The notes under the pieces: model-generated
Told to the model about the DNA's origin: nothing
The model's database searches: none
What the model saw: the letters and a program-made list of their open reading frames with translations, nothing else
Made by a program: the position numbers and the translations under genes
In this document: positions 1 to 64,000 of the stretch, piece by piece
Layout: each line of letters begins with the position of its first letter
Numbering within the stretch: position 1 is the stretch's first letter
Assembly (NCBI GenBank): GCA_041660885.1
Contig: JBAZVM010000002.1
Span: 81,538-145,537, forward strand
Reading direction: 5' to 3'
Source of the DNA: Patescibacteria group bacterium
GTDB taxonomy: Bacteria > Patescibacteriota > Patescibacteriia > UBA9570 > JAHJKD01
Length of the DNA stretch: 64,000 nucleotides

Positions 1-2456
1 GCGACATCAGAAGTATCTGTAAGCAGTGTGGTATTGTTTTGAGATAGGGTGGCTTTGGCATCGGCTATGGGAAAGCCTCTGGTGTTGTTGAGGGTTAATT
101 TTAGTCCGGATGATTCTACAGGGTTAGAAACGGTATTAGAAGAGGCGGAAACATCTTCATCTGAAGTAAAAGAAGCTGAAGCGGAATCTATTTGAGAAGA
201 AGAACAAGGATTATTGATTCTAACGACATAAGAAATAGTAAGTGTTTTGTCTTGGCCTATGGAAGGAGTGGTGAATGTTATGTTGCTGCCATTGGTGGTA
301 ATGACTGTGTTTTCGTTGCTACTGGTTGGAGTATTGGCTTGCAGAGTAGTGTCGGCTGGAATGGTATCGGTAATGACGGTGTTGCTGGCGGAAAGATCAC
401 CAGTATTTTCCGCGGTGATAGTATATTGAATATATTCATTAGGTTCGATGGTTTCTCCATTATCGTCGGCTGCTATGGAAGCAGGGTTAATTTGCCAAGA
501 TAAAGCAAAAACTATCATAGTAATGGCGGAAAAAACAGCCGAGGCTTTGTTTCCTAATGAAAGATATTTAGATTTTTCTATATTTGGCAAAGAAATAAAG
601 AAGAATAAAGCAAAAGAAAGAAAGAGCAATATGAATGTAATAGAATAAATATTTTTCTTAATCGTGCGAAAATAGTAATTAGCAGTACTTTCGGCATTAG
701 CTTGTTTAATGAGAATGTTAATAAAAGAGAATGGTCCGGTACTAATAGTGACTACTTTGGAAAGGGATATTTCCGGAGGTAAAGCGGTGTTTACGGTAAA
801 GCTTTTGATGGTAGACCAATCGCTCTTGGCACTTGATGGATCTGATACGCGAACAGACCAATAATAAGTGGTTTCTTCTGAAAGGGCGTCTGTAACTTTT
901 AAAGAGGCTGTGCCGATATTGGAAGTATAGCTATATTGGTTGTTGGTAATAGGGTCGCTATTGGTACTTACTCTTACATGGTAGGTAAGTTCTGATGAAG
1001 TGTTATCGGAATCGGTTGGAGCGGTCCAGGAAAGGGTTGGTTTGGTTGTGCCTACTTCTTCGTTGTTAGGACTAAAGCCGGAGGTGACTTTGTTGGGGGT
1101 GTCGTTTACATTATTGACGGTAAGATTGATTTGATTGCTGTTCTTAGAAACACCATTACTGTCCGTGGCATTAAAAGTAATAGTATCCGTACCGTACCAA
1201 TTTTCTTCTGGGGTAAGAGTAGCTGTACTGCCATCAATAGTTACCGTTATGTTATCCGGAGTATCCGTATCTAACAGGGAATAGGTTAAAGCTAAACTTT
1301 CTCTTTGAGTAAAGTAAGTGCTAAGAGTAATAGTGGAGGTATTATCTTCATTAAAGGAAATATCTGATATGGTGGAAGTGGCTATATCATCATTGGTATC
1401 CGTGTTATCCGTCACATAACCGGCTGGAGCCGTAGCAGAACAAAGAGAAGTGGTATTTAAAGGATTGCCTTTACCGTCTCCGTCGTAGTCGTAGTAGTAG
1501 GTTTGGTTGGCGGAGACTGCGGCGTCGTTGTCGTTACAGTCGGTGCTATCCATGAGGCCATCCGTGCCAGGTACATTATCGCCATCAGCGTCGAAATAAA
1601 TATAACCCAAGTAAACGGCCCCTGCCCAATCTCCTCCGGCATCATTACCATACGAGCCAATAATTACATCATAATAGTTATCATTATTCACATCACCAAC
1701 AGCCGGTGCACCAGCATAATCTTCAATCTCTTCACCAATAAATTTATAAGTATTTGCCGCAGATACAGTTATATCCGCTAGGTCCGTATCTTGGCCAAAT
1801 ATCAAATAAGCGGCACCGGAATCAGAGCCGGCGCCATCATGCTCGGTAGCACTGATTAATACATCATCATAGCCGTCGTTATTAACATCGCCGGCCGCGG
1901 AATATCTGGCAAAACGATCGCCGGCCGCTTCACCGGTAAATTTAATCGCGGTCGCCGCTGATAAAGTTATGTCCGCCAAATTCACGGCTTGACCGTAAAT
2001 AAGATAAGCGGCTCCGCTGTTAAGGCCGTTACCGTCGTTGGAAAAAATTTCTAATACAATATCATCATAGCCATCGTTATTAACATCGCCGGCAGGAGAA
2101 GAATCCCTCGCGCCATCATTTGCCGCTTCACCGGTAAATTTAACCGTGGTGACCGCCGATAAAGTTATGTCCGCCAATTCCGCGGCTTGACCGTAAATAA
2201 GATAAACAGCGCCGGCATCGGCACCGCCTCCGTCATTTTTAGTCGCGCCGGTCATTAGATCATCATAGCCATCGCCATTAACATCACCGGCAGAAGAAAC
2301 AGAGCCCCCTGCATAATCGCCTGCCACTTCACCAACAAATTTTGATGAATTAGCCGCCGATAAAGTTATATCCGCCAAATCCGCGGCTTGACCGTAAATA
2401 AGATAAGCGGCTCCGGCTTGCGCGCCACCTCCGTCATTCCAAAACGCTCCAATCAT
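1..2456 (-). CDS. FG-GAP/VCBS-repeat surface protein, distal part (3' partial, runs off window start). It continues the frame of 2466..3041 after an in-frame TAG. The FG-GAP repeats are followed by a Cys-containing D/N-rich segment, Ig/FN3-like domains and a hydrophobic segment near 560-660, so two genes could be present.
   Basis: The minus-strand frame is continuous (checked by hand through 540-780 and 2400-2470). It encodes repeated ...AAYLIYGQAA.LADITLSAA..KFTGEAA.D.AG.SVS.AGDVNGDGYDDL... units like the downstream paralogs. The first in-frame ATG after the TAG is at 2454-2456, encoding M in ...DDLMIGAF.... Absent from the ORF track because the frame has no stop inside the window. Confidence 0.5.
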   Translation of the reverse strand, partial: MIGAFWNDGGGAQAGAAYLIYGQAADLADITLSAANSSKFVGEVAGDYAGGSVSSAGDVNGDGYDDLMTGATKNDGGGADAGAVYLIYGQAAELADITLSAVTTVKFTGEAANDGARDSSPAGDVNNDGYDDIVLEIFSNDGNGLNSGAAYLIYGQAVNLADITLSAATAIKFTGEAAGDRFARYSAAGDVNNDGYDDVLISATEHDGAGSDSGAAYLIFGQDTDLADITVSAANTYKFIGEEIEDYAGAPAVGDVNNDNYYDVIIGSYGNDAGGDWAGAVYLGYIYFDADGDNVPGTDGLMDSTDCNDNDAAVSANQTYYYDYDGDGKGNPLNTTSLCSATAPAGYVTDNTDTNDDIATSTISDISFNEDNTSTITLSTYFTQRESLALTYSLLDTDTPDNITVTIDGSTATLTPEENWYGTDTITFNATDSNGVSKNSNQINLTVNNVNDTPNKVTSGFSPNNEEVGTTKPTLSWTAPTDSDNTSSELTYHVRVSTNSDPITNNQYSYTSNIGTASLKVTDALSEETTYYWSVRVSDPSSAKSDWSTIKSFTVNTALPPEISLSKVVTISTGPFSFINILIKQANAESTANYYFRTIKKNIYSITFILLFLSFALFFFISLPNIEKSKYLSLGNKASAVFSAITMIVFALSWQINPASIAADDNGETIEPNEYIQYTITAENTGDLSASNTVITDTIPADTTLQANTPTSSNENTVITTNGSNITFTTPSIGQDKTLTISYVVRINNPCSSSQIDSASASFTSDEDVSASSNTVSNPVESSGLKLTLNNTRGFPIADAKATLSQNNTTLLTDTSDV

Positions 2457-2950
2457 TAAATCATCCTATCCGTCGCAATTAACATCTCCATCTAAAGAAA
2501 CAGAACCGCCCGCATAATCAGCTGCCGCTTCACCGGTAAATTTAACCGTGGTGGCCGCCGATAAAGTTATATCCGCCAAATCCGCGGCTTGACCGTAAAT
2601 AAGATAAGCGGCTCCGCTGTTCAGGCCGTTACCGTCGTTAAAATCTGCTCCTATTAAAATATCATCGTAGCCATCACCATTAATATCGCCGGAGGAAATT
2701 GATACACCAGCATCATCATCCGCGGCTTCTCCGGTAAATTGGATTGCCGTTGCTGCTGATAATGTTAGATCGGAAATTTCCGCGGCTTGGCCGTAAATAA
2801 GATAAACTGCGCCGGCGCCGGCACCGCCGTCATCGTTCTCATTGGCGCTAATTAAAATATCATCGTAACCGTCGCCATTAATATCGCCCGAGGAAAAAAC
2901 CGGATTACCGGTATTGTTGTCTGCTGTCTCACCCAATATTTTTGTTAATT
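1750..2950. repeat. Intragenic tandem DNA repeats of about 200 bp (about 5-6 copies), encoding FG-GAP units
   Basis: Near-identical segments ...gataaagttat(a/g)tccgccaaatccgcggcttgaccgtaaataagataagcggctccg... recur near 1960, 2160, 2350, 2560 and 2760. Confidence 0.6.
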
Positions 2951-3041
2951 CACTCAAATCAAATTGTTCCTGAGTAATGCCCAAAACAGGAATCACAAAA
3001 AATAATACTAGCAGAAATAGTATTATTTTTTTATTTGCCAT
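2466..3041 (-). CDS. FG-GAP repeat protein N-terminal segment (signal peptide plus 2 FG-GAP units), ending at an in-frame TAG that replaces the Tyr of a DGYDD motif
   Basis: ORF track 191 aa: MANKKIILFLLVLFFVIPVLG (signal peptide), then GDINGDGYDDILI repeats. Stop at 2466-2468 is TAG on the minus strand. Paralogs have TAT (Tyr) at the equivalent position, and the frame stays open downstream. Confidence 0.6.
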   Translation of the reverse strand: MANKKIILFLLVLFFVIPVLGITQEQFDLSELTKILGETADNNTGNPVFSSGDINGDGYDDILISANENDDGGAGAGAVYLIYGQAAEISDLTLSAATAIQFTGEAADDDAGVSISSGDINGDGYDDILIGADFNDGNGLNSGAAYLIYGQAADLADITLSAATTVKFTGEAAADYAGGSVSLDGDVNCDG

Positions 3042-3109
3042 ATTTTTTTTAAAAACAAAAAGACTAATTTATGATTATTATTATATAACTTTCCAACTAA
3101 TTATACAAA

Positions 3110-5338
3110 TTATTGAAGCGATAATTCGTAGGTGTTTTTTTTAGATAAATAGCGCAAGAGATATTTAACGAGAATTTTTCCTTTAGTATTTCTTAAGCGA
3201 ATAATATTGTTATGGTTGCTGGTTTTACTGGCATTTATTTTATCATTCTCAAAAGAAGCATATAGCTTCAAACCTAATTTTTCCTGATTAATTAATAATT
3301 TTATTACAGAAAGTTTTACTTTGCCTTTTTTATTCTTGGCTGTCACCACTGCCCATTTCTTATCTCTTAGAGTATACGTTTTTAAAGAATTAGATTTATA
3401 ATTTTTATCAGCTAATTTCTTTGAAGAAAGCACGGCAAGGGCGTTAATATCCACCAAAGCCAAGCTTCTTGCTTTAGGGTGCAAAGCTAAATAATAATTA
3501 TCTTGATACTGTTGCAGGGTGACGTCATCCGTACCAGTATAGTCAAAGACATGTATGATAGCGGTTTCGCTGTTTATATAAGTAATGGTAATATCGCCGT
3601 TATCCCCCGCGGTAATAGTAGAAATGTCTTTAATAGTATCATCACTATCATTGCTATTGGTAACATACCCGGCAGGAGCCGTGGCAGAACAAATAGAATC
3701 GGTAATTAAAGGGTTACCCAAGCCATCGCCATCTAAATCCTGATAATAAGTTTGATTAGCGGAAACTGTAGCGTCATTATCATTGCAATCCGTACCAGTT
3801 TCACTGCCGTCATTATCATAGTCATTATCGTTGGTGTCTGCACCATCAAATAAACCGTCGGTGCCAGCCAAGCCATCACCATCGTTATCAATATACAGAT
3901 AGCCAATATAAACCGCGCCATAACCTTGCGGCCCGGCTCCTTTAGCGCCAATATTCAAATTTAATTTATCCCCCGCACCACCGCCACCATCGGTATTTTT
4001 AGAAGCACCGATTATAATATCCGAGAATCCGTCGCCGTTTATATCCCCGGCGCCAAGGGCAGTGCCGCTATAATCACCCGCGTTTTCCCCCGTGAATTTG
4101 ATAGTATCTGATAATAAAGTATTGGAAAAATTCGTTGTTTGTCCGTAAATTAAATACGTTGCTCCTGATAATAATCCATTTGTATCATCCCCATTCGCAT
4201 TAATTAATATATCATCATAGCCATCGTTATTTACATCTGATGCCGATGCAACAAAATTACCCGCAAAATCTGATGCCAGTTCTCCGGTAAACTTTACGGC
4301 CGTAGATAAAGAAGCACTGGTTAAATTTTCCGCTTGGCCATAGATAAGGTAAGCGGCGCCTTTAAATTCATCATAACCCCTGCTGCCAACAAGAAAATCG
4401 CTATAACCATCGCCATCCACATCTCCGGCAGAGGATACGGAATAACCGGCATAGTCGTTCGCCACTTCACCAGTAAACTTTACAGCGGTCGATAAAGAAG
4501 CACTGGTTAAATTTTCCGCTTGGCCATAGATAAGGTAAGCGGAACCGGCCGCAACATCAGGATCATCTGATGCATAAGCTCCGACTAGCATATCATCATA
4601 GCCATCGCCATCCACATCTCCGGCAGAGGATACGGAATACCCGGCAGAGTCGCCATACAATTCACCGGTAAACTTTACAGCGGTCGATAAAGAAGCACTG
4701 GTTAAATTTTCCGCTTGGCCATAGATAAGGTAAGCGGAACCGGCTGAAATATCGGGATCATCTGTTCGGTATGCCCCAATAATCATATCATCGTAGCCAT
4801 CGTTATCCACGTCCCCGGCAGAGGATACGGAATACCCGGCATAATCATCCGACGCTTCACCGGAGAACTTTACAGCGGTCGATAAAGAAGCACTGGTTAA
4901 ATTTTCCGCTTGGCCATAGATAAGGTAAGCGGCGCCTTTAGTTGAGGATTCGGCAAAAGCTCCGATCAAAATATCGTCATAGCCATCTCCGTTCACATCT
5001 CCAGCCGAAGCTATAGATGTCCCGACAAAATTATTTATTGCTTCACCAGTAAATTCTACGGCCGTTGATAGCGGGCCGCCGCTTAACTGAGACTCTTGTC
5101 CATATATCAAATAAATGGATCCCGATTGAGACGCGGCTGAACTTCGATAAGTAGCGCTAATAATAACATCGTCATAGCCATCTCCGTTCACATCTCCAGC
5201 CGAAGCTACGGAATATCCTGCCTGGTCGCTTTCTGCTAAACCGGTATATTCTTGGAACAAAGAAAGATTATAAGTATCCGCGCTGGCAATAATCGGGAAA
5301 ATGCTCAGACTTAGAATCAATAAAATTACTTTTTTCAT
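3110..5338 (-). CDS. Secreted FG-GAP/VCBS-repeat protein (7-8 repeats) with a D/N-rich Cys-containing calcium-binding-like segment and a Lys-rich C-terminal domain
   Basis: 742 aa. Signal peptide MKKVILLILSLSIFPIIASA. Repeated AGDVNGDGYDD..IGA and AYLIYGQAENLTSASLSTAVKFTGE units. Tail ...KNKKGKVKLSVIKLLINQEKLG... Stop is TAA. Confidence 0.8.
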   Translation of the reverse strand: MKKVILLILSLSIFPIIASADTYNLSLFQEYTGLAESDQAGYSVASAGDVNGDGYDDVIISATYRSSAASQSGSIYLIYGQESQLSGGPLSTAVEFTGEAINNFVGTSIASAGDVNGDGYDDILIGAFAESSTKGAAYLIYGQAENLTSASLSTAVKFSGEASDDYAGYSVSSAGDVDNDGYDDMIIGAYRTDDPDISAGSAYLIYGQAENLTSASLSTAVKFTGELYGDSAGYSVSSAGDVDGDGYDDMLVGAYASDDPDVAAGSAYLIYGQAENLTSASLSTAVKFTGEVANDYAGYSVSSAGDVDGDGYSDFLVGSRGYDEFKGAAYLIYGQAENLTSASLSTAVKFTGELASDFAGNFVASASDVNNDGYDDILINANGDDTNGLLSGATYLIYGQTTNFSNTLLSDTIKFTGENAGDYSGTALGAGDINGDGFSDIIIGASKNTDGGGGAGDKLNLNIGAKGAGPQGYGAVYIGYLYIDNDGDGLAGTDGLFDGADTNDNDYDNDGSETGTDCNDNDATVSANQTYYQDLDGDGLGNPLITDSICSATAPAGYVTNSNDSDDTIKDISTITAGDNGDITITYINSETAIIHVFDYTGTDDVTLQQYQDNYYLALHPKARSLALVDINALAVLSSKKLADKNYKSNSLKTYTLRDKKWAVVTAKNKKGKVKLSVIKLLINQEKLGLKLYASFENDKINASKTSNHNNIIRLRNTKGKILVKYLLRYLSKKNTYELSLQ
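4280..4945. repeat. Four near-identical tandem DNA repeats of about 190 bp inside the FG-GAP gene
   Basis: The segment gtaaactttacagcggtcgataaagaagcactggttaaattttccgcttggccatagataaggtaagcgg recurs at about 4285, 4470, 4665 and 4860 with very few substitutions. Confidence 0.7.
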
Positions 5339-5344
5339 AAAATA

Positions 5345-7780
5345 TTATTTAACTAAATATAATTTATATTTGGCTTTCTTTTTTAAGTAAGATAACTGAT
5401 ATTCTTTTAAGTGTTTTCCGTTTTTATTATTAAGATAAATAGAGTTCTTCTTTTTGGTAGTCTTTTTAATTTTAATTTTAACGTTCTCTGTTAAAGCTTT
5501 GGCTTTTTTTCCAAGTTTAGTTGTACTGATTTTTAGTTTGACCACATACAGCCGAACTTTAATTTTTTTCTTGGAAATGATGGTGACAAATTTAGAGTGG
5601 TTAATAGTAAAAATTTTTATTGCGTTATTCTTGAATTTAACTTTCTTGGATAATAATTTTCTGGAAAGCACTTCCCCATTATATACATTCACCAAAGCTA
5701 ATTTCTTGCCCCATGGGTGCGTTACTAAATAGTAACCGGTGTTTTGGTATTGTTTTACTTTGGTTTTCTTTTTAGATACTATGGAATATATATTATATGA
5801 ATAAACGGAATAATCTGCGTAAGTTACTAAAATATTTCCATGAGAATAGCCAACAACGGAAATAATAGAGTTTAGATAGGCAGCTTGATCTGTGGGATCA
5901 ATAGCGCCATAAACCGGGTGTATACCGTTTTCGGAAAGCGTGTTTACCTCATCTATAGTGCCGTCGCTATCGTTATCTATGCCATCTCCCCCTATTTCAA
6001 TATTGTCTTCGTCTCCACTATTGCCACTATCATCAGTATCGTCGTCGTTAGCCACATACCCCGCGGGTGGCGTAGCTGAACAAACAGTAGTGCAAGTGTT
6101 CGGATTGCCCAAACCATCTCCATCGGCATCTTGATAATAAGTCTGGTTCTCATGAACCGCGGAATCAGTGTCGCTGCAATCAGTGCTATTAGTGGAATAA
6201 CCGGCAGGCACGGTAGAAGAGCACACTGCCGTAATGGTTGTTGACCCATACCCGTCGCTATCGCTATCAACATAATAATTCGTGGTCGCGGAAATATTAA
6301 GATCGCTATCATTGCAATCCGTGCCATCTATTATGCCATCAGTGCCGGGCACGCCGTCGCCATCGCCATCGGACATGAGATATCCTAAATAGGCGGCGCC
6401 GGAATTAAAACCGCCTTCTTGATTGGTTGGATTTCCTATAACTACGTCCGCTAAACTATCATTATTAATATCACCGGCTAAAGACAAGCTATAGCCATAA
6501 TCATTAAAATAGATAACAGCGGTATCGCTAATGGTACCGCTACTTAGAGAAGAGCTTCCATATACCAAATAAACTTCTGTGGCTGCATCACCGATTAATA
6601 TATCATCATAGCCGTCGTTATTAACATCGCCGGCCGAAGCCACGGATACACCAAGATGAGAAACATCCCCTCCATTATAGACTACATCAGCAGAAGAAAA
6701 AGTACCTCCGGCTAAATTATCTCCGTAAAAAATAAAAACTTTTCCATTATCGGTCTCATTCGGACAACCGACGATAATATCGTCATAATTATCATTATTA
6801 ACATCGCCAGTCGTAACAGAATAAGTTACGCCCTCACCATGGATGCTGTTGCGATAAATAGTTTGCGAGGATAAATGCGTGTCCGTTAAACTGCCGGTTC
6901 CATAAACAATATAAAGGCCAGCATTTTCGCTGGAAAGATTGTAATCAATAAACGCGTAATCCGGGTAACTGTCATTATTAAAATTACCCACGGCCATATT
7001 TTTTTCCAGTCCGATATCATAACCAAGCTCTACTTCGAGCCCGTCGTGATCACCGAAAAATTTTACATCAGCCGCTGTTTCCAGGCTGGCGGCATCCGCG
7101 CTGAATCTGGTTTCTTGACCATATATCATAAACACCGCGCCTTCTCCGTATCCGTCTATGCTGGCGCTATAATTGGGAACGCCTATTAAAAAATCATCAT
7201 AGCCATCGGCATTGGCATCTCCGCTGGAAGCCAGAGAGGATCCGATATATAAACCAGCAGAGTCCCCGTACCATGAGGCATCAGAATCTGAATCTAAATC
7301 ATAGTTTCCGCTATACTGCTCTGCTTGGCCATATACTAAATAAACCATACCATTGCCCTCTCCTCCATATGGCGGAGCACTAATTAAGATATCGTCATAA
7401 CCATCATTATCCACATCGCCTGCTGATGCAACGGCAAAGCCCGTGGAATTATTACTGGCAGTACCATGAAAATGAGCATCAGCAACGGACAAATCTATAC
7501 TTGTTAAAGAATTTTCGCTTCCATAAATTAAATATACAGTTCCGACACCTATATCCAAGCCATCATCCGCGGTATAGGCACCTATCAATATATCATTATA
7601 ACCATCGCCATTAAAATCACCGTCCGATGAAACAGCGTTTCCTGCTTGATCACCATACGCTTCTTCGTTTCCTTCTTCACCTGTGAATTGAACCAATTCA
7701 TCCACGCTGACTTCAGTCGCTGTTGCGGAAACGATTAGTGGCAGAAATAATAATATCAAGCCTAATAATACTTTTTTCAT
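5345..7780 (-). CDS. Secreted FG-GAP/VCBS-repeat protein paralog with D/N/Cys-rich region and Lys-rich C-terminal domain
   Basis: 811 aa. Signal peptide MKKVLLGLILLFLPLIVSATA. FG-GAP motifs SDGDFNGDGYNDILIGA and AGDVDNDGYDDILISA. C-terminal tail ...KKKIKVRLYVVKLKISTTKLGKKAK..., homologous to the tail of 3110..5338. Confidence 0.8.
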   Translation of the reverse strand: MKKVLLGLILLFLPLIVSATATEVSVDELVQFTGEEGNEEAYGDQAGNAVSSDGDFNGDGYNDILIGAYTADDGLDIGVGTVYLIYGSENSLTSIDLSVADAHFHGTASNNSTGFAVASAGDVDNDGYDDILISAPPYGGEGNGMVYLVYGQAEQYSGNYDLDSDSDASWYGDSAGLYIGSSLASSGDANADGYDDFLIGVPNYSASIDGYGEGAVFMIYGQETRFSADAASLETAADVKFFGDHDGLEVELGYDIGLEKNMAVGNFNNDSYPDYAFIDYNLSSENAGLYIVYGTGSLTDTHLSSQTIYRNSIHGEGVTYSVTTGDVNNDNYDDIIVGCPNETDNGKVFIFYGDNLAGGTFSSADVVYNGGDVSHLGVSVASAGDVNNDGYDDILIGDAATEVYLVYGSSSLSSGTISDTAVIYFNDYGYSLSLAGDINNDSLADVVIGNPTNQEGGFNSGAAYLGYLMSDGDGDGVPGTDGIIDGTDCNDSDLNISATTNYYVDSDSDGYGSTTITAVCSSTVPAGYSTNSTDCSDTDSAVHENQTYYQDADGDGLGNPNTCTTVCSATPPAGYVANDDDTDDSGNSGDEDNIEIGGDGIDNDSDGTIDEVNTLSENGIHPVYGAIDPTDQAAYLNSIISVVGYSHGNILVTYADYSVYSYNIYSIVSKKKTKVKQYQNTGYYLVTHPWGKKLALVNVYNGEVLSRKLLSKKVKFKNNAIKIFTINHSKFVTIISKKKIKVRLYVVKLKISTTKLGKKAKALTENVKIKIKKTTKKKNSIYLNNKNGKHLKEYQLSYLKKKAKYKLYLVK

Positions 7781-7857
7781 ATATAATATTTAATAATATA
7801 GATAAACTATACCATATTTGCCAAAGATAACAAAACATGATATTTTAAATTTAGGCG

Positions 7858-7880
7858 ACCCCTTTGTTGGGGTATTTTTT
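7858..7880 (+). promoter_or_regulatory. Stem-loop ACCCC-tttgtt-GGGGT plus T7 tract immediately upstream of the dprA ATG; the GGGG that could act as SD lies inside the stem
   Basis: Read directly at 7858-7880 (gacccctttgttggggtattttttATG). Confidence 0.3.
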
Positions 7881-8984
7881 ATGGAAAAAATCTATTTTCA
7901 TGCGTTTAATTTGGTTCCGCATATCGGGCCAAAAAGAATTAACAAGCTGCTAAAATACTTTGGTAATTTACAATCCGCGTGGTTAGCAGATTACGCAGAT
8001 TTATATCAAAGTGGCTTAGAAAATTTTGTCATTAATAAATTTCTGGCAATAAGAAAAGATATTAATCCTGAACAAGAGTGGAATAATATTTTCCAGGATA
8101 TTAAAGTTGTTACAGTTGAAGACTCAGAATATCCTAAACAGCTTAAAGAAATTGCCTCTCCCCCTTCTATTCTATATGTAAGAGGTAACGAACAAGTATT
8201 AAAAGACGATTCCATAGCCATTGTCGGCACCAGGCGCATGAGCGCGTACGGCCAGCGCGTGTGCGAGCAATTAACCAAACGACTTACGCAAATTGATTTA
8301 ACTGTAATAAGCGGTTTGGCCGATGGCATAGACACGCAAAGCCATAAAACTTGCCTTATAAATAATGGAAAGACTATTGCCGTGCTTGGCTCCGGCATTA
8401 ATAATAATTGTGTTTTCCCCGCGAACAATCGGCTTCTGGCGGAAAGGATTGCCCAATCAGGAGGCGCTATTATTTCCGAGTATCCACCACACGCCAAAGC
8501 CCAGCGCCAATTCTTTCCCGCGCGCAACAGAATCATTTCCGGGCTTTCCTTGGGCACTATTGTTATAGAAGCGGCCAATAAATCCGGCGCGCTTATCACC
8601 GCCTACTTTGCCTTGGAACAGAATAAGGAAGTATTCGCCGTACCGGGTTCTATTTTTAGTTCTCGTTCCGACGGTTGCCACACGCTTATAAAGAAAGGCG
8701 CGAAATTAGTGGCTAATATACAGGATATTTTGGAGGAATTGCCGGAAAAATATCGCTTTAATCAATCCACGGGGATGCCGGACAATTCGATGGTGAGTGA
8801 TTTAAATTCCGATGAAAAAATTATATTGCATAATATTTCCTCCGAACCCGTTCACATTGACAAGATTATAAAATCTTGTAGACTAAGTAAATCTTGCGCC
8901 CTTTCCGCGTTGACAACGCTGGAATTAAAGGGCTTAATAAAAAATATTGAGAGCAATCATTATATTATATGGCAAAAAATTTAG
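7881..8984 (+). CDS. dprA: DNA processing protein DprA (Smf)
   Basis: Rossmann-like DprA core with GLADGIDTQSHKTCL and VLGSGIN motifs. I place the start at the internal ATG 7881 (MEKIYFHAF...) rather than the track's 7818. The TAG stop overlaps the topA start by 16 nt, which is the classic dprA-topA arrangement. Confidence 0.85.
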   Translation: MEKIYFHAFNLVPHIGPKRINKLLKYFGNLQSAWLADYADLYQSGLENFVINKFLAIRKDINPEQEWNNIFQDIKVVTVEDSEYPKQLKEIASPPSILYVRGNEQVLKDDSIAIVGTRRMSAYGQRVCEQLTKRLTQIDLTVISGLADGIDTQSHKTCLINNGKTIAVLGSGINNNCVFPANNRLLAERIAQSGGAIISEYPPHAKAQRQFFPARNRIISGLSLGTIVIEAANKSGALITAYFALEQNKEVFAVPGSIFSSRSDGCHTLIKKGAKLVANIQDILEELPEKYRFNQSTGMPDNSMVSDLNSDEKIILHNISSEPVHIDKIIKSCRLSKSCALSALTTLELKGLIKNIESNHYIIWQKI

Positions 8985-11140
8985 TCATCGTTGAGTCCCC
9001 AACCAAAGCCAGAACCATTACCAAATTCTTAGGCAAGGATTATCAAATTGAATCTTCTTTCGGCCATGTGCGCGATCTTCCCAAAAGTAAAATGGGCATT
9101 GATATTGAACATAATTTCGAGCCGAAATATATAGTTCCTCTTAAAGCGAAAAAAACTGTTACCAATTTAAAAAAGCTAGCCAAGAAAGCCGGCACGGTCT
9201 ACTTCGCGACTGACGAGGACCGAGAAGGTGAAGCCATTTCTTGGCATTTGGCTCAGATACTTGATGTCCCCGCGGAAAAAGCCAAGCGTATCGCTTTCCA
9301 TGAAATCACCAAAGAAGCCATTCTTAAGGCTTTGGAAAATCCCCGAGAGCTTGATATAAGCTTAGTAGATGCCCAGCAAGCCAGAAGAATATTAGACAGA
9401 TTGGTCGGCTACGAGTTATCGCCTTTTCTATGGAAAAAAATCTATAAGGGTTTATCCGCCGGACGCGTGCAATCCGTGGCCGTGCGCTTGATAGTGGAAC
9501 GCGAAAGAGAACGCCTGGCTTTTAAGCCGGAAGAATTCTGGACCATAGAAGCCATTTTTGAAAAAGACAATTCCGATATAAAAGCTTCCCTGTTTAAAAT
9601 AGACGATAAAAAAATCGCCAAGCTGGGAATCAAGAATAAAGAAGAAGCGGATAAAATTTTAAATGATTTGCAAAACGGCAAATATAAAATCACCGCCATA
9701 GAAAGCAAAGATAAAAAAAGAAATCCTTTACCCCCTTTTACCACCTCCACTTTGCAGCAAGCGGCCAATAATCATTTGGGGTTCTCGGCCAAACAAACCA
9801 TGATGTTCGCGCAAAAACTATACGAAACTGGATACATCACTTATATGAGAACCGATTCTCTTAATTTGGCGGATAAATTTTTAAACGAAGCCGGTGCTTA
9901 TATTAACAGCCAATTCGGTAAAGAATACGCCTCGCGTCGCGTTTTCAAAAGCAAACAAAAAGGCGCGCAAGAAGCCCACGAAGCCATCCGCCCGACAGAA
10001 GCCAATCAAAATCCGGATGACCTTAAAACTAAATTAGAAGACAAACAATTTCGCTTATACGATTTAATCTGGCGCCGCTCCATGGCCTGCCAAATGGCTG
10101 AAGCCATTTTAGGGCAAACCAGCGTGGATATACAAAATGAAGATAACAAATACACTTTCCGAGCTAACGGTTCGCAAGTAAAATTTTTAGGCTGGTTAAA
10201 AGTATGGCCGGATAAAGCCACGGAAAACATTCTGCCGGATTTAAAAGAACAGGAAGAACTGAAAGCCAAAGAAATAAAACCCAACCAACACTTTACTGAA
10301 CCCCCTCCCCGCTTTACAGAGGCCTCCTTGGTAAAAGCATTAGAGGAAAAAGGAATCGGCCGGCCTTCCACTTACGCTCCGACCATTTCCACTATTGTTG
10401 ATAGAAAATATATTATCAAAGAAGAAAAAAGATTAGCCCCGACGGAAATCGGCATGATGGTGAACGATCTGCTTGTAAAACACTTTCCAAAAATCGTGGA
10501 TTTTGAATTCACGGCTAAAATGGAAAAGGATCTAGACGCCGTGGCTGAAGGCCAGCAAAAATGGCAGCCTTTGATTTCTGACTTTTACCAACCTTTTAAA
10601 CAAAACCTTATGCAAAAAGAACAAGAAGTGAATAAGCAAGACTTAATCAAAGAAACCACGGAAGAAAAATGCGAAAAATGTGGCAGCCCCATGATCGTAA
10701 AAATGGGCCGCTATGGAAAATTCTTAGCCTGTTCCGGATACCCCAAATGCCACAACATTAAATCCATGGGCGCCAATGGCGAAGCCGCCAAACCGCAAGT
10801 GCTGGATGAAAAATGCCCGGATTGCGGATCTCCCCTCACTATCAAACGCGGACGCTTCGGCCAATTTACCGGCTGTTCCAACTACCCCAATTGCAAATAC
10901 ATTAAAAAAGAAAAACGCGGCACCGGGGTAAAATGCCCATCATGCAATAAAGGCGAGATTGTAGCGAAGAGATCACGCAGAGGAAAAACCTTCTACGCGT
11001 GTGATCAATACCCGGAATGTAAGAACGCCTACTGGAGCAAGCCTACCGGAGAAAAATGCCCGGATTGCGGAAAACTGCTAGTAGCCGGAGCCAAAGAAAC
11101 CATTCAATGCTCTAATAAAGAATGCGGATATAAAAAATAA
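8969..11140 (+). CDS. topA: DNA topoisomerase I with C-terminal zinc-ribbon repeats
   Basis: 723 aa. TOPRIM N-terminus MAKNLVIVESPTKARTI...FATDEDREGEAISWH, a catalytic Tyr region, and four CxxC...CxxC zinc ribbons at the C-terminus. Confidence 0.95.
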   Translation: MAKNLVIVESPTKARTITKFLGKDYQIESSFGHVRDLPKSKMGIDIEHNFEPKYIVPLKAKKTVTNLKKLAKKAGTVYFATDEDREGEAISWHLAQILDVPAEKAKRIAFHEITKEAILKALENPRELDISLVDAQQARRILDRLVGYELSPFLWKKIYKGLSAGRVQSVAVRLIVERERERLAFKPEEFWTIEAIFEKDNSDIKASLFKIDDKKIAKLGIKNKEEADKILNDLQNGKYKITAIESKDKKRNPLPPFTTSTLQQAANNHLGFSAKQTMMFAQKLYETGYITYMRTDSLNLADKFLNEAGAYINSQFGKEYASRRVFKSKQKGAQEAHEAIRPTEANQNPDDLKTKLEDKQFRLYDLIWRRSMACQMAEAILGQTSVDIQNEDNKYTFRANGSQVKFLGWLKVWPDKATENILPDLKEQEELKAKEIKPNQHFTEPPPRFTEASLVKALEEKGIGRPSTYAPTISTIVDRKYIIKEEKRLAPTEIGMMVNDLLVKHFPKIVDFEFTAKMEKDLDAVAEGQQKWQPLISDFYQPFKQNLMQKEQEVNKQDLIKETTEEKCEKCGSPMIVKMGRYGKFLACSGYPKCHNIKSMGANGEAAKPQVLDEKCPDCGSPLTIKRGRFGQFTGCSNYPNCKYIKKEKRGTGVKCPSCNKGEIVAKRSRRGKTFYACDQYPECKNAYWSKPTGEKCPDCGKLLVAGAKETIQCSNKECGYKK

Positions 11141-11155
11141 TAACATCCATTATAG

Positions 11156-11182
11156 CCCCCGAATTAATTCGGGGGTTTTTAT
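11156..11182 (+). terminator. Rho-independent terminator after topA
   Basis: CCCCCGAATTAATTCGGGGG hairpin followed by TTTTT. Confidence 0.8.
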
Positions 11183-11218
11183 TGCATTATTCAACGAAAT
11201 ATAATAAAATCCCATTAT

Positions 11219-12694
11219 ATGAAATACGAGGAATTGGAAGAAAAAATAAAGATGCACAACCCCAATGCTGATATGGAAAAAATCAAGCGCGCGTTTGATT
11301 TCACGGAAGCCGCGCACCAAGGGCAATTGCGCAAATCCGGAGAACCTTATATCAACCACCCCATAGCCGTTGCTTATAAACTGGCCGATATGGATATGGA
11401 TTCCACCACTATCGTAGCCGGCTTATTGCATGATGTTCCGGAAGACACGAAAAAAACATTAAAGGATATCAAGAATGAATTCGGCGACGATGTCGCCTTG
11501 TTGGTAGACGGCATTACCAAATTAGGCCAGGTTAAATACCGCGGTATGGAAAAGTATATCGAGAATCTACGCAAAATGTTCGTAGCCATGGCCGCCGATA
11601 TACGCGTGATAGTTATAAAGTTTGCCGATCGTATTCATAATCTGGAAACGCTCTCTTTTTTACCGCCCAATAAACAGCAAAGAATCGCCTTGGAAAGTTT
11701 GGAAATATACGCGCCTATTGCCAATCGCCTTGGTATGGGAGAAATAAAAGGCGCTTTGGAAGATTTATCTTTTCCGTATCTTTACCCGAAAGAGTATGAT
11801 TGGATTCAAGAAAGAATTGCCGCGCGCCGCAAAGAAAAAGCCAAATCTCTGCAACTATTCATTAATGATTTGGAAGAACAACTAAAGAAGAATAACATTC
11901 CTTATTATTCCATCCATGGCCGCGCCAAACATTTATACAGCTTATACCATAAACTGCTTCTTCATAATAAAGACATTACAAAAATTTATGATCTGGTGGC
12001 CATTCGGATTATCGTTCCCACGATCGCCCACTGCTACGAGTGTCTCGGTATTCTGCACCAATATTGTAAGCCCTTGAAAGGCCGTATTAAAGATTATATC
12101 GCTCAGCCCAAGCCAAACGGCTACCAATCTTTGCATACTACCGTTTTTACCGGAACCGGAGATATTGTAGAAATCCAAATCAGAACCAAAGAAATGCATT
12201 ATGAAGCCGAATACGGTATAGCGGCTCATTGGAGTTATAAAGATAAAAAAATAGACATTAAAGATAAGATCCACTGGGTAAGCGAACTTTCAAAAACCAT
12301 GCGCGAACCCATGGAGGAAACCGAAGAAAAATTTCTGGAATCACTAAAACTTGATGTTTTCCAAAACCGCATCTATGTTTTTACCCCGAAAGGAGACGTA
12401 TTGGAACTGCCGGAAGACGCCACTCCGGTTGATTTTGCTTATCGCATTCATACCGACATCGGGCATTATTGCGCCGGCGCTAAAATCAACGATCAAATTT
12501 CCGCCTTGGAAACTAAATTAAAAAGCGGAGACGTGGTGGAAATATTCGTGGATAAAAAAAGAAGCGGCCCGGCCGAGGATTGGCTGATTTTCGTTAAAAC
12601 CAGCAACGCTAAAAAACATATTAAAACCTTTTTGCGTAAAACGGAAAAAAAGCAGCTCAAACGCTTGCTTGATTATAAGGGCCCGAAAAATTAA
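11219..12694 (+). CDS. rel: Short RelA/SpoT-homolog (HD hydrolase + synthetase + TGS; no ACT/zinc-finger C-terminal region)
   Basis: 491 aa. HD motif LLHDVPEDT, synthetase-domain core, TGS signature VFTPKGDVLELPEDATPVDFAYRIHTDIGHYCAGAKIND, and the protein ends soon after. Confidence 0.9.
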   Translation: MKYEELEEKIKMHNPNADMEKIKRAFDFTEAAHQGQLRKSGEPYINHPIAVAYKLADMDMDSTTIVAGLLHDVPEDTKKTLKDIKNEFGDDVALLVDGITKLGQVKYRGMEKYIENLRKMFVAMAADIRVIVIKFADRIHNLETLSFLPPNKQQRIALESLEIYAPIANRLGMGEIKGALEDLSFPYLYPKEYDWIQERIAARRKEKAKSLQLFINDLEEQLKKNNIPYYSIHGRAKHLYSLYHKLLLHNKDITKIYDLVAIRIIVPTIAHCYECLGILHQYCKPLKGRIKDYIAQPKPNGYQSLHTTVFTGTGDIVEIQIRTKEMHYEAEYGIAAHWSYKDKKIDIKDKIHWVSELSKTMREPMEETEEKFLESLKLDVFQNRIYVFTPKGDVLELPEDATPVDFAYRIHTDIGHYCAGAKINDQISALETKLKSGDVVEIFVDKKRSGPAEDWLIFVKTSNAKKHIKTFLRKTEKKQLKRLLDYKGPKN

Positions 12695-13551
12695 TCTTTA
12701 ATGCGAGAAATAATATTTTGCAGTTCTGAAGGCGAGTAATATTCAATGGCAATGGAACCCCCATCGCCTTTCTTTTTTATTTGCACTCTGGTTCCCAGCT
12801 TTTGCATTAATTCTTCTTGCCATGATAATAATTGAGGATCCTGCCAATTAATTTTCTTCTTTTTCTTTTTTAAAGAAGGGTCTTGGTTTAAAGCGTCTTC
12901 CAATTCACGCACGGATAAATTATTGCTCATGATTCTTTTATACAAAGACAGCTGCGCCCCTTCTTTTTCCAAGCTCAATAATATCTTGGCGTGTCCTTCG
13001 CTCAGTTTATTTTCCTTAAGCGCCTTTTGAATTTCTTCCGGCAATTTTAGCAAGCGCAAAGCATTGGCAAACGCCGGCCGGGAAATGCCCACTTTTTTGG
13101 CAGCCACTTCTTGCGTCAGTTGGAACTCATCCATTAATCTTTTATAGCCGTCTGCTTTTTCTATCGGGTTTAAATCCGCTCTCTGGATGTTTTCAATTAA
13201 AGCCAGCTCCAGTTTCTGCTGCTCCGTGGCTTCTTTGATAATGATGGGAACTTTTTTTAATCCGGCGATTTTCGCGGCTTTCAAACGGCGCTCCCCGGCG
13301 ATTAGTTCAAAACCATCGTCTGATCTGGTAACGAGCAAAGGTTGCAATATACCATGCTCTTTGATGGAGTTAATTAAATCCTCCAACTCCTGATGGTGGA
13401 ATTCTTGCCTGGGCTGAAAAGGATTGCTGCTTACAGAGCCAATATCCGCTTCGAGCGATTGCGTATCTGCTACCTTCACTTTATCATCTGTTGGTACAAT
13501 GGGGGTATGGTTTAAAGGTATCAATGAACCTAATCCTTTTCCTAATGCCAT
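12691..13551 (-). CDS. parB: Chromosome partitioning protein ParB (Spo0J)
   Basis: 286 aa. ParB box LIAGERRLKAAKIAGL, HTH region, C-terminal dimerisation domain. Confidence 0.9.
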   Translation of the reverse strand: MALGKGLGSLIPLNHTPIVPTDDKVKVADTQSLEADIGSVSSNPFQPRQEFHHQELEDLINSIKEHGILQPLLVTRSDDGFELIAGERRLKAAKIAGLKKVPIIIKEATEQQKLELALIENIQRADLNPIEKADGYKRLMDEFQLTQEVAAKKVGISRPAFANALRLLKLPEEIQKALKENKLSEGHAKILLSLEKEGAQLSLYKRIMSNNLSVRELEDALNQDPSLKKKKKKINWQDPQLLSWQEELMQKLGTRVQIKKKGDGGSIAIEYYSPSELQNIISRIKD

Positions 13552-13559
13552 AAATTTAT

Positions 13560-14327
13560 TTAATTTTTTTCTAAATATAAAATTTCTTGAGCCAGCTTGC
13601 GATAAGCTTTAGCTCCTTTGGAATGTTTGTCGTATTGCAAGATGGATTGCCCGTAAGAAGGCGCTTCAGCTAATTTTACGTTGCGCGGTATAACCGAGCG
13701 AAAAACATAATGCGGAAAATGCTGGTACAACTCGCGTAATATTTCATCGGATAGTTTATTGCGCTTATCAAACATGGTCATGACCGCTCCCAAAACTTTA
13801 ATATCCGGATTCAAATGCTGTTTCACCAGATTAATGGTATTTAATAATTGGCCTAAACCTTCTAAAGCGTAATACTCGCATTGCACGGGTATTAATATTT
13901 CCCTGCCGGCCACGATACTATTAACAGTCAGCAGCCCTAAAGAAGGCGGACAATCTACTATAACAAAATCGTAAGCGTCTTTTATTTTATCGATGTTCTT
14001 TAAAAGCAAATATTCGCGTTCGGGAACGGAAACAAGCTCCACCACAGCGCCGGCTAAATTTGTTGTGGCGGGAATTATATGCACATTTTCAATGGGGGTA
14101 GAGAAAACAACCTCATGAATGGGGTGTTTATTGATCAACGCTTCATAAATACCTTTTTCCAGCTTGGCCATGTCTATTCCCAATCCAGAAGTGGCATTGG
14201 CTTGCGGGTCGGTATCGATCAATAGAACTTTCTTACCTGCTTCGGCCAGAGAATGGCTCAAATTAATAGCGGTAGTGGTTTTTCCCACTCCGCCTTTTTG
14301 ATTAACAATGGTAATTATTCTGCCCAT
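13560..14327 (-). CDS. parA: ParA/Soj ATPase
   Basis: 255 aa. Deviant Walker A KGGVGKTTTAINL, and the DTDPQ motif. Confidence 0.9.
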   Translation of the reverse strand: MGRIITIVNQKGGVGKTTTAINLSHSLAEAGKKVLLIDTDPQANATSGLGIDMAKLEKGIYEALINKHPIHEVVFSTPIENVHIIPATTNLAGAVVELVSVPEREYLLLKNIDKIKDAYDFVIVDCPPSLGLLTVNSIVAGREILIPVQCEYYALEGLGQLLNTINLVKQHLNPDIKVLGAVMTMFDKRNKLSDEILRELYQHFPHYVFRSVIPRNVKLAEAPSYGQSILQYDKHSKGAKAYRKLAQEILYLEKN

Positions 14328-14357
14328 AATAGCTGATTATAACAACTTTTACCTGCG

Positions 14358-14386
14358 TTGACAATCAATAATTAATTGCCTATTAT
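14358..14386 (+). promoter_or_regulatory. Consensus sigma70 promoter for tRNA-Leu (-35 TTGACA, 17-nt spacer, -10 TATTAT)
   Basis: TTGACA at 14358-14363. TATTAT at 14381-14386. tRNA 5' end about 17 nt downstream. Confidence 0.7.
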
Positions 14387-14403
14387 AGGGTAAGACAATT
14401 TAT

Positions 14404-14490
14404 GCCGGGGTGGCGGAATTGGTAGACGCACACGACTCAAAATCGTGCGGGCTTCGGTCCATGAGAGTTCGATTCTCTCCCTCGGCACCA
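14404..14490 (+). tRNA. tRNA-Leu (anticodon CAA), class II with long variable arm, CCA encoded
   Basis: GCCGGGG acceptor stem pairs with CCTCGGC, then ACCA. The anticodon stem-loop is CACGA-CT-CAA-AA-TCGTG. T-arm GGTTCGATTC-like (GAGTTCGATTCTCTC). Confidence 0.9.
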
Positions 14491-14512
14491 AAATATGCTA
14501 TAATACTTTATA

Positions 14513-15015
14513 TGGCACAGGAGGTCGTCCAACAACAAAATCCACAAAGCAACGAGCCGGAATATTGCTATTGCCCACCTATTATCGATAGCGAATGGGA
14601 TGAAAGAGAGATCGATTGGACAGGCAAACAATTTTTTCGCGCCACTTATCGCGCCTGGCTTTATTCTCCGCGGGAAGATTTAAGCGTTAAAATAATCAAC
14701 GCATATAAAGAAATCGCCAAGCGCGGGTATGGCTTTATTCCTAACGGATTGCACTTGTACCGCGGCGGCATGTTCCGCGGAGAAATTCTCATAGAAATAA
14801 AAAACGGGCACATGGATGACCCGGAAGTAAAAACCTTTATGGGTTATGTTTATTCTAAGATATATATCGGCCCCTTGGCGGATTTGCCTAAGGTTTCTAA
14901 AACTTTCAATTTCAAAGCGTTAAATATTTACACCATTCATTTTTCTTGCCCGGTCTGCACGCCAGATCCCAACTTACAAAAAACCGTGCTTATTGGAGAA
15001 AAAAGATTCTATTAA
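14513..15015 (+). CDS. Hypothetical protein (about 167 aa, Cys-containing, no recognised domain)
   Basis: Track ORF 14410..15015 begins inside the tRNA. I trimmed it to the first ATG after the tRNA (MAQEVVQQQNPQSNEPEYCYCPP...). Confidence 0.5.
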
Positions 15016-15230
15016 GAAAGATAGCCTAATTTTTTCAGGCGTTCTTTTACGTTTTCAATATCTTTTGAAGATAACTTTTGGTCTTCTTTGGCCTTGGTGG
15101 CATAGGCAATATCCCGCAGACAATAGACGATAAAATCGGTTACGGAATTAAACCCGGAATTTTTTGTGACTTCGGCAAGATTGTCGTATAGCTTTCTGGG
15201 AATTTTTATAGTAACTTTTGCTTCTTTCAT
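15012..15230 (-). CDS. Small ribbon-helix-helix (CopG/Arc/MetJ-like) putative DNA-binding protein
   Basis: 72 aa. N-terminal MKEAKVTIKIPRKLYDNLAEV resembles an RHH beta-strand/helix. It lies 2 nt downstream of the Trx-CcdA gene on the same strand. Confidence 0.45.
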   Translation of the reverse strand: MKEAKVTIKIPRKLYDNLAEVTKNSGFNSVTDFIVYCLRDIAYATKAKEDQKLSSKDIENVKERLKKLGYLS

Positions 15231-15231
15231 A

Positions 15232-16434
15232 TTAACTGAACATTAACCATTCCGGTTTTAATATCAATAGAATGCCAATAATAAATATCAATATTCCTCC
15301 GATCAAACTGGAATACCTGGTGTATTTTCCGCTTAATCCGGTAATTTTTAAAGTAGTCATAGCCAGAACAAAGATAAGCATATCATCCAGCATAAAGAAA
15401 AACAAATAAAGGAGGATATAACCGTAATACTGCCAAACTGGCAAATGCGCTAAAGACAATATTTGCGTGAATATGGCGGGAAAGCCCAAGGAGCAAGCCA
15501 GCTCAACCAAATTTACGGTAAAGGCCAGCAAGATAATGCCGATCAAAGCTAAAATAAGATTCGGATTTTTCACAATATCTTTTAATCTCTGAAATACTTT
15601 CTTGCGCGAATCCGTGTTCACCACTTTGCATTCCCCTTCGCGGTTCTTCCAATACTCGCGCAAGAATAATCCTCCGGAGATTATACCAAAACAACCTATA
15701 GCCATTCTGATCCATTGCACGTATCCTAGAAACATTAAAAAATTAAGCCATGCGGCCATGAATAAAAAATAAACAGCGGCTGAAGCGAATATAAAAGTTC
15801 CGCCCAACAGCCACATTCTGGAGCGAGACTTCATTCCCAACAACAGGGTAATTAAAAAAATTAAAACCCACATGGCACAGGGATTAAATCCGTCCAATAT
15901 TCCTATAATTACGGCTAATGCGGGCAAAGAATAATCTTTTAAATCTCTTGATCCGATAAAAGGCAAATTGACAACAGTGGAAATAGTTTTTGTATCATCG
16001 CAATTTTCGTTTGGATTTAAGGTGGTATTGCCCTGAATAATGGTATCTCCGGGGCAAGTGCAGCCATTAGCTAAACAATAATCAATTTGTAATTTAATCT
16101 GCTGGCCGATATTATTCTCATTATCAAAACCGATTATGCCTTTTTGGCCGATAAAGGTGGCGGGCACGCCGGAAACTGAAATGCTATGCGCTTTACCGAA
16201 TTTTTTAAGCAATTCCACGTTATCTTTGTTATACCAAGTTTCGTAGCGGTAGATATTTATTTTATCTCCGTATTCCGTTTTCAGTTTGTCTAAATACAAC
16301 TCTTCAGCCGCGCAATGCGGGCATCCTTGGCCGTAGAAAAAATATACATTAAGAGGTTTTTGCGCTTCTTGGGCAAAAGAATAAACCGGAATTAAAAAGA
16401 GGAGGGAAAAAAATATTAGAAATACTTTTCTCAT
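15232..16434 (-). CDS. Thioredoxin-like domain fused to a CcdA/DsbD-type transmembrane thiol-disulfide transporter
   Basis: 400 aa. Signal peptide, CPHC thioredoxin motif, then a polytopic membrane domain with DGFNPCA, the conserved Cys of DsbD/CcdA. Confidence 0.8.
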   Translation of the reverse strand: MRKVFLIFFSLLFLIPVYSFAQEAQKPLNVYFFYGQGCPHCAAEELYLDKLKTEYGDKINIYRYETWYNKDNVELLKKFGKAHSISVSGVPATFIGQKGIIGFDNENNIGQQIKLQIDYCLANGCTCPGDTIIQGNTTLNPNENCDDTKTISTVVNLPFIGSRDLKDYSLPALAVIIGILDGFNPCAMWVLIFLITLLLGMKSRSRMWLLGGTFIFASAAVYFLFMAAWLNFLMFLGYVQWIRMAIGCFGIISGGLFLREYWKNREGECKVVNTDSRKKVFQRLKDIVKNPNLILALIGIILLAFTVNLVELACSLGFPAIFTQILSLAHLPVWQYYGYILLYLFFFMLDDMLIFVLAMTTLKITGLSGKYTRYSSLIGGILIFIIGILLILKPEWLMFS

Positions 16435-16462
16435 TGAATATGGCGCAAAAATTATAAATCTA

Positions 16463-17551
16463 TTAGCTGCCGCAACTGGCGTCAGAACCGGTACCGGTAT
16501 CGGAAGATTCGCTTAATTTCGTGGAGCATTCTTCCGGTGCAGTATTAAAGCCGGAACAAACCGCTGTTTTATATGCTTCCGAGGTGCGGGAAGCGCTAAT
16601 AGCCGTATCGTTGATAACCAAAGAAGGAGAACCGGTTACTGCATATTTCTCGTTCAACGCCACTTCATTGGCCAGCAAAGTCAGGGCTTCGTCTTTTTGA
16701 CAAGTGGAGATCTTGGCGGTATCAAGGCCAGCGGATTTTGCTTGTTCTTCCCAGCAAGTGTCAACATCTTTTGAAGTGCAGTTGGCATTGGCTTTTTCCA
16801 CGAAAGCCCAATATTTATCCGGTTGGTATTTGAAGGCGCAAAGCTCGCGCACATCTTGATTCAATTCTTGGATGCCATGCATGGAGCAATATTTGTTTTC
16901 AGAATCTAAACAATATTCGCTGCCTTCGTAACCGAAATCGGAATTGTATATAACATAATGCGGTTCAATGATGGCTTTATCTTTTAACAAATCAACAACG
17001 GGCTTCATGGCTGATTCGGCTAAATTGCCATAAGGGCAATAGCTCATGGTAAACAACAAAGCCGTAGCTTTTTCCGCTTTTGGGGCTTCCGTGCTTTGGT
17101 TAGTGCTGCTGGCGTTGGTATTGGTATTAGTACTGGCTGTTTCATCCATTTCATAAGCTTCGGGGAAAAATAATGTGCCGTCTTTGCTCATGTATGAATT
17201 AACGTCTTGGCCGGAAAATGTAACGGTCATGGAATATACGCCTTTATCGTCTTTTACATTGCTTACCGTGGCTTCCACTTGATTCTGCAATAGGTCATCA
17301 TTGATATATTTGGTTACTTTATCTATAGCGGCTTGCTTGCCCATAGTTTGGTACTTGCCCATGCTCAAAGTATATCCGCCAAGGCTGATAGAGCCCTTTA
17401 CCGCTAATAAAACTCCTAAAACAATCATAATTAACGCTAATAAACCGGCCACAACCCAAGCAATGGAAATGACGGATTCTTTCTTTTCTTTTAAGCCTTT
17501 AATTGGTTCATCTTTTTTAACTTCCTTTAATTCTTCCTTTTTTTCTTCCAT
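16463..17551 (-). CDS. Membrane-anchored DsbA-like (thioredoxin-fold) thiol-disulfide oxidoreductase
   Basis: 362 aa. N-terminal TM anchor, FTMSYCPYG CxxC active site, Ser/Thr-rich linker. Confidence 0.7.
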   Translation of the reverse strand: MEEKKEELKEVKKDEPIKGLKEKKESVISIAWVVAGLLALIMIVLGVLLAVKGSISLGGYTLSMGKYQTMGKQAAIDKVTKYINDDLLQNQVEATVSNVKDDKGVYSMTVTFSGQDVNSYMSKDGTLFFPEAYEMDETASTNTNTNASSTNQSTEAPKAEKATALLFTMSYCPYGNLAESAMKPVVDLLKDKAIIEPHYVIYNSDFGYEGSEYCLDSENKYCSMHGIQELNQDVRELCAFKYQPDKYWAFVEKANANCTSKDVDTCWEEQAKSAGLDTAKISTCQKDEALTLLANEVALNEKYAVTGSPSLVINDTAISASRTSEAYKTAVCSGFNTAPEECSTKLSESSDTGTGSDASCGS

Positions 17552-17615
17552 ATGTGTTTTAATATATTATTAATAAATAGCACGCTATTTAAAATAGCAA
17601 AAAATGCTTTTTCAG

Positions 17616-18128
17616 TCAATCCTTTCTTATCCTGTATAAAAACACTTTAGACCCTCCCTCTTCCTGAGAAACGCTAGCTGGCTGCCATCCTGGTATGGGC
17701 CATATATATGCAATTACTTTAGCATTTTTTTTCATTGTCTGCATTAATTTATCTTTTATTTGTATATTTATTTTAGGCATGAGAAATAGATATACTATAT
17801 CTGCTTTTGACAAATCGGCGCTATTATAATTTTTAAAATAAATATGGGCATTTTTTAAACGGAAAGTCCTTAACTTGGCTATTAAATATGGCAAGATGGA
17901 AATTTCATAGCCGAAACATTTAGCTCCGGCTTTTGCCGCGGCCGCGACGACACGGCCGTCTCCGCAACCTAAATCATAGAAATTATCTTCTGCTTTTATC
18001 TGAGCAATTTTGATAATCCGAGTAATATCTTTTTTATAAGTCGGCACCCAGGGCGCTCCTTTAAAACCGGCATAAGCCGCGGATAATATAACAAGAAATA
18101 ATAGTATTAGAAGAAAAGTGAACCACAT
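17616..18128 (-). CDS. Class I SAM-dependent methyltransferase with N-terminal TM helix
   Basis: 170 aa. Motif I YDLGCGDGRVV. Confidence 0.7.
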   Translation of the reverse strand: MWFTFLLILLFLVILSAAYAGFKGAPWVPTYKKDITRIIKIAQIKAEDNFYDLGCGDGRVVAAAAKAGAKCFGYEISILPYLIAKLRTFRLKNAHIYFKNYNSADLSKADIVYLFLMPKINIQIKDKLMQTMKKNAKVIAYIWPIPGWQPASVSQEEGGSKVFLYRIRKD

Positions 18129-18142
18129 GTGAAATTTATTTA

Positions 18143-18176
18143 ATAAAAATACCCCGCAGATGCGGGGTATTTTAAA
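18143..18176 (-). terminator. Bidirectional rho-independent terminator downstream of hup
   Basis: ACCCCGCAGATGCGGGGT hairpin flanked by A/T runs on both sides. Confidence 0.75.
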
Positions 18177-18186
18177 AACACATTAT

Positions 18187-18468
18187 TTACATTACAGCTT
18201 CTTTCGCGGCTTTGGCTACGCGGAATTTGCAAACAGTTTTCGCGGGGATCTGGATGGTTTCACCGGTGGCAGGGTTGCGGCCTTGTCTGGCTGGGCGATT
18301 CTTTTTCACCATTTTACCCAAACCTGGCAAAGTGATTTCACCGTTGTTTTTCACTTCTTTGTAAGCGGTTTCCACTAAAAGATCAAAGAAAGCAGCCACT
18401 TCTTTGCGGCTCTTGCCCGATTTTTCGGCTAAATAGCCGTACAATTGGGACTTAGTCATTTTAGCCAT
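18187..18468 (-). CDS. hup: HU-family DNA-binding protein
   Basis: 93 aa. MAKMTKSQL...GFGKF-like arm RPARQGRNPATGETIQIPAKTV. Confidence 0.9.
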   Translation of the reverse strand: MAKMTKSQLYGYLAEKSGKSRKEVAAFFDLLVETAYKEVKNNGEITLPGLGKMVKKNRPARQGRNPATGETIQIPAKTVCKFRVAKAAKEAVM

Positions 18469-18574
18469 AATTTTTTCTTAATTGCTTAATTGTTAGTTAG
18501 TTCTTTTTCCTTAGATATCTTACACAAAAAGCTTAAAAAAGCCAATAGACTCGGGGGAAAAGTGGTGGATTTTA

Positions 18575-20833
18575 TTAATCGTGCACCTTTACTCTTATCC
18601 TGTCAGATTTAATAGCGGTATTACCATAAGTGCTTCTAGCAGCAACAGTCGATGGTTTCCACCGTACTTGATAATACATGTTTTTAGCTGGTTTTACTGT
18701 GAAAACAGCCTTTCCTTTATGGTTGGTCTTTACGAAAGTTACCAACTTCCAAGTGCCTGATTTCTTGGCTTTTTTATATAATTTCACTTTTTTATGAGCT
18801 AGAACATCTTTGGTTGTGGAATCTTTTAATGTGGCGGTTAAAGTGGCGGAATTTCCTAAAGCGATATTATATTTATTTGCTTTAAAATTCAATTGAGCGT
18901 TGGAATGCATTACATAAACTCCGGTATTGGTTCCAGTAACTAATCCTCGAGTCTTGGCTGTAGCTAGAGCGCTTACACCCGTGGCCGTAGTCCCCGTGGA
19001 AAATACCATGGCATTGAAAGTCTCATCTTTCAAACCGGTATAATACAGGCTGAAATTTTCCCCGGCGTCGGTAGATTTATAAATACTGCCAGTGCCTGAA
19101 GGCCGAGCTGTAGACACATAAACCACATCGCTGCTGCCGGATTCCGTGGCTAACGCGTGATACCAACCCATTTCTTCCAAACCATTGGCGGTTAAATCTG
19201 TCCAAGTAGCGCCGGCGTCTGTGGATTTAAATACTCCGCCTTGATTGGTTTCTCCGGAGGCCGCGTAAACAGCGTCGCCAATTACCATAATATCATTTAC
19301 CATCTGCCCTTCTATATCCCCGGTTAATTGGGTCCATGTAGCACCATCATATTTATAAATGCCTCTTTTTGTGGCCGTGGTATCCCATTCATCGCCTACG
19401 CCGGCATAAATATCGCCATCGGCATCAACCGTTAAAACATTAACTTCTATATCGGTTAAACCCGCAGCAGTCCAAGTAACGCCATGATCAGTGCTTTGCT
19501 GCACTCCACCAGGATACGCGGCATACAAAATACCATCGCTGGTTTCTAGAAAAGCAGAAGCCGGTTCGCTTAATACCGCATCGGATAAAACCCAGGTGGT
19601 ACCGCCGTCTGTTGAATAATATATATTATTCAATTGGCAGGAAACCACATTGTTAATATCGTCCGGATTCATCCAGACCGCGGTGGCATAATCCACATTG
19701 CTGTTGGCAGTTATCGGGAAAGACCAAGTAGGATTGGCATCGGTAAAATTGATGGTCTTGGCCAAACCGCCATAAGCCGCCAGCCAAACCGTATTTTGAT
19801 CGGCGGATTGCGCTAAATCATACACGGTAATACCTAATAGTCCGTCATTCGCTTCGGCCCAAGTGGTGCCGGAATCACTGGTTCTAGCTACGCCAGTCAT
19901 TGATTCTATATACATTATTGCCGTATTGTTGGGGTCAATGCCCAAACTTTCGTCTTTTACCCTAGTCGCGCTGGTAGTTGTGCTGGTTAAAGCGGTCCAA
20001 TCCGTTCCATTATTATCCGTATAATAAGGGCCTGCATAAATTCTATCGCCGCTAAAAACGACGCTGCCGTGATGATCAGCGGTTAAGGTGCTCCAAGTAC
20101 CGGTAACGCCGGTTGTGGTATAAGTGGTGCTAGAACTTCCTTTTAACACTATAAAATTCGCATCTGTTGGTTTAACATCAACTGCGCCGGAAGAACCAGT
20201 TAAAGTTATACCGGTTGTAGCCCAAGTAGCGCCGTTATCCGCACTTTTAAATAAAGTTAAAGTATTTTCACCAGTTTGGCCTAACACATACACATCATTC
20301 GTGGTCGCGGCGGCGGAAATATGACCTATGGAAGTAATCGTGCTATCGACAATCACATTGGTGAAATTATCACCTCCATCACTGCTAATATTAATGGTTC
20401 CGTCTCTCATGCCGACAAACACTCTGCTTTGGCCGTAGTAAAGGGCGTTGCCAACATTTTGCGGGCTTAATTGCTCCCATGTGGCTCCGCCGTCTTCACT
20501 GCGGTATAAATTTATACCACCGATGAAATAAACAGCAGTTGATGATACATCAATATTAGCAATAGTGCCCACATCTTCTTCTGCGGGCAAACCGTTCCAG
20601 GTAGTTGCGCCATCAGTAGAATAAAAGAAACCGTTTGGAGAATTAAAGCCAACATAAACAGCGCTATCCGGGCCGACTTCTAAATCGGCTACATAGCCGC
20701 CATATAATTCCAGGCTAGTGCGCACAGAGCCGTCTTGGTCTTCTTCAAACACCGTATTAGCGGAAGAAACAACGGGCCCCAATAACAACAAAACGCTTAA
20801 AAAAGCGCTTAAATAAAGGATTTTTCCCCTCAT
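18575..20833 (-). CDS. Secreted BNR/Asp-box repeat (sortilin/Ycf48-like beta-propeller) protein with Ig-like Lys-rich C-terminal domain
   Basis: 752 aa. Signal peptide. Many S.DGG.TW Asp-box repeats (STDGATTWN, SEDGGATWE, SADNGATWA, STDGGTTWV, STDHGVTWT, STDAGATWT). Tail KKVKLYKKAKKSGTWKLVTFVKTNHKGKAVFTVKP resembles the FG-GAP paralog tails. Confidence 0.75.
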   Translation of the reverse strand: MRGKILYLSAFLSVLLLLGPVVSSANTVFEEDQDGSVRTSLELYGGYVADLEVGPDSAVYVGFNSPNGFFYSTDGATTWNGLPAEEDVGTIANIDVSSTAVYFIGGINLYRSEDGGATWEQLSPQNVGNALYYGQSRVFVGMRDGTINISSDGGDNFTNVIVDSTITSIGHISAAATTNDVYVLGQTGENTLTLFKSADNGATWATTGITLTGSSGAVDVKPTDANFIVLKGSSSTTYTTTGVTGTWSTLTADHHGSVVFSGDRIYAGPYYTDNNGTDWTALTSTTTSATRVKDESLGIDPNNTAIMYIESMTGVARTSDSGTTWAEANDGLLGITVYDLAQSADQNTVWLAAYGGLAKTINFTDANPTWSFPITANSNVDYATAVWMNPDDINNVVSCQLNNIYYSTDGGTTWVLSDAVLSEPASAFLETSDGILYAAYPGGVQQSTDHGVTWTAAGLTDIEVNVLTVDADGDIYAGVGDEWDTTATKRGIYKYDGATWTQLTGDIEGQMVNDIMVIGDAVYAASGETNQGGVFKSTDAGATWTDLTANGLEEMGWYHALATESGSSDVVYVSTARPSGTGSIYKSTDAGENFSLYYTGLKDETFNAMVFSTGTTATGVSALATAKTRGLVTGTNTGVYVMHSNAQLNFKANKYNIALGNSATLTATLKDSTTKDVLAHKKVKLYKKAKKSGTWKLVTFVKTNHKGKAVFTVKPAKNMYYQVRWKPSTVAARSTYGNTAIKSDRIRVKVHD

Positions 20834-20922
20834 GTTTGTGTTTATTAATGATTATATTAATTTTATTAAATAAATTATAGCAAAAAATCAAATAATGCGC
20901 CAAGATATGCTATAATAAACAT

Positions 20923-21498
20923 ATGAATTTTTTTATTAAACATTATAAATTTTTTATCGCTTTTTTTGTATTAGTGATAATTAACGTCGCTATATATATT
21001 GTCGGTCCTTCAAATATTATAGATACCATAGGGGTATCAAACGGTTATTTGGTGGCTTTTATCGCCGCCGCTACAGCCGGGTTCTCTATGTTTACGGTTT
21101 CCGTGTTTTATTCCGCCTATGTCGCTTTAGTTTCAGCCGGCTTAAACATTTGGCTGCTAGCCTTATGCGCGGGAGTGGGCTTGGCCATAAGTGATACTAT
21201 TTTTTTCTTTACTCTATTGCACGGCCGCAATCTAATGCCCATGAGATGGCGTGAGCAAGCGGATAAATTCGCCAAATGGATGGAAAAAAGAGCAAAGATC
21301 GCCGTACCCTTTATAATTTTTTTCTATTGCATATTAATTCCCCTTTCCACGGATTTTCTTATGCTTGTTATGGCCATAGCAAAACAAAAAATCAGGTTAG
21401 TTTTTCCTTGCCTTATATTAGGTAATATCGTTTTCGCTTTTGAGGTTGCCTACCTTGCTCAACGAGGATACCAATTATTTTGGTGGAATTTTTCTTAA
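20923..21498 (+). CDS. Hypothetical polytopic membrane protein
   Basis: 191 aa, 5-6 predicted TM helices, no motif recognised. Confidence 0.5.
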   Translation: MNFFIKHYKFFIAFFVLVIINVAIYIVGPSNIIDTIGVSNGYLVAFIAAATAGFSMFTVSVFYSAYVALVSAGLNIWLLALCAGVGLAISDTIFFFTLLHGRNLMPMRWREQADKFAKWMEKRAKIAVPFIIFFYCILIPLSTDFLMLVMAIAKQKIRLVFPCLILGNIVFAFEVAYLAQRGYQLFWWNFS

Positions 21499-22191
21499 AT
21501 ACATTAATCTCTTCTGTTCCGAAAATTTTTCAATGGCATATCGAAGCATAGTACGCGGCATCTGTTTATAATATTTCTTTAAAAACGCTTCCTCTTGCGC
21601 CAAATCGCGCTTACCGATTTCCCTAAGCATCCAGCCCACGGCTTTATGAATTAAATCATGTTTATCATTTAATAATATTTTCGCTAACGCAAAAGTATCA
21701 GTAAAATCGTTATTACGAATAAAAGCATAAGTACTCATAATGGCGATACGCCTTTCCCAAAGATTAGCGGACTTGGCCAATTTATATAAAATTTTTCTGT
21801 CTTGGGAAAGCAAATACGGGCCGGATATTTTCGGAGCGGAAAGATCCACTAGATCCCAGTTATTTACGCGTTTGGCGTTGCGTAAATATAAATTAAAAAT
21901 TTCTTTTTGTTTAGCTGGGTCTTTCTTTGCTTTTTGAAACTGATTCACTAAAATAAATAAAGAAATCAAGCGCTCTTCGTGAATTTTGCTGTGCAAAGCC
22001 TTCTTGCAATCTTCTAAAAATAAATCTTTAAATTTTCTGGCGATTATTTTTGATTGGGGGTTGCGAATACCATAAAAAATGTCCCCTTCCCCGTATTCGC
22101 CTTTGCCGGTTTTAAAAAATCTCTGCAAAAAAGACGCGTCTTTTAAATTCTTATATTTTTTAATTTCTTTTTCCAGCTCTATTAAACTCAT
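21475..22191 (-). CDS. DNA alkylation repair protein (AlkD/AlkC-like HEAT-repeat glycosylase family)
   Basis: 238 aa. Family-typical FFKTGKGEYGEGDIFYGIRNPQ and NNWDLVD segments. Confidence 0.65.
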   Translation of the reverse strand: MSLIELEKEIKKYKNLKDASFLQRFFKTGKGEYGEGDIFYGIRNPQSKIIARKFKDLFLEDCKKALHSKIHEERLISLFILVNQFQKAKKDPAKQKEIFNLYLRNAKRVNNWDLVDLSAPKISGPYLLSQDRKILYKLAKSANLWERRIAIMSTYAFIRNNDFTDTFALAKILLNDKHDLIHKAVGWMLREIGKRDLAQEEAFLKKYYKQMPRTMLRYAIEKFSEQKRLMYLRKIPPK

Positions 22192-23558
22192 TTCATTATT
22201 TTTTTAATTATTTTTAAAGACCAAGATCCAATAGGCGGATAGCGCAATGGAAGGTCAATTAAATTGGTTTGCCTCATTACGCTTTTTTGGTTGGAAAAAA
22301 GTTCAAAACTGGCGCGGCCGTGGTATTTGCCGAATCCGCTAGCACCAACTCCGCCAAAAGACAGTTCTTCCGGAGTAAGATGCACCAAAGTATCGTTGAT
22401 GCAGGCTCCGCCGGAAGATGTTTCATGCAAAATTCTTTCTTGAAAATTTACATTATTGGAAAAAACATAAAGCGCCAAGGGTTTTGGACGACTGGTAATA
22501 AAATAAATGGCTTGATTTAAATTATCATATTCCATAATCGGTAAAATTGGACCGAATATTTCTTCTTGCATGATTCTGCTCTTTACGGAAACATCGCTTA
22601 TTAATGTAGGAGCGATAAAAAGTTCATGCGCGTTATTTTCTCCCCCGTATAATACTTTTCCTTCATTAAGATAAGAAACCAATCTTTCGTGATGCTTGCT
22701 ATTGATTATTCGGCCGTATTCTTTACTTTCTCTTGGGTTAACGGTAAAAAATTTTTCCACTGCTTTTTGCAATTCCGCGATTAACGATTCCTTTACGGCG
22801 CGATCCACTAATAAATAATCGGGAGCGATGCAAGTTTGCCCGCAATTTAGAAATTTGCCAAAAGCAATGCGCTTGGCCGCTTTTTTTAGATCACAGTCTT
22901 TATCTACGATACAAGGGCTTTTACCTCCCAATTCTAAAGTTAACGGCGTTAAATTTTGAGCTGCGGCTTGCATCACGATTTTTCCCACAACTTCTCCGCC
23001 CGTAAAAAAAATATAATCGAATTGTTCTTTTAACAAATCCTGTGTTGTTTCCGCGCCGCCTAAAATAACTTTAATGTATTCGTCGGGAAAAAATTCATCA
23101 AACATCTGTTTAATAACCGCGGCGGTGTTTCCGGAAATCTCCGACGGCTTAAGCACGGCGCAATTGCCCGCGGCTATGGCCCCAACCAGAGGAGCGATTA
23201 ATAATTGCAAAGGATAATTCCATGGCGCGATAATTAAACTTACGCCATAAGGTTCGGGAATAATATAATTTTTCGCTAGCGGCCAAAAAAATTCACTCTT
23301 TTTGCGTTGCGGCTTAGCCCACTTTTTTAAATGCTTGATAGCGTAGCTGATTTCCCGCAAAGAACCGCCGATTTCTAAATAATAAGCCTGGGCTTTAGAG
23401 CGATGCAGATCTTTAAACAAGGCTTCTACCAGACTTTCTTCATAAGCTAAAATGGCGGAACGCAATTTAGCAAGCTTTTCCAGGCGAAAAGAAACGCTTT
23501 TCGTTTGCTGGGAAGCAAAAAAGATTCTTTGCTTTTCCAAGGTGCTTTTTATTTCCAT
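22188..23558 (-). CDS. NAD(P)-dependent aldehyde dehydrogenase (ALDH3-like)
   Basis: 456 aa. LELGGKSP, FFTGGEVVGK, and a catalytic Cys region GQTCIAPDY. Confidence 0.9.
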   Translation of the reverse strand: MEIKSTLEKQRIFFASQQTKSVSFRLEKLAKLRSAILAYEESLVEALFKDLHRSKAQAYYLEIGGSLREISYAIKHLKKWAKPQRKKSEFFWPLAKNYIIPEPYGVSLIIAPWNYPLQLLIAPLVGAIAAGNCAVLKPSEISGNTAAVIKQMFDEFFPDEYIKVILGGAETTQDLLKEQFDYIFFTGGEVVGKIVMQAAAQNLTPLTLELGGKSPCIVDKDCDLKKAAKRIAFGKFLNCGQTCIAPDYLLVDRAVKESLIAELQKAVEKFFTVNPRESKEYGRIINSKHHERLVSYLNEGKVLYGGENNAHELFIAPTLISDVSVKSRIMQEEIFGPILPIMEYDNLNQAIYFITSRPKPLALYVFSNNVNFQERILHETSSGGACINDTLVHLTPEELSFGGVGASGFGKYHGRASFELFSNQKSVMRQTNLIDLPLRYPPIGSWSLKIIKKIMK

Positions 23559-23560
23559 AA

Positions 23561-24367
23561 TTAATATATCAATTTTTTTAAAGCGTGAATAATTTTTTCC
23601 GTTTCTTTTTCACCTATTTCAATCAATTGATTTTCTATGGCGGCAGTAAAATATTTTTTCGCGCCTTCATAAGCAGTATATGGTATGGGCAAATTTAAAA
23701 TGAAATCGGAATCTTTCATGCAATATTGCGCCAAATGATGACGCAAAATCTGGAAACTTCTTAAGGTGGTATTAAAATAAGTTAAACGCGATTTATTAAA
23801 AGTAGAATGCGCCTTGCAATCATCCAAATTAACGGAGATTATCACTTCCGCACCCATTTTCCGTAGTATATCATCCGGTATGGGGTTGGAAACGCCGCCA
23901 TCGACTAATATTTTTCCATGCCATTCCACGGGTTTAAACAATCCGGGCACGGCCATGGAAGCGCGCAAAGCCGTAACCACATCTCCCTTTAAAAAAGCCT
24001 CCTGCTCTCCGCTGATTAAATCGGTAGCCACAATACCGCAGGGAATGGATAAATCTTGAATTTTGGTATGAGCGAATATGCTTCTTAAATATTTTTCCAC
24101 TTTCCCGCCTTTTACTAAACCTCCGTGCAAAGAAGGTTCAAAAAAAGTTAAAATCTTATCCTTTTTATAATATAAGGTGTCCTGTTCTAATTTATCTATA
24201 TCTTGGTGCAAAGAAAAATGCGCGGAAACGAAAGAGCCAATGCTGCTGCCGGAAAAAAAATCTATGGGTATTTCATTTTTCAGCAAAGCTTTCAAAACGC
24301 CGATATGCGCCAAGCCTCTGGCACCGCCGGAGCCCAAAGCTAAACCTACTTTTTTTCTTTTATTCAT
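23561..24367 (-). CDS. Patatin-like phospholipase
   Basis: 268 aa. GSGGARG oxyanion motif, GSSIGS nucleophile elbow, DGG catalytic Asp. Confidence 0.85.
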   Translation of the reverse strand: MNKRKKVGLALGSGGARGLAHIGVLKALLKNEIPIDFFSGSSIGSFVSAHFSLHQDIDKLEQDTLYYKKDKILTFFEPSLHGGLVKGGKVEKYLRSIFAHTKIQDLSIPCGIVATDLISGEQEAFLKGDVVTALRASMAVPGLFKPVEWHGKILVDGGVSNPIPDDILRKMGAEVIISVNLDDCKAHSTFNKSRLTYFNTTLRSFQILRHHLAQYCMKDSDFILNLPIPYTAYEGAKKYFTAAIENQLIEIGEKETEKIIHALKKLIY

Positions 24368-24932
24368 ATTTTATTGGTTCAGATTCTAATTTTTCCAGTT
24401 TCAAAACATAACATATTATAAAAAATAACGGGCCAAGGAGAAAATACACCGCGCGCATCCAATTGGGCGCGTGCATGCAATCGCAGATGGGCAACCCCTC
24501 ATAGAGCGCGGTTTGTAAATCGTGCACATTAAAGGCATGATAGCCTATAGTCTCGATGAGCAACAGAGCTGACCAATAAACCACTAAAAATATTATAACG
24601 TCTTTATATTTTTTCTCTATTACAAAATATTTTTTTATAAGCAAAAATATCGTATATATTCCGGTTAGCCCCAAAGACCAAGCGAATAAAGGCAAAAAAT
24701 TTATGCCAAAAAAAGATAAATAATCATGATTATAGCCGTATTGCTCCCGCCCAAGATAAGCCCAAATTAAAGTAATTATCGTGGCCAGCGCCAATCGCGC
24801 GAAATTGTGCTTCTTTTTATACCAAATAAAATACCCTGCCAAAATAATATAAGCCACTAATAACACAATATCCGCTCGAACAAATAAAAGCAGGCTAAAA
24901 ACAATTAAACTTAGCAATAATTCCACTCTCAT
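24360..24932 (-). CDS. Hypothetical membrane protein (first gene of the patatin-ALDH-AlkD operon)
   Basis: 190 aa, several TM helices. Its stop overlaps the patatin start. Confidence 0.5.
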   Translation of the reverse strand: MRVELLLSLIVFSLLLFVRADIVLLVAYIILAGYFIWYKKKHNFARLALATIITLIWAYLGREQYGYNHDYLSFFGINFLPLFAWSLGLTGIYTIFLLIKKYFVIEKKYKDVIIFLVVYWSALLLIETIGYHAFNVHDLQTALYEGLPICDCMHAPNWMRAVYFLLGPLFFIICYVLKLEKLESEPIKYE

Positions 24933-25006
24933 TCTTATATGGTTATCGACTTTACTTTTTTTGTCAATCTAGATAAAATTAGATAAATAATTAAATATAA
25001 TTATCT

Positions 25007-25483
25007 ATGCCAGAACGAGGAGAAAATCATCCGCCAAACGACGCTGTCAGGGCTTTAAATTTTTTCGATCGTTTTATTAGAACAAATCTTGCTTCATACG
25101 ACCCAGCTAAGCGTTTGGATTTTATAGATAAAGTACAAAAGGCTTTGCAAGAGGCTATGCCGGATGTATATGAAAGAATTCCTGCCAGTTCGTCTTGCGC
25201 TATGACTGCCGATGCTCTAAACAGAATCTTAAGAGAAGAAGATCCAAAAAGTAAAATTGTTTCTCAATTGATGATAGAAATACCGGGTATCATTCATTCA
25301 TATCATCCATCTTTAAATTTAGAAAATTCTGATGAATTAGACAAATTACGGACCAGATTAGGAAGGGTACTGGACGAAATATATATGAGCAATAGATCTC
25401 TCGCCACTAATTTATTAAATGGCTATAGTGATGAGAACATCATAGAAGAAGCGATAGATAAATACCGAGCAAAAAATCATTAA
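25007..25483 (+). CDS. Hypothetical protein
   Basis: 158 aa. No recognised motif. Lies upstream of coaDE on the same strand. Confidence 0.5.
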   Translation: MPERGENHPPNDAVRALNFFDRFIRTNLASYDPAKRLDFIDKVQKALQEAMPDVYERIPASSSCAMTADALNRILREEDPKSKIVSQLMIEIPGIIHSYHPSLNLENSDELDKLRTRLGRVLDEIYMSNRSLATNLLNGYSDENIIEEAIDKYRAKNH

Positions 25484-25490
25484 CTACATT

Positions 25491-26579
25491 ATGAAAAAAG
25501 CTATTTACCCTTTATCCGCGGACCCCATTCATAATGGGCATATTTCTAATATCGAAAGACTATTAAACTTAAATCTGGTAGACAAATTATTCATTGCCAT
25601 TGGCAAAAATTACGAAAAAAGAACCAAATATCTTTTTAGTGATGAAGAAAAATTAAAAATCACGAAAAAAGCTTTGGCAATATTTAAAGACCGGGTAGAA
25701 GTGGAAGCTTTCCAAGGCTTGCTGGCGCATTACGCTAAAAAAAGAAGCGTTGATTTAATCATTCGCGGTTGCCGGCACAACAGCGATTTTGAAAACGAAC
25801 AAGTTATTGCCGAATTTAACAAAGCTTACAATTTAACCACTTTAATATTGCCTGCCCCAAAAGACACCTTCAGTTTAAGCTCCACCATGATAAAAGCCAT
25901 CACGGAAAACGGCGGCTTAACCCACGAATTCGTGCCTCCTGTTATTAAGCAGGCTTTGGAGGAAAAAATATTAAACATTACTTTAATCGGCGTCACCGGC
26001 AACACCGGCGCGGGTAAAACCAGTTTCTGCGCCAAGCTAGCCGAATTGAACGATAACTTTTTTTATATCGAGGTAGATAAATTAATAAAAAAATTATACC
26101 AAGAAAATAGCGAAGTGCGAGAAAACGTGAAAAAATCTTTTGGAACAAATATCTATCATAAAAACGAGATAGACCGTAAAAAATTAGCCTCTATAATATT
26201 TTCCGATCCTGTAAAAAGAATGGGACTAGTGGAAATATTAAGAACGCCATTTAAAATAGCCTTGGAGGAAAGTATAAAAAATTTAAACGGATTAATTTTA
26301 ATTGATTGCGCTTATCTGGTTGAATATAATTTAATGCCTTTGATAAATAACAATATAATACTACTTACTTGTTCCGATAAAACCAAGCAAAAAAGAAACA
26401 AGGAAGCCAAAAAAATATCCGAAGCGCAATATTCGGAAAAATTATTAAAAGAGACAATAAAAAAACAACAAGCAATAAATAATTACGGTAATTTTCTGGA
26501 AATCAATACAGAACGTGCTATTGATTACCGGTCCATAGCAGAGCGCCTAAAGCGGTTCCGTATTCTGAATACGAAATAA
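25491..26579 (+). CDS. coaDE: Bifunctional phosphopantetheine adenylyltransferase / dephospho-CoA kinase (CoaD-CoaE fusion)
   Basis: 362 aa. The N-terminal half is PPAT (YPLSADPIHNGH, RGCRHNSDFENE, NGGLTHEFVPPVI). The C-terminal half is DPCK with P-loop IGVTGNTGAGKTS. Confidence 0.85.
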   Translation: MKKAIYPLSADPIHNGHISNIERLLNLNLVDKLFIAIGKNYEKRTKYLFSDEEKLKITKKALAIFKDRVEVEAFQGLLAHYAKKRSVDLIIRGCRHNSDFENEQVIAEFNKAYNLTTLILPAPKDTFSLSSTMIKAITENGGLTHEFVPPVIKQALEEKILNITLIGVTGNTGAGKTSFCAKLAELNDNFFYIEVDKLIKKLYQENSEVRENVKKSFGTNIYHKNEIDRKKLASIIFSDPVKRMGLVEILRTPFKIALEESIKNLNGLILIDCAYLVEYNLMPLINNNIILLTCSDKTKQKRNKEAKKISEAQYSEKLLKETIKKQQAINNYGNFLEINTERAIDYRSIAERLKRFRILNTK

Positions 26580-27318
26580 AATAAGATTTTTTATCTAATT
26601 CTTCCGTGTATTTTTTTAAAAGCTTTTTCAAGCATTCATTATTTTTTAAAGCTGACCCAATATAAACTACGTTCTTAAACCCCCCATAGCGCCGGATTTC
26701 GCTATATAACGCTAAGTCTTTCTTAGTGGTTATGGCCACTATATTCATCAAACCGGCGGCTAAATCTCTTTTTAGCGTTAAAGCGCCGGCTTGCGCGAAA
26801 TTGGCAATTATATAATCTGAAGCATAAAGATCTACAGCTTTATAATCCCCTTTGCCGGCTTGGCTGGATAAATTGTTAAAGTCGTTAAACTCTAGGGCTT
26901 TCGCCATGCCGGCCATGAATCCCCCTCCCAGGGAATTGCCCAAGGGCAATTTAAAAAACTTTTTCCCTTTCACGCGTGTATAAGAGGTTCCCGTTCCGAT
27001 AGAAACCAGCAAAAAATCTTTGGGCGCTTTTTTTCCTTTGGAAATAAAAAGTTTCTTTAAGCCGAAAAGCTGAAGTTTTATTTCTTCTTGTATTTTGTCT
27101 TCCAACAAAACGGGGCGCTTATTATTGATTTTTAAGAATAATAATTCTTTGGGAAAAGTTCCTATGCCCACCACTTGCGCTTCGCTGATTTTTTTTTGCT
27201 TTAGAAGAGATGCTATTTTAGAAAGGGTGTAGTTGGCGCTGGATATGAATTTCACTTTCTTGTCTTCCAAGAAAGCAATTTTTATCAAGCTGCTGCCTAA
27301 ATCTATTCCGGCATTCAT
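26518..27318 (-). CDS. ASKHA-fold kinase, probable type II (Fumble/eukaryotic-type) pantothenate kinase
   Basis: 266 aa. GIDLGSSLIKIAF phosphate-1, SIGTGTS and GGGF motifs as in the Fumble family. Its start ATG shares one nt with the tkt stop (TAATG). Its stop is TAG. Confidence 0.55.
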   Translation of the reverse strand: MNAGIDLGSSLIKIAFLEDKKVKFISSANYTLSKIASLLKQKKISEAQVVGIGTFPKELLFLKINNKRPVLLEDKIQEEIKLQLFGLKKLFISKGKKAPKDFLLVSIGTGTSYTRVKGKKFFKLPLGNSLGGGFMAGMAKALEFNDFNNLSSQAGKGDYKAVDLYASDYIIANFAQAGALTLKRDLAAGLMNIVAITTKKDLALYSEIRRYGGFKNVVYIGSALKNNECLKKLLKKYTEELDKKSYFISYSEYGTALGALLWTGNQ

Positions 27319-29507
27319 TATTTAGCCGCGTTTAATATTTTTTCCTTAATGTCTTTCGGGCTTAATTTGGCCATGTCGTATACTTCTTTTGGCGGGCCGG
27401 ATTTTAAGTAAGTAGAAACGCCCAAAGATTTTTTAGTATAATCTTTTCCCAATATAAACGGATATAAGAATCCTTTCCAGCCGTTATGAATGGCAATGAC
27501 TTTTTCGCGTTCGTCGTCTGCCAATATGCTTTGCGCTTTTTGCGGGTCTTTCTCTCTTAATTCTTCAAATAATTCCGGTGAAGTCACTGCAATTATTTTA
27601 ATATCATAATCTTTTTGTAAATCCGGCAGCACTTCCAGGGTGTTCGCCATGGTTTGACCGCCGCAAATGGCCAGCACGATTTTATCTTTACCGGTGTTCT
27701 CGTAATTTTTGAATACATAAGCGCCATTGGTGGCCTCTATAGCCGGAGGAATGCCTTTGGTTCTATCAAATATCGGCGTATCGGGACGGGCTACGGATAG
27801 CGCGATTGGTTCGCCTTTTTCCAAGGCGTAGAATAGCATCTCGATGGTTTCGTTGGCATCCATGGGCTTATAAACTTTAATACCCGGGTACGCGTTAAAC
27901 AGAGACATCCAATAAAGGCCATGATGAGTTGGGCCGTCTTCTCCGGTTTCCAAGCCATCGTGCGCGGCCAGCATTATAAAGAAGCCTTTGGTTTTGGGGT
28001 TCACATGATTACCTATCAGCGTCATGCGCACGGAGTTGGACATCATGGAAGTGAACACGCCATAGGAGCTGAAGACAGTGCTGGCTTGAAAGCCTCCGGG
28101 TAAAATATCTTGCGTCATGGCGCAGGAAAGCATGGCCATGTTCTGTTCCGCAATGCCGAAGCGGATGCCGCGGCCGTATTTATTCTCGCGATTCACAATA
28201 CCGTAAACTTGCTCGGCTTTCCAAGTGAGAATGGATTTTGATAAATCTCCGGTACCGGCGTAGAAAAAAGCGCTTTGGCTCATCAACCATTTAAAAAACT
28301 CTTGGGTGGCAGTACGCGTGGCTACTGGTTTGGTTCCGGTAAAAACTAATTCCTTAGGCAACTCCTTCGGCCTTTTTATTTGAGTGGGATTTTTTAAAGG
28401 CCTGCCTGCTAAAGCCGTTTCTATTTGCTTTATCAGTTCTTGTTCCGGTTTAATATTATTTTTGGCTAAATTTAAACGTTCGCCTAAATATCCGGTTAAT
28501 TCGGTCGTTAATTGTTCCAAAACGACTTGAAGATCGGGCATGACATTCTTTTTTTCTCCGGGGATGTTAAAGCCCAACTTTTTCATTATTTCCACATATT
28601 CTTCGTGCTTGGCAGGTTTGCCATGGGAATCGCAGGTGTTCTCCGTGGAACCGTAACATTTTCCTTTGCAGGCATGGGATAAAATAACCGTGGGGCTACC
28701 ATTGTCAAAACCTTGTTTGGCTTTTTTAAAAGCATACGTCAATTCCAAAATATTATGGCCATCCACTTCTATTACATTCCATCCCAATCCTAACCAGTGG
28801 TTAAGATATGGAGAAGAAATCACCTGATCCGTGTCGCCATCAATGCCAAAATGATTTCTATCAAGAAGAACCGTTAAATTGGATAAACCCAAAGAATGGG
28901 AAATATTTCTAGCTTCATAGCTCATGCCTTCTTCGGATTCCGCGTCTCCCATTAACACATAAGTACGCATATCATTAAGCCCGCAAGAGCGGTGCAAATT
29001 GGCTAGCCCAGCCGCGCCGCAAACACCATGCCCGGATGAACCGGTAGATAAATCAGCCAGAGGATGATAAGACTCCACATGGCCTTGGGGGCCGTCGATA
29101 TGGCGGAAGCGCAATAAATCTTCGGCCATGACCGCGGATAGTTCTTTCGCATTAAAATTTTCCCCGTTTTTTTTCAAAGACTCGTATACCAAGGATAACA
29201 TTCCATATAATAATGGGGTGCAATGCCCGGCAGACCAAACCATTCTATCCCTACCTGTGTTTTTCGGATCTAAAAAATCAAAAGCCATTTCACCGCTTAA
29301 AAGCAAGGAAAGTAAAGCCTCTACCTTGGATGACGACCCGCCCGGATGTCCGGATTGTGAAGCTTCGATGGCCCCGAATATCAGGCCGCGGCAAATCCTG
29401 GCTAATTCCTGCGCTTTATTCACATCTAGGCCATCAATGTTTTTTAGAGCTTGGCCTCGCAGATCTAAATAGTTTCCTCCTTTTAATTTATCGTCTTTCT
29501 TCGCCAT
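27318..29507 (-). CDS. tkt: Transketolase
   Basis: 729 aa. TPP-binding SGHPGGSSS, GDAESEEG-like, and a transketolase central/pyrimidine-binding region. Confidence 0.9.
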   Translation of the reverse strand: MAKKDDKLKGGNYLDLRGQALKNIDGLDVNKAQELARICRGLIFGAIEASQSGHPGGSSSKVEALLSLLLSGEMAFDFLDPKNTGRDRMVWSAGHCTPLLYGMLSLVYESLKKNGENFNAKELSAVMAEDLLRFRHIDGPQGHVESYHPLADLSTGSSGHGVCGAAGLANLHRSCGLNDMRTYVLMGDAESEEGMSYEARNISHSLGLSNLTVLLDRNHFGIDGDTDQVISSPYLNHWLGLGWNVIEVDGHNILELTYAFKKAKQGFDNGSPTVILSHACKGKCYGSTENTCDSHGKPAKHEEYVEIMKKLGFNIPGEKKNVMPDLQVVLEQLTTELTGYLGERLNLAKNNIKPEQELIKQIETALAGRPLKNPTQIKRPKELPKELVFTGTKPVATRTATQEFFKWLMSQSAFFYAGTGDLSKSILTWKAEQVYGIVNRENKYGRGIRFGIAEQNMAMLSCAMTQDILPGGFQASTVFSSYGVFTSMMSNSVRMTLIGNHVNPKTKGFFIMLAAHDGLETGEDGPTHHGLYWMSLFNAYPGIKVYKPMDANETIEMLFYALEKGEPIALSVARPDTPIFDRTKGIPPAIEATNGAYVFKNYENTGKDKIVLAICGGQTMANTLEVLPDLQKDYDIKIIAVTSPELFEELREKDPQKAQSILADDEREKVIAIHNGWKGFLYPFILGKDYTKKSLGVSTYLKSGPPKEVYDMAKLSPKDIKEKILNAAK

Positions 29508-29528
29508 ATTTTATAAAAATTAATATTA

Positions 29529-30602
29529 TTATAACCAATCCTTTTGTCGGAAATAAATCAGCATTGTTCCGGAAATAGTCAGGGAAAATGCTAGAATTAT
29601 ATAAAATCCATCGTGCCATTCCGCCATGGGTAAATATTTAAAATTCATACCGTACAAACCGGTAAGAAAAGTTAAAGGCATGAAAATGGTAGTGATGATT
29701 GTTAACACCTTCATAATAGTATTCAAGCGGTTGTTGATGGAAGAAAGATAAATATCAAGCATGGCCGCCAAGATATCGCGATAAGTTTCAATATTATCAA
29801 TAATTTGAATGGTATGATCATAAACATCTCGCAAATAAAGATAAGTATTTTTCTTGATTAAATTTGAGGATTCGCCGCGCACCATGTTATTAACCACCTC
29901 GCGCATCGGCCAGACGGATTTGCGGATAAAAATTATTTCTCTTTTTAATCGATGCAAGTTGCGCAATGTGCTGGCAGCGGGCTGAGTTACCATTTCGTCT
30001 TCCAAGTCTTCTATTTTTTCTCCCAATCTTTCTAAAATCACAAAATAATTATCTACTATGGTATCGATCATATTGTGCATTAAATAGTCCGGTCCCATTC
30101 GGCGGACGCGGCTGCTTTCTTTACGAATGCGTTCTCTGAGGGAATCGAAAACATCGCTTTTAAAACCTTCTTGCAGAGAAATTACATAATTGCTTCCTAA
30201 AATCAAGCTGATTTGCTCCGTATCCGCGCGAAATATATCTTTGCGCAAATGGAATATCTTTAAAACTACATAAATATAATCCCCGAAATCTTCTGTTTTC
30301 GGCCGTTGATGGGTATTTAAGATGTCTTCCAGCAATAAAGGATGAAAGCCGTAATGATCCCCTAATTCTTTTAATATCGCGATGTCGTTCAAACCTTCGA
30401 TGTTTATCCAGGTTACGGTTGGTTTTTTTCGAAACTCAAAACATTCTTTAATGTCAGTTACTTCTTTTTCAATTAATTTTTTTTCGTCAAAATCCATTAC
30501 CGTAATAATAGGCTTTGTTTGCCTTTCTTTGCCCACATACACAAGGGAGCCAGGATCCAGCCCGACTTTTCTCGTGCGTTTATCTAATATTTGACCTGTC
30601 AT
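29529..30602 (-). CDS. corA: CorA magnesium/cobalt transporter
   Basis: 357 aa. YGMNF signature before the C-terminal TM pair. Confidence 0.9.
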   Translation of the reverse strand: MTGQILDKRTRKVGLDPGSLVYVGKERQTKPIITVMDFDEKKLIEKEVTDIKECFEFRKKPTVTWINIEGLNDIAILKELGDHYGFHPLLLEDILNTHQRPKTEDFGDYIYVVLKIFHLRKDIFRADTEQISLILGSNYVISLQEGFKSDVFDSLRERIRKESSRVRRMGPDYLMHNMIDTIVDNYFVILERLGEKIEDLEDEMVTQPAASTLRNLHRLKREIIFIRKSVWPMREVVNNMVRGESSNLIKKNTYLYLRDVYDHTIQIIDNIETYRDILAAMLDIYLSSINNRLNTIMKVLTIITTIFMPLTFLTGLYGMNFKYLPMAEWHDGFYIILAFSLTISGTMLIYFRQKDWL

Positions 30603-30681
30603 ATTACTTTATAGAATAACAATATAATGATGCTTACGCAAGTGCATTAAACAAATAATAATGATTATAAAAAAAACAAAA

Positions 30682-31605
30682 TTACTGCAATACCGGACCC
30701 ACGGACGGGCTTAAATCGTCAACGCTGTTATTGGTAAGCCTTTTTAATTTTTTGTCTTTTAATCTTAAGGAGTATATTTCAAAATCGCTATCCGTGCTTT
30801 TTTTGAATGAAAAAATAATTTTTTTGCCATTAGGCGTGTAGGCCGGTGTGCGCGCTTCCCCTTTTAACTTTTTAAGCCTTTTTACATCGTTCCCATTTTT
30901 CTTCATGGTAAACAAGCGATAATTGCTTTTAACTTTTTTCACAAAAACGATGCGCTTGCTATTGGGAGAAAAACGCGGTTCGTAACTTTTATTATTGGTC
31001 GTTAATGAAACGGGATTGGTGCTATTGGCATCCATAATATAAATATTATGATTGCCTAAGCTATCCTCACCTTCAAAAACTATTTTGCTGTTATCCGGAG
31101 AATAAGAGGCGTAACCACTAATTGGCAGATTAAAATAAGCCGGCGTCATATCGCTTACATTCTTGCCGTTTTTATTGGCCGTATAAATATAAGAAAGCAA
31201 GCTGCCGGTGGTATAATCTTGCGCCGAGTAAATAATTTTATTCCCGTTGGGAGACCAAGAAACTTGATGATTAATCGTAACGGAATTTTCATCCACCACC
31301 ATGGAATCTGTGCCGTCACTATTGATCATACAAACCATGAATGTACCTGAAGCGCAGGCATAAGCTATTTTCTCTCCATTCGGAGAAACGGATATTCCTT
31401 CCGAGCTATCCAACTGATTACCACCAACGGTTACTATGCTTTTTCCCGTCCCATTAATTTTCATCTGGTATATAGGATAAGAAGTATAATACTCTCCCGC
31501 GTCTGTTGTGGCGTAATAAATGCGATTTTCCGCGAATAATACCGCGGGACTGGCCAAAACAAAAAACAGCAACACTGCCAATGTCGTTGTAAATACTTTT
31601 TTCAT
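30682..31605 (-). CDS. Secreted TolB-like PD40 beta-propeller protein
   Basis: 307 aa. Signal peptide. Repeated SPNGEKIAY, SPNGNKIIY, SPDNSKIVF, SPNSKRIVF, TPNGKKIIF blades. Confidence 0.7.
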   Translation of the reverse strand: MKKVFTTTLAVLLFFVLASPAVLFAENRIYYATTDAGEYYTSYPIYQMKINGTGKSIVTVGGNQLDSSEGISVSPNGEKIAYACASGTFMVCMINSDGTDSMVVDENSVTINHQVSWSPNGNKIIYSAQDYTTGSLLSYIYTANKNGKNVSDMTPAYFNLPISGYASYSPDNSKIVFEGEDSLGNHNIYIMDANSTNPVSLTTNNKSYEPRFSPNSKRIVFVKKVKSNYRLFTMKKNGNDVKRLKKLKGEARTPAYTPNGKKIIFSFKKSTDSDFEIYSLRLKDKKLKRLTNNSVDDLSPSVGPVLQ

Positions 31606-31650
31606 AATTTTATTATAGAATAATGATTATTATCTATAATCGTACCACAA

Positions 31651-32043
31651 TTATTTTATTTCTTCCAATTCCCAATTGTCGCCGATTTTTTTTACCCAAA
31701 AAAGCAGTATTGTAAGATCTGGATATTGCGCGGAGATTAAAGACTTGGCTTTTTCCATGTCTTTTAACACTATGTCTCGGCTAGTCTCGCCATAAGCTCC
31801 GCATTCTTCGTGCTGGGTCAGCAAAACTCTTTTAATATGATGCAATTTTGTAGATATGGCGATCTGGTTTAATATATAATCGCTGATTTTTTTATCATCG
31901 CCGGCCAATGGTTTGCACGCGCCAGCAATAGACACAATATCGGTATCGCCTAAATAATTATTCTCCGCCAGCCATTTTTTAAAGGTAATATCTAAGCGGT
32001 AATCCATGCAACGGATTAATAAGTTTGAGCAATTATGAGCCAT
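31651..32043 (-). CDS. Small beta-carbonic-anhydrase-like protein (minimal form)
   Basis: 130 aa. CxDxR (RCMDYRL), GD.D...AG (GDTDIVSIAGA) and HxxCG (QHEECGAYG) spaced as in beta-CA. Overlaps the atpC stop by 11 nt. Confidence 0.45.
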   Translation of the reverse strand: MAHNCSNLLIRCMDYRLDITFKKWLAENNYLGDTDIVSIAGACKPLAGDDKKISDYILNQIAISTKLHHIKRVLLTQHEECGAYGETSRDIVLKDMEKAKSLISAQYPDLTILLFWVKKIGDNWELEEIK

Positions 32044-32470
32044 GGGGTAAATTTCTATATTTCTTTTTCTTAACTACTTTTAATCTCGCCAATTCTTTTT
32101 CTATCTTGGAAGATAAATAAGCGAATTCAGCGGAATCGAATTTCTTTTCCGTGAGTAGCTTTTGCGCTTGCAGCCTCGCTTCTTCCGCTCTTTTTTCGTC
32201 TATTTCTTCGGCGCGCTCGGCTGAATCGGCCAGCACTATAACTTTATTCGGGGATACTTCCACGAATCCGCCGGAAACGGCCATAACGGTTTCTTCTTTA
32301 TTCTTCAGAACGCGAAGCTCGCCCGCTTTTAAAGCGGCCACCAAAGGAATGTGCCCGGGCAGAACAGTGATCTCCCCTTCTATCGTGGGGATGGTTATCT
32401 GTTCCACCTCATCGGAATGCACTTTCTTTTCCGGTGTTGTTATTTCAAATTGTATTTTGCGATCAGCCAT
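32033..32470 (-). CDS. atpC: F1 ATP synthase epsilon subunit
   Basis: 145 aa. Typical epsilon N-terminal beta-sandwich plus C-terminal helices. Confidence 0.85.
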   Translation of the reverse strand: MADRKIQFEITTPEKKVHSDEVEQITIPTIEGEITVLPGHIPLVAALKAGELRVLKNKEETVMAVSGGFVEVSPNKVIVLADSAERAEEIDEKRAEEARLQAQKLLTEKKFDSAEFAYLSSKIEKELARLKVVKKKKYRNLPHGS

Positions 32471-32472
32471 AA

Positions 32473-34766
<2,294 letters not shown>

Positions 34767-34768
34767 AA

Positions 34769-36292
34769 TTATTTCTTAATCAAGTAATCCACGTTAGTTT
34801 TATAATCTTTAATAGCGTTCTGTAATTTTTCTTCAATTTCCTTCGTTAATTCTTTTTTCTCAGTAATCAATTTAAATAAATCTTTAGCGGAAGTTTCCAA
34901 ATGCTTTTTTAAGCCGATTTCAAACTGTTTGGTTTTATCTACGGGCACATCATCAAAATAACCGTTGCTGCCCGCGTAAATAATAGCCACTTCCATTTCC
35001 ACTTTCATTGGTTCGTATTGCAACTGTTTTAATATTTCTTGCATGCGCATACCAAGATCCAGTTGCTTTTTGGTGGCTTCATCCAAATCGGATCCGAATT
35101 GGGCGAAAGCCGCCAACTCGCGGTATTGGGCCATGTCCATTTTTAATTTGCCAGCCACTTTTTTCATGGCTTTGATCTGAGCGGAAGAGCCGACACGTGA
35201 AACGGATAAACCTGTATTAATAGCCGGACGAATACCCTGATAGAATAAATCGGATTCCAAATAAATCTGGCCATCGGTGATGGAAATAACGTTAGTGGGA
35301 ATGTAAGCTGATACATCTCCCGCTTGAGTTTCGATGATGGGCAAAGCGGTTAAGGATCCGCCGCCGGAATTCTTGTTCAACTTGGCCGCGCGTTCCAACA
35401 AACGGGAATGCAAATAGAAAATGTCTCCGGGATAAGCTTCACGGCCGGGCGGGCGGCGCAGTAATAAAGAAACTTGGCGGTAAGCTACGGCGTGCTTGGA
35501 TAAATCATCGTAAACCAGCAACACATCTTTGCCTTGGTCCATAAAATATTCTCCCATGGCGCATCCGGCATAAGGGGCGATGTAAGAAAGAGAAGCGGGG
35601 TCTGACGCGCCGGCCACAACAACGGTGGTATAATCCATGGCGCCGTGCTTTTCCAATTCCGTGATCAAACGCACCACTTTGGATTCTTTTTGGCCGATAG
35701 CTACGTATATGCAAATAACATTCTGGTCTTTTTGATTGATAATGGTATCAATGGCAATGGCGGTTTTTCCGGTTTGGCGGTCTCCGATAATAAGTTCTCT
35801 TTGTCCGCGGCCTATCGGGATCATGGCATCAATGGCCTTTATGCCAGTTTGCAAAGCTTGTTTTACCGGTTCTCTTTTAATAACGCGAGGCGCGATTTTT
35901 TCTACGGGATAAAATTTATCGGTTTTAATGGCTCCTTTTCCATCCAGTTCTTCACCAAGAGGGTTTACTACGCGGCCCATTACGGCTTCGCCCACGGGCA
36001 CTTCCAATATTCTTCCGGTGGTTTTTACCGTATCGCCTTCTTTAATCTTCAAGTAATCACCCAACAAGATGCAACCCACGGAATCTTCTTCCAAGTTAAA
36101 GGCTACGCCATAAATATTGTTTGGGAACTCCAACATTTCCGAGGACATGCAATCGGATAAACCGGAAATTCTGGCTATGCCGTCTCCCACTTCCATTACC
36201 GTACCGGTTTTTTCCACGGTGGCCTTGGTTTTAAAATCTTTAATCTGTTGTTTTAAGCTTTCAATGATGTAATCTTTTGATGCTTTTGCCAT
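34769..36292 (-). CDS. atpA: F1 ATP synthase alpha subunit
   Basis: 507 aa. GDRQTGKT P-loop. Confidence 0.97.
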
Positions 36293-36306
36293 ATGGTATT
36301 TTAAAA

Positions 36307-36711
36307 TTATCTAGTTAATGATTGTTTTAGATTATTAATGCTATTTAAAATGCTTCCGTCTATAACAGTGTCTGCTATTTTTATGATCATGCCTCCCAAT
36401 ATTTTTTTATCTACCTTTTCCGTCAATAAAACCGTTTCCGCTTTGCTGGAAGATTTTATTTTTTTGGTGATTTCTTCTTTGAGAGAAGCAGACAAAGCGC
36501 GAGCGGTAATCACTTCCGCTTCCACAATGCCTTCTTGCTCGTTGCTGTACTGGTTATATTCTTGAATGATTTTTTTAGCCAGTTTCATATGCCGATTAGC
36601 CGCTAAAATTTTCACAAAATTAGCCAAAGCCGAATGAGCTTCCTTCTCGGTTAAATCTTTGGTAGCTTCGTAAAGCACTCGGCCGTATTTTTTAGCGCTA
36701 ATCTTCTTCAT
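36307..36711 (-). CDS. atpH: F1 ATP synthase delta (OSCP) subunit, short
   Basis: 134 aa, OSCP-like. Operon position between atpF and atpA. Confidence 0.75.
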
Positions 36712-36712
36712 A

Positions 36713-37213
36713 CTATAAACTAGTATTTTTAATAATATTCTTGCTTAATTTTTCATCAATCTCTTTTGTTAAACCCTGGCCGAGAATTTTTTCCGTGGCC
36801 GAAGCGACTAAATTGCCCAATTCCGCTTTGGCGTCGGTTACCATTTTTACTTTTTCCGCGGCTAGTTGTTGTTTGCCCTTAAGCACGATGCTTTCCACTT
36901 CTTTCTTTGTTTTTGCTATTGTTTCTTGGCGTTCGGCTTCGGCTTTTTTTCCGGCTTCTTCCAATACGGCCAAGCTTTGCTTTTTCGCTTCGTTCAAAAC
37001 TTTTTCTTTTTCCGCCGCGCTTTCCTGCAATTTGGTTTCCGCATCTTTGGCGTCTTTTAAGCCTTTTTCTATCTTAGCGGTTCTTTCTCTCATTAATTTG
37101 GTTAAAGGTTTTAGCGCGAAAAAATAAAGCACGCCGAATACTATGGCGAAATTTACCAATTGCGCGATTATTCCTTTTACATCCAGATGGAAAGTTTCTA
37201 TTAATGAATCCAT
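36713..37213 (-). CDS. atpF: Fo ATP synthase b subunit
   Basis: 166 aa. N-terminal TM, then a long charged coiled coil. Confidence 0.85.
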   Translation of the reverse strand: MDSLIETFHLDVKGIIAQLVNFAIVFGVLYFFALKPLTKLMRERTAKIEKGLKDAKDAETKLQESAAEKEKVLNEAKKQSLAVLEEAGKKAEAERQETIAKTKKEVESIVLKGKQQLAAEKVKMVTDAKAELGNLVASATEKILGQGLTKEIDEKLSKNIIKNTSL

Positions 37214-37288
37214 AAATTATTGAAAATTAATTGAAAAACAGCTTGATGCCCGGGAGAAATTAATCTCCCGAGCAAGCTAATTTAAGCC

Positions 37289-37519
<231 letters not shown>

Positions 37520-37537
37520 TTATATTAAAAATATTAA

Positions 37538-38383
37538 TTAGTGTTCTTCGGCCGTGCTGGCGATATTCATGTACACCAAGGACAAGATGGCGAATATCAA
37601 AGCCTGAATCACTCCCACGATTAGTTCCAAAAACATAAAAGGAACCGGCAGGATAAACGCGAAAATGGCCATCATGGAAGCCAGTAAAACTTCACCCGCA
37701 AAAATATTTCCGAATAACCGAAAGGAAAGAGAGGCTACTTTGGCCACCTCGCCGATTATTTCAATTATACCCACAAACACTTTTATGGGATTAACCAAAA
37801 CAATAGTTGGATCTTTTAATACTTTTTTGGGGATTTCCAATAAAGCTTTTATATTCACGAATTTATTCAAATGATTCCAAGCGCCGGCCATAAACACGCC
37901 AACCAAATGAGAACCGACAACGGTCATTAAAGATAAAGCCAGAGTGGTGTTTAAATCGGCTGTGCCGCCGCGAATAAAAGGAATGAATACTTCTTTGCCT
38001 TCTTCCATTTCATAGAAGCCGACAGTGCCCACGCCCGGCAACAAACCGAGCCAGTTATTAACTAATATGAATAAAAAAATAGTGAAGACATAAGGAAAAA
38101 ACTTCATGCTTTTTTCTCGGCTTCCGGTAACAGTATCGCAAAGGTTTAAAGCGCCATCAACGATCATTTCAAATACATTTTGAATGCCGCGCGGCACTTC
38201 TTTTAATTTCTTCTTTAGATATAAAGAAAATATAGCAAAAAGCAAAACTACAAACCAAGTGACGATAAGGGAGTTGGTAATACTAAAACCACCGATATGC
38301 ACTATCGGCTCGGCGAATAAAGTTGGTTCGTGCCCCTCTGTGGATGTCTCCTGCACTACTTCTGCTTGTTCTTCCGCTGCCAT
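37538..38383 (-). CDS. atpB: Fo ATP synthase a subunit
   Basis: 281 aa. Conserved Arg-containing helix LSFRLFGNIFAGE. Confidence 0.9.
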   Translation of the reverse strand: MAAEEQAEVVQETSTEGHEPTLFAEPIVHIGGFSITNSLIVTWFVVLLFAIFSLYLKKKLKEVPRGIQNVFEMIVDGALNLCDTVTGSREKSMKFFPYVFTIFLFILVNNWLGLLPGVGTVGFYEMEEGKEVFIPFIRGGTADLNTTLALSLMTVVGSHLVGVFMAGAWNHLNKFVNIKALLEIPKKVLKDPTIVLVNPIKVFVGIIEIIGEVAKVASLSFRLFGNIFAGEVLLASMMAIFAFILPVPFMFLELIVGVIQALIFAILSLVYMNIASTAEEH

Positions 38384-38397
38384 AATTTATAGACGCT

Positions 38398-38661
38398 TCA
38401 TTTAGTTTTTTCGGATTTTTCTTTCTTGCTTAATTTATCCATGGTTTTCATTGCCCGAATTGATCCTCGGACAATGCCAATCATTGAAATTAGGAAAGCC
38501 ACGCCTACGCATCCGAAGTACAACCATTGGCCTGTTTTATACTGATTGTCTAACCAATGACCGACTAAAAAAGCCACTATGGCCGGTAAAATAATCCAAC
38601 CGCTTATTTCCGCGAATAAGGAAATAGCCGGCTGCCACCATGGCGCTTTAGTTTTTTCCAT
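38398..38661 (-). CDS. atpZ: AtpZ/AtpI-family small membrane protein at the head of the atp operon
   Basis: 87 aa, two TM helices. Position immediately upstream of atpB. Confidence 0.65.
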   Translation of the reverse strand: MEKTKAPWWQPAISLFAEISGWIILPAIVAFLVGHWLDNQYKTGQWLYFGCVGVAFLISMIGIVRGSIRAMKTMDKLSKKEKSEKTK

Positions 38662-38714
38662 ACATATATTATGAAAGTCCGCTTTTTTAACGCGGTTATT
38701 ATAAACGATAAATA

Positions 38715-38739
38715 AAAAACGGTCAATCGCCGTTTTTTA
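38715..38739 (-). terminator. Rho-independent terminator downstream of typA
   Basis: AAAAAACGG-tcaatcg-CCGTTTTTT hairpin with a flanking U-run. Confidence 0.6.
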
Positions 38740-38767
38740 TAGTTTTCAACAGGTTTTATGGGCTTTT

Positions 38768-40591
38768 TTAGCTCAAAATTCCCTTATCTTTCTTCTTTTG
38801 TTCGTTTTCATCCAATATCATCTTGCGAATTCTAATATTTTTCGGGGTAATTTCCACCAATTCATCGTCTCCGATGTATTCTAACGCGTCTTCCAAATCC
38901 ATAATTTTCGGGGTTTTAAAATGTTCGTCCGAACCTTCACCTTTAGAGCGCATATTGGAAAGCTGTTTGGCTTTACAAACATTCACGCGCAAGTCTCCTC
39001 CGCGGGAATGCTGGCCTACCACTTGGCCTTTGTATACCTCGTGAGCCTGCCCCATAAACAAAACGCCGCGACCTTGCACATTAACCAAACCGTATAAATT
39101 CGTGGTGCCGGTTGTATGAACCACTAAAGAACCTTGTTCTCTTTCTTTCCAATCCCCCGGATCTTTATGGTAGCCCTCAAATATAGTATTCATTATTCCC
39201 AAACCTTTGGTATCGGTTAAAAATTCGTTTCTATAGCCAAATAATCCGCGAGTGGGAATCACAAATTGCATGTTCACGGTATTGCCTTCGGTTTTCATTT
39301 CCCGCATTTCACCTTTGCGGCTGCCCAGTTTTTGGATAATGGCGCCGGCGTAAATTTCCGGAGCTTCTATAAATACTTCGTCGAAAGGCACCATTTTTTG
39401 GCCGTCGATTTCTTTCACGATAACTTGCGGGCGGGAAACTTGAAATTCATAGCCTTCTCTTCTTAATCTTTCGAAGAATATGGCCAAGTGCAATTCACCG
39501 CGACCTGAAACCACCCACTTGCCTTGAGAGTTAGCCAAAGGTTCTATTCTCATGGCCACATCGTTTTCCAATTCTTTATAGATTCTTTCTCTTAATTGAC
39601 GGGAAGTAGAAAATTTTCCTTCTTTTCCGGAAAACGGGGAATCGTTCACGCAAAAAACCACTTTAACAGTCGGCTCTTCAATGGCTACGGGCGGCAAAGC
39701 CATAGGCTTTTCCGGGTCTGCCACCGTGTCCCCGATATTTATTTCCGGCACTCCGGCTACGGCTACGATATCTCCGGCTTCGGCGGATTTAGCTTCTATT
39801 CTTTCCAAGCCGAAAAAAGACATTAAAGATGTTAAGCGGAATTTTTTTTGCTTGCCTTCACGGGTAATGTGCATTACTTCTTGGCCAGCAGTTATGCGGC
39901 CATTATAGATTCTTCCCGTGGCTACACGGCCTTTAAAATTATCGGAAAACAGCGTAGTAATTAACATTTGCAAAGGTTTTGAACTGTCGCCGGTGGGCGC
40001 GGGTACATATTTTTTTATTGCCGCGAATATCGGAGAAATATCTTTCATTTTTTCTATTTCCGGTTCATTGCCGGCCAAGCCTTTTTTCGCGGCCGCGTAC
40101 ACCACGGGGAAATTAGTGGTTTCTTCGTCCGCGCCGAGCTCTATGAATAAATCAAACACTCTGTTTAAAGTTTCGCGAATACGCGCTTCTTTTTTATCGA
40201 TTTTATTTACAACGACAATAACCTTCAGTTTCATGGCTAAAGCCTTTTTTAAAACAAATCTGGTTTGTGGCATAGGGCCTTCTTTGGCATCCACCAATAG
40301 CAAACAACCATCGGCCATAGTGAGGACGCGTTCCACTTCTCCGCCGAAATCCGCGTGCCCCGGAGTATCAATGATGTTTATTTTCAAATCTTCCCAATTT
40401 ACCGAAGCGTTCTTGGAAAATATGGTAATGCCTCTTTCTTTTTCAATCTCGTTGCTGTCCATTATGCAAATTTGATCTTTTACATCTTTATTCAACTTGG
40501 TTTGCGATTGACGCAACAAAGCATCCACCAGCGTGGTTTTGCCGTGGTCAACGTGAGCGATAATCGCGACATTTCTAATATTATTCATCAT
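38768..40591 (-). CDS. typA: Translational GTPase TypA/BipA
   Basis: 607 aa. AHVDHGKTT G1, DTPGHADF G3, NKID G4, EF-G-like domains. Confidence 0.95.
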   Translation of the reverse strand: MMNNIRNVAIIAHVDHGKTTLVDALLRQSQTKLNKDVKDQICIMDSNEIEKERGITIFSKNASVNWEDLKINIIDTPGHADFGGEVERVLTMADGCLLLVDAKEGPMPQTRFVLKKALAMKLKVIVVVNKIDKKEARIRETLNRVFDLFIELGADEETTNFPVVYAAAKKGLAGNEPEIEKMKDISPIFAAIKKYVPAPTGDSSKPLQMLITTLFSDNFKGRVATGRIYNGRITAGQEVMHITREGKQKKFRLTSLMSFFGLERIEAKSAEAGDIVAVAGVPEINIGDTVADPEKPMALPPVAIEEPTVKVVFCVNDSPFSGKEGKFSTSRQLRERIYKELENDVAMRIEPLANSQGKWVVSGRGELHLAIFFERLRREGYEFQVSRPQVIVKEIDGQKMVPFDEVFIEAPEIYAGAIIQKLGSRKGEMREMKTEGNTVNMQFVIPTRGLFGYRNEFLTDTKGLGIMNTIFEGYHKDPGDWKEREQGSLVVHTTGTTNLYGLVNVQGRGVLFMGQAHEVYKGQVVGQHSRGGDLRVNVCKAKQLSNMRSKGEGSDEHFKTPKIMDLEDALEYIGDDELVEITPKNIRIRKMILDENEQKKKDKGILS

Positions 40592-40623
40592 AATCCAAAA
40601 AGGATACAGGAAAATTATAAAAG

Positions 40624-40640
40624 AGTCAATATTATTGACT
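40624..40640. promoter_or_regulatory. Perfect 8-1-8 palindrome AGTCAATA-T-TATTGACT in the typA / small-peptide divergent intergenic region; it contains TTGACT and is a candidate operator/-35
   Basis: Read directly. Lies 47 nt upstream of the small-peptide ATG. Confidence 0.35.
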
Positions 40641-40686
40641 TTATTTTGATATTAATATTCAATTATATTACAACACAGGAGCACAC

Positions 40687-40776
40687 ATGAACTTCATCGT
40701 CGCGGTTGCTATCGCTCTTTTTTTTACGGCCATCCCGGCCTTTCTTCTCTGGGTCATAACCCGGAGAGAACTGTGA
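40687..40776 (+). CDS. 29-aa single-TM hydrophobic peptide (MNFIVAVAIALFFTAIPAFLLWVITRREL), type-I-toxin-like or leader-like small membrane peptide
   Basis: AGGAG SD 5 nt upstream of the ATG. A continuous hydrophobic helix ending in RRE. Below the ORF-track size cutoff. Followed by a GGGCAGT..ACTGCCC stem-loop. Confidence 0.35.
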   Translation: MNFIVAVAIALFFTAIPAFLLWVITRREL

Positions 40777-40894
40777 GGAGGACGGGCAGTAGGAGCGCAC
40801 AACGCCCCCACTGCCCAAGATAGAGATACTACATTTTTCAATATCAAGTTTGTTAATAGTTCTTTTTATGACGCGACAAGGCGTGGAGGAAACC

Positions 40895-41059
40895 ATGGCT
40901 CATGTTGTATTCTATGTGATACTGGCCAGCGGAATTTTCTGTCTGGTCGGTGCCGAGAACTACGGTACCGCAGGCGCTATTGTTGGCGGCCTGTTTGGCA
41001 TCATCAGTGGCGGCATGATCGGATTCATTGGCGTAAACTCGAAACAAGAAAATTCCTGA
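40895..41059 (+). CDS. Small glycine-zipper membrane protein (GlsB/YeaQ/YmgE-like or bacteriocin-like), 54 aa from the SD-supported start
   Basis: GGAGG SD 5 nt upstream of ATG 40895 (MAHVVFYVILASGIFCLVGAENYGTAGAIVGGLFGIISGGMIGFIGV...). GxxxG/AxxxG zipper. The track's 40850 TTG start is less likely. Confidence 0.55.
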   Translation: MAHVVFYVILASGIFCLVGAENYGTAGAIVGGLFGIISGGMIGFIGVNSKQENS

Positions 41060-41076
41060 GAGGTTGAGGAAAAAAA

Positions 41077-41295
41077 ATGGTAACTGCATTCAACACCGTG
41101 TTCTGCACACTTCTTTTCGGAGGCGCCGGCGCGGTCATTGGTGCCGAACTTGGCGCCACCAGCGGTGACGCCATGATCGGAAGGATCATCGGCGTCGTTC
41201 TTGGTGCCGGTCTCGGACTCGCCCTCGCCCTGCTCGGCGAGATCCTGGACAAGCCCAACAAGGAAAAGCCCGGCCCTGTTCACAAGAACAGGTAA
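41077..41295 (+). CDS. Small glycine-zipper membrane protein paralog (72 aa), codons strongly GC3-biased
   Basis: GAGG SD. LFGGAGAVIGAELGATSGDAMIGRIIGVVLGAGLGLALALLG. Nearly every codon ends in G/C, unlike the rest of the window. Confidence 0.6.
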   Translation: MVTAFNTVFCTLLFGGAGAVIGAELGATSGDAMIGRIIGVVLGAGLGLALALLGEILDKPNKEKPGPVHKNR

Positions 41296-41317
41296 CCGGG
41301 CTTACGTAAAATTTTTA
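41266..41317 (+). terminator. Nested hairpin (AAGCCCGG...CCGGGCTT enclosing CCTGTTC-acaa-GAACAGG) at the end of the islet, followed by an A/T-rich tract; putative terminator
   Basis: Read directly. The U-tract is not immediately adjacent, so the confidence is moderate. Confidence 0.4.
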
Positions 41318-41336
41318 TCAATTCTATATAGAAGTT

Positions 41337-41825
41337 TTAAAACGGGGTCCAGCTAAAGACTTCCTTGCCTTTGCCGTTAATGATGACTATAACGTTCTTG
41401 TTTTTTATTTGTAAGCGATAATCTCGGCGAATATATCTAAACATCGTTCTTTTTTGTAAATGAAATTTATTATCATCAACGTTAAAGCTATAAATTTTAA
41501 GATAAATAGAGGAACCTCGTTTGGAAGCCACTACTATCTCTTCCGTGTTTTTGGTGGCGTTTAAATTACCCGTGGCCATTTTTCTCCAATGCAGTTTGGG
41601 AGATAATCTTTTTGCTGTTAATAAATTGCCGTTCGTATCATAAGCGCGGATGGAAGAGCCGGCGCGCTTTTTTACGGCAAAGACATAAAGTTCATTTTTA
41701 ATTTCAGCTAATCTGGGAATTACGCCGCCCACTGGGAAAGCTTGGAAAGTGGCTAATAAAATATTATCTTCCGTATAAAGGTTAACTATGCCTCTGCCCC
41801 TGTTGGTACCCGTGCTGTAATCCAC
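41337..41825 (-). CDS. Hypothetical beta-rich protein. It may be the frameshifted C-terminal domain of the upstream giant adhesin rather than an independent gene.
   Basis: The track starts at a GTG with no SD. The same frame is open upstream to 41915, encoding ...TVTEEDDDDDDSDSQEVDYSTG... (an acidic linker), and overlaps the adhesin stop in the -1 frame. Confidence 0.45.
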   Translation of the reverse strand: MDYSTGTNRGRGIVNLYTEDNILLATFQAFPVGGVIPRLAEIKNELYVFAVKKRAGSSIRAYDTNGNLLTAKRLSPKLHWRKMATGNLNATKNTEEIVVASKRGSSIYLKIYSFNVDDNKFHLQKRTMFRYIRRDYRLQIKNKNVIVIINGKGKEVFSWTPF

Positions 41826-41899
41826 TTCTTGGCTGTCGCTATCATCGTCGTCATCATCCTCTTCAGTAACGGCGACTACTATGGTATTGCTTTCGGCTG

Positions 41900-44800
41900 T
41901 TAGGTTTCGGAATCTGTGGCAATAAAACTAATTTCTTCCGAACCGTTATAAGAAGCGTTGCTGGTCATGGATACTTGGCCATCGGTAACCGTAATAATAA
42001 CGTTCATATTGCCGGCCGTGGAATAAGTTAAAGATGTATCTTGCGCATCTGTGAAGTAATCATCAAGATCAAAGACATTGCTGGCTGTATCACCGGCCAC
42101 GAAGGAGACATTAGGCAGAGAGCCGGCAAAGGTTGGCGCGGTATTAGTTTCAGTAACCGTAACATTAACAACTTGCGTAACATTATTATCTCCGTCAAAG
42201 GCATTAAAAGTTGTTGTGTAAACACCAGATTGAGAGTAAGTAGGAGTCCAATTAAAAGTGCCGGTATTATTTCCATTGTCCGTAAACAAAGTAGAAATAT
42301 CCACGCCCGCGGCGCTATAGTCGTTTGATGCATCTAAAGCCGTGAGCGTTAAAGTGCTTGTATCTTGATCATTGGCGCCAACAGAGAAAGACAGGTTGGA
42401 ACCGGCCCCGATAGTTTTCTCCGTAATGGCTACAAAAGAAGGAGCGTCGTTATCCGCTGTTACGTTTACAGTCATGGTATCCGGGGCGGAATCGTCTTTA
42501 GTGTCATTCACTATTAAACGATATTCGCAAGAATAATTTGATTCTTTATCGGCAAAGTCCACATCCGGAGTGGCAGAAGTATTATTGGATAAACTGCAAG
42601 CGTCCGAAGCGTCCAGAGTTTCCACCCAAGCGTAAGTTAACGGATCGCTATCTAAATCAGATGAACCCGTACCATCCAATGTCGTTGACGCATCTGATTC
42701 GTTTTTATTTTGATCCGCTCCGGCATCGGCAACAGGCAAATTATTAGGATCGTTATCCGTAATAGTGGCCGTATGTTCTATGGTGGCTCCTTGGGTAGCA
42801 TTAGTGGGAGAACCCATGGTTGCTATTACGGTTTCATTGCTTTCATCTAAAGTATCATCGGTAACAGTAATGGTAATATTGGCCGTTGTATTCCCGGCAG
42901 TGATACTAATAGGTGACGCGGTAATGGAGTAATCAGTTCCGGAACCCGTGGCCGTGCCGGCTATAGTATAAGGAATAGAAACATTTTTTCCCGAAGCTGT
43001 TGAAAGTTCGGCCGTAATGGTCATGGTGCCGACATTTTCCGCGCCTGATTGCAAAGCGGAAGTAAATGTCACGGTTGGCGCGCTATCATTATCCGTAATA
43101 GTACCGGTATGTTCTATAGTGGCTCCTTTAATGCCGTTGGTGGGATCACCCATGGTGACTATCACGGTTTCATCATCTTCGTCTAATGTATCGTTGGTTA
43201 TGGTAACGGTAATGTCGGCTGTGGTATTGCCCGCGGTAATGGTAATGGGGGATGCGGTAATGGAATAATCGGTTGCTCCACCTGTGGCCGTGCCCGTAAC
43301 AATGTAAGGAACTGTAATATCTAAAGCCGGAGCATAAGATGCTTCCGCGGTAATGGTGTAGCTAGCTTCGTTTTCCGCTTTGGTGGCTGTACTGGTTGTC
43401 CAGTTTACTGTTGGTCCGTCAAAATCCCAGTTATCATTATTTCCGGCGTTGTATGAAGTTACACCGGCAACAACTTCCGTTCCAAAACTGGCATCCGAAT
43501 CCATTACGTCCACGTAAGTGACGGCTTGCGTGCCAGAGAAATTAAGATTCCAATGATTAGTGTCTGATGTACTGCGCAACACTACTTCATGGTCAGCTAT
43601 GCCGGTTAAAGTAAGGAGGCCGGTAATGTTTTGCGTGACGGCTTGCGTGAATTTAATGTTTTTATCTTGGGTAACGCATCTGAATCCGGAAAAAGTATTA
43701 GTTCCTGATATTATTGATGTTTTGGTATTATCGTCAAATATTACTTTTCCGGCAGAAGCATTAAAGGTTCCGGTATTGGCAAAGTTCTCACCGACGGTTA
43801 AATCGAAATTACCTGCTGTCACGTTAAATGTTCCAGAAGCAATATTCAGGTCGTTGTTAATATCTAGCGCGGCGCCTAACTGATAAAGATCAGTGGCTCC
43901 ATCCGCGCTGGTTATTGTTAAATTATTATATGTGTTAGATAAAGTAGTTAGAGTGTAGGTGTCTTCGGCGTCGTCATCATCACCGGTAAACTCTACCGTG
44001 CCGCTATTGGTATCCATGGTTATGGTGGTAGCTTCGTTTCCTCTTAGTCTTAATGTGCCGTCGTTGGTGAAAGTTGTACTTACTGTTAAGCCGTTATTGT
44101 TTAAGGAAAGAGTGCCGGATGAAATAGTAACGTTATTAATGGTTTCCGTGTTCGCTAATGTAAAGACGCTGGAGCCGGCAATAGTTAAATTGGAATAGGT
44201 GTAATCTTTAATGGTATAAGGGCTGGAGCCATCATAGGTAACAGTAGAGCCAGCATCTAATTGCGGGTAGCTGACTGAATCAGGGGTAATGGTTTCTCCG
44301 CCTTGGAGTTGAAGATTACCGCCTGTTTCCACTACTATTTTTTCCGTGGCACTGCCTTGAACGGTAAGCGCGTTATTATTTAAATCAAAAGTTCCTTCTT
44401 GAATAGTAAGATCTTGGTTGGAAGCGTCCATAACCAAAGCCGAAGCGAGATTAACGGCTCCGCCGGATTTATTGACCGTGATATCGGCGTTGTATAATCC
44501 CGTGGCACCGGTAAGGTCAAACGACTGCGTGTTGCCCCCTTTAAAATTTAACGGTGAAGTGCCGCCATCATACCCAGAACTTACAGTAACATCGCCCTGC
44601 GCTTCTAAGGTGCCAACAGAAATATAGCCTTCTGTTAATGATAGCAAGCCTGTTGTAACTATCGTATCACCTGACGATATGGTATAGGTCCATCCGTATG
44701 TAGAATTAAATTGCAAATCATGAAATGTTTCTGTCGTAGCGACATTTAAAGTAGCGGAACCAATAGTAAATATTACCGACCCGTTTCCTTCTACAAATTC

Positions 44801-47140
44801 ACCGCCTGATTTTGTAAAATTAGCCTGTCTTATAGTTAAAGTGGAAGATGGGGTAAAAATTCCAGAGTCTTGAGTATAACCGCTCGATACAAGAGTTAAA
44901 TTATAACCATCATAATTAATGGGTACATTATTGGCATCTCCAAAACCTGCCGCAATATTCAAGCCATAAAATGTTGTATCAGCGTTTAAATTTACATCAT
45001 CATTGGCATCATCAGGATCGTCAAATTTTATAATGGGAGCAATTCCACCCGCTACGATATCGCACGCTTGTGCTTCGGTATCATCGGCAAAATTTAAAGT
45101 GCCATCGCCGCCGTCAAAACCGGCTGATATGGTAATAGTTCCTTGTGCGTCAATCGTGCCAGTGCTTATTTGACCTTCTGTTAAAGTTAAATCATGAGAA
45201 ACAATCATTTTATCGCCCGTCATAATGGTCATGGCCCAACCAGGAACCTGATCAATCTCCACATCATAAAATGTTTCTTCCGTGGTAGCGCCCGTCATAT
45301 CAAAGCGATTGGTGCCGTTGGTAAAGACCACTGTATTTGTTCCCTCTTCAAAAGTTCCGCCGGATTTCACAAAATATGCTCCGTTGCCATCTATGGTTAA
45401 TATAGTAGGTGCGGTAAAAATACCAGAAGCTTGAGTGTAATCACCTACTCCTATAGTCAAATTGTGCGCATTATAAGTAATGGGTACATTTAAATTCGGC
45501 GCGTCAGGGTCAAAATCTGATGTGATGTTTAAACCATAAAAAGTAGCGTCGCCGCTTAAAGAGACAACATCATTAGCATCGTCCGGATCATCAAATTTAA
45601 TAATCGGGGTAATTTTACCGGAAGGAACAGTATATGTTTGTACTTCCGTATCGTCCGCAAAGTTTATTACTCCATCACCGCCATCAAAGTCAGCGGATTG
45701 GGTTATAGTACCCTGTACATCAATAGTGCCCGTGCTTAATGTACCGTCTGTTAATGTTAATGCGTTTGTTACAACTATTGTATCACCGGAAGAAACAGTA
45801 CACGCCCAACCGTTTATCGCGTCAATTTCCATATCATAAAATGTTTCCGTTGTAGCCACATCAATAGTATTTGAACCATCCCTGAAAATTACTTTGTTAG
45901 TGCCCTCGGTGAAAAATCCGCCGCTTTTAGTAAAATAGGCCGTATTACCAATAATAATTAAAGTACTCGGTGCTGTAAAAATTCCCGAGGCTTGAATATA
46001 ATCCCCAACACCAATACTTAGAATATGGCCGGCATAATCAAAATTTACATTGTTGGCATCGCCAAAACCGGCCGCAATTTCCAAACCATACATTGTGGCA
46101 TCAGCGCCTAAAATTATTTGATCATTAGCATCGTCAGGATCATCTAATTTAACTTTCATCCCATAGGCGTTGTTAATAGTATATGTTTGATTAAGAGCAT
46201 CGTTGCCAAAGCTAATGGTTGCATTACCGCCATCGAAATTTGCTCCTTGCGATATAGTTCCTTGCAAATCAATGGTTCCAGTTTGCAGGTAGCCTTCTGT
46301 TAAAGTTAACGTGTCGGTAACTGTAATGGTATCACCAGAAGAAATAATCAGCTGCCAACCAGCATTCATGCTTACTTCCAAATTATGCACCGTTTCCGTA
46401 CTATTAACATTAAAGGTTGCTCCTCCTGTAGAAAATATTATTGTACTCGTTCCTTCGGTAAATGTTCCGCCGGAACCAACAGTAAAATCCGCGTATGTTA
46501 AAGTAATGGTTTCATCAGTCGCGTCAAAAGTGCCTGAATCTATAGCTAGATCAGATGTGCCAATGCTAAGAGTTGTTTGAGCGGAAACAGTACCATCATA
46601 TCCGGTGTTTATATCTATACCACCAATGGCCGAGCCAAAAGCAGCATTAATTACCGCGTTATTATCTGAAGTTCCGTCAAAAACAGCTATATCCGTAGAG
46701 GTGGGGCAAGAATTTCCCACCCAGTTATCACAATTGCTCCAATTCGTATCGACACCACCTCCACCATCCCAAGTATGACTATCGGCTAGTGCTTCTTTAG
46801 TAAACCAAGGGGTCCTGGAAAAAGCTACAGCTGAAAGATCAACTACATATATCAAAGAAATTATGCCAAGACCCAAGGCTATGGTATAAGCGCGAAAACC
46901 TCTTTTTAATTTAAGATGCTCGTGATAAGAATGTTTATATGTGCCATTCTTACGCTGTTTGGCTTCAAAGTTAAAGCTATGGTAAGGACTTAAGAATAAT
47001 AAGTAAAAAGCATGAACTACGGAGTACACGCAAATTAAAGGTAATAACAACAGTTTATAAAAGAACTTAGAAACAGGAGTTCTTTTCTTTTTATTGCTTT
47101 TCTTTATGATATCAGAAATTTTTTTCACAAAGAAATACAT
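41900..47140 (-). CDS. Giant surface adhesin (1746 aa): N-terminal TM anchor, parallel beta-helix-like repeats, two Calx-beta domains, cadherin/Ig-like C-terminal domains
   Basis: N-terminal hydrophobic helices. Long T/G/S/D/N-rich beta-helix repeats. Calx-beta signatures ITVTITNDTLDEDDETVIVTMGDPTNG and ITITVTDDTLDESNETVIATMGSPTNA. PLTYAW and DAPSF cadherin-like motifs. Confidence 0.85.
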   Translation of the reverse strand: MYFFVKKISDIIKKSNKKKRTPVSKFFYKLLLLPLICVYSVVHAFYLLFLSPYHSFNFEAKQRKNGTYKHSYHEHLKLKRGFRAYTIALGLGIISLIYVVDLSAVAFSRTPWFTKEALADSHTWDGGGGVDTNWSNCDNWVGNSCPTSTDIAVFDGTSDNNAVINAAFGSAIGGIDINTGYDGTVSAQTTLSIGTSDLAIDSGTFDATDETITLTYADFTVGSGGTFTEGTSTIIFSTGGATFNVNSTETVHNLEVSMNAGWQLIISSGDTITVTDTLTLTEGYLQTGTIDLQGTISQGANFDGGNATISFGNDALNQTYTINNAYGMKVKLDDPDDANDQIILGADATMYGLEIAAGFGDANNVNFDYAGHILSIGVGDYIQASGIFTAPSTLIIIGNTAYFTKSGGFFTEGTNKVIFRDGSNTIDVATTETFYDMEIDAINGWACTVSSGDTIVVTNALTLTDGTLSTGTIDVQGTITQSADFDGGDGVINFADDTEVQTYTVPSGKITPIIKFDDPDDANDVVSLSGDATFYGLNITSDFDPDAPNLNVPITYNAHNLTIGVGDYTQASGIFTAPTILTIDGNGAYFVKSGGTFEEGTNTVVFTNGTNRFDMTGATTEETFYDVEIDQVPGWAMTIMTGDKMIVSHDLTLTEGQISTGTIDAQGTITISAGFDGGDGTLNFADDTEAQACDIVAGGIAPIIKFDDPDDANDDVNLNADTTFYGLNIAAGFGDANNVPINYDGYNLTLVSSGYTQDSGIFTPSSTLTIRQANFTKSGGEFVEGNGSVIFTIGSATLNVATTETFHDLQFNSTYGWTYTISSGDTIVTTGLLSLTEGYISVGTLEAQGDVTVSSGYDGGTSPLNFKGGNTQSFDLTGATGLYNADITVNKSGGAVNLASALVMDASNQDLTIQEGTFDLNNNALTVQGSATEKIVVETGGNLQLQGGETITPDSVSYPQLDAGSTVTYDGSSPYTIKDYTYSNLTIAGSSVFTLANTETINNVTISSGTLSLNNNGLTVSTTFTNDGTLRLRGNEATTITMDTNSGTVEFTGDDDDAEDTYTLTTLSNTYNNLTITSADGATDLYQLGAALDINNDLNIASGTFNVTAGNFDLTVGENFANTGTFNASAGKVIFDDNTKTSIISGTNTFSGFRCVTQDKNIKFTQAVTQNITGLLTLTGIADHEVVLRSTSDTNHWNLNFSGTQAVTYVDVMDSDASFGTEVVAGVTSYNAGNNDNWDFDGPTVNWTTSTATKAENEASYTITAEASYAPALDITVPYIVTGTATGGATDYSITASPITITAGNTTADITVTITNDTLDEDDETVIVTMGDPTNGIKGATIEHTGTITDNDSAPTVTFTSALQSGAENVGTMTITAELSTASGKNVSIPYTIAGTATGSGTDYSITASPISITAGNTTANITITVTDDTLDESNETVIATMGSPTNATQGATIEHTATITDNDPNNLPVADAGADQNKNESDASTTLDGTGSSDLDSDPLTYAWVETLDASDACSLSNNTSATPDVDFADKESNYSCEYRLIVNDTKDDSAPDTMTVNVTADNDAPSFVAITEKTIGAGSNLSFSVGANDQDTSTLTLTALDASNDYSAAGVDISTLFTDNGNNTGTFNWTPTYSQSGVYTTTFNAFDGDNNVTQVVNVTVTETNTAPTFAGSLPNVSFVAGDTASNVFDLDDYFTDAQDTSLTYSTAGNMNVIITVTDGQVSMTSNASYNGSEEISFIATDSET

Positions 47141-47227
47141 GAATTTATTAATTTTTATTTTTATGAAGAAGTACGCAAAATTATTAAATATATTATAGCA
47201 TAAAAAAAAACTTTTGTCTAAAAAAAT

Positions 47228-48658
47228 TTATAACGAAGCAAGAGGCTTCTTAGCCGGGCTTGTTTTTGCGCGGCCGTCTTTGGTAAAGCGGCTGCCATGG
47301 CACGGACAATCCCATGTCTTGGCTTTATTGTTCCAATGCACAATGCAACCTAAGTGCGAACAAACCGGGGACAATTTTTTAATATCCCCTTTTTCATCTT
47401 TATAAATGGCCACCTTCTGTTTATCTATTGTTCCCACGGCTCCGGTGTCATTAGGAATTTTTTCTATGTCTAATTCTTTTAAATTTATTCTTCCGGTATA
47501 CAATGATTTTAAAGCATTTGCTCCTTGGCGAATTATTCGGCAAGCGCTTTTTAAGCGTTTCGGTTTGAATAAAGCCGCGTCTTTATTTTTCCGGCCTAAA
47601 ATAATATCTGAATTAATCATGGCGCTTAACATGCCCAATGTTAAACCGTCTCCCCCGTGGCCGGCGGATAAAAGCTGGTGCTTATTATCTATAGACTCTC
47701 CAATATACGGCAATCCATCAACGCTATTCACCACCTGCCCGCTCCATTGGTGCGTAATGATATAATTATTTTTTCCCACCAGCTCGATAAGATGGTTTTC
47801 TAATTTTTTATAGCGTTCATCGGCCAAAACGGATAAATCGGAAGAATTATCTTGCCCGCCTAATATTATTTTCTTTCCATCCACGCGAAAATAATTATAA
47901 GGTTCATAAGTATCTATAAATATTCCTTCGGGAAGATCATGTTTTTGCAAATCCGCGGCCAACACATAAGTGACATCCGTGCTTAAAGGATACTTTTTTC
48001 CTTTATGGCTGTTCTTGGCGAGCACGGCATACTCCGCTTGGACATTCGCTTTTTCCGTTTCTATCATCACCGGGTTTTCGTCCGTAATGCCCAGCACTTT
48101 GGTGTTTTCAAAAAATCGTACGCCCATCTTATCTAAAACTTTAATCAATCCCTGCATAAATTTTACCGAATTGATTTTCGCGTTTCCTTCAAACTTGGCG
48201 CAGACATTATAAGCATTACCCAAGGGATAATGCCCGATATTTTCTTTGGGCAATTTTTTTACGCTCTGCTCGCTATCCGCGCACACAAATAGCGGACAGC
48301 GCGCAAAATCGCAATCAATCTTCTCTTCTTTAATAATTCTCTCCAAAACATCGATCGCTTCAATGGCCGATTGCTTTAATAGCGGAGAAAAATCGCCATC
48401 TAAAATATAACTTAAAAAACCGGTGGAATAAGCTGTTGTGGTATTCTTTATTAGTATGTCTTGCTCGAGTACCACAACTTTTTTTCCTGCTTTGGCCAAT
48501 AAGTATGCAGTAGTTAAACCGGTAATACCCGAACCGATAACAGCCACGTCTGTCTTAATATCTTTCTCTAAAGTTGGGTATATGGCCTCGATTTTATATC
48601 CAGACAGCCAAAAGCTGTCTTTGATTATTTCTTCGCTCATTTTATTTGGTAAATTCAA
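47228..48658 (-). CDS. FAD-dependent oxidoreductase (DAO family) fused to a C-terminal Rieske [2Fe-2S] domain
   Basis: 476 aa. VIGSGITGLTTAYLLA dinucleotide fold. CSHLGC...CPCHGS Rieske ligands. Confidence 0.8.
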   Translation of the reverse strand: MNLPNKMSEEIIKDSFWLSGYKIEAIYPTLEKDIKTDVAVIGSGITGLTTAYLLAKAGKKVVVLEQDILIKNTTTAYSTGFLSYILDGDFSPLLKQSAIEAIDVLERIIKEEKIDCDFARCPLFVCADSEQSVKKLPKENIGHYPLGNAYNVCAKFEGNAKINSVKFMQGLIKVLDKMGVRFFENTKVLGITDENPVMIETEKANVQAEYAVLAKNSHKGKKYPLSTDVTYVLAADLQKHDLPEGIFIDTYEPYNYFRVDGKKIILGGQDNSSDLSVLADERYKKLENHLIELVGKNNYIITHQWSGQVVNSVDGLPYIGESIDNKHQLLSAGHGGDGLTLGMLSAMINSDIILGRKNKDAALFKPKRLKSACRIIRQGANALKSLYTGRINLKELDIEKIPNDTGAVGTIDKQKVAIYKDEKGDIKKLSPVCSHLGCIVHWNNKAKTWDCPCHGSRFTKDGRAKTSPAKKPLASL

Positions 48659-51443
48659 TGCTGCCGATAACTTTATTATAAAATTTTTGCAATTGCTGGG
48701 GCGCGTCAGAAGGCATCATACCATTTGGGTGGGAAAGTATGAACAATAAATCATTTTTTTCTCCCATCACAGTTTCGCCGGCGCCGATCAGCGCATCTTC
48801 CTGAAATTTATTCCATTGCTTTTGCGTGGCTACGGTTACGGTGAATAATTCCACCTGATTATTTTTACAGCTGGTGCTGGCGTATCCGGTTTCTGTGGTT
48901 TTAAAACAATAAACATACTGCGCTTTGCCCCAATACGGTTCATCTAGAGTATTTATTTTGGTATTTACGGCATACTCGCCAAGATTCAAAGAAAATCCGT
49001 AATCCTCATTTAATATTTTATTATCGCTTACGGTCTCTTGGCTAGTATTAGAATTATTATTTGTATTTACTGCGACAGGAATATTGGTATTAATATTAGC
49101 ATTAGCGATTACGGTATCTTCCACAATAACCGTTGGCAAATTATTCAGGGAATCTTTAATTCGGCCGTAGACATTATAAAAATACAAGAAAAAAGCGCTC
49201 AATAAAATCAAGCTCAATAAAATTCCCAATATCAATAAAATTATTTTCTTTCTAAATAAAATTATAGGGAGAACAAAAATTATTACTGCTAAAGCTAAAA
49301 GTGAAATAGAAATCCAATCAAAACCGTTATTTACTTTTTTAGCAGGATAAGCGCCTACCACCATGTTCATTATACCGTTTAATCCTTCTTCATTGGCACC
49401 GACGGTTTTTAAAACCGGTTTTACTTCTTGGCCATCCACTATCAAGCCGGCTGTTTTATCGGATAGAGAAACTGTCGTTGTTAAAACGCTGCCATCTTTA
49501 ATTGGCACATTTTTATATTCGTATATTTCAAATTGGCTGCCGGTTTCCTGCGGGTAAGAAGTATAAATGTTCGCTTGCCCCATGGCCGTGCCCGCCATGA
49601 TTACTTCATAATTGCCATCTTTGGGCAAAATAAAGTAAGAGACAAAATCATTCGCGTCGCGATAGCGCACTTCTTGTAAAAAGCCGTCGGCCGTGGCAAT
49701 GGTATTGCCGTCTTTATCCAGTCCTATTTGCTGGCCCGTGTTTTTGTCGGTGACAGTAACGGCCACGGGGCAATCCACGATAATGCGCACTTTCTGAGAC
49801 ATATCCTGCCGCATCATGTTTTGAATCAAATACTTTCTTTGCACGGAAAATATTTCTTTGTTGGTGCGTTCCAGAGTGGCGGAAATTTTATTTTTTGTTT
49901 CCGTGGGCAGAGCTTTAAAGAACTTATCTTCTTCGTCGCTTAATTTAAATTCAAATTGTCCTTTTTTGGACATTTCGGAAAGAAGGTAATCCTGGCCGCA
50001 CATGGGATAATTCGGATTGCGGTCGCATCGAGCCGCGTTGGCTTGGCCTCCGCTCATTTGCTCCCATTGCTCTGTAGTGTAAATATCATGGCGATTATAA
50101 ATCCACGGATCAAACACCATTCCCGTATCCTGCCAAAGCGTGCCCGTGGGATACAGCACGGCCGCTTGGTGCCCGAAAAAATGTGATAAAGCGAAAAGTT
50201 CCACGGGGCCGAAATCAAAATAGCTCATCATCTTTCTTTCCGTGGCATCGTTGCTTAAACGCAAAGAATGAAAAACAGTCAGCACCTTTTCTTGAAAAGA
50301 TCCGCAGACATAAGGCTCGTACCGTTCCAACGCTCTTTGCCAGTAGGCCTCTTTTTCCGGATCCCAGGTGATCCACTTCATTAACGTGGCATTGCCCGTG
50401 CGCATATTGGTGACGCAATTGCCGCAATAGCTTCCTTCGGGCACGCGCGGGTTTAATTCCACCAAAGCTTCGTATTTATTAATAATGTATTGTTTTGCTT
50501 CTTCATAGCTTACGTCTCTAGAGCAATCAGATGGGCAATTTTTAATATTTTCTCCCACTTCAGATTCGCATTTCCAATTCCCGCACTGCAAGTTATACCC
50601 CGGCTTTAAATTAATCGTGGCTACGGGATTGCCGTGCGCGTGAGTCGCTTGCAAAGTCAGCTGGCCGCTTTTAAAATTCGGTGGCTGTTCAGCCGAAGCG
50701 TAAGTAAGCTTCACCTCTCCATTGGCATCGGTTGCCGCGGCCGAGGCCGTGATAGATCCTTCTTTGCTATCCTCCACTGTTGACCGGTCGTCGTTCAGAA
50801 CGAACCCGACGCTTTCATTGGCAGCGGGCGATCCGTTTTTTAAAACTAGCACTTTAAAATCCACGCTAGTTGCGCCATCGGCCACAACTTCCACCTCTTT
50901 CGGGCTGATGGTTACTTGCCAGCTATCTTCTTGCGAAATATTGGTATTTATATTTTGGCTTTCAATAGCAGAGTTTACATTGGTATTTTGCGCGGATGCG
51001 GCCAAATCATTACAGCAAGTAGAAAAATTAACATCGCATTGGTCGCGTTCGGCTTGTGGTGGTTTGCTTGCCTGACAATCGCGTACGCACTGGCAATAAG
51101 CCACGGCGCCATCCACCCAAACGGGATCGGTATACTGCGTCCAATAAGCGCGCAGATCTCCTTCCAACGGGCATTTATCCGGAGTGTCTAAAGCTTCATA
51201 ACGCACGATATCCCAGCATCCGCCGCGGCCGGTGCAAGCTATGTAATCATTATATTTAGTGTTATAAGCATCCACGCATGCGGCATCGGCGTCTCCGCAG
51301 GAATAAGAATCAGATGCCAAGTCAGTGGGAACAGCCACACCAATATCGCTGCAACTCCATTGATAAGCATAGCTTACGCCAGTAAAACAAAATAATAAAA
51401 AAATAGCCAAGAATAAATTAGCCGCAATTTTTTTTGTTTGCAT
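48642..51443 (-). CDS. Large secreted Cys-rich protein with transglutaminase-like core and Ig-like domain, C-terminal TM helices
   Basis: 933 aa. Signal peptide, many Cys in the N-terminal 150 aa. TGase-like C/H/D arrangement (YVCGSFQ...HFFGHQAAVLYPTGTLWQDTGMVFDPW). Two hydrophobic helices near the C-terminus. Confidence 0.65.
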   Translation of the reverse strand: MQTKKIAANLFLAIFLLFCFTGVSYAYQWSCSDIGVAVPTDLASDSYSCGDADAACVDAYNTKYNDYIACTGRGGCWDIVRYEALDTPDKCPLEGDLRAYWTQYTDPVWVDGAVAYCQCVRDCQASKPPQAERDQCDVNFSTCCNDLAASAQNTNVNSAIESQNINTNISQEDSWQVTISPKEVEVVADGATSVDFKVLVLKNGSPAANESVGFVLNDDRSTVEDSKEGSITASAAATDANGEVKLTYASAEQPPNFKSGQLTLQATHAHGNPVATINLKPGYNLQCGNWKCESEVGENIKNCPSDCSRDVSYEEAKQYIINKYEALVELNPRVPEGSYCGNCVTNMRTGNATLMKWITWDPEKEAYWQRALERYEPYVCGSFQEKVLTVFHSLRLSNDATERKMMSYFDFGPVELFALSHFFGHQAAVLYPTGTLWQDTGMVFDPWIYNRHDIYTTEQWEQMSGGQANAARCDRNPNYPMCGQDYLLSEMSKKGQFEFKLSDEEDKFFKALPTETKNKISATLERTNKEIFSVQRKYLIQNMMRQDMSQKVRIIVDCPVAVTVTDKNTGQQIGLDKDGNTIATADGFLQEVRYRDANDFVSYFILPKDGNYEVIMAGTAMGQANIYTSYPQETGSQFEIYEYKNVPIKDGSVLTTTVSLSDKTAGLIVDGQEVKPVLKTVGANEEGLNGIMNMVVGAYPAKKVNNGFDWISISLLALAVIIFVLPIILFRKKIILLILGILLSLILLSAFFLYFYNVYGRIKDSLNNLPTVIVEDTVIANANINTNIPVAVNTNNNSNTSQETVSDNKILNEDYGFSLNLGEYAVNTKINTLDEPYWGKAQYVYCFKTTETGYASTSCKNNQVELFTVTVATQKQWNKFQEDALIGAGETVMGEKNDLLFILSHPNGMMPSDAPQQLQKFYNKVIGSIEFTK

Positions 51444-51448
51444 ATTTT

Positions 51449-51925
51449 TTATACGAAAGTTTTATTAATCCAACTGCCGATATAATAGGTGGCAATTATT
51501 ACGACAACCGTAATCAATAAATGCTCGCCAATCACCATCCAAGCTTTTGCATGATCTTGCTTGGCGATATAAGCGCTGAAACCGACGATCAAAGAAAGCC
51601 CCCAAATAACGCAAATGATCACGGCCAAATTTAAAGGAAATATTAAAACCGGAACCAAAAAAGTTAAAGCAAAAATAAATTTCGCGCCAAAAGTGGCTAA
51701 AGTAGATTCCCAAATTTCTCTTACGGAATGTTTGTTTTCCGCTTCTTCTGAAACATGTACGCCCAAAGCATCAGAAAGAGCGTCAGTAATGGCGATAATC
51801 ATGATACCGCCGATAACCACGGCTTTAGAACCAGAGCTGGCATCCAAACCAATTATCAAACCAAGCGTGGTGATTATGCCTGAAGTCAGCCCGAAGCTGA
51901 AACCTTTTTTTAAAGATACTTTCAT
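51449..51925 (-). CDS. Small polytopic membrane protein, possibly VIT/CCC1-like (DUF125-type)
   Basis: 158 aa, 4-5 TM helices, Gly-rich helices. The family assignment is tentative. Confidence 0.4.
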   Translation of the reverse strand: MKVSLKKGFSFGLTSGIITTLGLIIGLDASSGSKAVVIGGIMIIAITDALSDALGVHVSEEAENKHSVREIWESTLATFGAKFIFALTFLVPVLIFPLNLAVIICVIWGLSLIVGFSAYIAKQDHAKAWMVIGEHLLITVVVIIATYYIGSWINKTFV

Positions 51926-52854
51926 ACAGTTTGTAACTTTTTCGCCTTTTTAATTTCCCAAATGGATAAAGCCAAAAAGAAACCTAAAATTAATGTGGTA
52001 TTTAACGGGGCCAACCAGTATGGATATTCTTTGCCAAAACTTTCCAAGATCATTATGCCGCCCAGCACGCCAATGGAATACATGGCTCCATTTTTCAAAT
52101 AAGCGAACTTGGCGATCAAATCAATGCCTTTTACCGTCAGTTGACGGACAACTACCGCGCCAATGCCATTACCAATCAATATTAATGGAACCGATAAAGT
52201 AAAAGCGAAAGCGCCGATCACGCCATCAATGGAAAACGAGGCGTCAAGAACTTCCAAGTATAATATTTTGCTCCAAGCGCTTAAATTTCCCTTTAGCAGC
52301 TCCTTTTCTTTTTTTTCCGCGTTTTGCTTAAAGCCGTCAGTTAAGAAAAAAGCGGCCGTGCCAATAGAAGCGGAAAGTGCCAGATAAGGATTTTCTTGCA
52401 AAGCAAAATAAATTACCGCCGTAAGCGTGATAGAGGCAATGGCATAGAACCACACTCCTTGTTTATGAATAAATTTTTCCACAAAAAAAGCATATTTCTT
52501 TTCTTCCAAGAATAACCAGCCTAGAAAAACAAAAAATAAGTATAAACCGCCGCCTAAGAGCAATAAAGGCTTTGTTTTATCTACATACTCAACTATTTTT
52601 TCATCCGAAGAAAAAGCAAAAGATGCTACTTCAATAAAAGAAAGGCTGGGAGCGGCAATCCAAACAATAATAAAAGGGAGTAGGCCGCGTACTAAAAAAA
52701 CCGCGATAATAATGCCCCAAAATAAAAAAATCTTGCGGTATTTATCCGGCAACGTTTTTAAAACCGAGGCGTTGATGACGGCGTTATCTACGCTGCTGAT
52801 TACTTCAAACAGGATTAAGCCGAAAACAACAATGATAATTGAAAATATTCCCAT
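51922..52854 (-). CDS. TerC/DUF475-family integral membrane protein
   Basis: 310 aa. Duplicated E..S.DN-type motifs (EVISSVDNAVINASVL and EVLDASFSIDGVIG). Confidence 0.55.
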   Translation of the reverse strand: MGIFSIIIVVFGLILFEVISSVDNAVINASVLKTLPDKYRKIFLFWGIIIAVFLVRGLLPFIIVWIAAPSLSFIEVASFAFSSDEKIVEYVDKTKPLLLLGGGLYLFFVFLGWLFLEEKKYAFFVEKFIHKQGVWFYAIASITLTAVIYFALQENPYLALSASIGTAAFFLTDGFKQNAEKKEKELLKGNLSAWSKILYLEVLDASFSIDGVIGAFAFTLSVPLILIGNGIGAVVVRQLTVKGIDLIAKFAYLKNGAMYSIGVLGGIMILESFGKEYPYWLAPLNTTLILGFFLALSIWEIKKAKKLQTV

Positions 52855-52881
52855 AAATTGCCCCTACATTGTAGAAATTTT

Positions 52882-53988
52882 TTATTGATCGGTCAATACC
52901 GGGGTAAACTGCCAATCTTCCGTAAAATCTACGGCTGAATAACCATCGTCAACATCTTCGTAGGTATAATGAAAATAATAATCCTCTCCCAGCAATTCCG
53001 GCTGTCTGCCCCGGGTGATTATTACCTGGTCTCCGGTGGCGGCCGCGAAATAATAAGAACGATTATAATCCGGCTGGCCTATGGTGGGGTCTACTTGCGT
53101 CCAACCCGTACCAGGCAAATATACTTCAGCCCAGTTATGCAGCATGTTGGTGTAATCCGTTTCTCCCTCGGTGTATACCAAACCAGTGATAAAGCGGGCT
53201 GGTATGCCGGACGCTCGGCATAAAGCAACATAATAATCGGAATAATCCGTGCAATCCCCTAATTCCGTGTACATGGCATTAAGTGCGCCGCCGTAAGTTA
53301 TATTTTTTTCATAATTCATGTTATCCGCCACATAGTTATAATAAATTTCCGCTTTTTCGCAATCCGTGCTTGCTCCTTCGGAAAGATCTCTGGCCAGTTC
53401 CATTATTTCCAAGTCGTCGGATTCGATATAAACCTCGGGATCTAAAAAAGTATTCGGCTTTTCACCCGTGCATTGATCTATGTAATCTACATATGAAGCC
53501 AGTTTTACCTGATAAATTATTTTTATTTCATGAATTTCTTCAGGCACATACTGCCCGTCGATGGCTTTCATGTAATTGAATGTAAATTTGGCAAATTGAT
53601 TCCCGTTTTCATCGCTTACCAGCTCATAACCGGATGGAGAAATTTCTCTGCTTAAAACTTGCTGATAATTATTTATAGTCGGCGCCAATGCCACCCATAC
53701 TTCCACATTCTTCGCGTCGTTCAGTCCGTAATTGGCGAAAGTCAAGGTTTCTACCAAATCATACTTTTTCGTTTCATAATATTCTTTATCTATTTCCCAC
53801 TCTGCTTGTTCATATTCTAAGTTCGTTACCTCTTCTATTTGCTCGTTAGTGTTGCTATTCGTTGTTTCTTCTTTGGGCGCTTCGCTTAGGAATAAATACA
53901 CGCCCAAGCCGAGGAATAATAGAATTGCCAATAAATCTAGAAATAAAAAAACAAATAGAAACCAAACTAAACACCCTTTTTTATTCAT
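52882..53988 (-). CDS. Membrane-anchored transglutaminase-like cysteine protease/TGase-family protein
   Basis: 368 aa. N-terminal TM. GDCTDYSDYYVALCRASGIPARFITG (Cys), HNWAEVYLPGTGWTQVDPT (His/Asp), the classic TGase-core triad. Confidence 0.8.
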   Translation of the reverse strand: MNKKGCLVWFLFVFLFLDLLAILLFLGLGVYLFLSEAPKEETTNSNTNEQIEEVTNLEYEQAEWEIDKEYYETKKYDLVETLTFANYGLNDAKNVEVWVALAPTINNYQQVLSREISPSGYELVSDENGNQFAKFTFNYMKAIDGQYVPEEIHEIKIIYQVKLASYVDYIDQCTGEKPNTFLDPEVYIESDDLEIMELARDLSEGASTDCEKAEIYYNYVADNMNYEKNITYGGALNAMYTELGDCTDYSDYYVALCRASGIPARFITGLVYTEGETDYTNMLHNWAEVYLPGTGWTQVDPTIGQPDYNRSYYFAAATGDQVIITRGRQPELLGEDYYFHYTYEDVDDGYSAVDFTEDWQFTPVLTDQ

Positions 53989-54055
53989 TTTCTAACTTTA
54001 TTTATAAACACTTCTAATATTATCATTACGATGATATAATATCAATCATAAAAAT

Positions 54056-54652
54056 ATGTTTTTATCGCTAGACCAAATATTCAATATCATTGTTGAATAC
54101 AGATATCTGTTATTTTTTCCGGCTGCCGTTGTTGAAGGCCCGATCGTAACAATTATCGCCGGTTTTCTCGTAGGCCAAGACATGATGAATTTCGCCATTG
54201 TGTATGTTATAGCCGTGGCCGGTGACGTGGCCGGAGATGTCCTTCATTACGCCATTGGCCGGTGGGGCAGGCAAAGCTTAATTGACAAATGGGGAAAATA
54301 TTTCGGCATAACCACGGCCAGAATAAAAAGCTTTGACAAGCATTTTAAAAACCACAGCGGTAAAACTTTACTGCTGGGAAAATTGGCGCATGGTGTAGGC
54401 GGCGTAATCTTGGCCGCGGCCGGCGCCAGCAAAGTGCCACTGAAAAAATTTATATTTTACAACACTATCGGCAGCATCCCTAAATCTCTGCTGCTCATAC
54501 TTATCGGTTTTTACTTTGGCCAAGCGTTTTACAGAATCAATAAATACTTAGACTATTTCGCTTTCAGTACTTTTGCTTTGGGAGTCTTGCTGCTTTTGGT
54601 TTATATGGGGGTTCTACGCTATGGAAAAAAAATAAAGAAAAAATTCTTTTAG
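54056..54652 (+). CDS. DedA/VTT-family membrane protein
   Basis: 198 aa. Signature GDVAGDVLHYAIGRWG. Confidence 0.8.
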   Translation: MFLSLDQIFNIIVEYRYLLFFPAAVVEGPIVTIIAGFLVGQDMMNFAIVYVIAVAGDVAGDVLHYAIGRWGRQSLIDKWGKYFGITTARIKSFDKHFKNHSGKTLLLGKLAHGVGGVILAAAGASKVPLKKFIFYNTIGSIPKSLLLILIGFYFGQAFYRINKYLDYFAFSTFALGVLLLLVYMGVLRYGKKIKKKFF

Positions 54653-55452
54653 AGGCTTTCCGTAAAATTTTGTATCGCCGCCGACACTTCCGAAAAATTA
54701 TTCAAGACAACGATATGATCGGCATTATCCAGCAATACCAGCTTGGATTTTTTTATTTTCTCCGCCATTTCCATGGAGTACTGCGCGGGAAAAATGGTAT
54801 CTTTTTTTCCGTGCACTATTAAAGTCGGGACGGTTATTTCTCCCAATAATCTTTCTTTATTAAAAGAATAGGCTTGCCTGGTGCAATACAAGTAAACCGG
54901 CAAACTGGTGTTTCTGATATCGGCTATGGACCGGCGTAAATTCCAATCTCCGGTATTTTCATAAAATGAATAATCCACCTGCCCTTTTATTTCATAAGAA
55001 AAAGGAAGGTATTTCATAATGCTCGTGACAGCTAAAAACGGTTTTATCACCTGAGCAATTTTTCTTTTTTGCACGGCGTAATTCGGACTTAAAAAAACCA
55101 CTGCTTTTATTTTATTTTGGTAAGAACTTAAAAATTCCAGAACTATCAACGCTCCGAATGAGTGCCCTATTAAAATAATATTTTCTAATTTTAAATATTC
55201 GATCAGATCATTAATGTCGTTTGCGAATTTACTTAGCGTATATTCTTCATATTTATTATGCTTGATGGATTTTCCATGGCCGCGAAGATCTAAGGAAACA
55301 ACATTATATTTTTCTTTAAATTTTTTTTCATAAGGAAGGAAAGCGGAAGAGCTGCCGGATAAACCGTGCACAAACAATAAAGTCGGCCGATCTTTTTTTA
55401 TGGCGTTGGCCTTATAATAAATATTTTTTTTAGGCTGTATGTATTCTTTCAT
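54649..55452 (-). CDS. Alpha/beta-hydrolase fold enzyme
   Basis: 267 aa. HGLSGS oxyanion, GHSFG nucleophile elbow, C-terminal His. Confidence 0.8.
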   Translation of the reverse strand: MKEYIQPKKNIYYKANAIKKDRPTLLFVHGLSGSSSAFLPYEKKFKEKYNVVSLDLRGHGKSIKHNKYEEYTLSKFANDINDLIEYLKLENIILIGHSFGALIVLEFLSSYQNKIKAVVFLSPNYAVQKRKIAQVIKPFLAVTSIMKYLPFSYEIKGQVDYSFYENTGDWNLRRSIADIRNTSLPVYLYCTRQAYSFNKERLLGEITVPTLIVHGKKDTIFPAQYSMEMAEKIKKSKLVLLDNADHIVVLNNFSEVSAAIQNFTESL

Positions 55453-56633
55453 TATTTTTGCAGAACCGAATAGTAAAAATTTTCCAGTTTATCAACGCTT
55501 TCGTTCAGATCATAATGCCGGCTCATTTTTAAGCTCTCTTCGCCCATTTTCTTCAAGTGTTCTTCGTTGGAAAAAATTTTTAACGCTTGTTTGGCTAAAT
55601 CCCTATGGCTTTTCGGTCTAAAAAGCAATCCATTTTTATGAACAAAATCCGCGGCCGCGCTTTTGTATGAGTTGGCTATCAGTATCGGCTTTCCGCAGGC
55701 CAAGGCTTCCAGCACCACCATACCCTCCAATTCCGCCAAAGAGGGCAGAACGAACAAGTCGCAAGCATTGTAAGCCAGCACCAGCTCTTTGCCTGTTACC
55801 CGTCCGCAAAAAGTAATATTATTGGCTATACCCAAGCCGGCCACTAATTTTTTTAATTGTTCTTCTAAATGGCCGAAGCCGACAATGAATAAATGAATGT
55901 CTTTTCTTTTTTGCAGCATTATGGGCAGAGCTTGGATAACAGTATCCACGTGCTTCTCCGGATGCAAACGACCGACAAAAAGGATATTTTTATCTTTCTT
56001 GGATAATTTAAATTTTGATAGAAATTTATCGGCGTTTATTTTCTTGAATCTGTTCGTGTCTACCCCGTTACTGATGATTATTTTCTTTTTATTTTTAAAT
56101 CGATAAGGAAATATTTTTTTGGCAAACGGAGAAGGAAAAATAACTGCGTCGGTTTTTTTATAAAGCCAAATCAAATAAGAATACCACATTTCATTAAGCA
56201 CGCCTTCGGCCAAAAATTTCGGCATATGCAAAAAAATATTTTCCGGCTGGCTATGAGAGTGGGAAATGCTTTTAATTCCCAATTCCCTGGCGGCTTTTAC
56301 CGCTATATATGCCGAAGGAAGAGGAAAAAATATGTGCACCAGATCTATTTTTTCATCCACTAAAATTTTCTTTATTTTTCTTTTACCGGGCCAAGAAATA
56401 TAAAGCTGGCCTTCCGATTTGGGGAGAAGAACGCCGCGAGAACGGTATATGGGTATGCCCTTTACCGTATTATTATGAGGATTTTTCGGGGATTTCGCCG
56501 CGATAAAAATAATATTATGGCCGCGTTCTTTTAAAAGCGTGGCAAAACGCATGGTGGAAACAATGGCTCCGGCCATTAGATCGGTTATGGGATCGCACAC
56601 CATGGCGATGTTCAATTTTCTGTGTTCGGCCAT
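55452..56633 (-). CDS. GT4-family glycosyltransferase
   Basis: 393 aa. EGMVVLEALACGKPIL E-x7-E motif. Confidence 0.85.
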   Translation of the reverse strand: MAEHRKLNIAMVCDPITDLMAGAIVSTMRFATLLKERGHNIIFIAAKSPKNPHNNTVKGIPIYRSRGVLLPKSEGQLYISWPGKRKIKKILVDEKIDLVHIFFPLPSAYIAVKAARELGIKSISHSHSQPENIFLHMPKFLAEGVLNEMWYSYLIWLYKKTDAVIFPSPFAKKIFPYRFKNKKKIIISNGVDTNRFKKINADKFLSKFKLSKKDKNILFVGRLHPEKHVDTVIQALPIMLQKRKDIHLFIVGFGHLEEQLKKLVAGLGIANNITFCGRVTGKELVLAYNACDLFVLPSLAELEGMVVLEALACGKPILIANSYKSAAADFVHKNGLLFRPKSHRDLAKQALKIFSNEEHLKKMGEESLKMSRHYDLNESVDKLENFYYSVLQK

Positions 56634-56638
56634 GGCTT

Positions 56639-58189
56639 TTATTTTTTATATTTTGCCAATTCTTCTTTCAGCTGCATCATTTTTATTTCTCTGTTGACCA
56701 TGGTTTTATTAAGCGTTGATAACTCTTCCACTTTCTCTCGCATTTTTTCTTCGTAGTTTCTTTGTTTGGTGATATCTTTAAATGATTCAATGGCGCCGAA
56801 TATTCCCTGCGCGTTGGTGAGCGGTCTGGCTGCGGTCAGCAGGCATAAATCCTTTTTATCGTAATGCTCTTTGGTTATCTCGCTAGAAAGAACAGGGCCG
56901 TTTATTTGAATTTTTCCGTATTTCTTAAATAAAGCGCTGTCCACATCTTTCATTAAAATAAAATCTGCGAGCATGGGTTGCTTTCTTCCGAAAAAAGGCA
57001 AAGCATATTCGTAATTGCCATGACCAATAATTTTTTCCGCTTTAATGCCGGTTAGCACTTCCATAGCCTTGTTCCATATTAGTACTTTATAGCTGGAATC
57101 TAAGACATAAGTGGGGTCGGGTAAAAAATCCACCACGTCTTTGAAAAACTTTTCCGCGTCTTTTAATGATTGCATTGTCTGCCGCTGTTTCGTGATATCA
57201 TATATGATGATAACAAATCCCTTTTTATTTTTTTGCTGGTCTGTCATTTCCACAGATTCGATTCTAATCCAATGGCTTAATCTTCCGGGGTTATACAGCT
57301 CCACTTCTTTTTTTTCTTTGATGATTTTTGAAAAATTTATATCTGGATCTGCTTTCTCAATGTCAATGTTCAACTCGATCCCTTCGCCGATTAATTCTTG
57401 CGCCGCGTGGTTGAAATCAATTATTTTTTTTTCGGAATCTAATACTATTATTCCGTTTTTCAAGCTATGGTAGGCTAAATCTTTGGCTGCCGGAATAATT
57501 TCTAACAATTTCAAACGTATAATACTGAAGGCGATAATAAATGAGGTGATGGTAAAAGCTATCGGCGCGATATCATAACCGCCTAATTTTTCCGCGCCTA
57601 AAATAATAAATGCGAAATTTGCACCCCAAGGAAAGAGCAGACAACCCACCAGCGCGACAGCTTGCCACTTTTGCATTCCTGAAGAAGTAAAAAAATACTT
57701 AATCAGCAAAATTACACCTATTATTAGGCAAATATAAATATAAAAAAGATTAACATAAAAAAAACTCCCACGTTCAAAAATGTGCATGCCGCTGGCGTTG
57801 GTATAAACGCTTTTCCAAAATAAATGATGGTAATCGTTAGTAACGATGATAATATAACATATCAGAGGGATAAACCATATGCCGTAATTGATTTTTTTAA
57901 TGATGCTTTTTTTCACAGAAACATAAGACATGGAAAATAACAGCCATAACGGACCAACAAGAACTTTACCAATATAACCGATAACGGACCAAAAAATAAT
58001 ATCATAATTACTGTCCGATATGCTCTCCACGCCAGTGGAAAAAGCCCATATGGCAAGCCCAAACAACAATATGGAAAAAAATGAACCTCCCCTAATATTT
58101 TTTCTAGACCAAAAATAACCGCTAAGCAGTAACACGGCACCAGCGTTGATAAAAAACAACAGGGAAAATATTGATAGACTTAAATGCAT
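56639..58189 (-). CDS. Membrane sensor protein: N-terminal 7TM receptor module plus two PAS domains, no kinase/output domain, C-terminal coiled coil
   Basis: 516 aa. About 7 TM helices in the first 230 aa. PAS-like cores (GIIVLDSEKKIIDFNHAAQELIG and YVLDSSYKVLIWNKAMEVLTG). Confidence 0.7.
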   Translation of the reverse strand: MHLSLSIFSLLFFINAGAVLLLSGYFWSRKNIRGGSFFSILLFGLAIWAFSTGVESISDSNYDIIFWSVIGYIGKVLVGPLWLLFSMSYVSVKKSIIKKINYGIWFIPLICYIIIVTNDYHHLFWKSVYTNASGMHIFERGSFFYVNLFYIYICLIIGVILLIKYFFTSSGMQKWQAVALVGCLLFPWGANFAFIILGAEKLGGYDIAPIAFTITSFIIAFSIIRLKLLEIIPAAKDLAYHSLKNGIIVLDSEKKIIDFNHAAQELIGEGIELNIDIEKADPDINFSKIIKEKKEVELYNPGRLSHWIRIESVEMTDQQKNKKGFVIIIYDITKQRQTMQSLKDAEKFFKDVVDFLPDPTYVLDSSYKVLIWNKAMEVLTGIKAEKIIGHGNYEYALPFFGRKQPMLADFILMKDVDSALFKKYGKIQINGPVLSSEITKEHYDKKDLCLLTAARPLTNAQGIFGAIESFKDITKQRNYEEKMREKVEELSTLNKTMVNREIKMMQLKEELAKYKK

Positions 58190-58245
58190 AAAATCATTAT
58201 AACATTTTAATAAAAAATAAAAAATACCACTAAAGAATGGCCAGT

Positions 58246-60528
58246 TTAGAATTGGCCAGTGGCTAAATAAGCACTGGTTTGTTCGGTATCCAAAGGATAT
58301 AAATCTTTATTGGCTTTTTCTCCGTCTTTATCAAATAATTTTACTTTCCAACGCGGAACGGCCAAGCCGGTTATTATTTCCGCTTGGCCATCGGCATTGA
58401 TATCTCCGGCGGCTATGGCCGCGTTGCTGTCTCCTGAATCATAAGCTAAAAAATTGCTTAATAGCTTATCGCTGCCGCTGTAGCGATAAATTTTTATAGA
58501 CGAGTTCTGCTCCGTTTGCGGTACGGAAATAACCTCATCTTTTCCATCGCCATTAACATCACCCGCGGTTATTTTTACTCCTCCCGTGAAACTGCTTCCG
58601 TAAGGATAATATGAATTCGCCATGTAATGCCCGGAGGATCTAAAAAATTTCACTTTAGACGGAATGCCCGCTCCCGAACTTGTGATGATTTCATCGTATC
58701 CGTCGTTGTTTACATCACCCGCGGCAACATTTACTCCTCCCAAATATGTTTCATCATACGCTAAAAAACTGCTGAGTAAATCGCCTTTTTCATTTACAAT
58801 CTCCACTAAAGGATACCCGCCTTCAGTGGCGATAATAATATCTTCATGCCCATCGCCTGCTGTATCCCCGCAAGCCAGATTAACATTATAGCCCTCGGTG
58901 TTCATAGAAAAACTATTTTTCTTTTTACCGGATTTGGAAAAAACTTTGATAGTTGAAACCATATCATAAGTTAAACTGGTAACGATTTCGTCTTCCCCAT
59001 TTCCATTTATATCGCAAGCCATTACCTTTACTCCTTCTTTCTTTGCTTTCGCGTAAGGATAAAAAGACTTGGTGACTTCTCCACTATTATCAACGATCTG
59101 CACTTTTGGCGTAAAACCCTCTCCCGAGCCTACAATCAGAGCTGCTTCTTTTGTCATGTCGCTTAGCGAGGAAGTGGCGGTGTTGCCGCTGGTCGCTAAA
59201 GCTTTTACTTGAACCGCTGGATTAGTTCCGGCGGAATCAGGAACAGTAAAATAAAATTTTTCCGATATGGAATTAAATTCTCCTTTAGTAACCGCCGCGT
59301 TTTGCCAAGATCCCCCGTTTATTTGATACTGAATGCCTGAAATAGAACTGGTGGTGATATTATGTTTGGAAAAACCATAATACTCGTGCAAAGTACCTCC
59401 GTATGAATTTTTATTTTTTTTCGTATCTACGAACGCCTTGCCATAGTAGCGTGTTCCCGATGAAGTATCGGCAAAAGAAGAGATGGTAACGATTGGCGCA
59501 ACATCTACCGCGTCCGGCACTCCGTTATTATTTTTGTCTCCCCAGCCGATTTGGCCCTTTGCGTATTCGTCAATGTAGTTGTAAGCAAAAGAATCTATCA
59601 AAGTGCGCATAATACTCGGCACATCAGAATCGCATTGTCCGCCATCTGCGCTATATTGGCTGTTTTGATTGGCATAATTTAAATACCCCAGCCGCGCATT
59701 GCAATCTTTATACGCTCCAGGGTATTGGTCCAGAGCGTAAAATGAATGCCCCATTTCATGCGCAAAAACCGAATCCATATTTTCAATATAGTAGCCGTTA
59801 TTATTATATGTTAGAACCATGTAAGGCCCTCCATAATTTGAATATGCCGATTGCCCATCAGTAAAAGCCTGATAATAACTGTCTTTATCGTTCACCACAA
59901 AAACAACAAAAGACCAATTGGTATAATCGTTGTTTCTCTTGTCATTAATAAAAGAGCGGGATTTTTCCGTGTAGTCGCCATCTACATAGCCGAAGTTGGT
60001 CATTATCTCGTCTATCCAAAGTGTTTCGCCATCGTTAGAAACGGTATACGAAGGGCGATTGATGGGCTCATACATGGTCTCGGCGCGTTCGTCTGTGCGG
60101 CCGGAATAAAAATGGAAAGTAAAAGATAAATTAGCCGCGGGATTTAGATCTTTCCACCAGGCGGCGCCATTTTGTATTTCTTGTAAAACCAGGTCTTCCT
60201 GTTCTTTGGTCCAGTTCTCCTGATTATAATCCCAATCGCCGTTGCTTTCCGGTAAAATAATGGAAACAGAAACCGACCCTACCATAAATTCCGAAGTATC
60301 GGAATATTCCGCGCCATACGGTACCCCCTCGCCCAAGGCCATTCTGGAATCATCATCTCCATCCGCCTTGAATTTATCTGAAGGAAAAATTGCGTCGTTT
60401 AAAATCGGGCCGGGATCTTTAAAAGTTTCCGCTTGTGCTAAAGAAGAATTAGCAATAAAAAATATAAATGCAATCTGCCCTAATAAAAATAATACTTTTT
60501 GTTTTTTCAGCATATAGATTACATCCAT
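58246..60528 (-). CDS. Secreted zinc metalloprotease (HExxH) fused to C-terminal FG-GAP repeats
   Basis: 760 aa. Signal peptide MLKKQKVLFLLGQIAFIFFIANSSLAQA; the real start is probably at 60513. HEMGHSFYALDQY. C-terminal AGDVNNDGYDEII, AGDVNGDGKDEVI, AGDINADGQAEII. Confidence 0.75.
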   Translation of the reverse strand: MDVIYMLKKQKVLFLLGQIAFIFFIANSSLAQAETFKDPGPILNDAIFPSDKFKADGDDDSRMALGEGVPYGAEYSDTSEFMVGSVSVSIILPESNGDWDYNQENWTKEQEDLVLQEIQNGAAWWKDLNPAANLSFTFHFYSGRTDERAETMYEPINRPSYTVSNDGETLWIDEIMTNFGYVDGDYTEKSRSFINDKRNNDYTNWSFVVFVVNDKDSYYQAFTDGQSAYSNYGGPYMVLTYNNNGYYIENMDSVFAHEMGHSFYALDQYPGAYKDCNARLGYLNYANQNSQYSADGGQCDSDVPSIMRTLIDSFAYNYIDEYAKGQIGWGDKNNNGVPDAVDVAPIVTISSFADTSSGTRYYGKAFVDTKKNKNSYGGTLHEYYGFSKHNITTSSISGIQYQINGGSWQNAAVTKGEFNSISEKFYFTVPDSAGTNPAVQVKALATSGNTATSSLSDMTKEAALIVGSGEGFTPKVQIVDNSGEVTKSFYPYAKAKKEGVKVMACDINGNGEDEIVTSLTYDMVSTIKVFSKSGKKKNSFSMNTEGYNVNLACGDTAGDGHEDIIIATEGGYPLVEIVNEKGDLLSSFLAYDETYLGGVNVAAGDVNNDGYDEIITSSGAGIPSKVKFFRSSGHYMANSYYPYGSSFTGGVKITAGDVNGDGKDEVISVPQTEQNSSIKIYRYSGSDKLLSNFLAYDSGDSNAAIAAGDINADGQAEIITGLAVPRWKVKLFDKDGEKANKDLYPLDTEQTSAYLATGQF

Positions 60529-60552
60529 TATAATGGATTTTTTTAACTTACG

Positions 60553-61797
60553 CTAATTACTCGCGCTTTGGCCGGCTACATAGCCAGTGCTGAAACAGCG
60601 CTGCAAATTAAAACCGCCCGTGGGCCCGGGACAATTGATGATTTCCCCGGTAAAAAAAAGATTCTTTATTTTTTTGGAGCGCATGGTTTTATCGTCTATT
60701 TCTTTCACGGGAATACCGCCGCTGGTGAGCATGGCATTATCCCAATTACCCAAACCACTAACAGTAAAGGATAGTTTCTGAATAATATTAATGAGATTCA
60801 ACCTTTCTTGTTTGGTAATTTCTTGCGTTTTTTTATGTAAATTTATTTTAGATAATACACCCATAACATTTAATAATCTTCGGGGCAATAAATTTAAAGT
60901 AAAATTAATAAATTCTTTATTATTTTGCTTTTTTAATTCTTCTATTATTATTTCATTTATTTTTTTCGTGTCTAAACCGGGCAATAAATTTAAAGTGATT
61001 TTAACTTCCCCCTTAGATAATAATTCTCCCACTTCGCGGCTTAAATTAATTAACGCGGGCCCGCTTAAACCGCTGTGCGTAAATAAACATTCCCCAAGCT
61101 GACTGATTTTCTTTTTATTTTTTTGCCAAATATTTATTTCTATTTTTTTCAAAGTAATGCCCTGTAAATCTTTCACCCATTTTTCTTTAACGATTATCGG
61201 AGCCAAGCAAGGCATGGGTTTAACTAGGCTATGGCCCAATTTTTTTGCCCAAATATAACCGTCTCCGGTAGATCCGGTTTGCGCGTATGATTTTCCGCCC
61301 GTGCAAATGATATAATTCTTCGCGATAATTTCTTCTTTATTTTTTAAGATTATTTTTTTTATTTTATTATTTTCACAAATAATATTTTTAATTTCCGTGT
61401 TATATTTAACAACTACTTTGTTAGTATCAAGCTTTTTTAGTAAAGCTTGCAAAATATCTTCGGCTTTATTACTAACCGGAAAAACTCTATTTTTTTCTTC
61501 AATTTTAGTTTCAACGCCTAGATCATTAAAAAATTCTATGGTCTTTTTCGGGCCAAAAACAGAAAAGGCGTGAAATAAAAAACGGCCATTGCGACCGTAG
61601 CGACACACTAATTTTTTCAAATCAAACTCCGCGTTGGTTAAATTGCATCGGCCATGACCGGTTAATAATAATTTATTGCCGGCTTGGCTATTTTTTTCCA
61701 GAAGTAAAACGCGAGCCCCGGAACTGGAAGCGGCAACAGCCGCCATCATGCCGGATGGCCCGGCTCCGATAACAACGACTTCTTTACCGGCTGACAT
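60553..61797 (-). CDS. HI0933/BaiN-like NAD(P)/FAD-dependent flavoprotein
   Basis: Start trimmed to MSAGKEVVVIGAGPSGMMAAVA (GxGxxG). The track's N-terminal extension reads through the helicase tail. 14-nt overlap with the DEAD-box gene. Confidence 0.8.
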   Translation of the reverse strand: MSAGKEVVVIGAGPSGMMAAVAASSSGARVLLLEKNSQAGNKLLLTGHGRCNLTNAEFDLKKLVCRYGRNGRFLFHAFSVFGPKKTIEFFNDLGVETKIEEKNRVFPVSNKAEDILQALLKKLDTNKVVVKYNTEIKNIICENNKIKKIILKNKEEIIAKNYIICTGGKSYAQTGSTGDGYIWAKKLGHSLVKPMPCLAPIIVKEKWVKDLQGITLKKIEINIWQKNKKKISQLGECLFTHSGLSGPALINLSREVGELLSKGEVKITLNLLPGLDTKKINEIIIEELKKQNNKEFINFTLNLLPRRLLNVMGVLSKINLHKKTQEITKQERLNLINIIQKLSFTVSGLGNWDNAMLTSGGIPVKEIDDKTMRSKKIKNLFFTGEIINCPGPTGGFNLQRCFSTGYVAGQSASN

Positions 61798-63040
61798 ATC
61801 TTTTCCTGTGCATGCCTTGTCTGCGGCCGAACCCGCCGCTGCGGCTTCCTCTTCCTCGGCGCTGGCTGGTGTAATAAGGCGCGGGCGCGGCAAAAGATGC
61901 TTTCGGAACATCGGGAGACTCAGCCACGGGCAAAGTCTTTTTCATCAAGCGCTCGATATCGCGCACTTCTTTGCGCTGATCCGGAGTAACCAAAGATATG
62001 GCGTGCCCACCGGCGCCGGCTCTGGCCGTGCGGCCGATTCTGTGAATATAATCTTCGCTGTTCATGGGTAAATCATAATTTAGCACCAGCTCAATGCCAG
62101 CCACATCAATACCTCTTGAGGCTATATCCGTGGCAATCAAAACGCGATACTTTCCTATTTTAAATCCCTGCATAGCCTCGCGCCTCTGGCCGAGAGAACG
62201 GTTGGAATGAATTTCCACAGCGCTGTGGCCTAAGTTGCGGATATTCTGCGCCAGCTTTTTAGCGCCATGCTTGGTGCGCGTAAAAATTAAAGTCGGGCCA
62301 TGGTATTGATTAAGAATTTTTTCCGTGAGCAAGCCTTTTGATTTGGCGGGAATAATATAAATTTCTTGGGAAACGCGATCAATAGTTGTGCCGGGAGGAG
62401 CCACTTCAATGCGAATAGGCAACTTCATATAATTGGTGGCCATCTTGAAAATGTCATGAGGCATAGTGGCGGAAAAAAGCATGGTTTGCCTATCATCGGG
62501 CAAAGCGTTAAAAATTTTCTGAATCTGCGGAGCAAAACCCATATCCAGCATTCTATCCGCTTCATCTAACACCACTACTTTCACTTTATCCAAGCGTATT
62601 TTACGCTGTTGTAAAATATCATTAAGCCGTCCCGGAGTGGCCACTATAATATGCGGGTTTCTGCTAAGGGCGCGCAATTGAAGCCCCATGGAAGCGCCAC
62701 CGATTAAAACGGCGGTTTTCAATCCGAAAGAAGAAGCAATGCTATGCAAAGTTTCATCCACCTGTTGAGCCAGCTCGCGCGTGGGTACCACCACTAAACC
62801 CTTACCGTGCAATTGATTCAAACGCTGCAGCATGGGTACGCCGAAAGCTAAAGTTTTACCCGTTCCGGTTTGCGCGATGCCTACTACATCTTTGCCGGAT
62901 ATGGCCACCGGAATGGCTTGCTGCTGAATAGGAGTGGGTTTTTCGTAATGTAATTTGGCAAAAACATTAAGCAAAGAAGGAGCAATACCAAGACCGGTGA
63001 ACCCGGAAATGCTGTTAATGCGAGAATTATCTACTGCCAT
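61784..63040 (-). CDS. DEAD-box ATP-dependent RNA helicase with RG-rich C-terminal tail
   Basis: 418 aa. Q motif, AQTGTGKT, PTRELA, DEAD, SAT, HRIGRTARAG. Confidence 0.95.
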   Translation of the reverse strand: MAVDNSRINSISGFTGLGIAPSLLNVFAKLHYEKPTPIQQQAIPVAISGKDVVGIAQTGTGKTLAFGVPMLQRLNQLHGKGLVVVPTRELAQQVDETLHSIASSFGLKTAVLIGGASMGLQLRALSRNPHIIVATPGRLNDILQQRKIRLDKVKVVVLDEADRMLDMGFAPQIQKIFNALPDDRQTMLFSATMPHDIFKMATNYMKLPIRIEVAPPGTTIDRVSQEIYIIPAKSKGLLTEKILNQYHGPTLIFTRTKHGAKKLAQNIRNLGHSAVEIHSNRSLGQRREAMQGFKIGKYRVLIATDIASRGIDVAGIELVLNYDLPMNSEDYIHRIGRTARAGAGGHAISLVTPDQRKEVRDIERLMKKTLPVAESPDVPKASFAAPAPYYTSQRRGRGSRSGGFGRRQGMHRKRYVSR

Positions 63041-63083
63041 AACTTATTAAGTAATAATGATTAGAACTAACTTCAGCGTAATA

Positions 63084-64000
63084 TTAAAGCTTACCTAAGT
63101 CAATGGTCTCGCCAATTTTAATTTGGCTCACGAACTCCGGCAAGTGGCTTATTAAAATCAAAGCGCCATTATATTCATTGATGGCTTTGGCAATCACAGG
63201 AATATGACGAAAATTTATATGGTTGGTTGGTTCGTCTAAAACTAAAAGCCCTGGCCTTTTTAAAACCAATCGCGCGAAAGATAACAAACCCTTTTGCCCT
63301 TCGGATAACTGGGAAATTTTTTGGCCCATAAGCTGGCCCGTTATTAGAAAACCCGCGGCCACCGAGCGCATTTCTTCTTCGTTTGTTCCTTCGGCTAAAC
63401 TACTTTTTAAAGAATCAAAAACCGTGCTGTTAAAATCCAGCGTGGCAAAATCTTGGCTGTAATAACCGACGAAAACGCCTTTCATTATTGAAACTCCCGC
63501 GTCAGTATTATTAACTAATGATCGCAGCAGAGTACTTTTACCAATACCATTAGGACCAATAACCATCAGGCGCGTTTTCTGGCGCATGACGATGTTTGCG
63601 TCTTTAATAACCGGCTCATGATTTTTAATAATTTTAATTCTTTTTATGGTAACGATATCGCCGACAATTTCTTGATTGGGAATAGTAAATTTTCTTATAG
63701 TTTTATCTTCTCTCCGCACATCCACTTTGTTATCTTCCATTTCTTGCGTTTCTTCTTTCAGCTTGGAAGCCAGCTTTCTCATTTTTCCTCCTTTATGCGC
63801 GAAAAAATTTACTTTGTCTTTGCGATCTTGAATTTTCTTTTCCAGTTGAGCGTTCTTGGCTTGTTCGCGTTCGATACGATTTTTTATTTCTTCCACCACG
63901 GTATAATAATCACCCACATAAGTTTCTATTTTCTTGGTAAAGACGTCTAAATAAAGAACTCCCTCTGTAAAGGAATTTAAAAATTCCGCGTCATGAGAAA
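63084..64000 (-). CDS. ABC-F family ATPase (Uup/EttA-like), C-terminal ABC domain; 5' partial, continues past the window end
   Basis: Walker A GPNGIGKST, signature LSEGQKG, Walker B LLVLDEP, coiled-coil linker. The frame is open to position 64000. Confidence 0.8.
   Translation of the reverse strand, partial: SHDAEFLNSFTEGVLYLDVFTKKIETYVGDYYTVVEEIKNRIEREQAKNAQLEKKIQDRKDKVNFFAHKGGKMRKLASKLKEETQEMEDNKVDVRREDKTIRKFTIPNQEIVGDIVTIKRIKIIKNHEPVIKDANIVMRQKTRLMVIGPNGIGKSTLLRSLVNNTDAGVSIMKGVFVGYYSQDFATLDFNSTVFDSLKSSLAEGTNEEEMRSVAAGFLITGQLMGQKISQLSEGQKGLLSFARLVLKRPGLLVLDEPTNHINFRHIPVIAKAINEYNGALILISHLPEFVSQIKIGETIDLGKL

Follow-up and report, generated by a model that had tools for sequence, protein, structure and literature searches.

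The non-covalent wall-binding modules of monoderm bacteria include the GW modules of Listeria InlB and Ami, the basic C-terminal domain of Lactobacillus SlpA, and the SLAP, SLH, CWB2 and lysostaphin SH3b modules. These modules are folded, C-terminal and often very basic, are carried by Sec-exported adhesins, proteases and M23 hydrolases, need no processing enzyme and occur in several copies per genome. The sortase signal, an LPXTG motif with a hydrophobic helix, is also found at the C-terminus of surface proteins. The T9SS CTD (Por_Secre_tail) of diderm Bacteroidota, a beta-sandwich of about 70-100 residues which is cleaved by PorU, is likewise strictly C-terminal and common to unrelated secreted proteases and adhesins. 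Patescibacteria are abundant, mostly uncultured and dependent on contact with other cells, and they are generally regarded as lacking an outer membrane. To our knowledge, the display of their surface proteins is poorly known.

In a 64 kb stretch of Patescibacteria DNA, hereafter the window, we identified a C-terminal domain, referred to as the tail, which appears to resemble the wall-binding modules in all the respects listed above. It differs from them in that none of their Pfam families is matched in 40 members, and in its fold, which is predicted to consist of four propeller-like blades and to be neither SH3-like, helical nor toprim-like. The tail shares with the T9SS CTD its strictly C-terminal position, its beta-rich nature and its unrelated passengers, but it is about 190 residues long and is matched by no T9SS model, and no T9SS genes were seen here. 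Its first two copies end two of the three genes of the following array.

5345..7780, minus strand: gene A, 811 aa, with a signal peptide, a 7-blade FG-GAP propeller, an Asp/Cys-rich linker and a basic C-terminal tail (ORF and Pfam)
5948..6385, minus strand: Asp/Asn/Cys-rich linker of A, with YYxDxDxDGxG...C...PxGY motifs
5348..5947, minus strand: tail domain of A, residues 612-811 (tail HMM E 1.5e-69)
3110..5338, minus strand: gene B, 742 aa, with the same architecture as A (NCBI MFA6027531.1, WC752_01255)
4280..4932, minus strand: tandem DNA repeat of 195 bp inside gene B, 3.4 copies with an 84% match, the units being FG-GAP blades
3113..3637, minus strand: tail domain of B, about residues 568-742 (tail HMM E 1.2e-56, and alignment with A)
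<1..3041 (visible 2..3041), minus strand: gene C, more than 1013 codons, continuing beyond the window start (ORF and Pfam)
2466..2468, minus strand: in-frame TAG in gene C, at the Tyr position of a GDGYDD calcium-loop motif

NCBI MFA6027532.1, a protein of a Patescibacteria group bacterium MAG, has the same sequence as the product of gene A. As the sequence-only reading had described, A, B and C are consecutive minus-strand genes, each with a signal-peptide-like N-terminus, FG-GAP repeats and, after the propeller, a segment rich in Asp, Asn and Cys (ORFs, Pfam and motifs by eye). The FG-GAP family (PF01839) matches A in 6 stretches (E about 1e-32 to 9.7e-32, 108.8 bits), B (E 1e-34, 114.9 bits) and the two halves of C (E 5e-15 and 1e-17, 55.4 and 63.7 bits), all above the cut-off of 22.1 bits. 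The 5-8 repeats that had been proposed per gene are present, and seven GDxNxDGYDD blades were counted by eye in each; C, however, is interrupted by a TAG. A and B are full-length paralogs with 36% identity (E 2e-110), and their alignment extends through the tails. With their seven blades and DxDxDG calcium-loop motifs, the passengers of A, B and C, as distinct from the tail, are similar to the bacterial integrin-alpha-type FG-GAP propellers (PMC3192720).

With regard to gene C, a nonsense mutation, variation between strains or an error in sequencing could explain the TAG. A reassignment of TAG was ruled out because this codon terminates 6 of the 45 ORFs and the other genes are intact. Downstream of the Cys-rich linker, C is unlike A and B and shows Pfam matches to Big_9, an Ig/Rha78A_N-like domain and DUF11, together with two hydrophobic segments. 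The basic tail is absent from the visible part of C, which extends past the window start, so that its real C-terminus lies outside the window; metagenome contigs, scanned with an exact 60-mer in search of the remaining gene or contig, gave no match.

In the alignment of the A and B tails, 66 columns are invariant and many of them are not lysine, which agrees with the earlier claim that two of the genes end in a conserved Lys-rich tail. The B tail is devoid of the N-terminal "VNT..ENG.HP.Y" extension present in A. An exhaustive profile search was needed since word-indexed searches gave no match with the A tail as query and only 2 proteins with a profile of 40 sequences. Among 1.84 billion representatives, it retrieved 207 proteins at E<=1e-3, of which 150 reached E<=1e-10, so that a wide search with an HMM of the tails, which had been recommended, did uncover a family. 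This family was defined by the alignment of 40 sequences, a member being a full-length profile match located at the very C-terminus of a protein with a signal peptide; A and B are such matches, and an ORF downstream of a large adhesin is a divergent one. The tail ends 25 residues or fewer from the C-terminus in nearly all matches. Across 125 tails, G37 is conserved in 98%, T163 in 97% and G91 in 90%, and 12 columns are basic in at least 60%, while position 173, an Asn in A, is basic in 88% of the family; conserved Gly, Thr, Asn and Phe positions thus accompany conserved basic columns. Judged by this conservation pattern, the tail of A and B is a real homologous domain of about 190 residues and not a low-complexity segment.

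No annotated family accounts for this domain. The A and B tails have no Pfam match at E<=10, and scans of the 40 members with NCBIfam and Pfam models (E<=1) returned scattered single matches only, with no model covering the tail. In these members, Pfam revealed no consistent Ig family and no Big or CarboxypepD_reg match, and SLH, CW_binding, LysM, SH3b/GW and WxL were matched neither in them nor in the A and B tails. A profile search against PDB sequences yielded only spurious short matches, and our literature search found no description of the domain. On the basis of these searches, the tail family is previously undescribed. The source MAG contains at least seven copies (those of A, B and the adhesin, and P0003, P0004, P0011 and P0028), and neighbouring tail genes also occur in another locus, L004. 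The named relatives come from Patescibacteria or Kerfeldbacteria, with one further relative in a MAG labelled Gammaproteobacteria (label as given); a restriction of the tail to Patescibacteria would rest on these few named sequences.

The sequence-only reading had also assigned a tail of this kind to a BNR-repeat protein (18575..20833).

18578..18916, minus strand: C-terminal segment of the BNR/Sortilin-Vps10 protein, basic (net charge +20), outside the tail family

This assignment was not upheld. The segment showed no similarity to the A and B tails by BLASTP, no match at E<=10 to the 40-sequence tail HMM with all filters off, and an hhalign probability of 0.3% against the family. Its likeness to the A and B tails is one of composition only, a charge of +20 on an acidic protein, and the BNR tail is, by these sequence comparisons, unrelated to the family. 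The top three Pfam matches are all below threshold (PITM1-3 with 22.2 bits against 27.7, Big_1 with 18.1 against 34.9 and Big_3_5 with 17.8 against 35.5), and the segment may be weakly Ig-like. Mere Lys content or an Ig-like domain had been named as what would undo the idea of a shared tail, and for the BNR protein this appears to apply.

A third tail copy in the window follows the giant adhesin.

41900..47140: adhesin with Calx-beta, PKD and Big_9 domains, 1746 aa
41900..41910, minus strand: apparent 1-nt frameshift, ccgAAAccTAA, which parts the adhesin from the tail copy
41340..41900, minus strand: divergent third tail copy, in another frame directly after the stop of the adhesin, without a signal peptide of its own

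This copy matches the tail HMM with an E of 5e-7 over model positions 3-180, and hhalign aligns it to the family over 164 columns with a probability of 84% (E 7e-6). When one base is restored, weak matches to Big_9 (residues 1-87) and Cadherin_5 (residues 30-88) bridge the junction at residue 82. The stretch 41337..41825 was also considered as an independent gene, and this was rejected because it has no signal peptide and the Ig-like domain apparently continues across the frame change.

The passengers of the tail are diverse. Pfam identified Peptidase_S8 in 7 tail-bearing relatives, Bact_surface_Ig-like in 8, LVIVD in 4 and Big_5 in 4, and further passengers include H_lectin, PA14, an M23 peptidase (Peptidase_M23), a beta-helix and DUF7948/SBBP/filamin; FG-GAP passengers are present in 80 of 133 members according to a crude motif count. 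A signal-peptide-like N-terminus was found in 124 of the 132 complete members. The tail is, as far as these architectures indicate, a portable C-terminal cassette that stands behind many unrelated passengers in Patescibacteria. The claim of a C-terminal module common to unrelated exoproteins consequently holds by virtue of the subtilases, the M23 peptidase, the lectins and other passengers of the family, and not by virtue of the BNR protein. A Cys/Asp motif of MopE type appears often to come before the tail: 75 of 129 members carry YYxDxDxDG or CxxxxPxGY upstream of it, and Cu-binding_MopE (PF11617) matches strongly in five relatives, with E down to 5.8e-24. The same model reaches an E of 0.097 in the linker of A, below the cut-off, and has no match in B or C.

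Tail and passenger are oppositely charged. The A tail has a net charge of +35 and a pI of 10.2, against -99 and 4.05 for the remainder of the protein. The tail core is strongly basic in 112 of 125 members (net charge of at least +10), whereas the passengers are very acidic, with a mean net charge of -77 and a pI of 4.06. A basic charge is lacking in only 2 of the 125 tails, one of which belongs to a stand-alone protein made of a signal peptide and the tail.

Taken together, the C-terminal position, the diversity of the passengers and the charge suggest that the tail may bind a cell envelope. We propose that it may be a non-covalent surface-binding or retention module which holds exoproteins on a cell surface, a proposal to which we give about an even chance. 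With its signal peptide, A or B would cross the single membrane; once folded, the basic tail would then bind non-covalently to an anionic envelope component, such as a wall glycopolymer, the S-layer or lipid head groups, and this binding would keep the acidic functional part at the surface. With respect to the sorting or anchoring domain that had originally been suggested, the promiscuous C-terminal module without LPXTG has been confirmed, the anchoring itself is what we infer, and the BNR protein is no longer among the carriers. The diversifying surface proteome and episymbiotic lifestyle that had been proposed would be consistent with the origin of the DNA from a Patescibacteria MAG.

The surface in question may also be that of a host or prey cell, in which case the tail would bring the adhesins, the proteases and a peptidoglycan hydrolase onto the wall of the host, much as the SH3b of lysostaphin directs that enzyme to the wall of another cell. 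The Peptidase_M23, subtilase and lectin passengers could act on a host envelope, the basic charge would suit any anionic wall, and the source is a Patescibacteria MAG, a group whose cultivated representatives are all described as episymbionts (PMC11623550). However, after cleavage of the signal peptide, nothing other than the tail would retain A and B on the producing cell, so that the adhesin-like propellers would be lost to the surroundings, an unusual fate for adhesins. Conservation of the tail also extends over many lineages with presumably differing hosts, and we consider delivery to a host rather unlikely.

The predicted structure raises another alternative. AlphaFold2, run on the 40-sequence alignment, gave a model with a pLDDT of 96.3 and a pTM of 0.91, which superseded a poor first model from a 2-sequence alignment (pLDDT 58). 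The tail is predicted with high confidence to be all-beta, with about 16 strands that form four beta-meander units resembling the blades of a beta-propeller; the structure prediction that had been recommended thus returned a confident, propeller-like model. No internal repeats were detected by self-hhalign. With Foldseek, about 200 columns align to a run of four blades in propellers that have 7 or 8, with a TM of up to 0.56 and an rmsd of 5.0. The best matches were BamB, the PROPPINs (Hsv2/Atg18), DDB1 BPB and WD40 proteins, which have similar four-stranded meander blades. Nevertheless, these propellers have seven to eight blades against four in the tail, the query-normalised TM of 0.27-0.56 and identity of 8-14% do not amount to family membership, and the search of PDB and BFVD gave partial propeller matches only, with no close solved structure (TM <=0.56). 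Weak sequence matches to propeller Pfam families occur in a few tail members.

The Foldseek alignment is compatible with an open arc of four blades that needs a partner, and the tail might accordingly be an assembly or docking domain in which the incomplete propeller pairs with a second copy or with a scaffold such as an S-layer or pilus, its charge being incidental. The several copies per genome and the tandem genes would fit this arrangement. On the other hand, no conserved partner gene lies nearby in the six related loci, and the strong and nearly universal basic charge would be left unexplained, which makes docking improbable.

The neighbourhood also bears on whether the tail serves as a signal for secretion or sorting, to be recognised and removed by a dedicated machine, as are the T9SS CTD and the sortase and exosortase signals. 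The tail is promiscuous and strictly C-terminal, with diverse passengers and N-terminal Sec signals, and this distribution equals that of T9SS CTDs. However, the absence of LPXTG, as previously noted, was borne out in A, B, the BNR protein and the 125 tails, and none of these tails ends in a hydrophobic helix, the maximum being 12 hydrophobic residues per 17-residue window within the last 60 residues. No model of the T9SS CTD or of other curated sorting domains in Pfam and NCBIfam matched the 40 members. The search for a co-occurring sortase or exosortase, which had been advised, was negative in the 40 window ORFs scanned with Pfam and in the called genes of six related short loci (precomputed Pfam hits). 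When the collections were scanned with degenerate patterns, no more than 2 loci in genomes and 1 in a metagenome were retrieved, too few for statistical enrichment, and the neighbours were therefore inspected by hand in the six loci, where no conserved neighbour gene was found. About 190 residues is also large for a signal and, if an outer membrane is indeed lacking, no second translocation step would be needed. We therefore regard a sorting signal as very improbable.

Finally, the tails of A and B are almost certainly not alike solely through Lys-rich low complexity, nor ordinary Ig-like, Big or CarboxypepD_reg domains, an explanation that does suit the BNR protein with its Ig-like weak matches and undetectable likeness to the A/B tail, but that is contradicted in A and B by the 207 members, the conserved non-Lys columns, the absence of a Pfam family and the confident non-Ig model.

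Returning to surface binding, we tentatively put forward a broader and quite possible reading in which Patescibacteria would have, in the self-sufficient tail, a lineage-specific system of surface display that replaces sortase-type anchoring and non-covalently docks adhesins, proteases and lectins on the organism's own envelope or on that of its host. At the level of annotation, a gap is filled, since a stretch of about 190 residues has been without annotation in at least 207 protein clusters, and a confident model of it can now be predicted. Fusions to the tail do not require the organism in culture, which would make the domain directly accessible to binding experiments. With a portable C-terminal domain as a mark of secreted adhesins, proteases and lectins, the surface proteome of Patescibacteria would become predictable from sequence and, if the display reading is true, genome searches for the tail would list the proteins with which these uncultured episymbionts interact at their surface.

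This analysis revealed that the basic C-terminal domain of about 190 residues of A and B (the tail), encoded by two of three neighbouring FG-GAP genes, represents a homologous family.

5345..7780, minus strand: gene A, an ORF of 811 aa
3110..5338, minus strand: gene B, an ORF of 742 aa
start at 3041, minus strand: gene C, which extends beyond the window start, its true end lying outside the window

A can be aligned with B from end to end, through the final ~175 residues (36% identity, E 2e-110), and 66 identical columns are common to the two tails. A profile of both tails, run exhaustively against 1.84 billion cluster representatives, retrieved 207 proteins (E<=1e-3), of which 150 reached E<=1e-10 and 30 reached E<=1e-30, with A itself as the top match; nearly all matches end at most 25 residues from the C-terminus. 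Among 125 full-length tails, the most conserved non-lysine positions are G37 (98%), T163 (97%) and G91 (90%), followed by F54, N87 and G80 (83-85%), and 12 columns are at least 60% basic. As these positions rule out a similarity of lysine content only, the conserved tail that the sequence-only reading had proposed for A and B is borne out. No matching model was found in Pfam or NCBIfam, either for 40 members scanned singly or for A and B alone, and a profile search against PDB sequences gave no match. The tail would belong with the promiscuous C-terminal surface modules, a known class, and its family appears to be undescribed.

With regard to the array, the ORFs, Pfam matches and blade motifs confirmed three consecutive minus-strand FG-GAP genes with signal peptides, as had been claimed. 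A, B and C all show a signal-peptide-like N-terminus, FG-GAP matches far over threshold and seven GDxNxDGYDD blades each (counted by eye), which indicates a complete integrin-alpha-type propeller. In each protein, the propeller is followed by an Asp/Asn/Cys-rich linker that stays below threshold for Pfam Cu-binding_MopE. DNA tandem repeats underlie the blades of B (4280..4932, 195 bp x 3.4 copies, 84% match) and of C (1917..2816, 201 bp x 4.5 copies, 73% match); the repeat unit is particular to each gene, suggesting recent intragenic duplication or homogenisation. Unlike A and B, C exhibits in its visible C-terminal part Big_9, an Ig/Rha78A_N-like domain, two hydrophobic segments and DUF11 (Pfam). 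The hydrophobic segments, IYSITFILLFLSFALFFFISL and AVFSAITMIVFALSW, lie mid-frame at 498..653 on the minus strand and are followed by DUF11; the second is signal-peptide-like (…INPASIA/ADD); C may therefore be membrane-anchored, or two genes fused without a stop between them. C also carries an in-frame TAG (2466..2468, minus strand) exactly in place of the conserved Tyr codon (TAT/TAC) of one GDGYDD blade motif, and more than 820 further codons follow without a stop. The gene may be a pseudogene, or the TAG a strain polymorphism or an error.

A third tail copy was found directly downstream of a giant adhesin.

41900..47140, minus strand: adhesin, a 1746-aa Calx-beta/PKD/Big_9 protein
41340..41927, minus strand: stop-to-stop ORF matching the tail

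The ORF was matched at E 1e-4 by the two-sequence profile, at E 5e-7 by a 40-sequence tail HMM (model positions 3-180) and by hhalign with the tail family (probability 84%, E 7e-6, 164 columns). It begins, in another frame, exactly at the adhesin stop and has no signal peptide. The junction reads ...ISFIATDSE(T*) / (N)LTAESNTIVVAVTEEDDD..., and restoring one base yields weak Big_9 and Cadherin_5 matches across it. What appears to be a 1-nt frameshift, following a run of AAA near 41900..41910 (minus strand), thus splits the adhesin from a divergent tail copy; this frameshift may be genuine or an artefact of assembly. The adjoining frames, the lack of an own signal peptide and the junction-spanning matches argue that the adhesin was, or still is, a tail carrier, so that within the window two unrelated protein types, FG-GAP propellers and a giant adhesin, have the tail in common. 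With the TAG in C, two large surface-protein genes are disrupted within 64 kb.

The BNR/Sortilin-Vps10 exoprotein at 18575..20833 (minus strand) had been named as a further carrier, wrongly. BLASTP with the A or B tail found no match in its C-terminus, the 40-sequence HMM did not match the ORF even at E<=10 with all filters off, and hhalign gave a probability of 0.3%. Its best three Pfam matches, all below threshold, are the Ig-like families PITM1-3, Big_1 and Big_3_5. It combines a basic end (net +20) with an acidic protein (net -49), and judged by sequence comparison its tail shares composition with those of A and B and is a different module. A PD40-repeat protein (30682..31605, minus strand), which like the BNR protein has a signal peptide, shows the same charge pattern more weakly (last 120 residues, +16 against +20 in the BNR protein); both lack homology to the tail family. 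A basic C-terminus may be a general trait of exoproteins in this organism.

The passenger, the part N-terminal to the tail, exceeds 150 residues in 133 members, of which 80 show FG-GAP motifs. The other 53, together with six long members, were scanned with Pfam.

Passenger domains found by Pfam
Bact_surface_Ig-like: 8 members
Peptidase_S8: 7 members
FG-GAP: 6 members
LVIVD: 4 members
Big_5: 4 members
fn3: 2 members
H_lectin: 2 members
SdiA-regulated: 2 members
PA14, Peptidase_M23, beta-helix, DUF7948+SBBP+filamin and others: 1 member each

These passengers and the adhesin copy support a C-terminal module common to unrelated exoproteins, on evidence different from, and much stronger than, that originally offered. 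A signal-peptide-like N-terminus is present in 124 of 132 complete members, and 75 of 129 have a MopE-like Cys/Asp motif ahead of the tail; Cu-binding_MopE (Pfam) was matched by 5 of the 53 non-FG-GAP relatives. All source-named matches are from Patescibacteria or Candidatus Kerfeldbacteria, save one MAG labelled 'uncultured Gammaproteobacteria' (CAZNEH010000007.1; GC 39%), where the carrier is a 450-aa protein and neighbouring ORFs resemble DnaX, RsmH and a penicillin-binding protein (by eye, first and last residues only). Misbinning or a wrong taxonomic assignment may explain this label; alternatively, the family may reach beyond Patescibacteria. The MAG of the window, from a Patescibacteria group bacterium (entries MFA6027531/2, locus tags WC752_, contig of 153,818 bp), encodes at least seven carriers, namely A, B, the adhesin tail and the family members P0003, P0004, P0011 and P0028. 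Tail genes are also side by side in another genome (L004). One 198-aa member, P0112, is a stand-alone tail with its own signal-peptide-like N-terminus and an unusual acidic core (net -10). Two acidic envelope proteins, a membrane-anchored transglutaminase-like protein (52882..53988, minus strand; pI 4.1) and an FG-GAP protein that weakly matches Reprolysin_5 (58246..60528, minus strand), have no tail, which is therefore not universal among the organism's exoproteins.

The AlphaFold2 model of the tail, built on the 40-sequence alignment, is of very high confidence (pLDDT 96.3, pTM 0.91) and shows four groups of beta strands, about 16 strands in total. All that Foldseek returned from PDB and BFVD were partial matches to propellers with 7-8 blades, among them PROPPIN Hsv2, BamB, DDB1 BPB and WD40 proteins (query-normalised TM at most 0.56, identity 8-14%). 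The predicted tail thus looks like four propeller-type blades; no internal sequence repeat was detectable.

The strongest clue to function is charge. Over 125 members, the net charge of the tail core has a median of +20; it reaches +10 or more in 112 of them and falls to 0 or less in only 2. Passengers have a mean net charge of -77 and a mean pI of 4.06. None of the 125 tails has a terminal hydrophobic helix or, in agreement with the sequence-only reading, LPXTG. Pfam revealed no sortase or exosortase among 40 window ORFs or, in precomputed matches, for the genes called at six other loci, and tail genes have no conserved neighbour in these regions. Proteins that a monoderm cell exports by Sec require no further translocation, but something must retain them on the cell. 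The best-supported reading, in which we infer an anchoring role, is that the tail would bind a surface by itself, non-covalently and largely through electrostatic contacts. That it binds the surface of a host instead of the producer's is a serious rival, given the M23, subtilase and lectin passengers. Assembly through an incomplete propeller, or a cleaved sorting signal, is less likely. As a self-sufficient surface-binding module, the tail would have the GW, SLAP, SLH, CWB2 and SH3b modules of Gram-positive bacteria, although unrelated in sequence and fold, as its functional analogues.

Follow-up and report, generated by a model that had tools for sequence, protein, structure and literature searches.

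The chromosome of an uncultured Patescibacteria MAG carries a mini membrane-protein cassette of about 0.65 kb. In both codon usage and ribosome-binding sites it departs from the rest of the genome, so lateral acquisition is probable. We propose, with moderate confidence, that this islet (40624-41317) is an orphan operon of small membrane proteins, laterally acquired from a higher-GC donor, bacterium or phage, that uses Shine-Dalgarno (SD) motifs. The operon would be self-contained, with three genes: one for a single-helix peptide of 29 aa, and two for glycine-zipper hairpins (54 and 72 aa). Coordinates refer to the window, i.e. the whole 64-kb stretch of DNA that was analyzed.

The three-gene locus and its predicted products

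As described in the initial annotation, three plus-strand ORFs lie between typA (38768-40591, minus strand) and the adhesin locus. ORF1 (40687-40776) encodes 29 aa, MNFIVAVAIALFFTAIPAFLLWVITRREL; ORF2 (40895-41059) encodes 54 aa and ORF3 (41077-41295) 72 aa. The gap between ORF2 and ORF3 is 17 nt, a typical operon spacing. Beyond ORF3, the minus strand carries a 162-aa ORF (ORF162, 41337-41825), located downstream of the adhesin gene (41900-47140, minus strand, 1746 aa). The islet occupies the typA-proximal edge of a lineage-specific variable segment of approximately 10.8 kb, which otherwise contains surface-protein genes. ORF2 and ORF3 were both called as genes by NCBI and by JGI, and ORF1 is below the length range of the gene-call records searched. 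ORF3 corresponds to NCBI WC752_01445 (MFA6027568.1). The NCBI form of ORF2 (WC752_01440) is 63 aa long and begins at 40868, a start with no SD motif.

ORF1 comprises a single hydrophobic helix and ends in an RREL tail. ORF2 and ORF3 each display two hydrophobic segments, and their description as glycine-zipper mini-proteins was borne out by extended GxxxG zippers, at G27-31-35-39-43 in ORF2 and at G18-22-26-30 and G35-39-43-47 in ORF3. The C-terminal tail of ORF3 is highly charged. AlphaFold2, run without an alignment, predicted a helix-turn-helix hairpin for this protein (H2-29 and H32-63, pLDDT 81). By inspection, no lipoprotein signal was found in the islet proteins: there is no charged n-region, and the only Cys follow a Phe (IFC, VFC), unlike in a lipobox. 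A weak alignment was obtained between ORF2 and ORF3 (E = 5e-4), which have in common a ribosome-binding motif and a GGTGCCGA (GAE) motif; GTTGAGGAAA ahead of ORF3 is similar to GTGGAGGAAA ahead of ORF2. The two proteins are weakly similar and probably paralogous.

Upstream of the genes, a promoter scan placed the typA promoter at 40601-40629 on the minus strand (-35 TTGACT, 17-nt spacer, -10 TATCCT). The perfect 17-bp palindrome reported for this region, AGTCAATATTATTGACT (40624-40640), is present and joins two TTGACT boxes back to back. The -35 element of typA forms one arm; the opposite arm may be a mirrored -35 box directed toward the islet or belong to an operator. The arrangement TATTGAC...TTTTCCTGTAT(C/T)CTTT upstream of typA is kept in the closest relative. 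Transcription of the islet would start from a promoter mirroring the typA -35 box in the palindrome and would end at a GC-rich hairpin (41266-41303).

The products would insert into the cytoplasmic membrane, where GxxxG zipper packing is expected to assemble ORF2 and ORF3 into homo- or hetero-oligomers. Such assembly is typical of small pore, holin-like and bacteriocin-like proteins, and of small accessory membrane subunits. We infer the lateral origin of the islet, and the expression, membrane insertion and oligomerization of its products; a membrane-permeabilizing, toxin/immunity or holin role is speculative, and the addiction module and envelope-stress unit initially suggested are hypothetical. 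Against this explanation, the partners of a toxin or bacteriocin (an ABC/type I exporter, an endolysin) are absent among the 38 proteins scanned in the 64 kb.

Codon usage and initiation signals

The GC content of the islet is 49.4%, against 40.7% for the window. A value of 55 to 60% had been estimated by eye for the whole islet; this holds for ORF3 only (59.8%), ORF1 and ORF2 both being at 50%. Similarly, ORF3 had been said to end almost every codon in G or C, and the measured proportion is 70% (GC3 0.70). The GC1/2/3 values of ORF3 (0.64/0.45/0.70) follow a gene-like periodicity, GC1 > GC2 < GC3, whereas in the antisense frame with the same third positions the pattern is reversed and not gene-like (GC1 < GC2). 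The second GC-richest spot of the window (61821-62020) was set aside because it encodes the RG-rich tail of a helicase.

GC3 averages 0.405 +/- 0.044 in host genes, with a maximum of 0.48. At 0.60 for ORF1, GC3 in ORF1 and in ORF2 is in each case only about 2 sd over the host expectation. For ORF3, GC3 corrected for amino-acid content gave z = 4.79, above all 15,735 host 71-codon windows (highest corrected z 4.16, sd 1.40). Leucine codons depart from the host as well: all 17 in the islet are CTN, including the four of ORF1, versus 33% CTN in host genes, where the longest run of CTN among Leu codons is six.

The SD motifs noted ahead of every ORF were all confirmed on the plus strand: AGGAG (40677-40681) and GGAGG (40885-40889), each with a 5-nt spacer to the ATG of ORF1 and ORF2, respectively, and GAGG (41066-41069), with a 7-nt spacer to that of ORF3. 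An SD core at positions -16 to -4 is thus found in three of three islet ORFs, versus 2 of 49 host genes, a rate equal to the 4.9% background; none was detected in 10 genes of the closest relative. Host-gene upstream regions are 81% A+T and show no SD enrichment. The host lineage is essentially without SD use, and the islet departs from it in GC3, in leucine codon choice and in initiation signals.

The same signals raise a question about expression. About half of the Parcubacteria are reported to be without the anti-SD motif (PMC9297842), and if this is also the case in the host the SD motifs may not work, making expression of the islet uncertain. The islet could then be foreign but inert, a transfer relic too young to have lost its ORFs and SD motifs and not productively expressed in a non-SD host. 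The RNA around the ORF starts is GC-richer and dense in hairpins, and neither homologues nor, within the 64-kb window, functional partners were found, all of which would fit such a relic. However, none of the three ORFs is disrupted, they are spaced as in an operon and followed by a terminator, and a mirrored -35 box is suitably placed upstream. Moreover, loss of the anti-SD motif is hypothetical for this MAG, since the 3' end of its 16S gene lies outside the window. We consider an inert relic unlikely, while taking it seriously.

The genes might also be native: fast-evolving, lineage-specific small membrane-protein genes whose odd codons arose through local mutation or selection, for instance on mRNA structure. 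Local GC3 is indeed over-dispersed in the host (sd 1.40 for the corrected z), with a transketolase segment likewise at 0.70. In addition, the host favors GGC and GCC, so that Gly/Ala-rich genes are naturally GC-richer; the 10.8-kb variable segment around the islet is host-like in composition; and detectable homology fades fast in short proteins. However, the exclusive use of CTN leucine codons (17/17) and of SD motifs (3/3) is independent of Gly/Ala content and is unmatched in the 49 host genes. The natural comparator, the Gly/Ala-rich host membrane protein atpE (72 aa), is host-like, with GC3 of 0.47 and TTA/TTG leucine codons. The objection that GC3 in the islet merely equals that of Gly/Ala-rich host genes thus fails, because the islet remains atypical beside such a gene, and the compositional anomaly initially noted holds. 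Finally, the closest relative contains nothing similar. A native origin appears to us quite unlikely.

Hairpins, relatives and searches for homologues

Two further structures of the initial annotation, a stem-loop after ORF1 and a nested hairpin closing the unit, are also present. The first, a GC-rich GGGCAGT/ACTGCCC stem-loop (GGGCAGTAGGAGCG/CGCCCCCACTGCCC, 40784-40816, plus strand), lies 3' of ORF1. Analyzed in a 131-nt context, it gave z = -2.8 on the plus strand and -3.4 on the minus strand. No U-tract directly follows it; therefore it is not a canonical terminator. The second, nested and GC-rich (41266-41303), overlaps the final 10 codons of ORF3. Its folding energy is -26 kcal/mol, with z = -5.5 for either strand, and no other 44-nt hairpin of the 64 kb is as stable. 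It is probably an intrinsic terminator working in both directions. Because UUUUCCUUGUU directly follows it on the minus strand, the convergent ORF162/adhesin operon may be served at least as well as ORF3. The hairpin encoding the 3' tail of ORF3 may thus belong to the neighboring host operon.

This density of structure (five of the window's 20 most stable 44-nt hairpins lie in the islet) could mean that the locus encodes a structured non-coding RNA or serves as a cis-regulatory leader, the ORFs being incidental. GC-rich islands are often RNA genes in AT-rich genomes, and the whole 661 nt folds at z = -6.5 (20 shuffles), with z from -1.6 to -3.6 for sub-segments. However, comparable z values are obtained on either strand, and they are inflated by heterogeneous composition and two discrete hairpins, which together largely account for the signal; the whole-islet value was therefore rejected as evidence for a non-coding RNA. 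Rfam gave nothing at gathering thresholds, and a permissive scan returned only chance-level matches (E > 0.7). Moreover, three correctly spaced SD-ATG pairs, period-3 GC in ORF3 and two-helix hydrophobicity are unlikely to arise together by chance. An RNA locus is therefore highly improbable in our view.

The islet had raised the question of conservation next to typA in related genomes. It is not conserved there, being absent from 160 related, more distant typA loci, and also from the closest available relative (L163), whose typA is 84% identical. Homology with L163 stops at the palindrome center (40631), and L163 has another gene upstream of typA. This is the sole close relative, at approximately 74% nucleotide identity. 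A compositional scan of Patescibacteria loci from other genomes revealed no Gly-zipper mini-ORFs near typA. At the islet site, no integrase, transposase, tRNA, target-site duplication or flanking direct repeat was found. A repeated or mobile element was considered and rejected: the window contains no other copies, there are no direct repeats on the flanks and no attC-like consensus.

An assembly or binning chimera bringing DNA of another organism into the contig is extremely improbable: same-organism ENA contigs do break at 40826 and 41014 and a Logan contig does start at 40535, but this independent Logan contig (40535-46975) is 100% identical and spans both islet junctions, in agreement with the 153.8-kb MAG contig, and the ENA contigs overlap the flanking host sequence on each side without divergence.

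Searches for homologues of the three proteins were performed at several levels. Word-index searches with ORF2 and ORF3 returned only the proteins themselves. For ORF3, phmmer against 1.84 billion cluster representatives also gave only itself and two long repetitive matches, rejected as summed low-complexity matches. When ORF1-3 were compared by phmmer with all ORFs of 20 aa or more from 164 loci, only same-organism contigs (L001 and L002) were hit. Phages and plasmids (tblastn, blastn) gave chance matches only, and scans of viral contigs, from which ORF1 was left out as too short, gave no match. No family of Pfam, NCBIfam, PHROGs or PADLOC scored above threshold for the islet ORFs, and no significant match was obtained in the PDB, either by sequence or by fold. 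The other frames and strands of the islet contain no Pfam relic (no family at E <= 0.1). Two candidates for ORF1 were discarded as composition matches of its transmembrane segment, namely phrog_8349 (E = 0.002, judged non-significant) and, at E = 0.4-0.9, small membrane proteins of tectiviruses of the Bam35 type. Thus, no donor, neither the high-GC partner initially suggested nor any other organism, emerged from the protein, phage, plasmid or viral searches.

One bolder version of the lateral acquisition that we favor is a long shot: the cassette would have been captured from the host bacterium of the episymbiont, or from its phage, and would act at the symbiont-host interface as an exporter-independent membrane-permeabilizing or toxin/immunity system. 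In a lineage abandoning SD use, intact SD motifs and higher-GC codons may be the trace of such an origin, and the two zipper hairpins, together with the single-TM peptide, could form a new system beside giant adhesin genes.

If its lateral origin is true, the islet is a clean, small case of a reduced Patescibacteria genome harboring foreign DNA, recognizable by codon usage and initiation signals foreign to the recipient lineage. SD motifs would then be a usable marker of recent gene flow into non-SD lineages. ORF1-3 would also enlarge the poorly understood pool of small membrane proteins; their practical significance is modest.

Comparison with known small membrane proteins

Glycine-zipper 2TM families are outer-membrane lipoproteins of diderm bacteria. 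The short helical hairpin with GxxxG repeats predicted for ORF3 also characterizes PF05433 (Rick_17kDa_Anti), SlyB/PCP-type lipoproteins, PF13441, PF13488 and PF13436. Indeed, the best Pfam/NCBIfam matches of ORF3, all sub-threshold, are glycine-zipper models: PF05433 (12.7 bits), PF13436 (10.1), PF13488 (10.1) and PF13441 (7.4), for cut-offs of 24.2 to 28.9 bits. The best of these, Gly-zipper 2TM at 12.7 bits, had E = 0.12 and fell far below its 24.2-bit cut-off. ORF2 matched none of the glycine-zipper Pfam families PF05433, PF13436, PF13488 and PF13441. SlyB/PCP-type lipoproteins carry a lipobox and a signal peptide, whereas ORF3 has neither. The likeness to GlsB/YeaQ/YmgE proteins that had been noted was not supported, as none of the three ORFs matched Transgly_assoc (PF04226) at E <= 10.

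ORF1 resembles the type I toxins Fst, Ldr and TisB, which are about 30 aa long and consist of a single hydrophobic helix with a short charged C-terminus. However, the resemblance initially noted found no support, as no type I toxin family (Hok, Fst, TisB, Ldr and others) of Pfam/NCBIfam matched ORF1 at E <= 10. The promoter scan predicted no minus-strand promoter within or just downstream of ORF1, and ORF1 has no repeat copies elsewhere in the window.

Two-protein glycine-zipper bacteriocins of 84 to 86 aa, CdzC and CdzD, are found in Caulobacter (PMC5380434). The islet shares with Cdz and class IIb systems paired adjacent small genes whose products are rich in Gly and small hydrophobic residues and contain extended GxxxG zippers; like the Cdz cluster, it also includes a gene for a small transmembrane protein. 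However, the islet proteins have no sequence similarity to these systems. Cdz and class IIb systems have a dedicated exporter and a cleavable leader, whereas neither an RTX-like nor a double-glycine leader is recognizable in ORF2 or ORF3, and Pfam revealed no type I secretion or ABC-C39 exporter among the 38 other proteins of the window. Moreover, CdzI has three TM segments, whereas the sole candidate immunity peptide of the islet, ORF1, has one TM segment in 29 aa.

Class II holins have two hydrophobic helices in about 70 aa and a highly charged C-terminal tail. By its hydropathy, its charge and its AlphaFold2 hairpin, ORF3 fits this layout of two helices and a charged tail. It differs from class II holins by having no dual-start motif. 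The only holin HMM match was obtained for ORF2 (Phage_holin_3_1, E = 1), with no PHROG lysis families, and no endolysin or other phage genes were detected by Pfam among the same 38 proteins.

Finally, the islet can be compared with small ORFan genomic islets. Classical ORFans are AT-richer than their host. The islet, on the contrary, is GC-richer, carries SD motifs in a non-SD lineage and has no mobility genes. In other respects it is much like them: it consists of short genes of atypical composition and without homologues, placed within a variable region, and the nearest relative does not have them.

Organization of the islet

The window (40.7% GC) is part of a contig from an uncultured member of the Patescibacteria (CPR). 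The islet (40624-41317) contains, as the initial annotation had described, three plus-strand ORFs: ORF1 (40687-40776, 29 aa), ORF2 (40895-41059, 54 aa) and ORF3 (41077-41295, 72 aa). Two of them are annotated by NCBI (WC752_01440 and WC752_01445, on the 153.8-kb contig of the 'Patescibacteria group bacterium' MAG). They are flanked by typA (38768-40591, minus strand) and by a 162-aa ORF (41337-41825, minus strand), which comes after a 1746-aa Calx-beta/PKD adhesin gene (41900-47140, minus strand). A Shine-Dalgarno (SD) motif precedes each ORF at canonical spacing: AGGAG (5 nt) for ORF1, GGAGG (5 nt) for ORF2 and GAGG (7 nt) for ORF3. The perfect 17-bp palindrome (40624-40640), the GGGCAGT/ACTGCCC stem-loop following ORF1 (40784-40816) and the nested hairpin (41266-41303) were all recovered, the last being the most stable of all 44-nt hairpins in the 64 kb. 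Of the window's 20 most stable hairpins, five lie within the islet. Inside ORF1, a weak terminator-like element (40702-40725; 5-bp stem GCGGT/ATCGC, then T8) could attenuate transcription, or else be incidental.

The Logan assembly of run SRR18595301 contains 40535-46975 at 100% identity, both islet junctions included. The Logan contig L001 starts at 40535, and two ENA contigs of the same organism end at 40826 (L164) and 41014 (L002); 40827-41013 is not covered by the two ENA contigs retrieved. Fragmentation of independent assemblies at or in the islet could result from a coverage drop, from the hairpins or from strain heterogeneity.

Composition and initiation signals

A GC content of 55-60%, initially estimated by eye, holds for ORF3 only (59.8%); the value is 49.4% for the whole islet and 50% for both ORF1 and ORF2. 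Despite these lower figures, the compositional anomaly is real. GC3 was 0.70 in ORF3, 0.60 in ORF1 and 0.55 in ORF2, compared with 0.405 ± 0.044 (maximum 0.48) in 45 host genes. Since GGC and GCC are preferred in this host, a somewhat raised GC3 is expected in Gly/Ala-rich genes. Therefore, expected GC3 was computed per amino acid, from the host synonymous usage of each. ORF3 still stood out (observed 0.70 vs expected 0.44, z = 4.8), with z = 2.0 for each of ORF1 and ORF2. Against an empirical, over-dispersed null (15,735 host windows of 71 codons, sd 1.40), ORF3 was the most extreme, by a margin that is not wide (null maximum 4.16). This maximum was reached by a transketolase segment with GC3 also at 0.70 (codons ~442-512 of 27318-29507, minus strand), the strongest GC3 outlier among host genes. 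The oddity also withstood the preset comparison with Gly/Ala-rich host genes: atpE, which encodes a 72-aa membrane protein, has a GC3 of 0.47 vs 0.70 for ORF3, and 6 of its 9 Leu are encoded by TTA/TTG. In ORF1-3, Leu is encoded by CTN throughout (17 of 17 codons), vs 33% of 1,726 in the host, where the longest CTN run is 6. Elsewhere, 61821-62020 (61.5% GC) ranks second among GC-rich 200-bp windows because it encodes the RG-rich C-terminus of a DEAD-box helicase (61784-63040, minus strand). This C-terminal tail overlaps the Ala-rich, probably over-extended N-terminus of ORF 60553-61911.

An SD core (GGAG, GAGG or AGGA at -16 to -4) was detected in 2/49 host genes, a rate equal to the background of 4.9% in arbitrary 13-nt windows, and in 0/10 called genes on the contig of the closest relative (L163). 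Host genes have 81% A+T in their upstream 20 nt, where TATAAT-like sequence often reaches the start codon, as for 13560-14327 (minus strand), 20923-21498 (plus strand) and 56639-58189 (minus strand). Initiation in the host lineage may accordingly be leaderless or SD-independent. In a published survey, about half of Parcubacteria 16S rRNAs were without an anti-SD motif (PMC9297842). Strong motifs precede all three islet ORFs, for which the chance at the host rate is ~7e-5. Thus, the islet differs from its own genome in three partly independent properties (GC3, the Leu codon family chosen and the signals for initiation), and each of them points to a donor that uses SD motifs and has a GC content of roughly 55-60%.

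The proposal of a foreign cassette is therefore partly supported: composition speaks for it, and SD usage adds a new argument. The searches yielded no donor, and integrase, transposase and tRNA genes are all absent from the site, as are direct repeats. The islet is most economically explained as an orphan operon for small membrane proteins that was acquired laterally, "orphan" meaning without close relative in the databases searched. The alternative that the cassette goes without productive expression, in a host not using SD-dependent initiation, must be taken just as seriously.

Neighbourhood of typA in relatives

Scans anchored on typA in GTDB species representatives and JGI metagenomes yielded 160 loci, with typA identities of at most 72% for full-length matches and 81% for one truncated contig. 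None encoded a counterpart of ORF1-3 or of the 162-aa ORF, and a compositional scan of the Patescibacteria loci detected no comparable Gly-zipper mini-ORFs. A protein search with typA retrieved one closer relative (84% identical), on the 21-kb Logan contig L163, from which the islet is also absent. The islet is thus a non-conserved neighbour of typA, consistent with the initial annotation.

Nucleotide homology between L163 and the window extends over atpB, an AtpZ-like gene and typA into the typA promoter, and ends at 40631, the palindrome centre. Beyond this point L163 carries an unrelated divergent 234-aa gene, the only one in its ~0.8-kb VIT1-typA promoter segment (8699-10000), then VIT1. 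Since VIT1 lies at 51449-51925 in the window and soon after the break in L163, 40632-51448 (~10.8 kb) is specific to the window's lineage. Within this variable region, rich in surface proteins, the islet alone has an odd composition; the region otherwise comprises the 162-aa ORF, the adhesin, a 933-aa Big_1 protein and a DAO/Rieske oxidoreductase. The adhesin gene contains 227-bp internal repeats, 76% identical (42749-42975 and 43085-43311). FG-GAP, BNR, Big_1 and Calx-beta surface proteins are abundant in the window (2466-7780, 18575-20833, 48642-51443, 58246-60528).

A TATTGAC-N17/18-TAT(C/T)CT promoter is conserved upstream of typA in the alignment of the window with L163, so that one palindrome arm is the typA -35 box. 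The second arm, a mirror-image TTGACT oriented toward the islet, may serve as the -35 element in a divergent promoter; alternatively, both arms may form a symmetric operator. In L163 (9940-9975), the typA -35 region, with the same box as the palindrome arm, is tandemly duplicated (GGGTTTTTATTGAC twice).

Encoded proteins and comparison with known systems

ORF1 is a single hydrophobic helix with an RREL end. In both ORF2 and ORF3, a short polar loop starting with GAE lies between two hydrophobic segments, and the C-terminal tail is polar or charged; long glycine zippers run in register (G27/31/35/39/43 in ORF2; G18/22/26/30 and G35/39/43/47 in ORF3). The two proteins align weakly (E = 5e-4, single comparison), and their genes have in common GT(G/T)GAGGAAA ahead of the start and, at the GAE codons, GGTGCCGA, which hints at a tandem duplication followed by divergence. 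ORF3 was predicted as a helix-turn-helix hairpin (AlphaFold2 without alignment, pLDDT 81), with only non-significant resemblance in Foldseek to small two-helix membrane subunits. Its GC1/GC2/GC3 (0.64/0.45/0.70) follow the gene-like order GC1 > GC2 < GC3 in the plus frame; the GC1/GC2 pattern is reversed in the antisense frame sharing its third positions. A non-coding RNA reading, favoured by low folding energies (z = -6.5 overall), is weakened by the symmetry of this signal between strands, the contribution of two discrete hairpins to it and the three well-placed SD-ATG pairs; an Rfam search of the islet returned no RNA family.

Relatives of proteins this short are detectable only above roughly 50% identity. 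A word-index search of 5.8 billion clusters retrieved only ORF2 and ORF3 themselves. Full HMMER against 1.84 billion cluster representatives returned ORF3 and two long repetitive proteins, rejected as homologues because their scores sum low-complexity matches. Nothing exceeded threshold in Pfam, NCBIfam, PHROGs, PADLOC or PDB, the best matches being sub-threshold glycine-zipper Pfam families (E = 0.12). Phage, plasmid and viral collections gave chance matches only, and the islet's other frames held no domain relics. The proposed family resemblances failed membership tests: neither Transgly_assoc, for the likeness to GlsB/YeaQ/YmgE, nor any type I toxin family was matched. Altogether, the initial observation is largely confirmed, with corrected GC figures.

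The zippers suggest that the hairpins might pack tightly into oligomers, with which pore, holin-like or bacteriocin-like activity would be compatible. Small atypical islets coding for mini membrane proteins are familiar; this one adds a new orphan case, and its significance is modest unless expression and activity are shown. It differs from type I toxin systems in that ORF1 has no family match or predicted antisense promoter, and from holins in lacking an endolysin and any phage context. Architecturally, the closest analogue is the Caulobacter Cdz system, in which two glycine-zipper proteins of 84-86 aa, encoded side by side, are accompanied by a small membrane immunity protein (PMC5380434). 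The defining exporter and leaders of Cdz were not found with the islet; the likeness lies in the pairing of adjacent glycine-zipper proteins with a small membrane protein.
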